The position numbers and the translations under genes were made by a program. A stretch of 64,000 nucleotides of DNA, from assembly GCA_958009085.1 (NCBI GenBank), contig OY253690.1:1-64000 (forward strand), written 5' to 3'. Below, in pieces: positions 1 to 64,000 of this stretch; the first letter of the stretch is position 1; the number at the start of each line of letters is the position of its first letter. The notes under the pieces were generated by a model. The model was not told the origin of the DNA. It saw only the letters and a list, made by a program, of their open reading frames with translations, and searched no databases. The DNA comes from Protoeuglena noctilucae. Its lineage: Eukaryota.

Positions 1-243
1 CTAACCCTAACCCTAACCCTAACCCTAACCCTAACCCTAACCCTAACCCTAACCCTAACCCTAACCCTAACCCTAACCCTAACCCTAACCCTAACCCTAA
101 CCCTAACCCTAACCCTACCCTAACCCTAACCCTAACCCAACCCTAATACCCTAACCCTAACCCTAACCCCTACCTAACCCCACCCTAAACCTACCTAACC
201 CTAACCTAAACTAACCTGACCTACCTAACCCTAACCCTAACCC
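1..243 (+). repeat. Telomere, (CCCTAA)n / TTAGGG type, with degenerate proximal repeats from about 116 to 230
   Basis: Perfect CCCTAA array from base 1. Variants (CCCTA, CCCAA, CCTAA, CCTGA) appear nearer the junction, and it ends CCCTAACCC at 243. Confidence 0.98.
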
Positions 244-2464
244 GGCATATACGAGCGCAGGTCCGTGCCCGCGCTGTTGGGCCCGGAGTTCTTGCTGGGC
301 GTCGTGTCGAGGGCGGCGAGGGGCTTGGCGTCCTTGGAGCTCGGCGGGCTGAGCCGCGCGAGGTCGAGCGATCGAATCCCGTCGAGGATCTCGAGGATCT
401 TGAGCAGCGGCGCGCAGAAGGTCGGCTGGGCCAGGAAGAGCCGCTTCTGCAGGGCCGCCCGCTTTCGCAGGAACTTGTGCCGGCGCACCGTCATCGACCA
501 CCGTTGGAACATCTGCGCGACGGTGTTGTTGCGGAAGAAGGGCGTCCGCCGCCATATGCGGAAGTGCGTCTTCTCCCGCACCCACTGCGCCAGGCTCATG
601 AACTCGCTCTGCTGGCCCCGGTAGATCTTCATGACCCCCGTCGCGCTCATGGTGAAGTAGACGTCGCCGACCTCGGAGCGACGCACGACGCGCAGGTCGT
701 ACGGGCGGTAGTCGAGGCCGGAACCGGCGGGAACGCAGTAGAAGAACTTGACGCGCTTGCTCATCTCGGAGTCCTGACCATAACGCGCATAGAACTGAAC
801 CACGTCGTCGTCCGTCTCGACGCCGGGGACCACATCATCCCCGTCCCCCTGCGCCGCGTGCGATTCCAGCGCAGCACGGTGCGCGTGGGCGGAGAGGGGG
901 TCCGAGACGAACGCGGAGTCGGCGGTGTCGCCAGGGGGGCCGTGCGCGGCCGAGGGGGGGGACTCCAGGGGCGCGGCGGGGTCCTGGGGGCACGAGGAAG
1001 GAAGCGAGTGAGAGGGTGGAGAGGTGTGCCCGAGGGGTGGGTGCAGGGGTGTTGGGTTGGGGGGCGAGTGGGGGTGCGGCGGGGGTGGGTGAAGGGAGAG
1101 GAGGGGGTGGTATGTGCGGGAGAAGATGAGAGAGTGTCAGGCGATGAGTGTGAGCGAGGGCTGTTGCAGGAGAGGGAGGTGTGAGAACAGGCAGCGAGAT
1201 ACTGGGTGGGAGCGCGGTGACTGCGGGCGTTGCTGGCGGTCTGCTGCCTCACCGTCGGGGGCTTGGACCGCTTGACGAGCGCCCCCGGGAGCGCGATGGG
1301 CCGCTTGGGCAGCGAGAAGCGCGCGGACGCGGAGAAGACCGTCGCGTGGGTCTGGGTGGGCGAGGGAGGCCCGCCGTCCACCACAGCGGGGCCGTCCAGG
1401 ATCGCCTTAAGACGCCTGGCCTGCGGAAGAAGCAAGGACCTCAGGATAACGATACGGCATGCGAGGAGCGAGCGCAGCGGCCCATCGCGCGGCCGCGCTC
1501 GCGCCAACATCCGAAAATCCGCGGCGCGCGTCGGCAACCGGCGATCCCGCGGGCCGGAACGCCGGGAGCAGGCGGGCAGCGGTATGTGCAGTGCGTCTGA
1601 GTCTCGCAGCGGCATCAGCAGCGGCACCTTAGCGAAAGGCAGAGAGTAGGCAGCTTCGGGCGTCAACGTGTCCTTGGCGAAGAGCGTGTTGTGGTCCAGC
1701 GTCGAGCCGTGGATGCCCTGCTCGATCATGAGCCCCGTGCTCGGCGCGCGGCGGCGCGTGGGCGACGGGAGGTCCCGGGTGCGCGGGAGGCCCGGCGAGT
1801 GCTGCACGTCCACATGCACCGTGCCTGCCACGCGAGGGAGCCACGCCGGCGTCTGCGGGGGCGCGGACAGCATCTCATTAGTCGCAGAAAGACAGCGGCC
1901 GTCCCGCACAAATCGCGGGCGCGCTGTAGCGCGGGGCAGGGGCCGAGCCGGCCTTATGGCAGAACAGAACGGGCCGGGCCCCCTCGCGGTGGGAACGCGC
2001 ATCGGGAATGGCGCACGATGCAGGCAAGGTTCGCGAGAAAGCCGGGGAAAAGCAGCGCTCCTGCTCCAGCGAAGCGCGCGGGGCAAGCTGATGTGCGAAC
2101 GCTGTCCCCCGCTCAGCCCGCGCAGCAGATGACAGAGCCAAGGCACGCAGGGATAGCCGAATGAAATAGTGTACCCGTCTGAGCGAGCAGCAGATGCCTC
2201 GGTGGAGCGCTCGATGGGAACCGATCCCATGTTGCTGCCCTACATGGCAGGGCCCAAAGCGGCGCGCGGGGAGCACCCCCGGCCCACCCGCTGGCATATC
2301 CAGGTGCAGAAGGAAAGCCTCTCGAGAGTCTACTCGCGCGGGGGTCGCACCTCGGGCTCCGGCAGCTCGGTGAGCCGCGGCAACCGTGCCGTAGTTGCGA
2401 AGCCCTTGGAGAGGGTCCGGGAGCGGTCCCCCTGCCCCAGGTGGGAGGCGCCCTCCCGCGTCAT
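237..2464 (-). pseudogene. N-terminal part of an axonemal (inner-arm, DNAH6-like) dynein heavy chain, truncated by the telomere
   Basis: Exon 983->237 encodes FFYC...RPYDLRVV...YFTMSATGV...EFMSLAQWVREK..F..FF...F.RW..TVRR.KF......RLF, resembling the DNAH6-type N-terminus. The frame ends in the telomere (CCG GGT TAG). Upstream exons (donor near 1252) and the start near 2464 are tentative. Confidence 0.72.
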
Positions 2465-2988
2465 GTCCTCCGTCGCGTGCACCCTACCAACGCGGTCGTC
2501 CAGCGGGGCGTCGTCGCTGGGTCGCCATCAAGGCGTGCGGATGCGCACGCAGCCGGCCATGCACAGGTGATACGTCTAGAGAGAAGCCCTCAAAGGAGCT
2601 AAAACAAGGATCAGCGAGGCTCGCCAGCCAGTCAGCGAGTCGGCAAGCGAACTAACGGCTCCTAGCGGTCGCGTCCGAAACAGAGCATGCGAGCGGACAG
2701 ATGGTATGAGAGGAAGTGGCTGGGAGTTGGTTTAATGAGCGGGGCGTCGGCAATCGGGATCTGGCAACGCCAGTCAGACGGGAGGGCCTCCTTTCTTCCC
2801 GGGCCCCGACCGCACTCGAGCCCAGAACGGTCGGGATCCACATTGCAAGAGCACACCCGCGCACGAGCCTCGATCCCTGTCGGCCTCGCCCGCGGAACTT
2901 CTGCGCCCGCGAGGGTTAGGGCGCCGCTCGGCGAGCCGGGGCCGCGGAGCCCATCGTCTTCCGTCCGCCGCGTCCCCCGCTGGAGGGA

Positions 2989-5900
2989 ATGGGGAAGCAC
3001 AACGGGAAGGCCCGCCCGTCGGGCATGGCAGGTGGGCTGCGCAGCGCGGGCCCGGGCTGCCGGCGCGTGTGCGTTTGCGAGTCCAGCGGGGCCGTGGGAA
3101 GCGCGCTGGTGGCTCGCTGCCGGCTCGCTTATGCGCGTAGACGATGTCGGTGCGACGCGGTGCTCCGAACGCGACTTCTGCCCCGGACGCCCGCGCGACA
3201 CGGCCCCGTACCCGCAGTGGGCGCGGCGCTGACCAACCGCTTCAAGTCCGGCCGCCCGGCCAAGTCCGTGGGCGTCGCGGACCCCATGCTGCATACGACG
3301 GATGTGCACGCGAAGCCTACGATGCAGTCGGTGCTCGAGGGCAACGACCTGGTCGCCTTCATGGAAATGGCCGAGGTGCGGCGCGCGGCGGGCGGCGCGG
3401 AGCGAACGCGACGTATCGGATACAGTTTTTGTTACTTGCAACTAGTACCTGCACGGGTCTTCGCGGTCGGACGGCGCCCCGGGCGCTCCCAGGCCAACCG
3501 CTGCTCACGCCCTTGCATCGCAAGCCCCGCCCTCCGCGCGCAGCTGAGCAACCGGGACTTCGCGGGGGAGCGCCAGAACTCCGTGGTCTTGACATCCAAG
3601 GCCGTGCTGGGCAAGGACATGGAGCGTAGCCGCGAGGAGCGTGCCGCGGCCGAGGCGCGCCACCGCGAGGCCCTCAGGCGAGTTATGCAGAGCTCGCAAC
3701 GCCGCAGCTGGGGTACATGTGACTTACTTATGTTCATGAGAATGCATCGCGACGGAAGCGGGCTGCCGGGAACCTCCGCCGCGGTGCAGCCAGCCCGCTG
3801 CATTGCTGAGCAACGCGCCTCCCTGTTACAGCGTCCCTGCTGGGACTCGAAGTGACGGTAGTATTATTGTACAATCCTGTCATGTTACTATAAATTCATG
3901 TTCTCCTTTCCCTTTCAGGCTCCCGCGCCGCCCGCGTTGGGACCGCGACACGACCCCGGAGGAGCTCGAGCGCAAGGAGAAGGACTCCTTTCTAGCGTGG
4001 CGGCGGCGGCTGGCGATGGCGGAAGAGGAGGAGGGGCTGTTGCTGACGCCGTTCGAGAAGGCAAGGAATACGAGGGGATGGGTGGTGGGCATGATGGATG
4101 CATGGTCAAAGGGGCGGGGCCGTGCAGTGCAGCTATCTCAGTAATAACAATAAACAATTACAACTATGTTACTATTTCTATAACCGTATCGTGTTCTCAT
4201 CCCTCGCAGAACCTGGAGGTGTGGCGCCAGCTGTGGCGTGTGCTGGAGCGGTCGGACGTGGTGGTGCAGGTGGTGGACGCCAGGGACCCGATGCGGTACT
4301 GGAGCCAGGTGATGTAGCAATAATGCATTATATGAATGATTGGTGATGCTGATAACTGGGGTGGCTGCTGACGGTAATCATTCATGATGTGATCATCATC
4401 ACCCTCGCCCGTCGACGCTCACCCCCACTTCCCACCCCTCATCCCACACCATCCATTCACCCATATCTCGTTTCTTTCTCATATCCCCAGGATTTGGTAT
4501 CCTACGCCTCCGAATTGGGCAACAAGGGCAGCGTGCTCCTCCTCAACAAGGCTGACCTTTTGCCCGGGTTCGCCCGCCGCGCCTGGGCCGATTATTTCGA
4601 CGCCAGGAATATCCGGTACGTGTTCTGGAGTGCCTACGAGGCGTCGGTGGATTTGGAGATCGAGAGGGGGGTGGAGCGGGAGAGGGAGATGGGGGGCAAG
4701 GGGGACGCGGAGGTGGCGATCGCTGCCAGGTGACCTAAGGGGGCGTGGTTGTGGTTGTTATTGTAAGTATGTATGTATGTTGATGTTGTTATTATCTGTA
4801 GGTTATCGATCCATATTGTCGCTACGATTGCAATCATGATTGATGGTAGTAATTATCGATAGTTTTCATTGGCATGTCATCATTGATCATTGATAGTAAT
4901 ACTTATGGACGGTCATGACGTGCATCTCTCGTCCCTGTTCCCCGCAGGCGCGCGGCGCTGGACGACAGCGGTGGGGACGCGCGTGTGAGAGTGCTGACGA
5001 GGGCAGAGCTGATGGGGGCATTGGAGGGGATGGCGGCGGAGGCGGTCGCGAGGGGTGGGGGGCGATGCGTGGGATGGGAGTGTTGCTAGGTGTTACTGAG
5101 ATATCACATTACTAACGAACCTCATTTGCAGCTCCCACCGGTAACCCCCACCCCCTCACACCCCACAATCATCTCGCCACCCCCTTCGCCCCCCACCCCT
5201 CCCCCCGCAGCCCCCGCCGATGACCCCCGCCGCCAGCCCCACCCCCTCACGGGCGAGCCCCACCGCCCGACCGTGGGCATGGTGGGCTTCCCCAACGTCG
5301 GCAAGTCATCGACGATCAACGCGCTGTTTGGGGGAAAGAAGGTGGCGGTGGCGCCCACTCCTGGCAAGACCAAGCACTTCCAGACATTGCTGGTCACCGA
5401 TGACCTCGCGCTGTGCGACTGGTGAGGGGGGGTATGAGTGGGGGTGTTGAGTGAGTGCAACCGGTGAGGGCGGAGAGAGTGTGCGGGGACACAGAGGGTG
5501 TGTGCATGTGCAGTGATATGCACCCTGAAGCCCCACCCTCACCACACCCCTCTTACCCCCACCCCATTCCCCTCCCAACCCCCCCTCCCCCGCAGCCCCG
5601 GCCTGGTGTTCCCCACCTTCGCCTCATCTAAGCCAGACATGGTGGCAGCTGGGGTGGTGCCCATCGACCGATTGGTGGACGTGCGGGCGTGCGTGGAGGT
5701 GGTAGCGGCACGCGTGGGGAGGGAGCAGTGGCGGTGGGTGTACAACGCCAGAGTGGCGGTGAGTGGTGGGGGTCATGTATGACGGTGGGGTGGTGGGGGG
5801 AGGCAGTGAGGGTGGTAGTGGGGGTAGCAGTGAGGGAGCAGTGGCGGTGGCAGTGAGGGTATCGGTGGAACACAGCAGCAAGGGTAGCACAGCGCACTCG

Positions 5901-7543
5901 AGCGCTGCGCTGCCAACAGCCACCCTCCCCAACCCCTCCACCCACACCTGCCCCACCTGGTGGTCTCCCGATCGAACCCCACCAAGTAACCCTTTTCACC
6001 CTCCCCTCCCCGCAGCCCCCCGCTCCCCACGAGGACCCCCGCCGCCCCCCCACGGCAGCGGAAGTGATGCGAGCGGTGTGCATTGCTCATGGCTGGGTGA
6101 ACGGGAGCGGGCTGCCCGACGAGACGAGGGTGAGTGCCAAGTGCTATGTGTTGACTATGTGAGCTTAGTGGAGTGTACATATGGCCAGCTGATGTATACG
6201 CGCGGTGTGCATTGCTCATGGGTGAGCATGTGCATATGGGAGCGGACCAGCTGAGGTATCATGGGTGGGAGCACAAGACATGGATAACATCAAAGTCGTT
6301 TCATGCAATCACAGAGTGGTCGCATGATTCTCAAGGACTATGTAGACGGCCGGCTGCTTTACTTTGAGTGGCCCCCGGGGTCGGTGCGGCCGGCGGAGGC
6401 GGACAGGGTGGTGCCGCCCGCTGTCAAGGTGAGGAGGGATGGGGTGGTGGGGGAGGGGGGTGGGGGGTGATGGTGATGAGTGCAGTGTGGGTGGGAGTAA
6501 GGGGTGGTGCCGCCCGCTGTAAAGGCGTGAGGGGGATGGTGCTTGAGTTGGGGAGATTGAGTCATAGTGATGGTGACGGTGATGGTAGATGACGTTATTG
6601 CATTCATATATTGATACGCTCACTTGCGTCATCATCCCAGGCACGGTGGGCGCGAGACGGGGACGTGAGGGCAAGGGGTGTGGCGATGGCAGAGGAAGGG
6701 GAGGGCGCGACTGAGTCAGTCACTGAGTCAGTCGCTGCGTCAGTCGGGGAGGGGCTGCAGGGGGCGGGGGCGGGGGCGGCGAGGGTGGCGGGCGGGGCTG
6801 GGCCGGCGGCACACGCAGGTGGGTGGGTGTTGGGTGTTGAGTGTGTGCATGTAGCTGGTTGTACGTGTGCCTGGGTCGAGTGTTGTTACTTTCCGGTGGC
6901 TTTTGCAATCATGAATGTGCTTGCTTGCTTTGCTTGCACGCATGGAGGTGTGCTCGCCAGCCCACGTCAGCCCACCCACTCGCTCCCCCTTGATCTCACT
7001 TATCCCCCAGTGTCCGTTCCCGGCGCCGTCCACATGACGGGGGGCATGCACCGCGCACCCAAAGCACCGGCGGTGACTGCGGGCAAAATTCAAAATGCGG
7101 GAAAGGGGGCGGGGGTGGACGCAGAGCTTCGGGCGGAGATGGAGGCGATGGGTATCGAAGCCGCGACGTCCGGGGCGCCGCGGAGGCCGGATTACAAGTT
7201 CAAGAACAAGCAGGCGCGGAGCAAGGGGACAAGGGGGAAGGTGAGCGTCAGTCTGAGGGAGGGAGAGTGACGGGGGTGTCGCTGTTAGGTTTCGCGTCGC
7301 TTTGGCATCGGTTGAGGGTCGCTGAGGATCGCTGCGGCGGACAGAGCGTTCTAGCGACATCACAATGCGCAGTAGAGGATTGACCATTCGCATATTCCGT
7401 GGTTCTGTGTCGGGAGCCAAGTTATGCATCTTAGCGTTCTCCTCGCGCCGCAGGGGGCGTACGGCATCGGGGCGGACGGCGACGCCGAGGGTCTGGGGGT
7501 GACGTACGGGCGCAGGGGAGGGCTCGTGCCCGTGGGCCAATAG
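2989..7543 (+). CDS. LSG1: Large subunit GTPase 1 (circularly permuted YlqF/YawG-family GTPase), multi-exon
   Basis: Spliced motifs LPRRPRWD, LTPFEK|NLEVWRQLWRVLERSDVVVQVVDARDP, LLLNKADLL, GMVGFPNVGKSSTIN, TPGKTKHFQT and LCD|PGLVFP. ATG at 2989; last exon 7454-7543. Confidence 0.93.
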
Positions 7544-8055
7544 GCATCGCGCCAAGAGCAGCGTCGACGTGCAGACGGGGCTTAATTGCGGGCTATTCGA
7601 GGATGATGCGGCCCTGCGCCGTCGCCTGTGCAGTGCTATTGAATACAAATCACCAGCTGCGCAGGCGAATTTCCCCTGGAACGCCGCTGGCAACCGGCGC
7701 GCGGCTGGCATCTGTCGGCGCCAGGTCGGCGCCAGCCAGGAAGCCAGCGCCGGCTCCTCGCGCGGACTCGGCGCCGCGACGCCGTCACACCGTCCGCCGC
7801 TATCGCGTCTGCGTGGCCTCGCGTCGAGAGATCAGGGCTCGCGTCCCCCACCGCTGGCTGAACTGCGTTGCCGGCTGCGTTGCAGAGGCGCCTCGCTCGA
7901 GAGCTGCGGTGCCCCGTGCGGTGACGTAGGGCTTCTCCCGCAGCAGTAGCATGCTCTTGTGAGGCGGGGGCCTCTCTCGTGCGCGTCACTCCAGCCAGAG
8001 GCCCTAGCTAGGGGGCGACGAGCGCCCGGCGGGCGGGCGCGGCTGAGGGAGGGGG

Positions 8056-11000
8056 ATGGGAGGCACCCAGAGCAAGGATGTCGCGCAGGCGGGGCGCTTT
8101 GGGGCCATCACGGAGGGTGAGGGCGACCTTGCCGCTCGGCGCGGTCCGCAGCGCGGCCTGCGCCGGACGCCGGGACCGTCTCCTTGACCTTCGCGGGACG
8201 CCCTTCCGAGCGCGGAACCCGGGGCCCGGTGCGATGGCCCAACGGGCAGTCCCACGGGACCGCGCGCTCGGGACGCCGCCTGCGTGCGAGCGCGTGCGGC
8301 GATGATCGATGCGTGCATGAATGGACGAGAGAACGCCCCCCAGCGGCGCTGCGGCCGCTCCGGCATCCCCCGCGAGCGCCCTCGCCCTGCTAGGGGTCTT
8401 TGCCCGTCTCGCCCTCCTCTCTGAGGCTGCGGAAGGGCTTGTTTGGACGCGCGACGTTTCATGGCATTTCACAGCAATGCGTCGCCCAATCGCGGCGCCG
8501 GTTGGAGCCCCCGGGCCGCGAAACGCCCCCGCCGCATGCCGCGCCCCTCCCCGCCCCCACGCGCGCAGGGTTCCGGAAGGGGAAGGACCTCAAGCTTCCA
8601 GATGCGGCCGTGCGTGTCAAGGTGACTTTGCTCGCCCGCACGCCTCCCCGCGCGGGCCCCGGCAGTCCTCGAGCAGCGCAGCATCGCCCGCCCGCCCCCT
8701 GCGCCGCGCCGCCGCGTCGCGCGTCGCCGCGCCGTGCTGCCGATGTTGCATTTGATATATAGAATCACGTCCGAGACGTCTCCTGTCACGAACCTGCTCG
8801 CAGCCCGAGGACATGTCCAAGATCGACGCCTCGCTTCAGCGCCTGCTGGTTTTCAAGAACCTGGACGCGGACGCGCGGCGGAGGATCATCGAATACATGT
8901 GAGCATGTATTGAGTGGAGATGCTTCTGCGGTTGCAATTGCGAATCCGATGCGCCACTGAGTGACGAATGCGGGGCAGGTGGTGGGGCGAGCGAGCGTGC
9001 GTGCGTGCGTGAGGGTGGCTCCCTGCACCACTCCATCCACCAGTCACACCATGACCAACACCGTCACATCCCTATGTCCTTTCTCATCCCACAGGTACGA
9101 GCGCCCTGTCAAGGCGGGCGAGATCCTCATCCGCGAGGGCGACACGGGGCTGGCAGCACAAGAGCTGTACGTGGTGAAGGCGGGGGAATTCGAAATACGA
9201 GAGCAGCGGAAGGGGGTAAATTTGAAGGTGAGGGTGGTTTGAGGGTGGTTGGCAGTGGCGGCGCACAGGTGGAGGGGTGGGGGTGATGACACTACACTGC
9301 GTACCGCCCTCACCCACCCATCACCCCCTCACCCACCTCACCCCCTCACCCCCTCACCCACCCCCAACCCCCTCATCACCCCCTCACCCACCTCACCCCC
9401 TCACCCCCTCACCCCCTCACCCACCCCCAACCCCCTCATCACCCCCTCACCCACCTCACCCCCTCACCACCCCCTTCCCCCCCCCCCTCACCCAGGTCGC
9501 GATGCGCGGCGTGGGCGACTACTTCGGCGAAGTAGCCCTTCTCTTCGACCAGCCGCGCAACGCCACCGTGGCCGCCACCCAGGACGCGGTGGTGTGGGTG
9601 TTAGAGCGTGGGGTGTTCCGCCACTTCGTGCGCGCCCAGCAGGAAGAAGCACGCAGCGAGGTGCACGTGTTTATGAACCAGGTCAAGATCCTGCAGAACC
9701 TGAGCGAGGAGGAGCAGGCTAGGCTGGTGGACGCGTTTGAGGTGCGGGCGTTCCCCGCCGGGACCACCGTGGTCCGGCAGGGCGACCCCGGCGACTTCTT
9801 CTACATCATCAAAGCGGGGGAGGCGGAGGTGAACGTCGAGGCGGACGGGACGGTCAAGAAGGTCAACCACCTGTTCAAGTGAGTGGGTGTTTTGTATGGG
9901 GACTACCTGTGTTAACTGAGTTATAATGTATGAGCTGTACTGATCACTGGTACTTATAAGTAACAGTAACCCAAGCGTTCGCTTATTTCCCACTCTCTAA
10001 CACACCCAGGAGCGACTATTTTGGAGAAATGGCGCTGCTGGACCCCTCGACCCCCCGCGTGGCCACCGTCACCGCTTCCGGGGAGGGCGACCTGGTGTGC
10101 CTGGTGTTGGACAAGAAGACGTTCACGGAGGTGCTGGGGCCGATGGAGGAGATCATGAAGAGGGAGAAGAGCCCGCAGGTGATGATTATAATAGTAGTAA
10201 TGCTAGTATTGGGAATGGTGATAGTTAGTAGCAGTGCTGGGGCCGCTGGAGGAGATGACGCCCAAGCGATGCAAGAAGAAAACCACATTTACCATAAACT
10301 CGTTACGATTCCCACCTACCCCCCATCCCCCTTCAGGTCATCCACCAGAAGATGCGCAAGCTGGCCAACCGCGGCTCCCCCACGCGCGTCCCAGCCGAGG
10401 TGGTCATCCGGAAGCGCGACGCCCAGGGCCGCGTGACCGAGGTCCGCGCCCGCGGTCACCTGGACGAAGTGCTGGAGCTGAAAGAGACGGTGGAAAAGGC
10501 ACAGAACCCCGCGTCGGGGCAGGAGAGGGTGAAGGACTCGACGCTGGTGCTGGAGGAGGGGCAGGTGCTGGGGGGCGGGGCGTTTTCGAGGGTCTCGGTG
10601 GTCAAGGAGGAGAGCAGCGGGCGGCAGTACGCGCTCAAGAGGATGCGCAAGTCGGCGGTCGTGCAGTGCCCGGGTGAGTGGTTATTATTAGTAGTTAGTA
10701 TTTGTTATACGTATAGTGTAAGAGAGAGAGCAGCGGAAGGCAGTGCGCGCTGAAGAGGATGAGGAAATCGGCGGTCGTGCAGTGCCCGGGTGAGTCACTG
10801 GTAATGGTAGTAAGTGTTGGTAGTTATCCTGTAATAGGAGGAGAGTAGCGGGAGGCGGTAGGCGCTGAAGAGGATGCGGAAACGCACCAGCTAGTTAACA
10901 TGGATGATCACATTGCTGTACATAACATTGACAGTAATGATAATGATAAGAATAATAATGATAACCACACTCCCCCCTTCCTTCCCCCCCACAGGCCACG

Positions 11001-12640
11001 TCTTCTGCGAGCAGGCCATCACCAAGAACACCGCCCACCCCTTCTGCATCCGTCAGTACGCGAGCTTCCAGGACCGACTTCACCTCTACTTTCTGTTCGA
11101 TTTGATGTCGGGCGGTGACCTGATGGACGTGCTGGTGGCGGAGGCCCAGGTCATCAAATTACGAATGAGGGGGTCGGGGATTAAGGACGGGTGCATGGGG
11201 AAGAAGGCGAGTGGTTGTTACATATGGCTGTATAGTTGATATGTGATATTGATTGTTACAATGTGTAATGGTGTGTGTCATCAGATTACGAATGAGGGGG
11301 TCGGGGATCAAGGACGGGTGCATGGGGAAGAAGGCGAGTGGGGTTATCGGTGTTGGGTGGTGAATGGGAGTGTTGTTATTTAAATGACAATAATACCCAG
11401 TACTATACTATTTTAATATTACAAATCCACTTGGCATGAAGGGGTCCAAAGTGTTCGGCCCAGCTAGCATATCTAATTTAATAATTATTATTATAGTTAA
11501 TATAACAGCCACAGCCATAAACCCCTCTTCTACCCATCCCCCCTTCAGGTCAAGATGCTGGTGGGGATGAAGGAGGACCTGGCCAATAGTCAATCGAACA
11601 TACATATCGAACCCATGATATTAACTGATATACATCCCACCCATCTCCCCAGGTCAAGATGCTGATGGGGATGAAGGAGGACCTGGCCAGGTTCTACGTG
11701 GCCAGCATCGTTTTGGCATTGGAGTACCTCCACGACAATCGCACCGTCTATCGCGATTTGAAGCCCGAGAACGTCTTCATCGACGATTCGGGGTATATCA
11801 AGCTGGGCGATTTTGGGTTCGCGAAGGTGCTCGAGGGAGCGAGGACCTACACCTTCTGCGGGACCCCGGGGTACGTGGCGCCAGAAAACATCCTGACGCA
11901 CGGCTACTCGTACGCGGTCGACTGGTGGGGGCTCGGGGTGCTCACGTACGTCCTGCTGACCGGGAAACAGCCCTTCTCGTCGCCCAGGTGAGAGATTGTG
12001 ATGGGTGGGGGTTGGGGGTGGGGATGGGGTGGTGGGTGGTTGTGGTGGGGTGCTGAGGTGTTGGGTTGGTGCTGGCCAAGTGTTTATGTTTATGGTTGAT
12101 GTGTTAACTGGTCTTGTTTGTTTGCTGATGTTATTTGTAATATACATTCGTAAATGGGTATAGTTTTTCAATATTTACAGACTTGCTACCCCCGGGAATT
12201 ATTATGATATAGATTCTACAGCGTTGTCAATTATATAAATCATTTATTACACAATAACCCATTCCCCCCCCTCGCCTAACAGGACGCACGACCCGATGGT
12301 CATCATGCGCCGCATTGTGGACGAGACCTTCCAGATCAAGTTCCCCCCGTACGTCAGCGAGCCCGCCAAGTCCTTCATCGGGGCCCTGCTCGAGCGAAAG
12401 CCCCACAAGCGACTGGGCATGCTGCAGGGCCGGGTGGCGGACATCAAGACGCACAAGTGGTTCGCCGGGTTTGACTGGGAGGCGCTCGCGGCTCGGAAGA
12501 TGCCCGCGCCTCGCGTGCCGAAGGACGACGCCAAGAAGAGGCTTAAGGAGCTGGCGGACGCGGAGGAGGGGCTGGACCAGGCGGCCCACGAGACCAACGA
12601 GGAGCTGCAGGAGTGCCAGATCGTGTTCGCGTTGTTTTAA
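8056..12640 (+). CDS. Cyclic-nucleotide-dependent (PKG-like) Ser/Thr kinase: two cNMP-binding domains plus an AGC kinase domain, with a predicted N-myristoylation site
   Basis: cNMP motifs [16 protein letters not shown] and [15 protein letters not shown]. Kinase motifs [43 protein letters not shown] and VDWWGLG. The putative start MGGTQSK at 8056 is less certain than the stop TAA at 12640. Confidence 0.9.
9305..9490 (+). repeat. Intronic C-rich tandem repeat (CCCTCA/CCCCTCA units, with a ~62-bp higher-order duplication)
   Basis: The block ccctcacccacccccaaccccctcatcaccccctcacccacctcaccccctcacc occurs twice just upstream of the acceptor at ~9495. Confidence 0.85.
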
Positions 12641-14099
12641 GGGGTGGGGTTTGGGGGTGGGGTGGGGTGGTGGAGAGTGGGATAGGGTTGTAGCGGGCAG
12701 ATGGGGTTGCAGCGGGTATGGGGGCAGTTGGGGTTGGCATGCTGCGACTGTGCGCTGGTGGCCGTCTCCGGCGCCCCTACATGCTGTACCCCTCATAACA
12801 TACGACTGCAGGCCGGTCGCTCGCCGTCGCTGTGGCGATGATGGGCAACCGGCACAGCGCAGAGTCAAGCACCGTGGCTAGCGACGGCCATAGCGCTTGC
12901 GTGCTTGGGTGCGCCACCCAAGTCCCACGCACTGGCGTAACGCGCAGCACCGGGCGTGGCTAGCTGACAAAGCTTTTCGTCGCCAAGACTCCCAATACCT
13001 TAATCCCACGCCCACGCCTGCCGCTCTGCACTGTGCCCGCCGCCGCTTGTGCGTGGCAACACGGCAGGCTCAATCGCGGGCCCTTAGCCCCATCTCCCCG
13101 TTTGGTTTTCGGGTTTCGGGTTGCTTTAGTCCTCTTTTTGCGCAGGCTCAGGATCGGAGAGCCCTCCTCCCTCCTCGTCCCTTTCCGTGCTTTCCACCCC
13201 GCCGGGTCCACTTCTTACGTGCTGTGCCTTATCGTGCTGTGCTGCGTCGTGCCGTGCTGTGCACCCTCTGCCGCGCCGAGCGGCCGCGCCCGGACCCTCT
13301 TTGAAACGCCAGAACAGCGCCAGCGAATGCCAGAACGCCAGAGAGGGCGGCTTACAGGGCAGAGGCACGAGGGGCGTGGCAACCATGGCGCCTTCGTCGC
13401 TTGCGCGACGGGGCTTGCGAGGCGCGAGGTGGGTTGGCACTTTGAGAAGGTGGTGACAGCAGTGCGACAGCACGAAATCTTTGGCGAAGAGATACCATTG
13501 CCGCGACATGCATTAACAGGACCAGGGTGGCCAGCCACGCCAACAGTCGCATTCGAGGGCATGCATTCACACGCACACACCAGCAAGCAAGCAAGCACTC
13601 TCGCCACATTGAAGCCTGCAATGACTCCCTGTCGTGGCGACAGGCATCGTGCTTCCTGCTTCGTCACGCTTTCGCAGGGCGGCAGGGGCGCTCGGCCGCG
13701 TCACTTGCACGCTGGCAGTGCCAAGCCATAGCCATGGCAGTGCTGGCTGTCACGACCATGACCGAGCGAAACAGATAAATTTCACTTTCCTCAACCATCC
13801 CTTGCTCCATCTGGCCCTGTGGCCATCTCAGCTGTTGCACACTGCCGTGCCTTCAACGAAAACTTGTGCGAGGCTAGAAAGGCGGCGAGATACACCGGGT
13901 GAACGGCATTGCACATGGAAGAATCTTTGGTCAGCCTACGGCGCCGGCAGTGGGGAGGCTGGCCGACAAGACAGGTCCTCAGCAGCCAGACGTCGCCTGC
14001 CTCGCAAAGAGAGACGTCACAGCCAGAATGCGAAAGGCGGCTATCGCTGCTGCAGTGGAGTTTAAAGCGCTTACAGCCTGCTATCTGCACCTTCGCCTA

Positions 14100-15530
14100 C
14101 CCGCGCTGGTCGCACCGCACACCTGTCCCCTCCACCCCCTGGCCCTCCAGTACCTCGACCCTCCGCTGCATGCCTTAAAAGCAAATCCACGACCCCCTTT
14201 GGCTTCTGTCACCCGCAGCGTGCCATTGCGCACCGTGGCGAACACGCCCTCGCCCTGACTACCACTTCACATGACAACTCGAGTACCTGACCTCCCTGCA
14301 GGTCGATGACGCCCCCTCCGCAACAGCGCGCGCCAGCTCCTGCCCGCTCGACACTTGCCTGCGGGCCAGACATCGTCCTGACTTAATGTGTCGCACTGTT
14401 CTCTGGAGACCTGGCGATGCCACATGAGTGCGCATGTGACGGCCTCCTGGCACTGGACGTGCCGACGCTAACTCATCCCTCTCCAAATGTGATTTACTAA
14501 CTAGTGCGTCCCCGTGACTGGAACTGTGCTACGCACCTCCTCTCTACCATCCCCAGCGCCCTTTCCCTCCTGCATCAACCCTTCGCTCGCCATGGCCTGC
14601 AAGTTTCAAAGCGACACTTGCGCATTGCTCAAGTCCGGGCCCTGTTGATGGTACAGGATCCACGGTGCCCTGAAGCGCCTGGCAAGCACCAACTGCAAGC
14701 AGCACAAACTAGACTTCCCAGTCACCTTCCAGCGTTGCTCGGGGAGGTCCTGCAGAATGGCACCCAGCACGCCCTCCTTCCCAATAAAGGCCACCTAGTG
14801 CAGGGTTCTTAAGTACCCCGCCCCCGTGCGCATGTCCGGCCGCCGGCTGCCACCCTTTTGCATGTCAGCGCACCACTGCCCCAGCGCCATGCACTCCTCG
14901 AACACGCCCCCAACCATGGCCCTGCCTCGGAGGCCTGTTTCATCGTTGCCGCCTGCCATCACAGGAACGCTGTCGCCACATCCTCAGCCTTGCACCCTCC
15001 AGCATGGCCCCCCGGCACATTTTGTACATCTGACACACGGCGGCTCCGCGCACGTGGCCAGCAGCCGCACCACGTGTCGATGCCGCAGCGCCGACAGCAG
15101 CTCCGCCTCCGTCGCAATCTGCCGCGCCACGTCCTCTGTCTCACCTGCTGCCGCCAAGCCTAGCGCTTTGCTCCTGGACAACTTGTCATGGTACTTTTGT
15201 CAGTGGCGGTTACTGTGCCATGCCTTGCCTGACTACGTCTGCCATACTCCTTACGATATCCTTGAATTTCAGCATGTGCAAATAAGTAATATACGATGCA
15301 CCCACTCCCTACAACCTCAGCAACCGAGTTTTGTTTCCAGCCGCATATGTAAGCCACATCCCGTCCGGCGAGAACGCCACCGAGGTCACCCATCTAGAGT
15401 GCCCAGACAGCGTGCGCACCTCCGCCCCCGTCGCCGCGTCCCATAGCTTGACCGTGTTGTCGCCTGACCCGCTCGCCAGCAGCTTGCCGTCCGGCGAGAA
15501 CGCCACCGATCGGACTTCTGCATCATGTCC
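14100..15530 (-). pseudogene. Degenerate WD40-repeat and protein-kinase gene fragments
   Basis: WD40: GHDAEVRSVAFSPDGKLLASGSGDNTVKLWD..GHSRWVTSVAFSPDG (15345-15530). Kinase-like pieces: IATEAELLSALRHRHVVRLLATC (~15050-15140), C..LGQWC.....SRRPDM (~14830-14900) and GEGVFATVRNG (~14220-14255). No continuous frame links them. Confidence 0.6.
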
Positions 15531-16932
15531 CCAGTCCATTTGTGGCGTGCACGTCTTCCGTCCAGCTGATTGACCACCCCACTGCAAACAACACACGCTC
15601 AGCATTTTCGTGATGCATTTCTCCTTGCATTTGGTAATATTCCACCCGCGTCTCGTCCGCCCGGCGTCACTGTCCTTCTCACCGCTACAAAACGCCTCTC
15701 CTCCGCAGCACGCTTCTCTTCTGCAGCACGCCTCTCCTCCCGCTTCGCGTCACCCATCCCCTGGCTCGCCTCCATGAACCTCAAGGCTGCGCTCAAGTTA
15801 CCTCCGCGACCGCTTGCTGGCCCCGCCTCCCATCGTGCAGACTCGTGCAGTGGATTAAGCTCCGCTGCGAGCGCTTCGGATGGCTCTGGATGCCTACACG
15901 TCCCGGCTGCGCGCACGGCGGGCATTGGCATGCTAAGTGCCACGACGGCGCCGGGGAGGGGCACCGGGCGCCAAAGGCCCTGCCAGGTAACAGTTGTCTC
16001 AGAGATGCGCTTGAAATCATGCCCGAGAGCAGGTCGGGCCCCGCGATCAGGCGCAGCGGGCCCCGAGCGAGCGCGACAAGGTTAGGCCCACATCTGGCTC
16101 TCCCGGCGCCCAGGGGCACCTCGCAAGTGTGAGTGCGAGCGAAGACAACGAGAAGCGCCCAAAGCAGAGCAGAAAAGGCCCACTCAACGGATGGTTGGCC
16201 ACCGGGGACAGTCAACGAAGGCCCGGCGCGCGCGAAGCCTCCGCACATCGCAGCGGGCTGATGAACGTTCAGCAACCTGTGTCATGACGTGATCTATAGC
16301 TCGCCGCTCTGACTCCTCGCCTTGTCCAGCCCGTAAGCGCCCAGCGTCTTCTGGGTCGGATTCAAGCGTACAGAGCGCACGCTCGACAGGAGATGCGCTG
16401 CGACTGACGATCGCACTCGACTTCTCGCGCGCTGCGGCGTCGAAAGCGGCTTTGTGGGCCCGAGCGCCGTGTCAGACGGGAGCAAAGTACCCGCAGGATC
16501 GCTCAGATCTCTCATATCGCGTATCAAATGCAACCAATTTGTCGCATCTCACTCCTGACAGCGCCTACCACCTTCCCGCGCTAAAATTACCAGTTACTGT
16601 ATGCACAATACTCTTCGCATGTCCAAAAGCCCCCCTCTCCCTTTGTGGGTATGAGCATTGTGCCGGGATGGGTTAGCCAGACGCGTTCGGGAGCGGGTGC
16701 AGGCTGCGTGCATCTGGCCTGCAGCCATTATCGCTTGCCAATGCTGTGACGTGCACAAGCGCCATTCAACAGGGGCGGCCAGCCACGCCAACAGCCGCAC
16801 GCAAACATACACACACATGCACATGCATACATACGCACGCAGCCCCTACATGCATACCACAAACACAACCCAGGCCTCTCCCCACCACAACCACTCCCCA
16901 CCGCCAACAACAACCCCACGAACCCCTCTCCC

Positions 16933-19900
16933 TCAGTTGTGGATGCGCGTCATGTCCCCCACCGCCCTGTTGCACAGCGCCCCGCCCTTGGTCGTCCTCA
17001 GGCACACCGGATACAGCCCCCGCCCCTCCCCGCTCGCCGCCACCGACTGCGGCATGCAGCCCTCGCACGGGCCGTTGTGGCCGCACGTGTTTAAGACGTA
17101 GGCGCTCTTGGCGGCGCCGCACAAAGGGCAGAGCTTCTTGTTCAGGGTAAGCAGCTCGTCCTAAGGGGGGGGGAGGTGGGAGGTGGGGTGAGGTGGTGAG
17201 CAGGGTCACAGCCAAGCCGCCAGCCGAGAGGGCCTGCGATAGTGCCATGCAATTGTAATGCAATTGCGATCCATTCGTGTCCATATAAGCAATCGAATCG
17301 ACTCTCACCGTGGTCAGCCGAGAGGGGCCATGCGGCACGCGCCCTGCCGCCGCCGCTGCCACCGCCGGCGCTTGCGCAGATGCGGGTGCTTGCGCGTAAG
17401 CGGGTGCGGGTGCGGATGTGTAGGTGGGTGCGGGTGCGGCTGAGGCTGTCGGGTACCCTGCCCCACCCCCACCCACCCCCGCCCCCATCCCAACCCCCGC
17501 CATCTGCCCCGCACTCGCCGCCTGGTGACGCAACAACTGCAGAATCGCACCATCCACACCCCCCGCCGACCCACTCCAACCTGCACCCGCACCACCACTG
17601 CTGCCCCTTACGCCACTCCCCAACACCCCCAGCAAGCCCTCCAGCGCACCCAACCCACCCGCACTCGCACCCGCACTCGCACCCGCACTCGCCCCGAACC
17701 CAGTGCTTGCGTTCGCGTTCGCACCGTAAACGGGCGTAGTGGGGCTCGGTAACAGCCAATTGGGGACGCTGGTCGTGGGATAGGCCGAGGGCAGGCCGGA
17801 GGCGGGGGCCGCGGGGTTCTGGCGCTGACTCAGGGATGCCTGAGACTGCGACTGACTCAGGGACGGCTGGGCCGCCCATTGCGACTGAGGCTGCGACTGC
17901 GATGGGCCCGGCTGTAACAACCCCGATTGCCCGGCCAGTCCCAGCCCCGGTTGCGATTGCGGCTGTGACAGTGGCTGCGATGGCTGTCCCGGCAACCCCA
18001 CTGACCGCCCCGCTCGTATCGCCTCCATCCGCACCTCCAGCTCCTTAATAGACCGCAGCACCCCATCCGCCTCGGGATTCGAACCTCTATCGCCTTCCCG
18101 CCCCAGCCCCTCTCCCCGCAGCAGCCTCGCCACCTCCTCCACACCCCTGCCAAGCCCACTCACACTCCCACCCGCACCCGCACCACCCACTCCCCCACGC
18201 CCCAGCTGCCCCGGCTGCAGCGACTGTGCCGATGACAGCGCAAGCAGCCGCGCAAACTCTGGCAGAGTGTCCGGAACGCCAGACCCCACTGCACCCTGCT
18301 GCTGCTGTGGCTGTTGCGACTGCCCCGCGCTGAGCATCTGAACGATCTTGGGAAGCACATCCATCACACCACCACCCGCACCCACACCCGCACTGCCACC
18401 CACACCCGCACCCATCGTCCCCCTCGCACCGCCCAGCCCCGGCGACGCCGGCCGGGGCGGCCGTGCGGGCGACTGCGCCTGCGATTGCGAGTGCAGTTGC
18501 GAGGACGGACCGGACTGCGCCGATGCGGGGCCTGTGATGTGCCCCGAGGTTCGGGGTGCGAGGGGCAGGAGTGCGGTGGCGGTCGCCAGGTGCGTGGGGA
18601 TGCCAGAGACACCCGATGCACCGAAGGGTGGCAATTGGGATGAAGGATAGGGGAAGAGGGAGTCGGCGAGGTCCGGCTGCTGCGGTGGCTGAGGCTGGGC
18701 GGCGGGGGCGGTGGCGGCGGTGATGGCGGCGGCCTCGATTTGAGCCCTGGCCTCCAAACGCTGGCGCTCCTGCGTGGGTGGGGTGGGATGGGGGTGGCAG
18801 CGGGGGTGGTGGTATGGGTGGCAGCGGGGGCCATCTCTACTCTCACCACCCTCAGTCACCCTCACCTTATCACCACCCCATTGCTAACTTCACTTCTAAA
18901 CACCCCTCACCTCCATTTCCCTCCTCTCTGCTTCCTCCCTCTCCTTCGCCTCCCTCTCTTTCTTCCTCTGAATCGTCTCCTGTCCCTCATCCACGGGGGC
19001 CCAGGTCAGCCGCCCCACCACGGCATTCAGAAGGCGGGACTGGGGGGATGCTGGTGACTGGGGGGGTGGGGGAGGGGGGAGAGGTGGGTGAGAGACATGG
19101 AATGTGGATGGGAGAGATTGGATTAAAGAGACAGAATGTGGATGGGAGAGGCGGGATAGACAAGTCGGGGTGCTTGTCGTTTACTGTCAACCGGATCTCT
19201 ATCAGCGCGAATAATAGCCATCGTACTATCAAGATAGTCTTAGACAGTATCATACTCACACCCACCACCCTCACCTCATCTCTCTCCATGACCCTCGGCA
19301 GGTCCCGCATCACCGCCCTCCCCTTGACCACCCTCGCCCCCAGATCCTCGCCCAGCGATCGCTGCGCCGCCACCGACACCGGGTGACACCGCAGGACACT
19401 GGCATAGCGCCAGAAGGGTGTGTCGCCCGATAAGGGGCGGACGCGCTGCTTGGCGGCCAGCAGGCCCACCAGGCTACCCCCCGCCAATGAGGGGTGGAAA
19501 AAGGCCAAGAGGTGGTCGCGGGGGGCGGCGGGGATCGATGGGGAGAGCTCGGACTGCATAAGGGGAGGGGGGTGAAGAGGGTGTAAGTGGGGGTGGGGTT
19601 TGGTGGGGGTAAGGGTGGAGAGTGAGTGGTGGGGGTGGCGGTGGTGAGTGGGGGTGACGGGGGTTGCAAGGATGAGAGGAGAGTGAAGTTGCATGGATGG
19701 CGAGCATTGCAGTAGTACGGAGTTACCGGTTAACAATGGTAACAACGAGTTACCACCATCCAGTCTCCCCTCACACCTCCGGCAGCTCCACGTGGTCTCC
19801 CAGTCACATGACCCACCTATCAATGACAGTTAGATACTAACTATGTATATTTGTTATAATAACAATATCATCCACCCTTCTCACCTCCGGCAGCTCCACG

Positions 19901-22900
19901 TCGTCCCCCCTCTCCACCGCCTCGGCCACCTCCTCCCTCGCTGCATCAGGCACCATCACCAGCACCAGACAGTCGTAACTCTCCGGATCCAGCACCCGCA
20001 CGGACCCCTCCCACTCCACCACCTCGCTCCCACTCCCCTCCCCCTCATCACCCCCACCCTCACCGTCGCCCTCGCTCCCACCCTCATACACACCCACCCC
20101 GCTCGCCACCCTCCTCGCCGCCAGTCGCCTAGCAGATGCGGCAGCTTGCACCCGCGCCATCTGAACCGCCACGGCGCGCGGCCCCATTCCCACCAACCCC
20201 CCCGACCCCTCCAGCAACGAAACGCCAGAACCGGCGCCAGAGTCGCCGTGTCGGTCGTCGGGAACCTCGCGGCCCCGGACGAACGCCTCGGCCCACGCCT
20301 CTGCTTGAGATGCGACCATCGCACCCCCTAATGGCTGTCCCCTCCCCCGCAAGTCAACCCGCACCCCACCCGCCCCACTTCGTGCTTTCTCCCTCCCCAC
20401 CCGCGCCCTCTCCCTCGCCCTCGCCACCTCCGCCGCCACCTCCCCCACCATCTCCTGCGCCGCTCTGTCGCTCGCCCGCACCGCCGCAGCACGTTTCGAG
20501 GCAACCTGCTCCGCCACCCAGTGCACCTCACGCTCCGTCACGGCACGATCGTGCTGCTCGTCGGCGCTGGTCAGCAGCTCGCTGGCCTGCCGCAGTAAGG
20601 CGGTGACGGCCGCACGGAAGGGGGAAGGAGGGGCGGAGGGTGGTTGTGGTGGGGTGGTGGTGGAGGCGGTGGTGGGTGTGGGTGGGGGTGCAGGTGCGGT
20701 GGTGGGTGGCAGTGGGGGTGGCTGTGGGGGTGGCTGTGGGGGTGGCAGTGAGGGTGGCTGTGCGGGTGGCAGTGCGGGTGGCAGTGCGGGTGGCATTGAG
20801 GGTGGTGCTGCTCGTGTGTCGGCTGCCCCTCTGCTCTCCGGCTCGCCCGCACCGGCCGGCGCCAGGGCCTGCGAGGGAAGGGAAGTGCATGAGGTATATA
20901 TATGTATAACTATAAGTATTGATGGTAAGATACTAACAAGCGAGGTTGGTTGGACAGATGATCATCAACCACGCTAACCATAACCATGGAATTCAAATCA
21001 TGCCGAGCCACTCGCCACCTCGCCCTCCCCCGTCTTCTTCCCTCCCAGTGCCCCCCCCTTGGCCCCCAGCGCCGCGACCGCCTTGGCCAGTTCCGACAGT
21101 TTGTTCGAAGCAGCGGGGGATGCCACAGATGCTGGGGTTGCAGTTGCAGTCACACCCGCACCCACAACCGCACCCGCACCCGCATCGCTCCCAACGCCCC
21201 GCTGCGGCGACGCCGGCGCCGGCGCCGGCCGCGCGGATCCCGACACCGCCGGCTCTGACGGGGTTTCTGACACGGCAGGCTCTGACACCGCCGCCGGTGG
21301 TTGTGACGCCGCAAGTGGCGCGGGTGCAGGTGCGGGTGCGGGCATTGCCTTGCTGGCGACATGTTGCGGGGATGGGGGTGCGGCGTTGGGGTTGAGGCGG
21401 GTCGGCGGCGGGGGTGGCGGTAAGGGTGGGTGCGTGGGTGCACGGATGGGTGCTTGGGTGGGTGGGACCCATGGGAAGGCGTCCGGGTGCAGATTGGTGG
21501 ATTCCGGGTTCGATTCCACGCTTGCTCCCGAGCTGAGGAACCTCCATTGGAGGTCGCTGCGGCGGGGGGGGTGAGGGGGTGGGAGTTGGTGTGGGTGTGA
21601 CGGGTGGGGGTGTGAGGAGGGGTTGGGAGTAAGGGGTGATGGTTGCGAAATAAGGTTGATACTCATTGTATTATGGAGGTCATTCGAAGTCCAAACGTCT
21701 GATAACCCTGTCACTCTCACCCCACCTGCACCCGCCCCCGCACCCGCACCCCACCCACCTCATCTCACCCCACACCAAACCACCCTCCACCCCCTTACCT
21801 GTTTCATCCCCACATGCAACCCAGCCCCATCCCACCCACACCTACACCCCCCACACACCCAACCACCCCACCCCCCACCCCCCCTCACCTCCCCTCTCCC
21901 CAGATGCCCTCCCCCTCGCCCGCCTCGGGCGCCCGGGAGGCCTCGCGCCGCAAATCGGCCAGCGAGTATCCCTCGAGGGTCGAACCCGTGACGTACTGGG
22001 ACGCAAAGGAGGCGCGCAGGCGCTGGCCGCAAAACACGCCCATCTGCGTTTTGAGAGAAGGGGAGGGGGTGGGCAGTGTTTGCATGGTTCTGCCTGCGTT
22101 ACCGCATTATGGATAACCGCCACTAGCCAGATATTGATTGGTGGAAAGGCGCGGGTGGATGCAGCCACCCACTACCAGTATCGCTACTAGTCAATGCACC
22201 AGTGACCATAGCTATCGATTACCAACACTAACTATCGGTCACCACCCCTCACCTTGGCGGTGTTGGTCTGTATGCCGTCCAGCACGACCTGCGCCTGGCT
22301 GGGGTTGCTCCCTTGGAAGACCACGAAGGCGCACCGGGCATCGGGGATCACGTGGACGCCCTCGATGTCCAACTGAGATGGGAGTCGGGAATGGTTATAT
22401 CATAAAATATATTATATTATACGATATAAGTGATAATGCTGCTGCAACAACGCAAGGGGATCATGCGAACGCCCTCGATGTCCAGCAGGGGAAGTAACTG
22501 AAAGGATCATTATTATATGACAACAATAATTATTATCAATTATCAATTATCATTCATCACCCCACCTCACCTGCCCCTCGTACTGCAGCAGGTGCCCCAG
22601 CAGCAACGTGTCGGGGGGGGAGGGGTTGGCACGCGCGACCGCGTCGAAGTCCACGCCGTCGATCAGCTGCGAAAGGGAATGGGGTGGAGGGAGTGGATGA
22701 ATTGATGACGATGATGAGAGTTACATCAATCAATGATGACAGTGGATCGATACTGACAGACAGTTGCATTGGCACTGCTGTACTTACCGCCCCCAGCAGC
22801 ACGCTCCCTCCTCACCACCCACCACCCGTCTCTTACTAACACAATGTTCATCTGTTTATAAATTCATATTCATGTTCGACCATCCGCCCTCACCAGCACG

Positions 22901-25900
22901 CTCGTGGGCTCGTCCGCCCTCATCGCCCCCACCAGCTCCCCCACCGCCGCCCCCCACACGCGGCTGAGGGTGCGCGTGGCTGCCTCGCGCCGCTGCGGAT
23001 GTGGAAACGACGATTGCTAACGATAACACATTGATGGTAATGAATGTGGATAACAATGAGATAAGACTGTAAGGCCCATACACGCGCGACAGGGTGCGCA
23101 TGGCAGCCTCGCGCCTCTGCGAATGAGATGAAGCGATCGATTAAGCGGTATACTGATAGTGATACCATGTAAGAGTAACATGTGATAATAATGACATGTC
23201 GTTTGGTTGCACTCGCCGCCCCACCCCACCACTGCTGTAACCCCCCCCCCTCCCACCCCTCACCTCCTCCCTCCCCTCTCCCCTCATCGCCCCCCCCAGC
23301 GACGGGAACTCCTCCAACCCCACTCCCGTGATCATCGACTGCCCGGTCAATGCCACGCGCCTCCGCAAAGCACGTTCCTGAGCGGCAGCATAGGCGGTGA
23401 GGGCGCCCCACAGGGACTGCGAGTAATGGGGGGTGGTCAGATGATAAGTGAGTGTCGTTATATATAGCATATTATAGATATAGATGATAGATGTAGGTAA
23501 ATATATAAACATGTGCACCTCGCAGCCTCACGTGCGCCACAAATCTCTCTCACCAGTAAATCCGCAGATCTAAGCTACCAATCATTCCGGCTATCCATCG
23601 CATTCTAACAAAGCACAACAGCACCCACCACCCCTCCACCTTCTCACCTGCGCCACTCCCCCACTCCTGACCACCTCCCCTGTCACCACCGCCTCCAACT
23701 CCGCAAAGCCCTCCCCGTCCCTCTCATCCGCGATCACGGGAATCTCCGATCCCAGATGCGCATTCAAATCCAATCCCTCCATCCTGGCCAATTCCAAATC
23801 CTCAGCCAATGTCGCCTCGTCTCTCTCCACACCGTACGAGCGCGAACCACCCGCAAACTCCATCAGGGACTGAGATGAGTGGAAGGGGGTAAGCTTATAC
23901 TTATAATTATTTATGTATATTTATATGTATATGTACGAACGCGAGCCGCCCGTAAACTCCATCAGACCAACCCCCATGCCCTCACCTGCACCTTCCGCTT
24001 GCCACCTCCCACCCCCGCCCCCGCTTGCTGCCACCCCCCATACCCTTGCCCTTGCACCCCCACCCCCTGCCCCCCCACTCCCGCATTCCCCACCCCCCCC
24101 CCATCCTCCTCTTCCCCCTCGCTCTCCTCATCTCTCTCCTCGTTTCTGGCATCGCGGCGGCGCACCCGCAGCGGCTGGGCCGCCACCTTCACCTGCACCG
24201 AGCCGGGGGCAGGGGCGCGGCGGGACGCCTGGGGAGGGAAGGGGCGGGCTTAGTATTATACATGTTTGATTTTATTAGCATTATCATTATTGCCATAATA
24301 GTATTATGATAATAATATTATAATATTGACATGTAACATGGTCAATGTCAGCCACCATGCATGCCTACGCACAGTCACCTGCGCCCGCGCCCTCTCGGCC
24401 GTCTGGCGCCTCTCCGCACGCCGCTGCGAGGGAAAAAAAGATAATTATTTATTACGAAACACATAGCTACCTATAACATCCCAACCAACACTCATATTCA
24501 CTCTATCTATATCCCCTCAATACACACAACACCCACCTTAATTGCCGCCGCCCTCCTCCTCCTCTCCTCTCCCCTCACCATCACATCCAGATCCCCCATA
24601 TCAATCGACAAACAATCGTTTTCATTATAATCAACTCATTCACCCAAACACCCACCTTGATCGCCGCCGGCCTCCTCCTCCTCTTCGCCTCTTCTTTGAC
24701 CTTAATCGCAGCCTCCGCCTCCCTCAGCCGCTGCGCCTCCCTTTCCCTCTCCTTTTCCGCCCGCAGCGCCGCACGCAAACCAGCGGGGGTGCGCCCGGGG
24801 TGAACCTCCGTCACCTCTGCGGAGGGGAGGGCAATTGAAGAAAAATTGGTGTTGGTATTACTTGTTATTATCACAATCATAGTATTATCATAGTAATACC
24901 ATGACATATCCGTATACTGTATAATACTTGTATGATCTACAGCAACGATTATATTGCATATATAATATTAATAATGACCACCACCCCCACCACAAACTCA
25001 CCCGCCACCACCGTCTTGCTGGCGTTGACCCCGTCCCCCGCCCCCCCGTACTGCACCACCTCCGTCAGCACCCCCGGACAGCCGTCGGTAGGGCAAAGCG
25101 CGATGCCAGAAGCCGGCCCTTGATTCTGCGCCCCCTTTTTGGCCGGGTCCCACCCCGCCCACTGCCCCCCCCGCGCTTGGATGGCGGATTTGAGTTGCCG
25201 ATAGCAGTCGGGGTAATGGTAGGTCATGTTTTTGCAGCCGAAGGAGCAGGAGAGGGCGATGCGGGGGTGGCAGGCGCGGACTGCAAGGAGGGGTGGCTTG
25301 GGGGGTTGAGGGGTTGTTGGTTGAGGGGGTGGTTTGGGTGGGGTTGGAAGCGGGTGTGAGGTGATCGGAGCAATGAGACAAGTCGGAGTTATGAACCCTA
25401 CCCCCCCAAGTGATCGCTGTTACCATCACTAAAATTCATAACAAACACTCACTTGCCCTCCCCTCCCCCTCGACCCTGCATATAGCATCCTCCATCGTTG
25501 CCCCCTCATGTACGGTCGTCGCGCTGGGGCTCATCCTCACCTCTCACCTGAGCTATTACCACTACTACCATATTTAACAACGATAACCAATAACAACTCA
25601 CTTGCCCTCCCCTCCCCCTCCACTTTACATATAGCGTCTTCCATCGTTGCCCCCTCCACCACCGTTGTCGCGCTGGGGCTCATGCCACACCGATCCACCA
25701 CCGCCTGCCTCGCCGCTTCGATCCTCTCCATCCGCTGGCGCTCCTCGTCTCTTTTCGCACGGATCTCCGCTTCCTGGGGACGATAATATAGATGGTGAAC
25801 AGTGTATATTATTGAGTAGTTGATAACGACTGTGGTACTGATGATGACTAGTGTGGATACGAGGCATGGTGGGGTTGCAGGGTGTGCGGGGGGTGCAAGG

Positions 25901-28900
25901 CGTCGATGACACCACATGTACAATCATAATTGCTATAATAAATAACCCACAACTCGCCTGCTCGGTCACCGCTGGCTATTGCGCCCCCCCACCTTGACAT
26001 CACAGTCCGCATAACATAATAAATATTATCATACCTACAACAATCCAATAATCAACTCGCCTGCTCCGTCACTGCCGGCCCCACCACCACCGCCGGCTCT
26101 TGCGCCCCCCCACCCCCACCCATACCCCCAACCCCGCTCGCCGCCTCCCCCACTCTCTTGTTCCTCTTCCTCTCCGCTTTCTTCTCTTTCTTGATAACCG
26201 CCGCCCGTTTACTGGCGTCGACCTTGCTCGCCAGAAACTCGCGCACGGCGGGGAGGCCATGGACTGCGGGGGAAGTGGTGGTTGGAGAGTGAATTAGGGG
26301 AGTGAATCGGGAATAGTTGAGTGATAAATTGATCGGTATGGATAAGTAACACCGACAGTCAACGTAAACAGTAACAACAATAACAACCACATTTACTCAC
26401 TCGCCCACTCGTGTTCCCTGGCCAGCCTCTGCAGCGTGTCAACCATCATAACAGTCACGATAACAGTAACACCAGTAACGATAACAACAATAACAGTTAC
26501 TCACTCGCCCACTTGTGCTCCCGGGCCAGCCTCATTAGCGTGTCGGCGTCGTAATCCCTCAGCCCCGCAAACTCCTCTTTTCCCAACACATCTTCCATCG
26601 CCAAGACATGACAATCGCCAGCAACGCCCACTAACTCGAAATACTGGCCCGACCACCACGGCTGGCCATTGTGGGGGGCCGTGGGGGCGGTTGTGCGGGA
26701 CGTGCTGTGGCCCGCGCCCGCGTTCGTGCTCTGGGATGCACCGGTGCCCGCGGCTGTTGCTTTTGTGCTCTGCGGTGCGCCTGCAGTCGCGTTCGTGCTC
26801 TGCGCTGCACCGCCGGACCCTTGAGCCTGCGAGGGGGCAGCACAACATACAACACAATGAGATTGGCCCGAGAGAGTTGTCAAGTGGTGCTTGTTACTGT
26901 TGTTGTTGTTGTTGTGCATGCAGCCTTAGTGCGTGATGGATGGTCGTGATGATTGATTATTATGACGGACTGAATGAAGGTGGTAAAAGCAACCGCAGTG
27001 ACTATCGCCAACTCCCGCCCACCCCTCGCCACCGCACCCGCCCCAACGCCACCCCCCCTCTGCCCTCACACCCACTCCCACTCCCCACTCACTCACTCAC
27101 TCCACCGCACCCCTACTGTCACTCACTAGTCCACCCACACCCACACCCAACCCCACCCACCCACACCCGCACCAAAACACACCCACCCACACCCACACCA
27201 AAACACGCCCACACACACCCACACCCAAACACCCCCACACACCCACACCCAAACACCCCCACACACCACACCCCCATTCATCACTCGCCATCTCTCCAGG
27301 CACATAGAAGGGCGGGAGTAGGCTGAGGTACATCACATCGTAGGGTAGCTTGCCCTTTTTTTCCATGACCCTCTCGCGCGTTGATTGGGGGAGGGAGGGA
27401 AACTTGGTGAATAGACAGGGAAGGTAGAGGTGGGCGATGGAGCGAGCCGCTTTGACGGGCTGAGGGGGGGGGGGGGGGGGGAAGAGGGGGGGAGCAGTTA
27501 CTTACTTATTTATAACAATTATAATATTCACAATATATATTATATTATATTTTTTTGCTTTAAATATTAATTATATCAGATGAATTAACAAATGAGAATT
27601 CATGGTTGTAACTAGCACCGTCTTACCACTCGCGCTTCACACGCCACCAGAACCCTCTCTACCACGACTGAATGCTGCTACGAGTATGAACACCATGGCT
27701 CACCATCCACAGCTCCCGTTTTACTATGACAACAATCACCAATACTATGACCACCATCGCTCACCATCTGCACCACATTCAACTTCTCCCACTCCATCCA
27801 CAGCTGATATTCCAGCTTGTATGAAACAGTGACATCTGACGCCCCACTCCCACCCCCCGCCTCCCGTCTCAGCTCCTCCCCTCTCCTTCTTTTAAATTCG
27901 TCAAACGCCTCAATTTCAAACAAAGCCAGAGCCAAGGTCGTCTTGTCCGGCAACTGCGGGTGCAAAAGCACAGAGCACGATTGTCTCGTTGCAGGAAACC
28001 GGAAGTGCTGTTCTGCCGATGAAAGCACGATCGCGATGCAGAGGGAAGAGAAGGGTGTCGACCAGCGAAGCACGTGTGTGAAATACTCATAGTTATTATC
28101 ACCATTTGCAATGTTTGTAATTCATATATTCTCACCGGCTCCCCCCCCACCGCCGCCCCCGCCAGGCAAAACGCGAGCGTCCCCCCCACCACTATCACCC
28201 AGTAATATCGCATTACATATCAGAAACAGTACTATTCGAAAACACGCTCACCGGCTCCTCCCCCACCTCCGCCCCCGCCAGGCAAAACGCGAGCGTCCCC
28301 CCCACCACCCGGGCCGCCACCTCATCCGCAGGCATGGATTCCAACATCTGCGGATATCAACGAATGGAATTATAATTGATAATATGAACATAAGTATGAC
28401 TTATAACTATAATATGCACATTATAATACAAACATTACAAACATTAACATAATATGAACATTGACATAACATCATATGAAATTACACCAACTCTTTCAAC
28501 TCTCACCTCGGGCACCACGACGTCTCGTACCTCCCCCGGCAGCACGTCCCAGGGGGTTAAGGTGCCATAGAGACTCGCGACCTGTGCGGGAGTGAGGACG
28601 ATAGTATAGAACATGACAATATAGAATAGGATGAGAATATGACGCAGTCGTTCCTAATGGTTTATTATCAGTTACTAGGTAGGCACGTGCGTTACTGACC
28701 CCGTCGAGTCAGCGTCGCTGTCGATATCGATATCCGCAAAGATACGCGCATCAATAGTATATATAATATCAGTGTATGATTATATATAATAATTATGTAT
28801 GATTACATATAAATATTGTTATATATAATATAACATCCACCCCCCTCACCTGCTGGTCCAAGTCCGCAATGGCCCCCCCCGCAGCCGTGGCCCGTGAAGC

Positions 28901-31900
28901 CCACGCGTCCGCGACGAGCGACTTGGAGATGATATGTATGGGATTTTCCAATTGCGATTGGATGATCGATATGAGCTGGGGCGCGTGGCGGGAGAAGAGG
29001 GCTTCGATAGCAGTCATCACGGTGCACTTGGCTCGCACTGCCTGGCGTATCTGGGGATGAGAGAGGGGACTGAGAGTGAGTTGTATAATAAGAGAGTTAG
29101 AGAGTTAGAAAGTTGGAGAAATGGAGATGGAAATAGGCGATGTGTAGTTCATGGTTCGTTGTTAAACGGTTGCGATAACACGTCGATACTATTGGCAACT
29201 ACGCAATAATTATGCTGAATATATAGACTGAATATATAAAAAAATAATTCGCGGGCATCTCACCAGGCCCATGGCCTTGGCGACGACGGCGGCGCTGCGC
29301 CGCAGCGTGGCCTGCGGTGGGGGAACAAGGATCGAAAGTCATTTCATGGTAATGGATATAGATATAAATATAAATATATTGTATATATAGATAAACTGTA
29401 TAAATCGATATAGATATACTTTGCACATTGACATACGTCAATAATAATAATAATATAATGTTATTATTATTATATGTTATTATTATTATAGTCGATATTG
29501 TTTACCCCACCCCCGCGCATCCCCCCCAGCACTCGCCAGCTCAGCGCTGATCTCCGGCCCCGTCTTGCCCATCTTGTCCCCCGTCAGCAAATGCACCAGC
29601 ACGCGCAGGGCGTCAACCCTCTCCAGGCAATTCGCCTGCGATATATGGGAGTGATGGCAGTAATTGTGATAACATAGTGACAGCGGTAATAACAGCGCTA
29701 GTGACAGCAACCCAACACATCCGATGTTTGTCTCCTCGCGCTAATCGGTCGATCAATCAATCATCGATGTCATTATTGTACATTTTACCCACTCCCATCA
29801 TCTCTCTCGCCTGCTGCCTCCGCTGCTCCTTGGCCCCCTCGGCCATCGCGTCCCACTTCTGCAGCACATACACCATCCTCTGCGGAGACGGGGAGATGAT
29901 GTGATGATGGTGATGACGATGATAACAGATGTGAGGAAGTGCAAACACAAACACCCACTCAGACCCACACCCCCACCCCCCAACCCCTCACCTCCTTGCT
30001 CCACCCCACCCCCCCCTTCACTCCTTCACTCCATCCAATGCCACAACACACGTACACACACAGTGACACACACACCACACGCACCCCCATCCCCACACCC
30101 ATACCCACACATACACACTCACACACCCCACCCACCCCTCACCTCCTTGCTCCACCCCACCCCCCCCCACTGTTTGACGTCCTCCAGAGCCGCCACGATT
30201 TCAAACGGCGACGCCAGCCACGCCCTCACCACCCCCGCCACTGTCCGGTCGCTGTGGTGGGGCAGGCCGGGGATGGGGACATTGGCGGATAAGAGGTGCT
30301 TGATCTGTGGGTGGGGTGAGATGAGGTGATACGAGATTACATGGCGAGATTGGATGGGATTAGATACTAAGAGGGGTGGGGTTAAATGGAGTACTTATTA
30401 TTAACAAAATGACGTTTTGTTACAACCATGGACAGCAACTAGTAACTAACCATGGACGCGGCTGCGACGCGCTAGCAATTCAACGACAGATAGTATTTAC
30501 AAATAATATTTCATTGTTAATAACGGCCATTCCCCATTCATCGACAACGCGCCATCTCCACTCACCGTGTCAGACAGGCGACGGAAACCCTCCCTGGCAA
30601 ATCCGTAACCCCACACCGTCAAGTCACCCTGAGATGAGAGACAGATGCGTCAGGATCTTATAAGCGGCAGTTGCAACGATACTGCAATATCTATTGATCA
30701 TTGATACAACATTAATTATTGTTCATCATTATCATTACGAGTACTGGTGATACTATCGACGATGCAACAGACGACGGGTGCAAGGGTGCCTTGATCAACA
30801 CTATTCACCCCCAACAACCTCCTTACACACCCCGCACCCCGCAACCCATTACACACACCACACACCATTACACACCCCTCCCCAACCCCACTCACCACTC
30901 CACCCCACTCACCCCGCACACCCCACACACAACTTCCCACCCCACTCACCCCCACCCCCCCTCACCTCCCTCTCCGCCCCCTTGAGCGCATCCATGGTCG
31001 TGAACTCGACATCGAGGCGTATCAGATCCGCCATAATCAGCGCCTTGTTCTCCTGGGCCACGCGGATGGTCTCCTCCACGTTATGGCAATCGGCAAAGGT
31101 GACCGCCAGGAGCCACGAGAAGGCCCCGCTGAGCATGTCGTAGCGGGGGGCGGCGAGGGCCTGTGAATATGTGGGGAGATAAGGATACTATTGTATATTT
31201 ATATTATATGTATATATTTTATATTTCCAGTACTTTGGAACGCATGAGGAGGCCCCGCTGAGCATGTCGTAGCGGGGGACGGCGAGGGCCGTGAAGGGGG
31301 TGGGAATATGATTACATGATTATACTTTATATGTATTTATATCTGTATTGTTTACTATTTCCAGTACTTTTGAACGCATGAGGAGGCCCCGCTAAGCATG
31401 ACGCAGCGGGGGGCGGCGAGGGCCCTGGGGGTGGATACTGGGAAAAGAACTATAATAGCACACAACTGGGAGGAGGACTATAATAGCACACAAGAGCACT
31501 GGGCCCACTAGTCATGTGAGTTCGCGACAATGCTGTTACCCGGTTGCTTACTTACAACCCTCACCCTTCAAATCACAAACTGAACCCCTCAAACCACACC
31601 CCTCCCACCCCCCTCACCTCCCCATAATAGCTATTTGTAAAAGCTTACTTGCACTCCCCCTCCCAGACCCCATCACCTCCTCGAATTAACTCATTCATTT
31701 AATCATTTCTTCATCTCCAAACCCCCTCACCTCCTCATAACAGCTAATCGTAACTGTCTTTACTATTACCCTGCCCCTCACCTCTTTACAATAGCTATTT
31801 GTAATAGCTTACTTGCACTCCCAAACCCCCTCACCTCCTCATAACAGCGCGCCTGTGCCTCCTTGCCCATCCCCTCCCACGCTTCCCGCATCTGAGCCAG

Positions 31901-34594
31901 CAACTGCGGGGGGGCGACGGGGGCGGAAATTTGAAATTCGTCGATGATTTGATTCGAATAGCTGCAATAGTAGCTATTATAGTACTATAACACTTACAAT
32001 AACGGTGACAATATAGTTAGTACAATAATAGTTACTACCATAATACCATGCACCCCCTCGCCTCCCTCATGGGCGCGTAGCAGACGTTCCCCTGCCGCAA
32101 GGCCTTGTTCAGCGCCCCGACGGCGTGGGGGTCGCAGTAGAGGATCATCTTGGCCGTCTCGACGTCCGGGGTGTCCTGGCACAGCGCGCGCCAGAGGAGC
32201 GCCAGAGTGTCGGTTTCGTGGTCGGCAACATCGTAGCCGCGCTGCGGGGAGGTGGTGAATGAGAGGGGCCGGTAAATTGCTGAATGGATATGTTGGTGAG
32301 TGTGCGATTGGTACAACGTAATCGCGCTGCGGGGGGGTGGGGTAGGGAGGGATTGGTAAGTTGCTAAATGGATATGTTGGTGAGTGTGCAATGGGTGCTT
32401 CTACAAAGGTTCACGACTGTTTGTTAGCGTCACATTATAACTGCGTCGTCGCGCTGCAGGGGGGGTGGATGGAGGTTCGTCAGGTGTGCAATTCGTGCTT
32501 TGAGGTGTCGTGAACGAGGAAATCTCACGACCCTCGCATCCCAATCCCACTCCCGTTCCCATTCGCACTCACCTGCCTCATGACCTCCCTCACAACCCTC
32601 GCATTCCACCCCACCTCATTCCCACTCCCATCCCATTCTCATTCCCACCCCCACTCACCTGCCTCATGACGTGACAACCCTCGCATCCCAATCCCCTCTC
32701 ATTCCCATCTCATTCCCTCTCATTCCCACTCGCCTGCCTCATGACCCCCTGCGGCGACATCGCTGGTTTCTGCAGCAGCGCCCTCCCAAAGGTGGACAGC
32801 AGCTGCTGGACCGACACGCCCAGGGCCTGCGGGGAGAGCAATGACGATAGTTGGGAATGACGATAGTTGGGAATGGCGATATTTGGGAGTGACCATAGTT
32901 GGGAAAGCAACAGCGACGTCCGTCGTCGCGATATTCGTCGACACTCCGCATATGGGAAGAGACAGGAAGTCATATAATGCAAGCAAGGAATGAGAACAAC
33001 GAAACCACCACACTGCGCTCGCCACCGACACACACGGTCGCTGTGCCAAGCGAGCTGCCTCCCAACCCTGCCTGCAGTTTGCAACCAAAAGTAGCAAAAC
33101 CGCCCAAACGCCCAAACTCGACATCCCCTAATAACCCAATCAACACACATCTCTAAATCGCCCCCACCTGGAGTGGGTTGTCCTCCATCAGCGCTTGGTC
33201 GACAGGCTCTGAGGGGCCCGGCTCCAAGCGTGGCAGCGGCATCGCGGACGGCGCCGACGCTCCCGGCTCCTTCCGCTTCGCACGGACGAATGGCTTGCTC
33301 TGTGCAGTGTCGGTGTTTGTGCTCTGTGCAGTGCTCGCTCCAGCAGCACCGCTTGCAGCGCTCGGCTGCCTCAGCCCCACCACGGGCGCGGCGTCCCCGT
33401 ACCCTGCCACCAGGACGCGCTGCCCGGGGCGAGACGCCGGCGCCGCGGGAGCCGCCGCTGGCTTGCTCGGCGCAGCAGCAGTGCCGCTTGCAGGCTGCGG
33501 TTGAGCCGCGGGCTGGGTCGCTGCAGCTGGCTTGCTCGGCGCTGGGGCTTTGGAAGCAGCCGCTGGAGCTGGTTTGCTCGACGGAGCAGTCCCGCCCGCG
33601 CCGCTCGGCTGGCCGAGACCGACGACAGGCGCAGCATCCCCATACCCTGCCACCAGCACGCGCCCCGGACGCGCGGCCGGCGTCGCGGGGGTCTTCGTCG
33701 CGGGCGCGGGAGGTGGCGTGCTCGATGCAGTAGCTGAATTCGCGCCGCTCGGCTGCCACGTCGCGGGCGCGGCGTCTCCGTATCGCGCAACGAGGATGCG
33801 TCTCTTCGGAGCCGGCTCCCCCGGCGTCTTTTGTGCGGACGCGGGACCTGCGTGGGAAGCGGAAGCGACAGATGCGATCGCGAAGACATCGTCCGCGATT
33901 CCGAGCCGCGGCGGGCGCGCGGAGGCGGGCGCGGCGAGGACGTCGAGGGCAGCACGGCACACGCTGCGGCCCGCGCGCGCGCTGGTTGCAACTGACGCGG
34001 CCGCGGCCCTCACCCGGCGAAGCGCTCTGCATCGTGACGTCCGCAGGCCCAGACGCTGCGCCTTGCGGGCCCTCGGCCTTGCGACCCAGGAATCCAGGGG
34101 CTAAGCCTGCGTTCTGCGCTCCCGACGTGCGCGATGCAGCGTCCGCCGCAGAAGAAGTGAACTGCGCACTCCCAGTCGACGTCCCCGGGGGAGCGGCCGG
34201 CGCGGTTGACGCCCCGTTCGCCGCGGAGGGCCCCCTGCGACCTCCCGCGGGCACCGCGCCGTCGTCCCGCTGCTGGTACGCGAGCAGTTCGGCGAGGTCG
34301 TCCGAGTCCGATCCCTCACTCGCCGCTTCACCTGCGCGGGGCGCGCGGGTAAGCAGCGTGAGGGCCCAACCAGTCCCCGCCCGCGCTTGGACGGCGCTCG
34401 AGCCTAGATTCCCGGCAATGTGAGTGGCCAAAGCTTTTCACATAGGACTAGCCAAGCAAACACATCCATCGGTCGCCGCCAGGGCCGCGGGGAGCCACAA
34501 ACAAAGCCGTACCCTTCGCACCGGGAGTCCTCGCTGCCGAGCCCGACGGCGTCTGCCCCTGGGGCGTCCCCTTCTTCTTGGACCGCTTCACCAT
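16933..34594 (-). CDS. Large multi-exon (~30 exons) TTC3/DZIP3-like RNA-associated RING E3 ubiquitin ligase
   Basis: Start MVKRSKKK at 34594. Exon 25282->~25003 gives IALSCSFGC..TYHYPDCY...CPTDGCPGVL (TTC3/DZIP3-type Zn domain). Spliced RRM LIDGV...ARCAFVVF...GQRLRASFA (22667->~21990). PAM2-like motifs near 21495 and 21399. Last exon 17160->16933 encodes a RING: CPLC..CGH..CEGC...C...C*. Exon phases are consistent where checked, but a single transcript is inferred. Confidence 0.7.
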
Positions 34595-35351
34595 CTTGAC
34601 CTAGCCGCGCGCGCGGCCCTGCAAGGGCCGGGAGGGGAGGCGCAGGCGTGCGCGGGCGGGATCTCCAATTACGGTCGGGTCCGCGTGATGGAGGCCCCGC
34701 GCGAGTGCCACGGCGATGCGGGGAGGGCGCGCGAGAGAGAGGAAGCCAAGGAAGGCGTCGCGTCGACGAACAGACGACGCCGGCCTCGGGCGGGGCCGCC
34801 GGGGTCTGGCACACGAAGCACAGTGCGCGACGGGCTCGCGCGGGACGTCCTCCGACGCGCCCGAGCGGAATGCGGCACGTGAGCGCGTCTCACCTCAAGC
34901 TATCTTCTAGATGATTGTCCCCTCGGCCCTTGCGGGGCGAGGAAACCGCGGAAAGCCCCACCTGTGAGCCTTGGCTATTCCTACGCGCGCAGCGATGCGA
35001 GCCTTCGTATCTTGGGATCAATGTGCGCACGAATCTGTCGGGCGAGCGGGAGGCGCGGGGTGCACCGAGCTCCGGCGTGTTCCCTGGCACGGAACGCGAG
35101 GCGGTGCGCCAGAACTCGTGCCTTGTGGACGCCCCCCATCGTCCCGGCGTGGCGGCATTGCGTCCAGTCGCATGCCACTCTGACGCCGCCATCGCTCCTG
35201 CCAACTGCAGAGCCGTGTTTCTGATTGTTTGACCAGTACCACCCCGTTGCTCTCCTCCCCGCATCCGGCTCGTGACCCGCTGGCTCCCGCGCGCCTTCGA
35301 TAGACGTGACGCGTCGATCTCGAGAGTCTGGCCTGCGCACCCGCGCCGAGC

Positions 35352-38300
35352 ATGCTCTCACGCGCGCTCCCGGGGCCGTGCCCACATGCGCTGGCGGCCG
35401 CCCCTCTCCGCCGCGCTCGTCGCCCGCCGCCGGCGCCGGCCCCGCGCTCCATCGGGTAATCCTTTGCGCCACATGAGCGCGTGCTTTTTCCCGAGCCATC
35501 GCTCGCCCCGGCGCGCCTGGGCGCTGCGTCCGCTTCCCCACCAGCCCCCAGCCACCCCGCCGCTCGCGCCGCAGTCGCCGCACGCGTAAACCCTCCCACG
35601 ACCTCTACGATATCCTCACGCACCTCCACGAGTCGCCGCACGCGCCCCCCGGCCCTCCCGGGCACGCCACACCCACGCCGCCCCGGACACGCACCCTCCC
35701 ACCCTTGCACGCAGCGTCGCGGCCGCAGCGGGCGACGACGATGGCCCGGAAATGGCGCCTTGGCTGTTCGCTCCGTCATCCTGGTCGGAGGGCGGGGGTA
35801 GCGGCGCGGGTGCCGGTCCACGGGGCGGCTCGCCGGGCGGGCGTGGCCGTGGCCGTGGTGGTGGCATGCGGGGCCGCGGCCGCGGGCGGTGGTCGGCGAG
35901 AGGCGGGTCCCAGCGCCGGGAGGGCTCCGATTGGCGCGAAGGCGGCCGCTCCTCGCCCGGCCGGGGCCGCGGGCGCGGTGGTTACTCGCGAGGAGGCCCC
36001 GAGTTCAAATCCTTCCAGAGTCAGAGCCCGAGCCCTTGGGAAGAAACATCTTTTTCGGACGACGCCTGGAGCGACGCGGGGGCAGCTGAGCGCGCGGACC
36101 GTCCCGCCTGGCGCGGCGGTGGGGGTGGCCGTGAGAAGGGGGGTCGTTATGGTGGGAGGTTCAGCTCTAATCGATCCTTCGACGATCGGCAGGGCAGAGG
36201 CCGCGGCCGGGGCCGCAAATGGTCCGACCGGGAGTCGTTCAGAGCTAGTGGTGACAGGCCCAATCGTAGCCCATCTCGTGGCGGTGCAAATTGGGGGGAT
36301 GCCGGTTGGGCGGATGGCGGCGTGAGCCCTCAGATGGCTGGGATGTCGTGGGGAGAAGGGTCGGGTATCGATGAGGGGAATGACTGGTTCGGTGGGGGTG
36401 GTGGGGATGTGAGTGCAGGCGTGGGCGGGGGGGAGTGGGGGGATACGGCGGGTGTGACGGGGGATGGTGGGGTGGGGGCGTGGGGTGATGGGGAGGATGG
36501 GTGGGGAATGGCTGGGAAGGAGGGGTCATTGGCAGTGGATGCGTTTGCGGGAACGGAGAACGTGAGGGGGTGGGGGGAGGTGGAGGGGGAGATGGGTGGG
36601 GGTGAGGGGGGGGAGGGGGAGGGGGAGAGGGGTGGGGGGTGGGGTGGTGTGAGAAAGGTGGAGAGGGATGATGTGGTTGGGGTTGAGGGTGATGGGGATG
36701 GCGATGGTGGTAGGGAGTGGGGTGATGATCGGGCTGGGATGAGGAGGGGGAGGGGCAGGGGTGCGAGAGAGGGGTGGGAAGGGAGAGGAAGGGGGAGGGG
36801 GAGGGGCGGGCGGGAGAGAGATGGGGAGTGGGGTGGTGGCAGGGGGTGGGCCGCGAGGGGTGGCGATGAAGGGGGCGTGCAGAGTGACGATGATTGGAGG
36901 GCGGGGCTGCTGAGGGAGGGGGATAAGGAGGGGGCTGGGGATGAGTGGGAGGGGGGGCGAGGGGGGTGGGGTGCGCGGGAGGGGTGGGGTGGGGACGACC
37001 GGTGAGCGTGAGGGGGGTGGGTGGGCGATGGTTGCTGTCAAGGCAGTGGCGATGAGTTTAAGCTGATGTTGGTGACATTGCGTGATTACGGTTGTGTGCA
37101 TCTTGCATCTTGTTCCTATCGTGCTTTGTGCTTTCGTCCGCAGGGACCCCCAGTCCCGGCCCCGCGGCCGTCGCAGCTCGGATGGCCAGGCGCGGTACGA
37201 GGAGCGCAAGCAGTGGATCGCGGTGCTCAAGTGAGGCATCAATTGGTCTGTATGTATGCATATGTATAAATATTCATCTATATTCCAATTTTTAACTCTA
37301 TAATAAATATAATTATACATTGACACCCACTATTCCTCCCATTCCCCCATCTCAGGGAGTCCAACCGCCGCAGCAGCGACGGCCGCGACAACTCGAATTA
37401 TTCCGATAATTTTTCGAGTAATAACAGGGACGCGTACAATAATCGCGCGCCGGGCCGCGGCAGCGCTCGCGCGGTGTCAGAGCTGCAGCGTATGGCGATG
37501 GAGGGTCACGCGAGGGCGGTTGCGGTGTTGATGTTGATGAGAGTGGAGGAGGGGGCGGAGGCAAAGGGGGCGTTCGGGCTCGTGGGGGAGGCAGTGGATA
37601 ATCGCAAGTGAGTTTATAGTCATAATAATAGTAATGGGTGTGCGTGTGTTGATGTTGATGAGAGTGGGTGAGCGGTTGGGCTGCTGATGGCGTCGGTACT
37701 AGTCAATATAAAACCTATATTACAAAATGTTACCAATAACTATTGTTTCTAATAAAAATCATCACTGTCGATGCTCTCTCTATTCGCAGGACGGACCGCG
37801 TGAGTCCCGAGGTCAAGGCCTTGGACGATGCGATTGACGGGGAAGACGGTGATAATGAAGGGGAGAATATGAATGGAGATGGGGAGATGGGGGGAGAAGG
37901 GGTGGGGGGGCAGGGGGCGTTCAGCCTGCAGGCGGCCTTCAACAAGCTGTCGGGTGAGAAGGGCGGTTGGGGATAGTCAATTATAAGAGATAGGTTGTAA
38001 ACTAGTTATATTGGTATTAGTCTAGTTCGAATTTCCTTCTCCTTTGCTCAGCTCCTTATCGCCGCTGGACCACGCGCGTGATGCAGGGGGGTTCCATTTT
38101 CTTATTTATATAACACTCATAACTCGTTCTCATCCCTCGCAGCTCCTGATCGCCGCTGGACGACGCGCGTGGTGCAGGGCGTCACCCGCCTGCGTGCTCG
38201 CTTGGACTGGCAGGTGGCGGCGGTGGCGGGGCGGCCGAGGGAAACGGTGGACGACGTGCCGTGGGTGGCCATGCAAGTCATGGTCTACGCCATTACAGAG

Positions 38301-41300
38301 ATGCAGTGAGTGACTGTGTGTGTTGATTATCGTTGATGTTGGTATAAATGCCTTGCTGACATGGAGTGAGTGATTGTGTGTATCGATAAGTGTCAACGAT
38401 GTTATAATTGTCACGCTTACGTGCCGCTCCTCTTCACCCCTTTACATCACAGCCCAGCACTCGCATGCCTCTCCTCTTCAACCCCCTCTCATCGCAGGCA
38501 GCCCGCCCACGTCTGCCACGCGTACGTGGACGTGGTCAAGCGCGCCTGCCACGAGGGGGTGGCGGGGCTGGTCAACGCCGTGGCGCGCAAAGTGACGGCC
38601 AGGGAAGTGCCCGTGCCGGCGGCGGTGAGTGGGGGATGAGGGAGGTGTTGGTGGATGTATATTTATGGTTTGATTTATGATTTATATTATATGTACTTAT
38701 AGGTAGCAACCCTCCTCGCCTATACCATTAATATTCAACTGTATCTACTATGATATATACCATCAGAACAACTCCATTCGCTATCATCATGTATCATGGG
38801 GTGCCAAAGTAAATCAACCGATCACTCCCCTCCCACCTCACCCCACCCCCCCTCCCCTCCCCCCCAGCCCCCCCCCTCGGCCCCCCCCTCCGCCCACGTC
38901 GCTTACCTCTCCCTCTGGGGCAGCCACCCCGCATGGATGGTGGAGCGGTGGGTGGAGCGGTGGGGCGTGGATGCCGCCACTGCTCTCATCGCAGCTAACA
39001 ACGCCACACCCCACTTTGGGGTGCGGGCCAATGCGGCGATGGGGGTGGACGCGCAGGGCTTGCTCCAGGCGTGCCGGGACATACTAAGTGAGTGGAAGAG
39101 AGAGTTTGCGATGTTATTGTATTCGTACGATGTGATTGATTGATTATATTTAGGTGTTGACATGGTCGGAGCGGGCGCAGTGCTCGAGGCGTGCCGGGAC
39201 ATACTGGGTTAGTTATCTTTATATCTAATTGTATGTTTTTATTTGCTATGTGTGATGTAAATGATATGACTAACTATTATTACCGCCAACTTCAACTTTA
39301 GTAACACTGGCATCAGTATCGCACGCTAACATCCTCAACACCATGACACCCACTTATTGCTACTCCATATACACCATATAACCATATTTCTCGATCCCCT
39401 CTCAGGCGTCAAGGCCTCCCCCTCCCCTCTCCTCCCCACCGAGTTCATCCGCGTGACCACCGGCCTGTCAACGCTCCTTGCCTCCCCGCTGCTCAGCAAG
39501 GGGGCGTGCGCGGTGCAGGACGAGGGAGCGGGGCTGGTGGTCGCGATGCTGGACCCTCAGCCTGGGGAGGCGGTGTTGGACATGTGTGCGGCGCCGGGGG
39601 GGAAAGCGACGTTCGCGGCTGCGCGGATGATGGGTAAAGGGGTGCTGGTGAGTCAATATATGGTGATGATTATAGAGTTACTGTAATGATTGTGCTGGAC
39701 ATGTGCGCGGCGCCGGGGGGCAAGGCGACGTTCGCGGCCGCAAGGATGATGGGGAGGGGGGTGCTGCTGAGGGTTTTTGTGGAGAGAGGCTAGCATGCTT
39801 TGCATAATTAGATGAGACGAGGTGACATGAGATGGTGAGTGGTGATGCGATGAGGGTGCTGGTCAGGGTAGCGACATGAGACGCGGTGGTGGCGATGGGC
39901 CAGCACAGGCAACAATGGAGAGGTGCTGTTTGTGACATTGCTTACATGTCCATCGGATGCCGATGGACATCGCAAGCTCGCTTTGCCCAGATGCCCCCAT
40001 GCATTCTGCGCTTGCTCAGCCACCGACCTGGAGCTTTCCCGACAGCGCGAGGCTGAGACGCATGAGAGCATTGTCAGCTATGATCGACCCCTCGATGGCA
40101 ATCGATCGATGCCCCGTCTCTATTTGCAGCTGGCAGCTAATCCGGAGCTCTCGCGCTAGCGAAAAAGCGAGATTCAGATGGATAAACATATTTACACAGT
40201 CAACTATGTCGGTTTTTGTGTAATCTTCCTTTTTTTGCAGGTGCTCACCGACTCGCGGACCTTCTTAACGCGAATGCGACCCCTCTAGACCTATCGATCT
40301 CAAGATCTTCATCTTCATCTTCGCAGGAGGTTACACCGGGATTCAGAATCTCAAAGCTCTCAGAATCTCAAAGCTCTCAAGGTCCTGAGATCTCTGAGAG
40401 CAGGAGTCTCAAGACCTGTGGATCTTAGTTCCTAGAACGCATGATTCCGCACCATCACATTGACGACTATTGATCATGTTCATGTACTCTTCCTATTCGC
40501 AGCTTGCCACGGACTCGGAGCTGTCCCGCCAGCGCAAGATCGAGGTTGCCGTGGCGCGGCAGGGGCTGGGGGGCGTGGTGCTGACGCAGGCAGTCAAGGC
40601 ACAAGACCTGCACGCCAACTGGACCAGGATCGTGCTGCGTGAGTGTTTATGTTTGGTTTCTATTGTTAGCATAGGTATTACTAAGTGGCTGAGTGTGTCA
40701 GGACCTGCACACCAACTGGACCAGGTTGCGTGAGTACATCGGTATAAATATACATAGATAGTAAATTTAGTATGTATACTAACTATGGCTGAACGTGGAT
40801 GGGCTGGGCATGATGGGACCTCACCCTGGCAGAGTTGCACTCCATGACACATCACCCCACTTCACATGACCCATCCCCCACCCCCCACTCTCCCCTCTCA
40901 GCTTCCGACCCCCGCCCCGCCAAGCGCGTGGCGGAGCTGCAGGACCGCGTCAAGATCCAGGCGGGGAAGGCGGGCACGCGAGGGCCGGTGCTGTTCGATC
41001 GTGTGCTGGTGGACGCGCCTTGCACGGGGACGGGGGTGCTGGCCAAGCGGAGCGACCTGAGGTGGAGGAGGACCATGGGGGAGATGCGGGTGAGGGGTGA
41101 TGGGGGTTGTGGTGGGGTGCGGGTAAGGGTGGTTGTAGTGGGAGATGTGGTGGGGTTGTTGTGGTGACTTGAGGTGGAGGAGGATGGAGGGGGAGATGCG
41201 GGTTAGGGTGGTTGTGCTGGGGGATGTGGGGGGGTGTGGGAGGTGAGGGAAGGACATATGGGGTGGGCAGGCTGCATTAAGGGAGCTAAGGATGCGCAGA

Positions 41301-42080
41301 GAGATTGGCTGCCACGCTCATTCCCCTCTCTCTCTCCCTTGTCACTCCCGCAGGTGGCTGTGGATGCTTAGAGGAAATTTCTGCTATGGCTATTGTAACA
41401 AACACGTTCCCCTTTCTCCCCATTCAATCCCGCAGGTGGCTGTGGATGCGCAGAGGGAGCTGCTGTCACTGGCGGCAGACCTGGTGCGTCCGGGGGGGCT
41501 GCTGGTGTATGCGACGTGCAGCATCGAGGCGGGGGAGAACGAGGGGCAAGTGGAGGCGTTCCTGAGAGAGAGGAAGGATTACAGGTGAGGGTGGGAGGGA
41601 GTGGCAGGTGTAGAGGCGTTGTTGAGAGAAAGGAAGGACTACAGGTGAGTAGGGTGGGAAAGTGGGTGGAGGCGTTTTTGAGAGAGAGGAAGGACTACAG
41701 GTGAGGGTTTGCTAGAGTGGCAGGTGTACAGACATGCGTCACGGTGGGGGCCGGCAGCAAGTGGAGCTAGCTGCTAGCGGGAGTGAATGCACAGCCGCAT
41801 CTGAGGCTGCAAACTGCAGAGCACGAGTAGCCATGAGCTTACAAAACGGCATGGTTCTGTCCATGGATGTCAAATGGACAGCCCCCCTGCGCTGACATGA
41901 TCGACGCTCTTCGTCGCACCACCCTCCCCCGCCCGCCCCTGCTCCCCCAGGCTGGAGGGTCCCCGAGAGGGCACGGTCCCCGCGTCCGTGCTGGATGCGC
42001 GGGGCGTGACGATGCAGACGCTGCCGCACGTGCACGGCGTGGACGGGGCGTTTGCGGCCAGGCTGCGACGCGTGCGGTAG
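35352..42080 (+). CDS. rsmB: RsmB/Sun (NOL1/NOP2/Sun) rRNA m5C methyltransferase with a NusB-like domain; transit-peptide-like N-terminus and RGG/WG-rich extension
   Basis: NusB-like GLVNAVARK; SHPAWMVERW; VQDEGAGLVVAMLDPQPGEAVLDMCAAPGGKAT; FDRVLVDAPCTGTG; GGLLVYATCSIE..ENE; TLPHVHGVDGAFAARLRR*. The start at 35352 (MLSRALPG...) is tentative. Confidence 0.88.
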
Positions 42081-42812
42081 GCGCGGGCGGGGGGCTGCCT
42101 GTAGACGGGGTTAGGGGTAGGGGTAGCGGGGGCGTGCGTCAGCGAGGGGCGTCAGCAGGTCTGGGGAGGTGGTGGGGCGAGCGCGGAATAGGGCAAAGGG
42201 CTCGCCCTTTGCGTAGTGGCTGCACCTTTCCGCGTCGCCGCCCTCCGCCTGCGACCTTCCGCGACATGTTGAGAGGATGTGGATGGCAGCAGCGCATTTG
42301 AAGGCAGCTCCTGAAGAACGAACAAAGCTCTGACGCCAGCAAGTGTCTTCCTGTCTCCGTCGCCGGCCGTCGCGGCCACTCCACCGTCCGCGTCTTGCAT
42401 CAGATGCTTAACATAAGCTCTCCGGCGCGGCAGTCTCAGTAGGGAGGGCTGCACAGACGGCTCCTCCGCGCATACTTGGCTGGAGGCCGTTCAAAGGCGA
42501 TCGGGCCGACTTTTCGACGTCTTTACTTGCAAAGGTGAGGGATCCGAGCCGGGACGCGAGCGGGGACGGCGCAGCGGCTCTGAGCATCTGCAGGACCTTC
42601 CCAGCCAGATTTCTGCCTCCCGTGGCGGTGGGGAGCTCTCTTTAGGTGTTTCGCTCCGTCAGGGAACTAGTGTTCGCGCATGTCGGCGCACTGGGAAGCC
42701 GGATCCCTCTGCGCGGGCCCGGAAGGTCAAAACTATGCTCTGCACGGTCCCCGCAGCCGCTGAAGGAGCGCGAGGCCGGCACGCAGTGCGGGGAGGTGTC
42801 AAGACGTGAAAA

Positions 42813-44378
42813 ATGGCCGCCGGGTGAGGCGGGGGGCATAGGGGCGGCACGGGGTGGCAAGCGCAGCGTGCGTGCTTGCGTCATGGCCGCTGCAGGCCCG
42901 CCCAGGGCCTGCTCGGATCTGGTACCGATCCTATTGGCAGACTTGTCTTACGCGATGCGTGTTTACTCATATGACATGTTTCTTTTTGTCACAGGAACAC
43001 GGCCATGCACGTGACTACAGAAGACGAATTGCGGGGGGGCCTGGCAATTGGCCGGCAGAGCTTCAACCTTGGTGGAAACACGTTAACTTTAGAAAACGTG
43101 TTGGCGGTGGTGGCGGGCAGGACGGCGGAGATTTGCAATGGGACATTGCGGGCAAATGGCCAAGTCGGGGAGGGGTACGCCTTACAGGCGCATGGTGGGG
43201 GTCGATTGGTGCTTACGGGGGTGACGATGGAGAGAACAGGGGTGTGGTGCAAGGGTGGGGAAATCATCCTTAGAAATGCAAACGTGGACAAGGCGCCTTA
43301 CTCAGGGTTGCTGTCGGAATGGCGCAACAGCCACATCACTATGATTGGAGGAAGCATTTCCGGCTCGTTGGAGAACGGGGTGCATTGCCTTAAGGGCGGG
43401 CAGGCGACATTGGAGAGCGTGGCAATTTCACAGTGCAAGAAGCACGGGGTGTTTAGCAAAGGCAAGGATGCGGACGGCACGAAGAGCAAGGCAACTATTA
43501 TCCAAGGGAGCATTACGGGTATTCACACTGGGGGGCAAGTACAGGTTCAGATTCCGCCAGCAGGGCATGGCGAGGGCATAGCAATGACCCACTTGCTGAG
43601 TAGCCTTACTCCTGGGTCTTTTTATGACGGAGTGTGCTGCGAGTCGGGTGGAGTTGCAGATGTGAGGGGTGCAAACATAGCCAAAAGCATCCGGAGTGGT
43701 ATTTACTGCAATGGCTCAGGGAGCACAGCAACCATGTATGGAGGAAGCATATTTAACTCTGCCCTTGATGGAGTGACCTGCATGGCTGGTGGGTTTGTGG
43801 AGTTGGTGGGCGTGGCGATCACCAGGCAACAGTCGGGTGTAACGAGCTACCTCCGAGGCAGTAGGGTGATCGTGCGCGCTGGGTCCATTATGGAGTCTAG
43901 GGCTCATGGGGTGCTGTGTCGTGAGGGCGGAGTGGCCGAGGTGCGGGACGTGGAGATTGCCGGCAGCGTTTGCAGTGGCGTGTGCAGCCACGGCTACAGC
44001 ATGAACGGCCACAACAGTACGGTGGTTGTGCAGGGCGGGTCGATTAGAGATTCTAGGAGTAATGGGGTTTTATGCTTTAGTAGCGGGAGGGCGCACGTGC
44101 TGGGCGTGGAGATTGCTGACTGCGTCGGAAACGGCGTATTCACCCATGGCAGGGGCAGCCTGGCCTACGTGCGGCGGGGTAGCATCAGGGGACCCAATAT
44201 GTTTAACGGGGTGGCCTGCGAGAAGGGCGGACAGGCGTTTGTGGAGGGCGTAACCGTTCAGAACTGCACCCGGTACGGTCTTTACTGCAACGGTCTCTCA
44301 CGTCTCGTTGAGAGCACTTTCTTTCAGTGCTACGTGTCCGGTTGCGTAAGGGGACGTTCCAACTACTTCTCATACTGA
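42813..44378 (+). CDS. Right-handed parallel beta-helix (pectin-lyase-like) repeat protein, ~460 aa
   Basis: Repeating ~23/46-aa units such as GGSISGSLENGVHCLKGGQATLESVAI and GGSIRDSRSNGVLCFSSGRAHVLGVEI. An 11-nt first exon (42813-42823) splices in frame at AG 42994 to the ORF ending at 44378. Confidence 0.8.
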
Positions 44379-44918
44379 GGAGGGCAGCTAGGGGGATCCA
44401 TGTGCTGGTTCAGGTAAGTCCCTGCTGCCGTCCCCGCTTGCACCATCTGCGAGGCACGGTTTGGCCACGACAGCTCAGACACGCCAGGCCGCGCCCGTCT
44501 CCGCAGTTGGGCAGTGCAGGGGGGACGGAGGATGTTCAAAGCTGGGAAGGGCACCCCGCATAGATGCTCAGATTTGCGGGCTAGCTGGGGCGGGAGGGGT
44601 AGGGAGGAGGTGGCGAGGGTAGGGGCATGCATGTGTCTTGCGCGTTTGTCTCTGGGAACACGTGAGCAGCAGCATGGGCAGCCAGCATGGGCAGCCTGGC
44701 GTTTGAAGCGCAAGCATGCAGTCGCCACACCGAGGAGAGCAGCAACGAGCTGCATCGCCTGCCACCTGTCCCTGGCAATCGCGGGCGACTTGCTTGTGCG
44801 GGGCTGCGCCTATGTAAGCACACGTCCGAATGTGGATTAAATGGCGTCATGTTCTAATATGAAGCAGCTACTCCTTATTCTTATACATATTGCGAGACGA
44901 AAAGGATAAAAAGTTTAA

Positions 44919-44933
44919 TAACCCTAACCCTAA
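44919..44933 (+). repeat. Short interstitial telomeric repeat TAACCCTAACCCTAA
   Basis: 2.5 units of CCCTAA inside an AT-rich patch at 44850-45040. Confidence 0.7.
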
Positions 44934-45049
44934 TATTACTAGTTAACAACAACATTTTAGTTTATAGAAGTAATATTAGTGTTATTACTAGACATATGGA
45001 TCACGTATTCTTAGTACACTTATGACTATAATAACTACTCCCTTCACTC

Positions 45050-45600
45050 CACCAGCTGGCCACCGACTTGGAACTGTTCTGCGAGATTGCTGTGGCGCTG
45101 CAGGGGCTGGGGGGCGTGGTGCTGACACAGGCGGTCAAGGCACAGGACCTGCACGCCAACTGGGCGAAAGAGAGGAAGGATTACAGGTGAGGGTATGCGA
45201 GAGTGGCAGGTGTAGAGGCGATCGTCACGGTGCGGGTAGCATGCACATGCGCATGTGCATAGAGAGAGCAGACTGCAGGTGAGGGTTTGCGATAGTGGTA
45301 GGTGTACAGCGATGGATCGATGGATGTCACGGCAGCCCCACTGCGCTGACATGATCGACGCTCTCCGTCGCACCACCCTTATGAGCTCACCCGCCCCTGC
45401 TCACTCCCCCAGGCTGGAGGGTCCCCGGGAGGGCACGGTCCCCGCGTCCGTGCTGGATGCGCGGGGCGTGACGATGCAGACGCTGCCGCACGTGCACGGC
45501 GTGGACGGGGCGTTTGCGGCCAGGCTGCGACGCGTGCGGTAGGCGCGGGCGGGCGGCTGCCTGGCGGCAGGGGTAGGGGTAGTGGGGGCGTGCGTCGGCG
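45050..45600 (+). pseudogene. Patchwork duplicate of RsmB 3' exons
   Basis: 45053-45162 resembles exon 40503-40622. 45170-45193 resembles 41570-41592. 45330-45600 copies 41878-42140, with the terminal exon 45413-45542 nearly identical to 41951-42080. Confidence 0.85.
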
Positions 45601-46456
45601 ATGCTTGTTAGCGGGATTGGGGAGGCGGCCGCGTCGATGCATATAGGCGAGCAGCAGACGGCAGCGCGGCACTTGAAGGGGAAGGTCAGCCCTCTCGATC
45701 GCTTCTCTGGTCCTGCTCGTGCACCTGCTCCATGACATCGCACAGCTCCTCCCGCGTGTGGCTCCTCTCCAGTCTCTGATGTCCAGCCGATGCGTGTTAT
45801 GCAGCTCGTCCGCACACCTCGTGTGCTTGCACCGGTACTCCACCCCCGCAGCGCCTTGCAGCGTCCTGCCCCAGGTGGCTCTGAGCCCCGATCTGAGCGT
45901 GGATGGGGAGCGGCTGCCGATGCGCGGGGTGGGAGCGTGCTCTGGTGGTTGTGCTGTCGATCTGCTGCCTGCATGTCGCTGCGGGCGACGCGGAAGGGCG
46001 GCGGGCGAGGCCACGGGCTTGTATACGACACCATCAGCGACTCGGCAGGCGCACCGGGCGCGTCGGATCGCCGTGATGCGGGCGCGGGGCCCAGGGTGTG
46101 TCTGGCGCGGACTGGCGCAGGTGTGCCGGAGCCATGGGTCGTCGCTGCGGTCGCGGAGGAGGGCCGTGGTGGTGGCAGTGATGCGGTAGAGGTCCAGGAG
46201 TGTGTACACGGGCACTGCGCGAGCTGGAGTCGGCGTCGGCTGAGCAAAGCAGGGACGCTGCGGGTGTTTCGGGAGCCGGAGGGGCTGAGCGGGCTTGCTA
46301 GGAACCGGCGGCGACGCGGTAGGTGAGAACGAGGCGCTATGAATGTGTGGCGTCGCAGATGAGCCTAACAGACGCGTGCGGCAGCCCTGGGCACTTTGTG
46401 AAGCACGGTGTCCCGTGTTTGACGCAGCGAGGAGTCGGAAGCGGCCGTCGGTGGCC

Positions 46457-48153
46457 ATGTCGGCGGTAGTGGATACGCAGATGTCATCGGAGGGGGCGAC
46501 CGTCGGTGAGGAGCGCACGGGAGGGCTGCGTTGTTGCGCTAGATGTGCGTGCCTCATTGCGACATCCGGCCACGTCCGCTTGCGCGCGCAGGGTGGGGCG
46601 ACCTGCCCGAGGAGCTGCATCGCGAGATCCTGCGGCTGGTGCCCCTGCACGACGCGACGGCGGCGCGGCGGGTGTCGCGGGAGATGCGCGACGAGGTGGA
46701 CGAGGTTTGGAGGGCGTGGGGCATCCGGGCCACCGCGGAGGACGGGGGGGAGGACATGCGCATTCGCTTCAGCTTTTTGCTCCACAGTGACGAGCTTGAC
46801 AGGGGTCCACTGGCGGTCTACGCGCTCCAGGGGTCCCACGCGCACCACCTGGCGAGCCTGGGGCTGTGGTGGCTGGCCCTGCTGGTGGCGGAAAGGCCGG
46901 ACCTGAACGGCATTCCTTGGAGGAGTGATGCCAACTACGATGTAGAGTCGGCCTATGACGAGGAGTCTGACGACGGATCGGCCTTTGACGAGGAGTCCAA
47001 TTACTACGGGTCGCATGATGGCAAGGACCAATATCCGGACCAGTCACCGCTGATGGTGGCGGTGCGGGCGCGGCGTCCAATGCGGCGCGAGGTGGGCAGC
47101 AGGGTGGAGTGGGCGTACGCGCTGGGGGACGAGGAGGTGGCGCGGGCGGTGCGGGTGGCGGTGGCGATGGGGGCGGACGTCAACCGGCGGCTAAATTACG
47201 CTTGGCCGCTGATGACGTACTGCGCGAGGCGGGGGTGCCTGGGAGCGGTGAAGGCGTGCATGGCAGCGGGGGCAGCAGTCGACGCACGTGGTGACGGTTT
47301 CGGCGACTGGGAGACGGCGCTGGTGCGTGCGGCCCGGGGGGGATACGAGGCGGTGGTGGAGGTGCTGCTGGAGGCGGGCGCGTCGGCCAAGGTCGGGCCT
47401 ATGGGCGAAAATCACACCCTGGCAGTGGTGTGCATGGGTCACCCGACGCCGGGCATCGTGAGGCGGCTGGCAGAGGCAGGGGCGGACGTCAACTCTTGCT
47501 ATGAGCGTGGGACAGCCCTCCTTCAAGCCGCGTATCGTGGCAATGTGGCCGTGATGGCGGTACTGGTGGAGCTGGGGGCCGATGTGGTTGGGACTGACGA
47601 GCTGGGGCGCACTGCGATGTATGGGGCGGGGAACGGGGAGGTGGTGCGGTGGCTGGCTGCGCGTGGGGTGAGCGTCCAGGGCAACGGTCGCGGCCGGTCC
47701 CCACTTTGCGAGGCTTGCGGAAGCGGTCGCGCGGATGCCGTCCGCGCCCTGCTTGAGTTGGGTGCGGAAGTGAGGTTTACAGACAGCGATGGTTGCACGC
47801 CTCTCCATCGTGCGGCGGGGCTCTGGGACGAGCAAGAGGCCGTGGAGGTGTCCCGGCTGCTGTTGGAGGCGGGGGCGGACTTGAATGCCGTGGATGGGGA
47901 CGGCAAGACACCCCTGCACCACATCTATCACGCCGCGTGTGTGGACGTGCTGGTGGACGCCGGGGCAGACCTGGAGGCGCGCGATGGGCAGGGCAGGACG
48001 CCGATCTACACAGCCGCGACTTCTTGGCACGGCAAGCCCGAGGTCGTGCTGCGGCTGGTCGACCGCGGCGCGGATCTGGTCAACACGGGCGGGGAGCCGG
48101 GGCGGGTGATGCGCAAGGTGGAGGAGCTGCGGGCCCAGCGCAGCCGCAGTTAG
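46457..48153 (+). CDS. F-box plus ankyrin-repeat protein
   Basis: F-box-like WGDLPEELHREILRLVP...ARRVSREMR. Ankyrin repeats include TALVRAARGGYEAVVEVLLEAGA, GCTPLHRAA...LLEAGADLN..DGDGKTPLH and GRTPI. A short exon 1 (46457-46505) splices in frame at 46592. Confidence 0.88.
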
Positions 48154-49334
48154 CTGCAGGACCTCTGACCCAGGTGAGGACGGCGGCTGCGGTTTCGGTC
48201 GGTGTCTGTGCGACGCACAAGGGTGAGCTGGCGTGCCGACCTGTCACGCTGAGTCGTGGAGTAGGTGGCAGGTGTGGCAGCACTTGCAACGGCACGTGGC
48301 AATGTGACTGTGGGCGTGCAGGGGGGCCATGGCCGGTATCTGGACCAGCGGCGCAGCTGTGCGTGATGTGCGAAGTGACTTGCAGCCCTGCGTCCCGCAC
48401 TTGCAGCGCTGGGTGGCTGGCTGCTCACGTGGCCCTGCACGCATGATGCACATTGGGCATGGACGTCTCGCATGCAGTGAGCGTTGCTGTCCTGCGTTTG
48501 TGCACCCTTCATCGCATCGACGGCCAAGGGCAGTGTGGGTGCAAGCGGGGCTGGTGCGATGGGCGGGTTCCGGGCATAGTGAGCTTGGTAGTGTGGCGAG
48601 GACGCGGTAGGAATGCAGCGGTAAGATGGCTGGCCAGAGTTTTGGCTGTCGTTGAGCCTCGCGGTTCTCTTTTTTTAATGCTCTGGCACAGCTGCAGGGT
48701 CGATTGTCAGGCGCTGTTCAGAAACGACTGCCGGCGAGCTTCTACATGCAAGCATCGCATACTGAGGGCCTTGCTAAAGCTTAGAGCAGACACCGGTCAC
48801 GTCACGTCGCATCGCGGCTCGGCTCACAAGGTGAGGCCAGCCAGGGTTATGGAGGTCTGCCCCGCGGCTGCCTGTGGTCGGCAAGATGAGATGAGCCGTG
48901 CAGGGGTAACTGTCGCAATATGTCGCGCTGTGCGGGGCCGGGCGGAGGGGGAGCTAGCCTCGGCGGGCCGGGCCGCGCGGGTGATCCAGAGCACGGTATG
49001 AGCTTTGCGTTGACCGCGCTGCCCTGGGACCTCTTGAGCGAACGCGATGCAGCGACAATAGTGACATGACTTGATGCGCTATCGTGGCTGTCGTGCGACC
49101 CTGCGGCACGCCGGAGCGCACGGGAGTGGGGACTTGCGTGCTTGGAGCTATAGCAGTAGGAGGACTGCGCACGTTCGGACCCGGTCCGACCCCGTACCAC
49201 CCGGTCCCGACCTGGCGTTTACACGGGCTTTTCTGTTTTTTTAACAAAAAATTTCCCGAAAAACTACGTCCAACTGCGCGCGACGGATTTTCCCGTCAAA
49301 AACCCTGTAAGAAACAACCCCCGAAACCGCGCGA

Positions 49335-49827
49335 AAACCGTGGAAATATCCCGGCGCGATCCCCGCGCGATCTCCGCACGACTTCTGCGGGACTTCGGCA
49401 CGAGTTCTGCGGGACTTCTGCACGCCGAAACCACGGGAAATACCGTCTTCCGGCCCTCGTCCGACAGCAGCGAGCCCCCGTCCGACAGCAGCGAGCCCTT
49501 GCACGACCCCGGCGGGACTCCGGCGCGACTTCTGCACGACCCCGGCTGGGGGCCCGGGCCCCTCACCGCGCGACCCCCGCGCGACCCCGGCGGGACTTCT
49601 GCGGGACTTCTGCGCGCCGGAACCCCCGGAAACACTGTGTCCCGGCCCTTGTCCGGCAGCAGCCTGCCCTCGTCCGGCAACAGCGGGCCCTTGCACGCCC
49701 CCCGCGCGACCCCCGCGCGACTTCTGCGCGACTTCTGCGGGACCTCTGCGGGACTTCCGCGCGCCGAAACATTCATTCCGGCCCTCGTCCGGCAACAGCG
49801 ACCCCTCGTACCGCAACAGCGAGCCTT
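49335..49827. repeat. Hierarchical repeat array: three ~130-190-bp units, each with GACTTCTGCG(G/C) 11-mers followed by a ~21-bp GCCCTCGTCCG(G/A)CA(G/A)CAGCG doublet
   Basis: Units at about 49366-49510, 49570-49700 and 49703-49827. Confidence 0.85.
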
Positions 49828-50431
49828 CAAATGGCGCTCTGCCCGGCGCAACCATCCGCGTGGTGCCTACGCCCACTCGCGTCAGCCCAGCAATAAAGCA
49901 GCCACTTATCGGCCGCGGCCGCCTCCCATGCCCAGAGCGCCCTCAGGCTCTCCCGCAGCATGGCAGCGTCCGGGAGCGGGTCCTCATCGAGGCTCGCTGT
50001 GGTCCGCCAAGACGAGGGGGTCAGCTTGTGCGTGCACCGGGCGCGGCAGAGGAGGGGGGCCCTCGAGCGGGCCAGCACCCAGCCCAAGCACCAGAAGCCC
50101 CGTCGCCCGCCGAAGAAGGCGACCGCGGCGTCCTCGACCGTCTCGCCGTCTGTCGTGACGAAGAACCACGACCAGGGGTCGAACTCGGGGAAGCGAGGAA
50201 GCTGGAGAAGCCCGGCCTCATCTCGGGCAGCACCGCGGCCGCGGCGTCGGTGAAGACTGGCGCGACGCTCCGGCTCTCCATGAGCTCCTCACTGGGCTGC
50301 ACTGGGGGAGCGGGGGGCTGGGGCGGGGGCGCCGGGGTCGGGGGCGCCTGGGTCGGGGCCGCCTGGCCCGGGGTGGCCGGGGGCCGGCGCCGTAGCACCA
50401 GCCTGCTCAGTCGCTTCGTGATGTCGGGCAT
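49827..50431 (-). pseudogene. Probable frameshifted hypothetical ORF, divergent from the ORF at 50602
   Basis: MPDITKRL...VFTDAAAAVLPEM in one frame, then protein-like LPRFPEFDPWSWFFVTTDGETVEDAAVAFFGGRRGFWCLGWVL...* in another, switching near 50220. Confidence 0.35.
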
Positions 50432-50528
50432 AACTGGAGGGGGGGACTGCGCCAGGGGGGGAGGGCCAGCCCACTGCTTCAGCTTCCGTGAAACGCCAGT
50501 GGAAGGCTCCGGGGCGCGGGCCGCGGAG

Positions 50529-50534
50529 TATAAA
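50529..50534 (+). promoter_or_regulatory. TATAAA box upstream of ORF 50602
   Basis: An isolated TATAAA in GC-rich DNA about 70 nt before the ATG. Confidence 0.5.
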
Positions 50535-50601
50535 CGGCCGTCGCGGCCCCCTCCGCGGCCATTTCCGACAGCAGCTGGCCCCCGCAGGTCCAGTGCCGGC
50601 C

Positions 50602-51351
50602 ATGGAGGAGCTCAAGATCGTCCTCGGGCAGAGCCTGTCGTGCGGGAGGGATCCCGTGGGAGTCCTCATCCCCCAGTGCATGGCGCTGACTCGCAGGCGT
50701 GGAGAGGCCGAGCCGCGCCGCTGCCGCAACGCGCCCCACATCGCCCTCGACGGGGCGGACCCCGCGGCCTCCCTCGCCTGCTACCTTCACGCCGGCCCGG
50801 TGGACAGGACCATCTGCATGGTGGGAATGCAAATGGCGGCGGTCGATCCCGAGGTCGAGTCCGCCGCGGTTGCGATGCCGCTCGCGCTCAACGCGCTGGC
50901 CCTGGAGTTCAACCAGCTCTTCTCGGAGGCCGCGAAGGCCCCCGTGCCCCGTTTCGGCCTCAACGTGGGCGGAGAGCGTGTGCTCGCGGACGGCGTCCAC
51001 GCCGATGGCTTCTCGCCCCTCGAGCTGTACAACGCTGCCCTCGGCGCTGCCCGGCGGCCCCAGACCGACCCGCAGACCGCCGCGCAGTCCCTCCGGTTCT
51101 GCCGGTTCTACTGCCGCTTCGTGCGCTACCTGCACGAGGTATTCCGTTACGCCCGGGAGTATGACATCGACACTGAGGAGGACATCGACGTGAACCTCCA
51201 GGAGCTCCGGATCCGCGGCGAGCAGGAGCATGCCCAGGCGGAGAAGAAGGCCCACGACAGCGACACCGGGGTCACTGAGCGCAACAACCCCGACATGGAC
51301 GTTGACCAGGAGGACGAAGGGTGCCCAGCTACCCAGCCCAGCAGCCCCTAG
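50602..51351 (+). CDS. Hypothetical 249-aa protein with a C-x..C..C-x2-H putative Zn-binding motif and an acidic tail
   Basis: Intronless, with GC-ending codons and a Kozak-like gccATGG. Contains QCMALTRRRG....RCRN...ACYLH. Confidence 0.65.
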   Translation: MEELKIVLGQSLSCGRDPVGVLIPQCMALTRRRGEAEPRRCRNAPHIALDGADPAASLACYLHAGPVDRTICMVGMQMAAVDPEVESAAVAMPLALNALALEFNQLFSEAAKAPVPRFGLNVGGERVLADGVHADGFSPLELYNAALGAARRPQTDPQTAAQSLRFCRFYCRFVRYLHEVFRYAREYDIDTEEDIDVNLQELRIRGEQEHAQAEKKAHDSDTGVTERNNPDMDVDQEDEGCPATQPSSP

Positions 51352-51540
51352 GCCTTCTGAGCTCCCCTTGAAGTGCGCTCTATATCCGCTCCCTGGTACC
51401 CCCCCACTCCGGCCCGACCGTCGACGCCCCTGACCGTCGACGCCCTGGTTCAGGCACTGCGGGGTAGGGTAAGCCACCTGGGTGCTTTGGGTTCCGGTCG
51501 CCACACCGACACCGCTGCATACCCGGCTCCCGGCAAGCTC

Positions 51541-51546
51541 TATAAA
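51541..51546 (+). promoter_or_regulatory. TATAAA box upstream of ORF 51579
   Basis: TATAAA 38 nt before the ATG at 51579. Confidence 0.5.
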
Positions 51547-51578
51547 TGTTCGCCGCGCCCGCCCGCCCCTCCGGGGGC

Positions 51579-51920
51579 ATGAACCACGTCGACCTGGCGG
51601 AGGTGCTCCGCCTCCCCGACTCCTTCCGCAACTCCGGCATCTTCCGCGAGGGCAAGTTCCCGCTACTGGAGCGTCTCGATGCGGCGCGGGACTTCCGGGC
51701 CATCTTCGGGCTGCTCTCGGAGCACCAGGACAACACCGACGCCTTCACCTTCCATCTCCATACCACGCGGGACCTCATCCGCTGGAACATCGTCCTGGAG
51801 GGGCACATGTGGGTCGAGAATGGCCTCCGCGTGCCGCGGGACTTCGCCATGTGCTACTTCGCGCTCACCAGGGGGTCTGCGCCTGGGGCCATCATCCGCA
51901 TCGCCGAGGTCGCCGAGTGA
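51579..51920 (+). CDS. Hypothetical 113-aa protein
   Basis: Intronless ORF MNHVDLAEVLRLP...AEVAE* with strongly GC-ending codons and a globular-looking composition. Confidence 0.6.
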   Translation: MNHVDLAEVLRLPDSFRNSGIFREGKFPLLERLDAARDFRAIFGLLSEHQDNTDAFTFHLHTTRDLIRWNIVLEGHMWVENGLRVPRDFAMCYFALTRGSAPGAIIRIAEVAE

Positions 51921-52470
51921 GCCGAGCACGGCCGTCGTGAGGCACGTGGGGATCGTGTTGCCCAGCGCGCGCCAGACGCGCGTGGCGTTCAGCCCTCCCC
52001 ACCGCAGCAGCTGCGGTGGGAAGCCCTGAAGTGCCTCTGCGTCGACGCGCGAGAGAACGTAACCCCCGCCGCCCTCGAGGGGCACGTAGGCAAAGGACCG
52101 CTTGTCCTTGGAGTTGGGGCGGTATTGGGTGCGGATGGTGCGGCAGAGCTGCTTCTCGGGCCGCAGGCCAGGCTGCCCCAGCAGCTCGGCGAGATTTGGC
52201 CCGGCGCGCGCCGGGGGAGGCTCCCAGTTGAATTCCGCGTCCCATGAACCCACGATAAAGAGCCTGCGGCGTCCCTGGGGGATGCCGTAGTCCGCGCAGT
52301 CCAGGACGTGCCAGCACACCTTGTAGCCCGCGTCGCGGTACGCCTGGATCGACGTCTTCAGGCCTCGCGAGCCCGCCTCAGCAGAGAAGCAGCAGACGGC
52401 CGCGAACACGAGGGCTGCGAGCGCGAGGGCGGCCGAATGGCCGCAAAGCACTCTCCCTCTACCATTCATG
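51663..52470 (-). pseudogene. C-terminal half of a C5 cytosine DNA methyltransferase (Dcm-like) fused to a signal-peptide-like N-terminus
   Basis: GY....VLDCADYGIPQGRRRLFIVG (motif VIII), LSRVDAEALQGFP (motif IX) and ALGNTIP (motif X). Motifs I, IV and VI (FxGxG, PC, ENV) are absent. Confidence 0.75.
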
Positions 52471-53318
52471 ACCCCGCACGTTTCCACGACCTCATTCCGC
52501 ACTACGCGGCGTGCATGGTCTGGTTATCGCAAATCTATGAGCGCCGCCTAGCGAAGAAGCTATGGATCCTAGCGCTGCAACAAGCATCCCTGCATCTCTG
52601 CCGCGGGGAAGGCTTTCGGCGCGCTGTTGCGAACCCGCGCGCCACACGACTGGCACTCGAGTCGGGCGCCCCAGTCGTCGACTCAGTCGACGCTGTCCCC
52701 CGCTTCGCGAGTCCTACACGAGTGCTGGAACGGTCCAGTCACCCATGGGTGGCATAGGCGCCATCTGGATGCGCTGCCATTCCACGGCGCATGAGGCGGG
52801 TTGAGGAGCCTGAAGCGGGTTGAAAGGCCATGGAGACCGCGCGCCGACCGAAGACAGCCCGCGCTCGGGACACTCGCGATGACGAGAAGGCAGCGCGGGC
52901 CAGTGCGTCGGGGACGGCGCGGTGAGGGCAGCGATGTTGCCTAGTGGTGCAACGGAGATTCAGTTTATCTCACGCATACGTGCGCGAACGCGTCTCGTGT
53001 CGACGCTCTGCGCATCGTTTGGATTGCAGTCGCGACCCCATCCTGCCGACCAACACGCCCATCCCGTCGCACGTCGCCCACCACGCGTCGGGAGCGATGA
53101 CCAAGCCCCTCCGGAAGCCGTGGTTTCCCGCCGTGCCTTTGCTCGAGCTTCACCAGCGAATCAAGCGACAAGACGCGAAGTCTGAGCAGGACGAGCCCGA
53201 TGGTGCCAAGCCGCAAGACCAAAAGTCTGCAAATGCCACGTCGCTCCCGGGGGGGACCACCGAGGATGCCAGCCGGCCTGCAGAGTGGGCGCCCCTTTCG
53301 CGCGCCGCTGCGGTAATC

Positions 53319-56300
53319 TCAGAGGAGCGCAGCCAGCAGCATGGGCGGCACCAGGAGCACGCTGCCCGTCGCCGCCATGAAGGCGCTGGACTTCTTCGTC
53401 GGCGCGGGCGTGGACGTGGGCGTGGACGACGACGATGGCGTCGGGGTGCTGGGGCCCGGGGTGGAGGCGGGGACGGGGACCGTCGCGACAGACGCCGCCA
53501 CGGACGGGACCTCGAGCTGGTACAGGGCCGAGGTGGCGTCGGACGCCGTGGCGATGAGGGCCGACTGGATGGAGGTGGCCAGCGCCGAGCCGCCCCCGAC
53601 CGCCGTCACGAGCTTCTGGGCTGCTGCGTTGGTGGCAGCAGCCACGGCCACGTTGAGGTTCACCGCCACCTGCGGGTACCGACATAAGAATCAATGACTT
53701 CAGCTCAACTGACAGCAGCATGCAACTGCCCTCAGCAACAGCACTCACGTCCAGGAGGGCACGGCGCGATGTGGAGGCCGTGACCACAACCGACGAGGCC
53801 GGCACGCCCAGCTTGGAAGCCACGGTGCTCTGGATCTGGGCCTCGATGGCGGCCAGCTGGACGCTCGAGGGCTGGGTCTTGAATGCGAGCGTGACTGTAA
53901 ACTTGACCCGCGGCGTGCCCGAGGCCATGGGTGCGGGGTTTGGAAAGAGGTCGTTGATGACGATGTTCATCGAGAAGACGTCCGAGGTCTGGTAGCCCGA
54001 GCCCGCCGTCTTAGGACTGCACGATAGCACCAGCGTCGTGGCTGCGCCGGTGACGCTGGGCATAGCCGATAGGTACACGGCCGTGGGGGACGTGGTGACC
54101 GCGATGTCGGGCGTGGTGGCCGTGGAGGCCGCCAGGACCGAGCCGGTGTAGGCGGGGGAGTCCTTGTCGTTGGTCAGCGTGCAGTCGACCGTGACGGGCT
54201 GGTTGAGGGCCTCCAGGTTGACGAGCTCGCCCGCGGCATACCGCGTCTGCTCGATGGCCTGGATGGACGTGACCTGGGAGCCTGCCATGAGCGCGTTGCC
54301 CTTGGAGTCAGTGGCGATGGCCTTGGTGCCCGTCACAAACACCACCTTCTGGTTCCGCACGTAAACCTCAAACTCGATCGCCTCGGTCGTGTAGCCGCCC
54401 GCGGACGACGAGGGCATGCACGTGTAGGTCACCGTCTTGTCGGCGCCAATGGTCAGCGAGGTCGGGATGGTAACGCTGACGGCCGTGCCGCCCACCACGT
54501 TGCTCGTCGTGGACATGGAGAGAGTGGACGTGACGTTGGGCAGCGTGGCCGTGTCACTCGACGTGCACGTCACCGAGACAGTGGCGGTCGGGGGGACCGT
54601 CGTGTAGAGCTTGACGAGGGCACCGGACGTGCTGCTCTGGAGCTCGAACACGGCCGGGGTGAGCGAGGCCGAGCCCGAGGTCAGGAGAGTGCCGCTGGCC
54701 ACCGTAGACCCGCTGGCGGTCGTGGCAGAGGAGCCGGCCACGGCAACGAGGGCGCGGGCAAGGACCACGACGTCGAACTTGACGCTCTCATTACCCTTGT
54801 AGGGCGACGAGGCGCACACCACTGAGCACGTGTAGGTAACGGTCGTGTTCTTGCTCACAGCCGCGGGGTTGGGCAGCGACAGGGCTGTGCCAGCGTTCAG
54901 GAGGCCCGAGACAGTGACGTCCGTCATCACGGCCGTGTTGTTCGACGCGCAGTAGACGTCCACGGCCACCTCATTCTTGGACGAGTCCAGGGCGGGCGTC
55001 TTGGTCCTGAGCGTGACCACTTCGCTGCGGCCCGCGTACATGACGAGCAGCGGCGCCAGAGGCGCAGTCGTCGAGTACCCGATGTTGGTGCCGGCCGAGA
55101 TGGACAAGAGCGTTGAGCTGTTCAGCGCAGAAGAGCCTGCCACGGCCATCAGGCCGTAGTAGTACACGTACACGTCAAACTTGACCGAGTCGGTCGGGTC
55201 CAGGCCGCCAGCAGCCGCCGTCGGGGCGCACGTGTAGGTCACCGTCGTGTCGCCGGTCTCGGTGCCCATGGGCGTGGGGATCTGGATGTTGGCGGCCATG
55301 GTGCCCGAGACGGACAGGCCCACGATGTTGGCCAGCACAGTCGTGGCACTGCTCGTGCAGCTGAACGTGACCGCGGCCGTGGCCGCGGCATTCAGGCTGA
55401 TGGTCGCGACGGCGCCCGCGGTCGTCGACTGGCCGTACATGACGGCTGGCGTGATGGCAAGCGAGCCACCGCCTGAGATGTCCGTGCCAGTCGCCAGCGC
55501 CAGGTTCGTGTCCGCGCGGACGGCGGACGAGCCGGCCTTGATGACGGGCTTCAGGGCCTTAACCTTAATATCGAAGAAGACGGTGCCCGTCACAGTCGTC
55601 TTGCCCCCAGCAGAGATCGTGCGGGCGAGGGCGGTCGTAGACGCAGGCGTAATGGCCTGAGTGGTGCCAGACATAGTCGCCGCAGGTGTTGGGGCAAACG
55701 TGGGCGCGGCCACGGAGCTGGGGGTGCAAGTGTAGGTCACTGTGGTGTCCGCAGCAATGGACGATGCCACCGGGATCGTGATGCCCACGACGGTGGCGGC
55801 CGAGAGGGACACGTTGTCGATGTCCGCGAGCACGGTCGAGTTGCTCGACTTGCACGAGTAGGTCGTGGGCGTCTGGGGGGCCGCCGTGGCTTGCAGGGCC
55901 ACGATGGTGCTCGAGGCCGCCGCGCCCTCGAACACGACAGGGGTGCGCGAGGCGATGCCGGCGCCGAGGATCGTGGCGCCGGCAGTCAGGGTCGTGGTCC
56001 CGTCGGCAGCCGTGCCCGCAGCCGAGCCAGCCACGACCTGGGCCGTGGGGTCGGACACGAACACGTCGAAAGTGACGCTCACGGTGGTGGCGAAGCCGCC
56101 AGCCGTGGCGCTGGGCGCGCACGTGAAGGTGACGAGCGTGCCTGCCAAGACGACCGCGGGGGTGGGGAGGACCAGGTTGACGGCGGTGGTCGTCGAGACG
56201 GAGGTGGCCGCCACGTCGCCTAGGATGGCCTTGTCGCTTGACATGCACATGTAGCTGACGGCAGTCGTGGGCGCCACGTTGACCTTGAGCGCAACCGTGG

Positions 56301-59300
56301 AGCCCGCGGCGTAGGTGACGCCCGCGTAGAGCTGCACCGTCTTGGCCAGGGACCCGCCGCCGCTGATCTTGGTGGACGTGGAGAGCATGGTGTAACCGTC
56401 TGCGGCCGTGAGTGCCGTGCTGGGGTAAACATCGACCGTGCGGGGCAGGACCGTGACGTCGAACGTGAACGAGTCGGCCGTGGTGAGCCCGCCCGCGTTG
56501 GCCGTCGGGGCGCACGTGAAGGTGACCGTGGTGGCTGTCGAGACGTCGCCCGCAGCGCCAAAGGTGAGGCCAACGGCGATGGTGGATGACACGCTGGCCG
56601 TCACGCCGGCGAGGATGGTGCTGTTGGAGGACGCGCACTTATAGCTAACAGCGGCCGAGGGCGTGCCGTTGGCCACCAGCTGGACGAGGGCGCCGGCAGC
56701 GGGGGTCACGGTTGTCACGACTGAGGGCGTCTTGGCCGCGTTGCCCGAGGCCAGGGCCGTGCCCTGCGCCAGCATGGCACCGGTCGCCGTCATCGCGGCC
56801 GTGCCGGCCTGGGCCGAGACGGCCAGGGGCACGACCGTCACGTCAAAGGTGAACGTGTCGGAGGTCGTCACGCCGCCCGCGGAGGCCGTGGGCACACACG
56901 TGTAGGTCACCGTCGTAGTCTTGTCAATCTGGCCGCTCTGGGGCAGGCCCACCGGGACGGCGGTGGTGCTGTTGACCTGGACCAAGGGCACGCTGTCGAG
57001 CACGGACGTGTTGGAGGACATGCACGAGTAGGTGATGGTCGCCGTCGGCGTGGCGTTGGCCTGCAGCGCCACCACGTTGGAGATGCTGTTTGCCACCGCC
57101 AGCTCGACGATCTGCGGGGTGGCCGAAGCCTTGCCCGACACCAGCATGGTGCTGGTCGTCATGGCCGTCTTGCCGTCGGCGGCCGTCTGGGCCGTACCGC
57201 TGTAGGCCGCGACCACGATCGCCTTGACGTGGACCGTGAAGGCCACGCTCTCGGACGTCGTTAGGCCACCCGCGCTGGTCTTGGGGGTGCACGTGACGAT
57301 CACGTCCGTGTCGGCCTTCACGGAGCCTGGGGTCGGCAGCGTGATGGCCGCCTTGGTCGACGACAGCGTCACGTCCGAGACGGTCCCGATCACGCTCGAG
57401 TTGTTGCTCGTGCAGGCGTACCTCACGGTGGCGGTCGTCCCATTTGTCGCGGGCGTTGTGTTGGCAAGCAGCTCAACGGTCGTCCCCAGGCCGGTGGACT
57501 GACTCTCATACAGGACGAAAGCCTTGCCGGAGGGCAGGGCGGTGTCCGCAGCCAGGGTCGTGCCGTCGCTGAGGGTCTGCGACGAGGCGGCCGCCGCCTG
57601 GACGTTGATGGCCACCACATTGACCCAGAACATGACTGAGTCGGTTGTCGTAAGGTTGCCGAATGCCGCGGTGGGAGCGCACGTGTAGCTGACCTGCACG
57701 TTGGCCGTGCCCATGTTCGCAGGGGCAGGGAGCGTGATGGCGTCGGCAGCCGTGTCGTTAGTGATGGACACGGAGGCGATGTCCGCCATGATGTTGGAGT
57801 TGCTGGACGTGCACTTGACTGTGCCCGTCGCGCCCGGAGCAACATTCTGTTGCAGCTTGACCTTGCTGCTGTCAGAACCGGCACCCTCAAAGACCTGCAC
57901 CGCCAGCGCGGCGTTGTACGTGCTGCTCGTCAGGTCGGTGGACGTGCTGCCAAAAGCTGTCCCGTTGCCGTTCAGAACTGTGGCAAAGGCGGGCACCGGC
58001 GTCAGCTCGGCGTGCATGACGTATACGTTGAACTTGACCGTGTAGCGAGATGGGACCGAGCCAGTGAAGACGAACCCACCGGCGCTGGTCACAGGCGAGC
58101 ATGTGTACGTGACAGTGGTGTCGGCCGAGATGCCCGTCACAGGCGGGATCGTGAAGGTCGTCACGCTCGTGTCCGTGATGTTGAAGGCCGCCACAGCGGG
58201 GGCGATCGTGGAGTTGCTCGAGCTGCAGGAGAAGGACACGGTGCCAGCAGGAGCGTAGTTAAGCTGAAGGCCGATCTGACCGGTCGACGCTGACCCTTCG
58301 TACAGCACGGGCGTCATGGACGTGGAGCCAGCTGTCGAGTAGCCGACAGAGGTGCCGGAGGCGAACAAGGTGCCGTCCGACCAGCGAGTGAGGGTGGACG
58401 CTTGGACCAGCGCCGAGACGGAGCGCGGCATGATCGTCAGCTGGAAGCTCACTGTCTGGCCCGCCGACACGCCCGTTGGCGCAGGGGACGACGCGACTGT
58501 GCATGTGACCGTCATCGTCACGGCCGACGTGATGGCAGCGGGCGCGCTGAAGGCGATGGGGGCCGAGGCAACGGCGCTGACCGCCACCGCGGCGGGGCTG
58601 GCGAGGGCCGTCGTCGTCCCGCTCGTGCAGATGATAGTGGCCGTCGCCGAGTTGCCGAATGAGAGTGTGGCGATGGCGCCGGCGGCTGTGTCTTCGCCCT
58701 CAAAGATGCGGGGCGTGAGGCACGAGGAGGTGTCAAGGACGGTGCCCACCGTGATCTGGGCCGTCGGCATCGTGCTGCGGTAGGCCGCCGAGCCCGCAAT
58801 CGCCTGCATCTGGGGAGTCACGTCAAGGATGAAGGCCGTCTTGATGCTGGGCCAGCCGTTCGTGGAATCGTTGGTCGTACACTTGACGTAGAACCTGGTC
58901 TGCATTCCCACGTTCTGGATCTCGATAGTCGTGGCCTGGGCCAAGGTGCCCTGCGCAGCGATGTCGTTGGCGGTCGACCCGCTCGCGTTGGTGGTCGTGG
59001 CAAAGGTGAACGTGTCCGAGGTAGTCTCGGCCACCGTGAATGCGCTCGAGGCCTCCATGGAGAAAGCCGAGTCAATGTACGCCGTGCAAGACACGACGCT
59101 GCCACCCGTCAGGGACGTGCTGGCCGACCCGTTCTGGAACTTGAGCGTCACAGAGTCGCCCCCTTCCTGGGAAACGTTGCCAAAGTCTGTGCTCATCGTG
59201 GGGTTGTTGGGGGCCCAGACGGACGTGGTGTTGCCGCTGACCTTCAGGAGGACGATGTCGCCGTCCGCCACAGACGGGTAGGCCGTGCCGAGAGTCAGGT

Positions 59301-62300
59301 TCTGCGACGTCGTGGACCCGGAGGTGCCGAACGACTTGGTGTAGTCGGTCGAGGTGGCGGAATTGGGGAGGTTGATGGTGTTGCCGCTCGTGCATGAGAT
59401 GCTGATGGATGCCCCTGCGTTTGCGCCGTTGAGCTTGACGGCGAACAGGGAGCCCATGGTCGGCGTCAGGTACTCCTTGTCGACAATCTTGACCGTGCTG
59501 GGGACGATCGTCCCCGAACTGAGGGAGCTACCGTTGGTCAGGGACGTGCTGGAGCCAGCCACGACGAGGATCTGCATGGGCTGGATCACGATGCTGACCG
59601 AGAAGCCGTCCGAGGTCGTCAGGTGGTTGGCCGCTGTCATGACCTTGCACGTCAGCGTGACCGTCTTCGAGGTCGTGATGGAGCTCGGGGTGTTGAGGGT
59701 CACGTCGACCGGAGTCGTGGTCGTCACGGAAGCCACTGTGGGGGTCGCGCTGAAGTCGCTCGTCCCCGACTCCGTGCAGGTCAGTGCGTTGGCGCCGCCC
59801 GAGTTGCCGTTCAGCTGCACCTGGAGGACCGAGCCGCCCGCATCGGCCTGGCCCTCGACCACGACGACCTGGCCGAGGGAGGTGCTGCCGATGGTCGACA
59901 CGATGGCCGTGTTTGCGCCATATGCCGTCAGGTTGCCAGTGCTGTCGACAGACTTGTAGGCGGCCGACTGGGCGTACACGATGAAGCCCAGCGGCTCGAG
60001 CGTGAGGTTGAGCTGGAAGCCGTCAGACACTGTCAGGTGGTTGCCACTGGTGTTGACTGCGCATGTCAGGGTGATACTGATAGGGAAGCTCAGGTCTGCC
60101 ACCGTCTTCATATCCATGTTCACCGGGGTCGTGTCGGTGACGTTTGCAACAGTGGGCACGATGTTGCTGGTGAAGTTGGAGACAGTGGCCGTTGTGCACG
60201 CGAGAGCGTTGGTACCTCCTGACGCACCGTTTAGCGAGACCTTGATCGTGTTGCCCGGAGTGTCTGCCTGGCCCTCGAGCAGGTACAGCGTCGTGTTTGA
60301 TGTCCCGCTGATGGCGGCGGTGATGGCCGTGGCGGTGCGGAACGTGGTCAGGACGTTGGTCGACGCGACGCCGCTGATGGCGCCCGACTGCGCCGTCACG
60401 ATGAAGCCCAGCGGCTGCAGGACCACGTCCAGGCTGAAGCCGTCGCTCGTCGTCAGGTGGTTGCCTGTCGCGGCCACCGTGCACGTCACCGTGATGGTCT
60501 TGGCCGTGGAGAGGTCGGCGACCGTGTGAAAGTTGACGGCCACGTTGGTCGTGGTCGACACCGGAATAACAGAAGGGACCAGACTGTTGGAGAAGTCGGA
60601 CGCGGTGGCCGTCGTGCACAACATCTGGTTGGTGCCGCCCGAGTTGCCGTTCAGCTGCACCTGGACGGTGCCACCCACGAAGGCAGCCGTCACTCCACCA
60701 AGCGGATTGGAGAGTGCAGACACCAGACTCGTCACGCTGGTCGCCCCGTTTGTCGAGGTGATCGCGAACACTACTTTCGTGGACGCGGCCGCTGATGTAG
60801 GGTATGCAATCGTCAGCGTATCGTTCGCAGCAAAAGTGCCACCGATGTAGACCACATTGACGGCCTGCACTCCTGTAGCAGGATCTAGGGCCACATTGCC
60901 CGATTTCGCCGTCTCCGTGCCCGACGAGGTCACCGTGTAGGCTGGGAGGGCCGTGTTGACTGCGGCCGCCGTGATGGTGAACGCATTCCCCGTGCTGGCC
61001 GTCGCTGTACCGCCCAGCGTCGTGGTCAGCGCGGCGGCGACGGCTGCTGCCACTGCGGAACCGTCCATGCTTGGATTAGATATATTATTCGTGTACTCTA
61101 TGGTGTAGAGGGTGGGGGTTCCAGTGGCCGTGCTCTTCACAGTGACGGTGACGTAATCATTAAGCGATAAGTAGTCAGTGAAGGTAAAGGGGCCAGTACC
61201 CGTCACCGTCAGAGTCGAAGAGTTGTTGTTGGTGACTGCAAACGAGACGCTCAGGCCCGTGCCCAACGTGATGGTGAGGACGCCGCTGGTGGCAGACGCC
61301 GACCCTCCGCTGCCCAGGGGGGAGCTCAGCGCGTTCAGAAGCCCCGTCGTCACGTTAGCCACTGTCGTCCCGTCGACAGAGTTGACAGTGTACGTCGTCC
61401 TAACTGACACACTATAGTCAGTTACGAACTCGATGGTGTCAGACGCCGCAAACGTGCCGCTGAGCGCGATGGCGTCGACCTGGGACACGCCGCTGCTGTT
61501 GGGCACCAGGGTAACATTGCCCACAGCTGCACTGGAGCCGGTGCCAACTCGGGCAAAAAAGACTGCGTAGCCTCCCGTATAGGACGTCGACCCCCCAATT
61601 TCCTTCCCTGCCGCGGTGGCGGTGAGCACGATGACGTTATCGGTGGCGATTGTGGCGCCAGCCAGCGGAGATGCGAGCGCAGACTTCACACCCGTGGCCA
61701 CGTCGGCAAGCGTCAGCCCGTCTGTGCTGTTGGCCGTGTACGTGACCGTCGTCTTGGCGGTGGTCGTAACGACCTCCACGGCCACAGTATCCGTCGCAAC
61801 GAAAGTGCCGCTGAGGGCCACCTGGTCCTGCTGGAATGCCGTGGGACTCGCCGCGACAACCGTTTGCTTTGTACCAGCGGCACTCGACCCGCTCCCGACC
61901 TGGGTAACCGTCAGCGTGGTCGTAAACGAGGAGTTGGCCGCCACAGCCGTCAGCAACACTGCGCCGGCCGCGGCATCCGCATCGGCCTGCCCCTCGAGCA
62001 GGTACACGGTGTCGTTGCTCGACCCGCCCTTCACCGCCGTCAGGGCCGTGGCGGAGCCGAACGGGACGAGCACATTGGTCGACGCCACGCTCTTGATGGC
62101 GCCCGACTGGGCCGTGACGATGAAGCCCAGTGGCTGGGCCACTAGGTTGAAGCTGAAGCCGTCGCTGGTCGAAAGGTGGTTGGCGGCAGTATTGACAGTG
62201 CAAGTGACCGTCACCGTGGCCGCCGTATCGATGTCTGCAACCGTCTTGAGATCCACGGCAACCTGTGTCGTATCCGTCACAGCAGCCACAGTGGGGACCG

Positions 62301-64000
62301 TGCTGCTCACGAACTTGGTAGCATCCGAAGCCTTGCACGTAAGGTTGTTGCTGCCGCCCGAGGGAGCGTTCAGCGCCACCTTGAGAGTGCTGCCAGGCGT
62401 GTCGGCGCTTCCCTCGAGCACAATGACGGTGCCGTTGGATGTTCCGCCAATGGCGGCGGGAACGGCGGTCGCCGACCCGTACGTAGTGAGGACGTTGGTC
62501 GAGGCGATCGACTTGTTAGCGGCCGCCTGGGCGTACAGCACGAACTTGAGGGGGTCGGCGAGGACCGTGAAGGTCACGCTGTCGGTGGTGCTGAGGCCGC
62601 CGGAGGCCGAGCTGGGGGCGCACGTGACCGTGACGGACTTCTGCGCGCTAATGTCCGCGACCGTGCCGATAGTAAGGTTGACTGCGGTGGCAGTAGAGAT
62701 GGTGCTGGCGACCGTCACGCCCGTGATGACCGTCATGTCATTGGGGGTGCAGGTGATGGTCACTGCAGCGGTCGGGGCCGAGTTGGCCTTGATCGTGACT
62801 GTGCCGCCTGCTGAGTCCGCCTGCCCCTCGATGCGGACCACCTGGTTGTTGGTGGACGTGAGGTCCGTGTCAGCAGTGAAGGTAGTGTAGGTGCCGTCGG
62901 TGTTGATGGACTTGTTCACGCCGTTTTTAGCGGTGACGACCAGCTTCAGCGGCGTGGCAGCCACGTAAGTAGACGCAGTGCTGTAGACGCGCCCAGCCGC
63001 GTTGGCGGCCGTGCAGGTGAGCAGGACGTTGGTGGCGGTGCTGATGGACTGCACGGCCGGCAGGGTGATGGTCGAGGCCGAGGTGCCCGAGCCGCTGGCG
63101 ATCGAGACCGTGTAGTCGGTCCTGGTCGTGCTGTTGGCGAGGATGCCGCTCATGGTGCTGTCGACCAGGCACGTCACCGTCAGGGCCTCTGGGGCGCCCT
63201 GGTCCAGGACCACCATGAAGAGGCCGCCGGCGCCGTAGGCGCTGCCCTCGATGGCCAGCACGCTGTCGTTGGTGGTCAGCTTCTGGTTGGTGAGGAAGCT
63301 GGCGCCGGTGTCGCCGCGAACGGCGCTCGTGCCGGGGATGATGGAGAGGACCAGCGGGATCGCCGTGACGGTGGCCGTCGCCACGTCAGTGGGCGTCGTC
63401 TTGGCGGAAGACAGGTAGGCGCCCGTGACGTCCGCAGCGGCGGCACACGTCAGGGTGGCGTCCACACCGGCCGGGATGGGGTCCACCACGTCGACAGCGA
63501 AGGCGTACGTGCCGGCCGTCAGGGCGCTCGGGAGGGTGGTGCCCGAGGTCGCGCTGACAGCGCACGTTATGGTGACGGCCGTGGTCCCCGCCCCACACAC
63601 GAGCCCGGAGGCACAGGCCGAGCCGGCCGTGAGGGAGGGGAAGGAGATGGTGACCGGGTTCGTGGAGCTCGCCGAGGCCAGCGTGTATTGGTTGCTGGTG
63701 GCCACGGGCGAGGTCGTCTTGGAGGTGACGGTGACCCTGGAGGCGCTGCCGATGCTCCCGGTCGTGCCGGACGTGCAGGCGAGGTCGAACGAGCCGCCAT
63801 CTGCGACAGGCGAGATGACCTGGAGGACGATCTGGGCGCTGAGGAGCGAGACCTTCGAGCCGCTCGTGACGACGACGGCGGGGCCGCTGACAAGGGCCGT
63901 GGAAGCGTCCGTGGTGGTGCTCCCCGTGCTCAGGAGCGTCGACTTGGCGGCGTAGAAGGCGAGGTCGCTTGCCGCGTGCGCGACGCCCGCGAGGCCGAGC
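53319..64000 (-). CDS. Giant (>3,500 aa) Thr/Ser/Ala/Val-rich repeat cell-surface glycoprotein, predicted GPI-anchored; start lies just beyond the window
   Basis: Open frame from the window edge (LGLAGVAHA|ASD, signal-peptide end) to 53749. About 100-aa repeats each carry a Cys pair (C.SSN...VTYTC.P). RRALL motif precedes a 79-nt intron (53670-53748). The last exon has an S/T/P stalk and the hydrophobic tail KKSSAFMAATGSVLLVPPMLLAALL*. Confidence 0.88.

Follow-up and report, generated by a model that had tools for sequence, protein, structure and literature searches.

A 3.2-kb island (about positions 49152–52350), set among the ordinary genes of its host, a GC-rich marine eukaryote, ends in a truncated gene for a Dcm-type C5 DNA methyltransferase, and complete forms of this gene occur on other contigs. 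We give a probability of roughly one half to the reading that the island represents a partial, decayed copy of a small foreign cassette of low copy number, most likely drawn from the giant-virus gene pool and present in at least two places. The relatedness of the methyltransferase to giant-virus enzymes indicates that foreign or mobile DNA probably left the island behind as a relic.

Extent and Setting of the Island

In the window, that is, the whole 64-kb stretch of DNA analyzed, the island combines a tract of 49% GC and a composite array of 11- and 21-nt repeats with four genes that lack introns, namely ORF-L (minus strand, frameshifted in the window), ORF249, ORF113, and a partial Dcm-type methyltransferase gene (Table 1). 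Its left boundary (~49152) was placed where the contig of another copy diverges, as the 1190-nt X3 contig matches 49152–49607 and is dissimilar in its leftward continuation. The right boundary (~52346–52358) is the end of similarity to the full-length methyltransferase, beyond which lies unique DNA downstream of a large neighboring gene. A variant contig with small insertions spans ~49165–49258 in runs X5, X1, and X2. Contigs with 0 differences bridged the left junction (48118–49233) in two of the four runs (X1 and X5) and the right junction (52293–53108) in three (X1, X2, and X5), and these runs come from two studies, an isolate (X5) and marine metagenomes. Because identical contigs span the two junctions, the island is no assembly artifact.

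Table 1. Features of the island and its right break point (window coordinates).
Feature	Position	Strand	Description
Left end of repeated unit	49152..49338		Short run of CCGGTCC(C)GACC-like words; 49%-GC T/A tract at ~49225–49300
Composite non-coding repeat array	49339..49830		11-nt and 21-nt units
ORF-L, orphan gene	49827..50431	-	Pro-rich N-terminal part, Trp-rich C-terminal part
Divergent intergenic region	50432..50601		TATAAA at 50529–50534, 73 nt before the ORF249 ATG
ORF249, intact orphan gene	50602..51351	+	Cys/His-rich N-terminus, acidic C-terminal tail
Intergenic region	51352..51578		16-nt tandem pair at 51413–51444; TATAAA at 51541–51546, 38 nt before the ORF113 ATG
ORF113, intact orphan gene	51579..51920	+	Convergent with the methyltransferase
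Dcm-type C5 DNA methyltransferase, C-terminal ~60%	51915..52346	-	Motif VIII, target-recognition region, motifs IX–X
Break point	52347..52358		Similarity to the full-length form stops between P0002 residues ~132 and 136

The AT-rich tract and repeat array proposed from the sequence alone are both present, the tract being only modestly AT-rich (49% GC at 49200–49299 vs. 59–81% in the adjacent 100-nt bins) and the array composite. The 11-nt units are of the types GCGGGACTTCT / CCCCGCGCGAC and the 21-nt unit is of the type CCCTCGTCCGGCAACAGCGAG; the former occurs 13 times and the latter six times in phase, with a 62% seventh 21-nt match at 50552, and the units are grouped into about three higher-order modules of 136–192 nt each. 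Codon-position composition revealed no strong codon periodicity in the array.

The same sequence-only reading had described three or four packed intronless ORFs unlike the host genes, two of them with their own TATAAA. The packing was borne out, as ORF249 and ORF113 are intact and are accompanied by the frameshifted ORF-L and the methyltransferase fragment at a spacing of 170–230 nt, while host neighbors, e.g., the genes for the cNMP-kinase, the RsmB/NOL1-like protein, and a GTPase, consist of several exons; the window also carries an F-box/ankyrin gene. TATAAA occurs 27 times within the 64 kb against 4.2 expected, and beyond 45 kb there are just two instances, those at 50529 and 51541, both upstream of and on the same strand as ORF249 and ORF113, respectively. 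The dissimilarity to host genes therefore lay in intron content and in how closely the genes are packed; it did not extend to base composition, since the GC3 of the cassette genes (0.87–0.92) equals that of host genes (0.81–0.89; 0.81 for the F-box/ankyrin gene and 0.85 for the large neighboring gene).

The Methyltransferase Fragment and Its Full-Length Form

The proposed terminal Dcm fragment of bacterial or viral style was confirmed by Pfam PF00145 (E 1.4e-11, 44.9 bits vs. a cut-off of 22, profile positions 121–163 of 324). The fragment aligned to M.HaeIII over residues 115–172 and, weakly, 281–314, and was 93% identical to residues ~136–285 of the full-length protein P0002. It retains QGRRRLFIVG (QxRxR) and GNTIP (GNxxP), which, by their positions in the alignments, we take to be motifs VIII and X. 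Motif I (FxGxG, AdoMet binding) was found neither in the window copy nor in the 900 nt upstream in the three minus-strand frames, and motif IV (PCQ, with the catalytic Cys) and motif VI (ENV) were not found in the window copy; likewise, the three minus-strand frames of 51800–53300 held neither motif I nor motif IV upstream of the fragment. Lacking motifs I–VI, the window copy cannot be catalytic and represents part of a gene rather than an enzyme. Its reading frame stays open on to 51663, antisense to ORF113, but the GC3 of this read-through tail is 0.65 compared with 0.87 in the fragment, indicating that the tail is not coding in that frame.

In contrast to the fragment, P0002 is a 362-aa protein with DLFCGIGSF (motif I), GPPCQAFS, VVENV, QGRRRLFIVG, and GNTIP, in which PF00145 is the sole domain (184 bits) and eukaryotic accessory domains are absent. 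Among solved relatives, M.HhaI matched best (3.8e-36), followed by M.HaeIII (5.5e-27), DNMT2 (4e-15), and DNMT1 (~2e-12). Judged by its sequence, the enzyme is a single-domain Dcm of the prokaryote/virus type. Relatives with >50% identity are restricted to its own cluster and P0044, and the nearest relatives beyond, at 43–50% identity, are environmental proteins absent from IMG/VR.

Other Copies of the Cassette

A search for longer copies, as had been suggested, recovered the complete 362-aa methyltransferase five times in public assemblies, with mutual identities of 98–100%, on contigs of 2.1, 2.8, 21, 32, and 529 kb. Three truncated versions, sharing the same junction protein, lie on contigs of 3.5, 61, and 292 kb, and the two classes differ by five fixed residues in their shared part. 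ORF249 variants are also present on the 529-, 32-, and 21-kb contigs that carry the full-length enzyme, and the C-terminal tail, identical in every full-length enzyme, is the antisense of ORF113. Thus, at least three other contigs carry the cassette genes jointly. The cassette was not found in IMG/VR.

On the left flank, four proteins were compared (the F-box/ankyrin and beta-helix proteins and those of two small ORFs), and on the right, one ORF; the clusters of all five have a longest recorded contig of 292 kb, never 529 kb. The absence of the window's left-flank genes from the 529-kb contig indicated that the cassette family probably occupies at least two loci, and it runs counter to the refuting condition, set at the outset, of single-copy genes with syntenic orthologs. 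A single genome may carry it at more than one locus. The matches listed for 50653–51317 from the isolate run X5 included no variant contig, suggesting that the isolate strain may hold one copy only. Overall, the copy number of the cassette looks low.

Companion Genes and Their Variability

The frame of ORF-L changes in the window at a G-run (50187–50190), with a third-position GC of 0.87–0.95 in both minus-strand frames flanking the shift. P0027 and P0030, from the 61- and 529-kb contigs, read through this site and imply one more G, with which ORF-L would be continuous at ~200 aa, while P0023, P0026, and P0028 have the same frame state as the window. Family and profile searches gave no match for ORF-L.

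ORF249 and ORF113 have a third-position GC typical of coding sequence (GC1/2/3 of 0.72/0.45/0.90 and 0.65/0.41/0.92, respectively), and the ORF249 frame is open in all 12 variants from 13 contigs. No relative of ORF249 beyond its own cluster was detected among 1.84 billion cluster representatives. ORF113, with nine variants of 96–100% identity, had no family match in searches narrower than those for ORF249, the Atlas yielding weak matches only. The dN/dS of ORF249 was 0.46 between two variants that differ by only 7 synonymous and 10 non-synonymous changes, and two ORF113 variants differed by 0 synonymous and 2 non-synonymous substitutions; together these are weak evidence of evolutionary constraint. 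Both genes are intact in the window and may be expressed.

The cassette proved far more variable than its surroundings. In detail, ORF249 showed 12 distinct sequences on 13 contigs, with 16 of 249 positions variable and a 7-residue end deletion, whereas flanking host proteins were nearly invariant over 7–13 contigs (0/457 variable positions on 13 contigs in one, 1/536 in another). At the DNA level, X1 differed over 50653–52194 by 26 substitutions and two deletions, but by 0 differences in 1116 + 816 nt of flank. Other copies carry a 21-nt deletion at 51323 and a 10-nt deletion at 51453. All four combinations were observed for the ORF249 site pairs 62/66 × 113/116, 113/116 × 179/186, and 8 × 179/186, a mosaic pattern that points to recombination or gene conversion, and ORF249 and ORF113 haplotypes are common to the truncated and full-length classes.

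Phylogeny of the Methyltransferase

In a FastTree phylogeny of 197 rows, P0002 fell in a 26-row clade (support 97) within a 60-row clade (94) whose members include giant-virus contigs. In an IQ-TREE phylogeny of 79 hand-chosen rows, P0002 and 18 IMG/VR loci shared one 45-row clade (SH-aLRT 99); all five proteins from 1.7–4.9 Mb contigs, presumably bacterial chromosomes, fell opposite, on a side where giant-virus enzymes occur too. Both trees, built from rows other than the named eukaryotic DNMT families, placed the enzyme with giant-virus and eukaryotic orphan enzymes, apart from the bacterial-chromosome ones. Genes typical of giant viruses were present at four of the six IMG/VR loci checked: VLTF3, A32-like ATPase and primase at L005, NCLDV capsid and VLTF3 at L009, RNA polymerase Rpb1 at L008, and mRNA capping methyltransferase at L007.

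The immediate clade of the enzyme (15–26 rows) contains at least one apparently eukaryotic protein. P0068, in the nearest clade, carries an in-frame 17-residue insertion within the PCQ motif that, as deduced from the protein, would read as a GTATGT...AG intron, so that it looks like a nuclear gene. The nearest clade also has forms of ~450 aa whose C-terminal extensions are conserved. GC ranges from 30 to 47% in the related giant-virus loci, while the cassette equals the host in GC3, suggesting that the cassette DNA is long resident or host-adapted; its host-like codon composition argues against a recent arrival.

Search for Virus and Transposon Hallmarks

Among the 49 window ORFs outside the cassette (6 + 43), Pfam scans detected no capsid, pPolB, integrase/recombinase, reverse transcriptase, or transposase, and they gave no match to major capsid protein, pPolB, or primase-helicase in the cassette ORFs; the cassette unit in the window also holds no reverse transcriptase or transposase. 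Terminal inverted repeats were not found, the best inverted pair in 48900–52700 being internal (36 nt, 78%), and clustered Nucleocytoviricota hallmark genes, as in a GEVE over tens of kb, were not seen in the 64-kb window. The suggested virus- or transposon-like nature was thus partly supported, by the longer copies, the gene linkage, and the giant-virus tree position, but not by hallmark genes or inverted termini in the window.

Proposed Origin and Decay of the Cassette

A complete unit would comprise the repeat module, the lineage-specific genes ORF-L, ORF249, and ORF113, and a 362-aa C5 cytosine methyltransferase in which no catalytic motif is missing. If it works like the enzymes of viruses and restriction-modification systems, the full-length form would methylate a short sequence within the DNA of the element itself. 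The window copy has lost the first ~135 residues, including motif I, the motif IV Cys, and motif VI, to a deletion or an incomplete insertion, and its ORF-L is frameshifted as well, with ORF249 and ORF113 remaining intact. Recombination or gene conversion among copies could have made the cassette far more variable than the adjoining host DNA.

A more specific form of this history, which we hold only tentatively, is that the cassette represents one end of an undescribed integrating virus-like element family of this marine lineage, with the repeat module as its terminus. ORF-L, ORF249, and ORF113 would then be fast-evolving element genes engaged in an arms race, which would account for both their hypervariability and their missing relatives, and the methyltransferase would mark the element DNA. 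The copies on the 529-, 32-, and 21-kb contigs might be complete or active elements whose presence depends on the strain.

Somewhat unlikely in our view is a resident host gene cluster, whose enzyme was laterally acquired long ago and domesticated and of which the window holds a paralog truncated through segmental duplication and deletion. The host-like codon composition, the low copy number, the lack of mobility and capsid genes among the window ORFs, and a nearest clade with an apparently intron-bearing eukaryotic gene and extended ~450-aa forms all fit such a cluster, and lineage-specific "orphan" DNMTs are described as widespread among eukaryotes in the available part of PMC12344493. However, intronless, tightly packed TATA-box genes are unlike the neighboring host genes, the cassette varies to an extreme degree compared with its flanks, no relatives were detected for the three companion genes, and giant-virus genomes populate the wider clade of the enzyme.

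A single locus with a deletion polymorphism, at which full-length and truncated forms are alleles of a diverse, recombining population, is improbable. Although it agrees with the haplotypes common to both classes and with the isolate run, which had no second version of 50653–51317 among the matches listed, the 529-kb contig with the full-length enzyme is not on record for the four left-flank proteins and the right-flank ORF, the left module of another copy has a different left flank, and simple allelism gives no explanation for invariant flanks beside an interior difference of ~2%. An artifact, whether a chimeric assembly or bacterial or viral contamination fused to host sequence, is highly implausible despite the prokaryote-like enzyme and several short family-bearing contigs, given the identical bridging contigs in two studies, a base composition equal to the host's, and one junction protein recurring on three contigs.

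We return to the decayed foreign cassette. Relics of this kind have been described before, and the locus itself has no enzymatic capacity; such fragments illustrate how foreign DNA, notably DNA methyltransferases, enters and decays in protist genomes. Here, intact and broken forms coexist within natural marine populations, with a sequence diversity that greatly exceeds that of the host genes on either side, which makes the cassette a convenient natural test case for whether hosts ever use virus-type methyltransferases, how gene conversion homogenizes dispersed copies, and whether the three orphan genes are part of an unrecognized element.

Comparison With Known Systems

The full-length enzyme has the same motif order as the bacterial type II methylases M.HhaI and M.HaeIII; unlike them, it has no identified restriction-enzyme partner and resides on a eukaryotic chromosome, in a cassette whose codon composition is like the host's. 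Integrated polinton-like viruses and virophages of protists, for which a figure legend of PMC10120064 names DNA methyltransferase cargo, resemble the cassette, as far as the available part of that paper describes them, in their small intronless genes, strain variation, and frequent assembly as fragments. These elements span 15–30 kb; their genes include those for a major capsid protein, for pPolB or primase-helicase, and for an integrase, and they often have TIRs. The window yielded none of these features.

The Dcm-type enzymes of giant viruses (Nucleocytoviricota; IMG/VR L004–L013) are 36–38% identical to the cassette enzyme across the whole domain and share its 45-row clade. They adjoin capsid, VLTF3, A32-like ATPase, and RNA polymerase genes and, unlike the cassette, lie in DNA of 30–47% GC without any of the three companion genes.

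The available part of PMC12344493 also describes eukaryotic "orphan" C5 DNMTs as laterally acquired, some in endogenous giant-virus regions or transposons. Compared with that account, the cassette enzyme differs in its linkage to three orphan genes and a repeat module, and the window copy in being truncated, hence incapable of activity, with no surrounding viral region in 64 kb. Similar to those orphan DNMTs, the cassette enzyme has a lone DNMT domain, falls, judged by its search scores, outside DNMT1/2/3/5, shows a narrow lineage distribution, is nearer to M.HhaI and M.HaeIII than to DNMT1 and DNMT2, and is tied in the tree to virus-related sequences.

Structure and Host Setting of the Island

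The window, at about 65% GC, consists mostly of ordinary exon-split host genes, among them a GTPase gene in addition to those tabulated below, and it also contains a gene for a beta-helix protein; the same stretch was present in 8 runs, which belong to a study of the organism and a study of marine metagenomes. Lower-GC blocks (48–57%) lie at 22000–32000 and 37000–45000, and at 36001–37000 the strand is strongly G-rich (GC skew 0.61) and carries purine-rich tandem units of 31–36 nt. Between the F-box/ankyrin gene and the large repeat-rich ORF sits an island that was found once in the window. All the elements that the sequence-only reading had described there, that is, the AT-rich tract, the repeat array, the packed ORFs, two TATAAA motifs and a Dcm-type fragment, were present. 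TATAAA occurs 27 times in the window (4.2 expected), with 23 matches in the lower-GC blocks and only two beyond 45 kb, one of which precedes ORF249 and the other ORF113. In ORF-L, third-position GC is 0.87–0.95, in a different frame on each side of the G-run.

Features of the island and of the surrounding host sequence
Feature	Coordinates	Strand	Remarks
Cyclic-nucleotide-binding kinase gene	8961–12637		Exon-split host gene
RsmB/NOL1-like methyltransferase gene	38754–41585		Exon-split host gene
F-box/ankyrin gene	46543–48150	+	Intronless, 536 aa; directly left of island
Short 49%-GC tract	from about 49152
Composite repeat array	49339–49830		11-nt and 21-nt units, about three higher-order modules
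ORF-L	50431 to stop at 49827	-	Two frames either side of G-run 50187–50190
ORF249	50602–51351	+	Intact; GC1/2/3 0.72/0.45/0.90
ORF113	51579–51920	+	Intact; GC1/2/3 0.65/0.41/0.92
C5 DNA methyltransferase fragment	52346 down to 51915	-
Very large repeat-rich open frame	53164–63999	-	>3,300 codons, GC3 0.85; right of island

Contigs identical to the window spanned the left junction (48118–49233) in runs X1 and X5 and the right junction (52293–53108) in X1, X2 and X5. Since these contigs, which came from the isolate as well as from metagenomes, bridge both junctions, the island is real. A 3.7-kb contig about 89% similar to 52827–53108 was considered as an allele with an empty site and was rejected; it is more likely a paralogue, because the large neighboring gene is multi-copy, as many similar contigs suggest. 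That gene is built of Thr/Ser/Ala-rich repeats of roughly 100 residues each, and two sampled pieces of it (1000–1333 aa) gave no Pfam match. On the other side, the repeat region of the F-box/ankyrin gene (47500–48200) draws numerous contigs that have joints and loose ends, indicating a large paralogue family. The window contained no tRNA, and Rfam returned no family for 44000–56000.

The Truncated Enzyme and Other Copies of the Cassette

The methyltransferase fragment matched PF00145 only at profile positions 121–163 (E 1.4e-11) and TIGR00675 under that model's cut-off (E 1.9e-12), and it aligned with M.HaeIII 115–172 and weakly with 281–314. The missing N-terminal half is not encoded upstream of 52346. 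Downstream, the frame is open to 51663, with a tail that is the antisense of ORF113 and has a GC3 of only 0.65. At 51915–51920 the methyltransferase domain reaches its conserved end within a few bases of the stop codon of the convergent ORF113, and in all eight copies the enzyme frame continues without a stop for another 84 codons beyond the domain.

A search for longer relatives yielded P0002, a 362-aa enzyme with 93% identity over 97% of the fragment, which has the motifs missing in the window, DLFCGIGSF, GPPCQAFS and VVENV (background on DNMT motifs is given in PMC9998398). Its 90% cluster holds five sequences of 98–100% mutual identity, on contigs of 2.1, 2.8, 21, 32 and 529 kb. The tail antisense to ORF113 is common to all five full-length enzymes, so ORF113 adjoins the enzyme there too. 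Three sequences represent the truncated enzyme; their contigs measure 3.5, 61 and 292 kb, and over the part shared with the full-length class, five residues show fixed differences between the two.

The protein collection also contained exact matches to ORF249 and ORF113. The ORF249 cluster comprises 12 sequences from 13 contigs, among them the enzyme-bearing ones of 529, 32 and 21 kb, and the ORF113 cluster comprises nine. The long forms of ORF249 (433–443 aa), of which a 440-aa one is the cluster representative, are read-through calls, so the DNA of about 49960–50600 is conserved in those copies. At the G-run of ORF-L, two of these read-through forms (P0027 and P0030) point to an additional G, with which ORF-L would be one continuous frame, while three (P0023, P0026 and P0028) agree with the state in the window. 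A homopolymer assembly error at this site is possible, because some long contigs show other single-base frame differences, for example, within ORF113 in P0167. In P0167, the truncated enzyme of the 292-kb contig, the tail shifts to another minus-strand frame in the ORF113 region; this frame switch amounts to a single-base indel relative to the window, which could be either a real lesion of ORF113 or a homopolymer assembly error.

Variability and Mosaicism of the Cassette

What sets the cassette apart is that it is hypervariable and mosaic, whereas its flanks are invariant. Flank proteins were nearly invariant, with none of 457 positions variable in one (13 contigs) and 1 of 536 in another, whereas 16 of 249 positions varied in ORF249, which in some copies also has a 7-residue deletion at its end. 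Compared with the window, a metagenome version of 50653–52194 had 26 substitutions as well as deletions of 21 nt and 10 nt, whereas the flanks in the same run showed 0 differences over 1116 + 816 nt. Based on 22 of the 26 differences counted for that contig, dN/dS of ORF249 was 0.46 (from 7 synonymous and 10 non-synonymous changes; the corresponding counts for ORF113 were 0 and 2). This is weak evidence of constraint on ORF249 and ORF113, and the codon-position composition together with frames that are open in all variants is better evidence that they are genes.

All four combinations were present for three pairs of ORF249 sites, therefore ORF249 variants have recombined. ORF249 and ORF113 haplotypes occur in both enzyme classes, truncated and full-length, while the enzyme part retains its fixed differences. 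Such a pattern would result from gene conversion between dispersed copies or, alternatively, from recombination between alleles.

On the question of one locus or several, five flank proteins were checked, of which four lie on the left (F-box/ankyrin, beta-helix and two small ORFs) and the fifth, a small ORF, on the right; they are on record on 3–13 contigs, and the longest contig of each cluster was always the 292-kb one and never the 529-kb one. The full-length copy of the 529-kb contig therefore lacks the left-flank neighbors of the window; if that cassette were located at the end of its contig, the other side would be checked by the small right-flank ORF alone. Further, one metagenome contig matches 49152–49607 and then continues leftwards in unlike sequence, and left-end variant contigs are also present in the isolate run, indicating that at least the left module has further copies. 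Contig depths, which are not copy numbers, were about 1.2–2-fold those of the flanks for the cassette and about 3–4-fold for the left module, and were taken only as a hint of extra copies, not as evidence. However, no variant of 50653–51317 was listed in the isolate run, which counts against several copies in every genome.

Relatives and Origin of the Enzyme

PF00145 is the sole domain of the full-length enzyme. Its best solved relatives were M.HhaI (3.8e-36) and M.HaeIII (5.5e-27), whereas DNMT2 (3.8e-15) and DNMT1 (about 2e-12) matched far more weakly. Phage records reached about 33% identity at most, and all 1489 matching ones were below 60%. Among 2557 database relatives, the nearest was P0044 (50%), which has a similarly odd C-terminal tail suggestive of a GC-rich source, followed by proteins of 264–527 aa at 39–45% identity. 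In one protein of this set, P0068, a 17-residue in-frame insertion inside the catalytic PCQ motif reads as an unspliced GTATGT...AG intron. This insertion suggests, as judged from the P0068 protein alone, that the 264–527-aa set is encoded in eukaryotic nuclei; together with the conserved C-terminal extensions of the ~450-aa relatives, it suggests a eukaryotic, possibly domesticated, branch of the enzyme.

From an IMG/VR profile scan the best 80 of 591 related stretches were kept, of which 78 gave an ORF for the tree and two were dropped by a motif filter. In FastTree (197 rows), P0002 paired with P0044 (support 100) inside a clade (97) made up of 26 rows, all unnamed proteins, and itself inside a 60-row clade (94) with giant-virus contigs and without megabase-contig proteins. 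IQ-TREE on 79 selected rows agreed with this: P0002, its 15-row clade (98) and 18 IMG/VR loci shared a 45-row clade (SH-aLRT 99), while all five proteins from contigs of 1.7–4.9 Mb, judged from this size to be bacterial chromosomes, fell on the other side (99), as did other giant-virus enzymes.

Genes typical of giant viruses were found at four of the six IMG/VR loci checked, namely VLTF3, an A32-like ATPase and a primase at L005, an NCLDV capsid and VLTF3 at L009, the RNA polymerase Rpb1 at L008 and an mRNA capping methyltransferase at L007; none was shown at L003 and L006. The GC content of the related giant-virus loci was 30–47%. When ORF249, ORF113, the fragment and P0002 were used to scan IMG/VR, the single match (L001, 39% over 70 residues) was not useful, and one JGI metagenome scan yielded only a 29% relative (L002).

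Companion Genes

For ORF249, a search of 1.84 billion representatives revealed no relative beyond its own cluster; the single further HMMER match, the RTX/Ig-repeat protein P0161 (E 2e-4), was judged a chance hit. ORF113 and ORF-L had no family match, and PHROGs and NCBIfam were empty for the orphan genes. In the Protein Atlas, ORF113 gave weak matches to phage clusters at 0.90, under the recognition level, and the C-terminal half of ORF-L no usable match. The 82 loci compared (1.12 Mb) encoded nothing like the three companion genes; tblastn of the four orphan pieces against them returned nothing better than E 0.88. The AlphaFold models were unusable (mean pLDDT 36.5 for ORF249 and 35.7 for ORF113). 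ORF-L, ORF249 and ORF113 were treated as element-specific genes.

Comparison With Known Elements

The proposal that the cassette is virus- or transposon-like, possibly one end of an undescribed element family, was partly supported: the window copy is a truncated representative of a small cassette family, but no capsid, polymerase, integrase, reverse transcriptase or transposase was found in the window and no terminal inverted repeats at the island. The codon composition of the cassette equals that of the host. The family is probably of viral ancestry, while its status as a virus or transposon is unproven.

Integrated polinton-like viruses, as outlined in part of PMC10120064, are 15–30 kb long, carry capsid, polymerase and integrase genes and often TIRs, and a DNA methyltransferase is named among their annotated genes. 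In the tests of gene content and terminal repeats run on the window, the cassette resembled neither a polinton-like virus nor a giant-virus region. PMC12344493, in the part that bears on this point, describes lineage-specific "orphan" eukaryotic DNMTs that are prone to lateral acquisition, some of them located in endogenous giant-virus regions or transposons, and the kind that the cassette fits is such an orphan DNMT of foreign origin.
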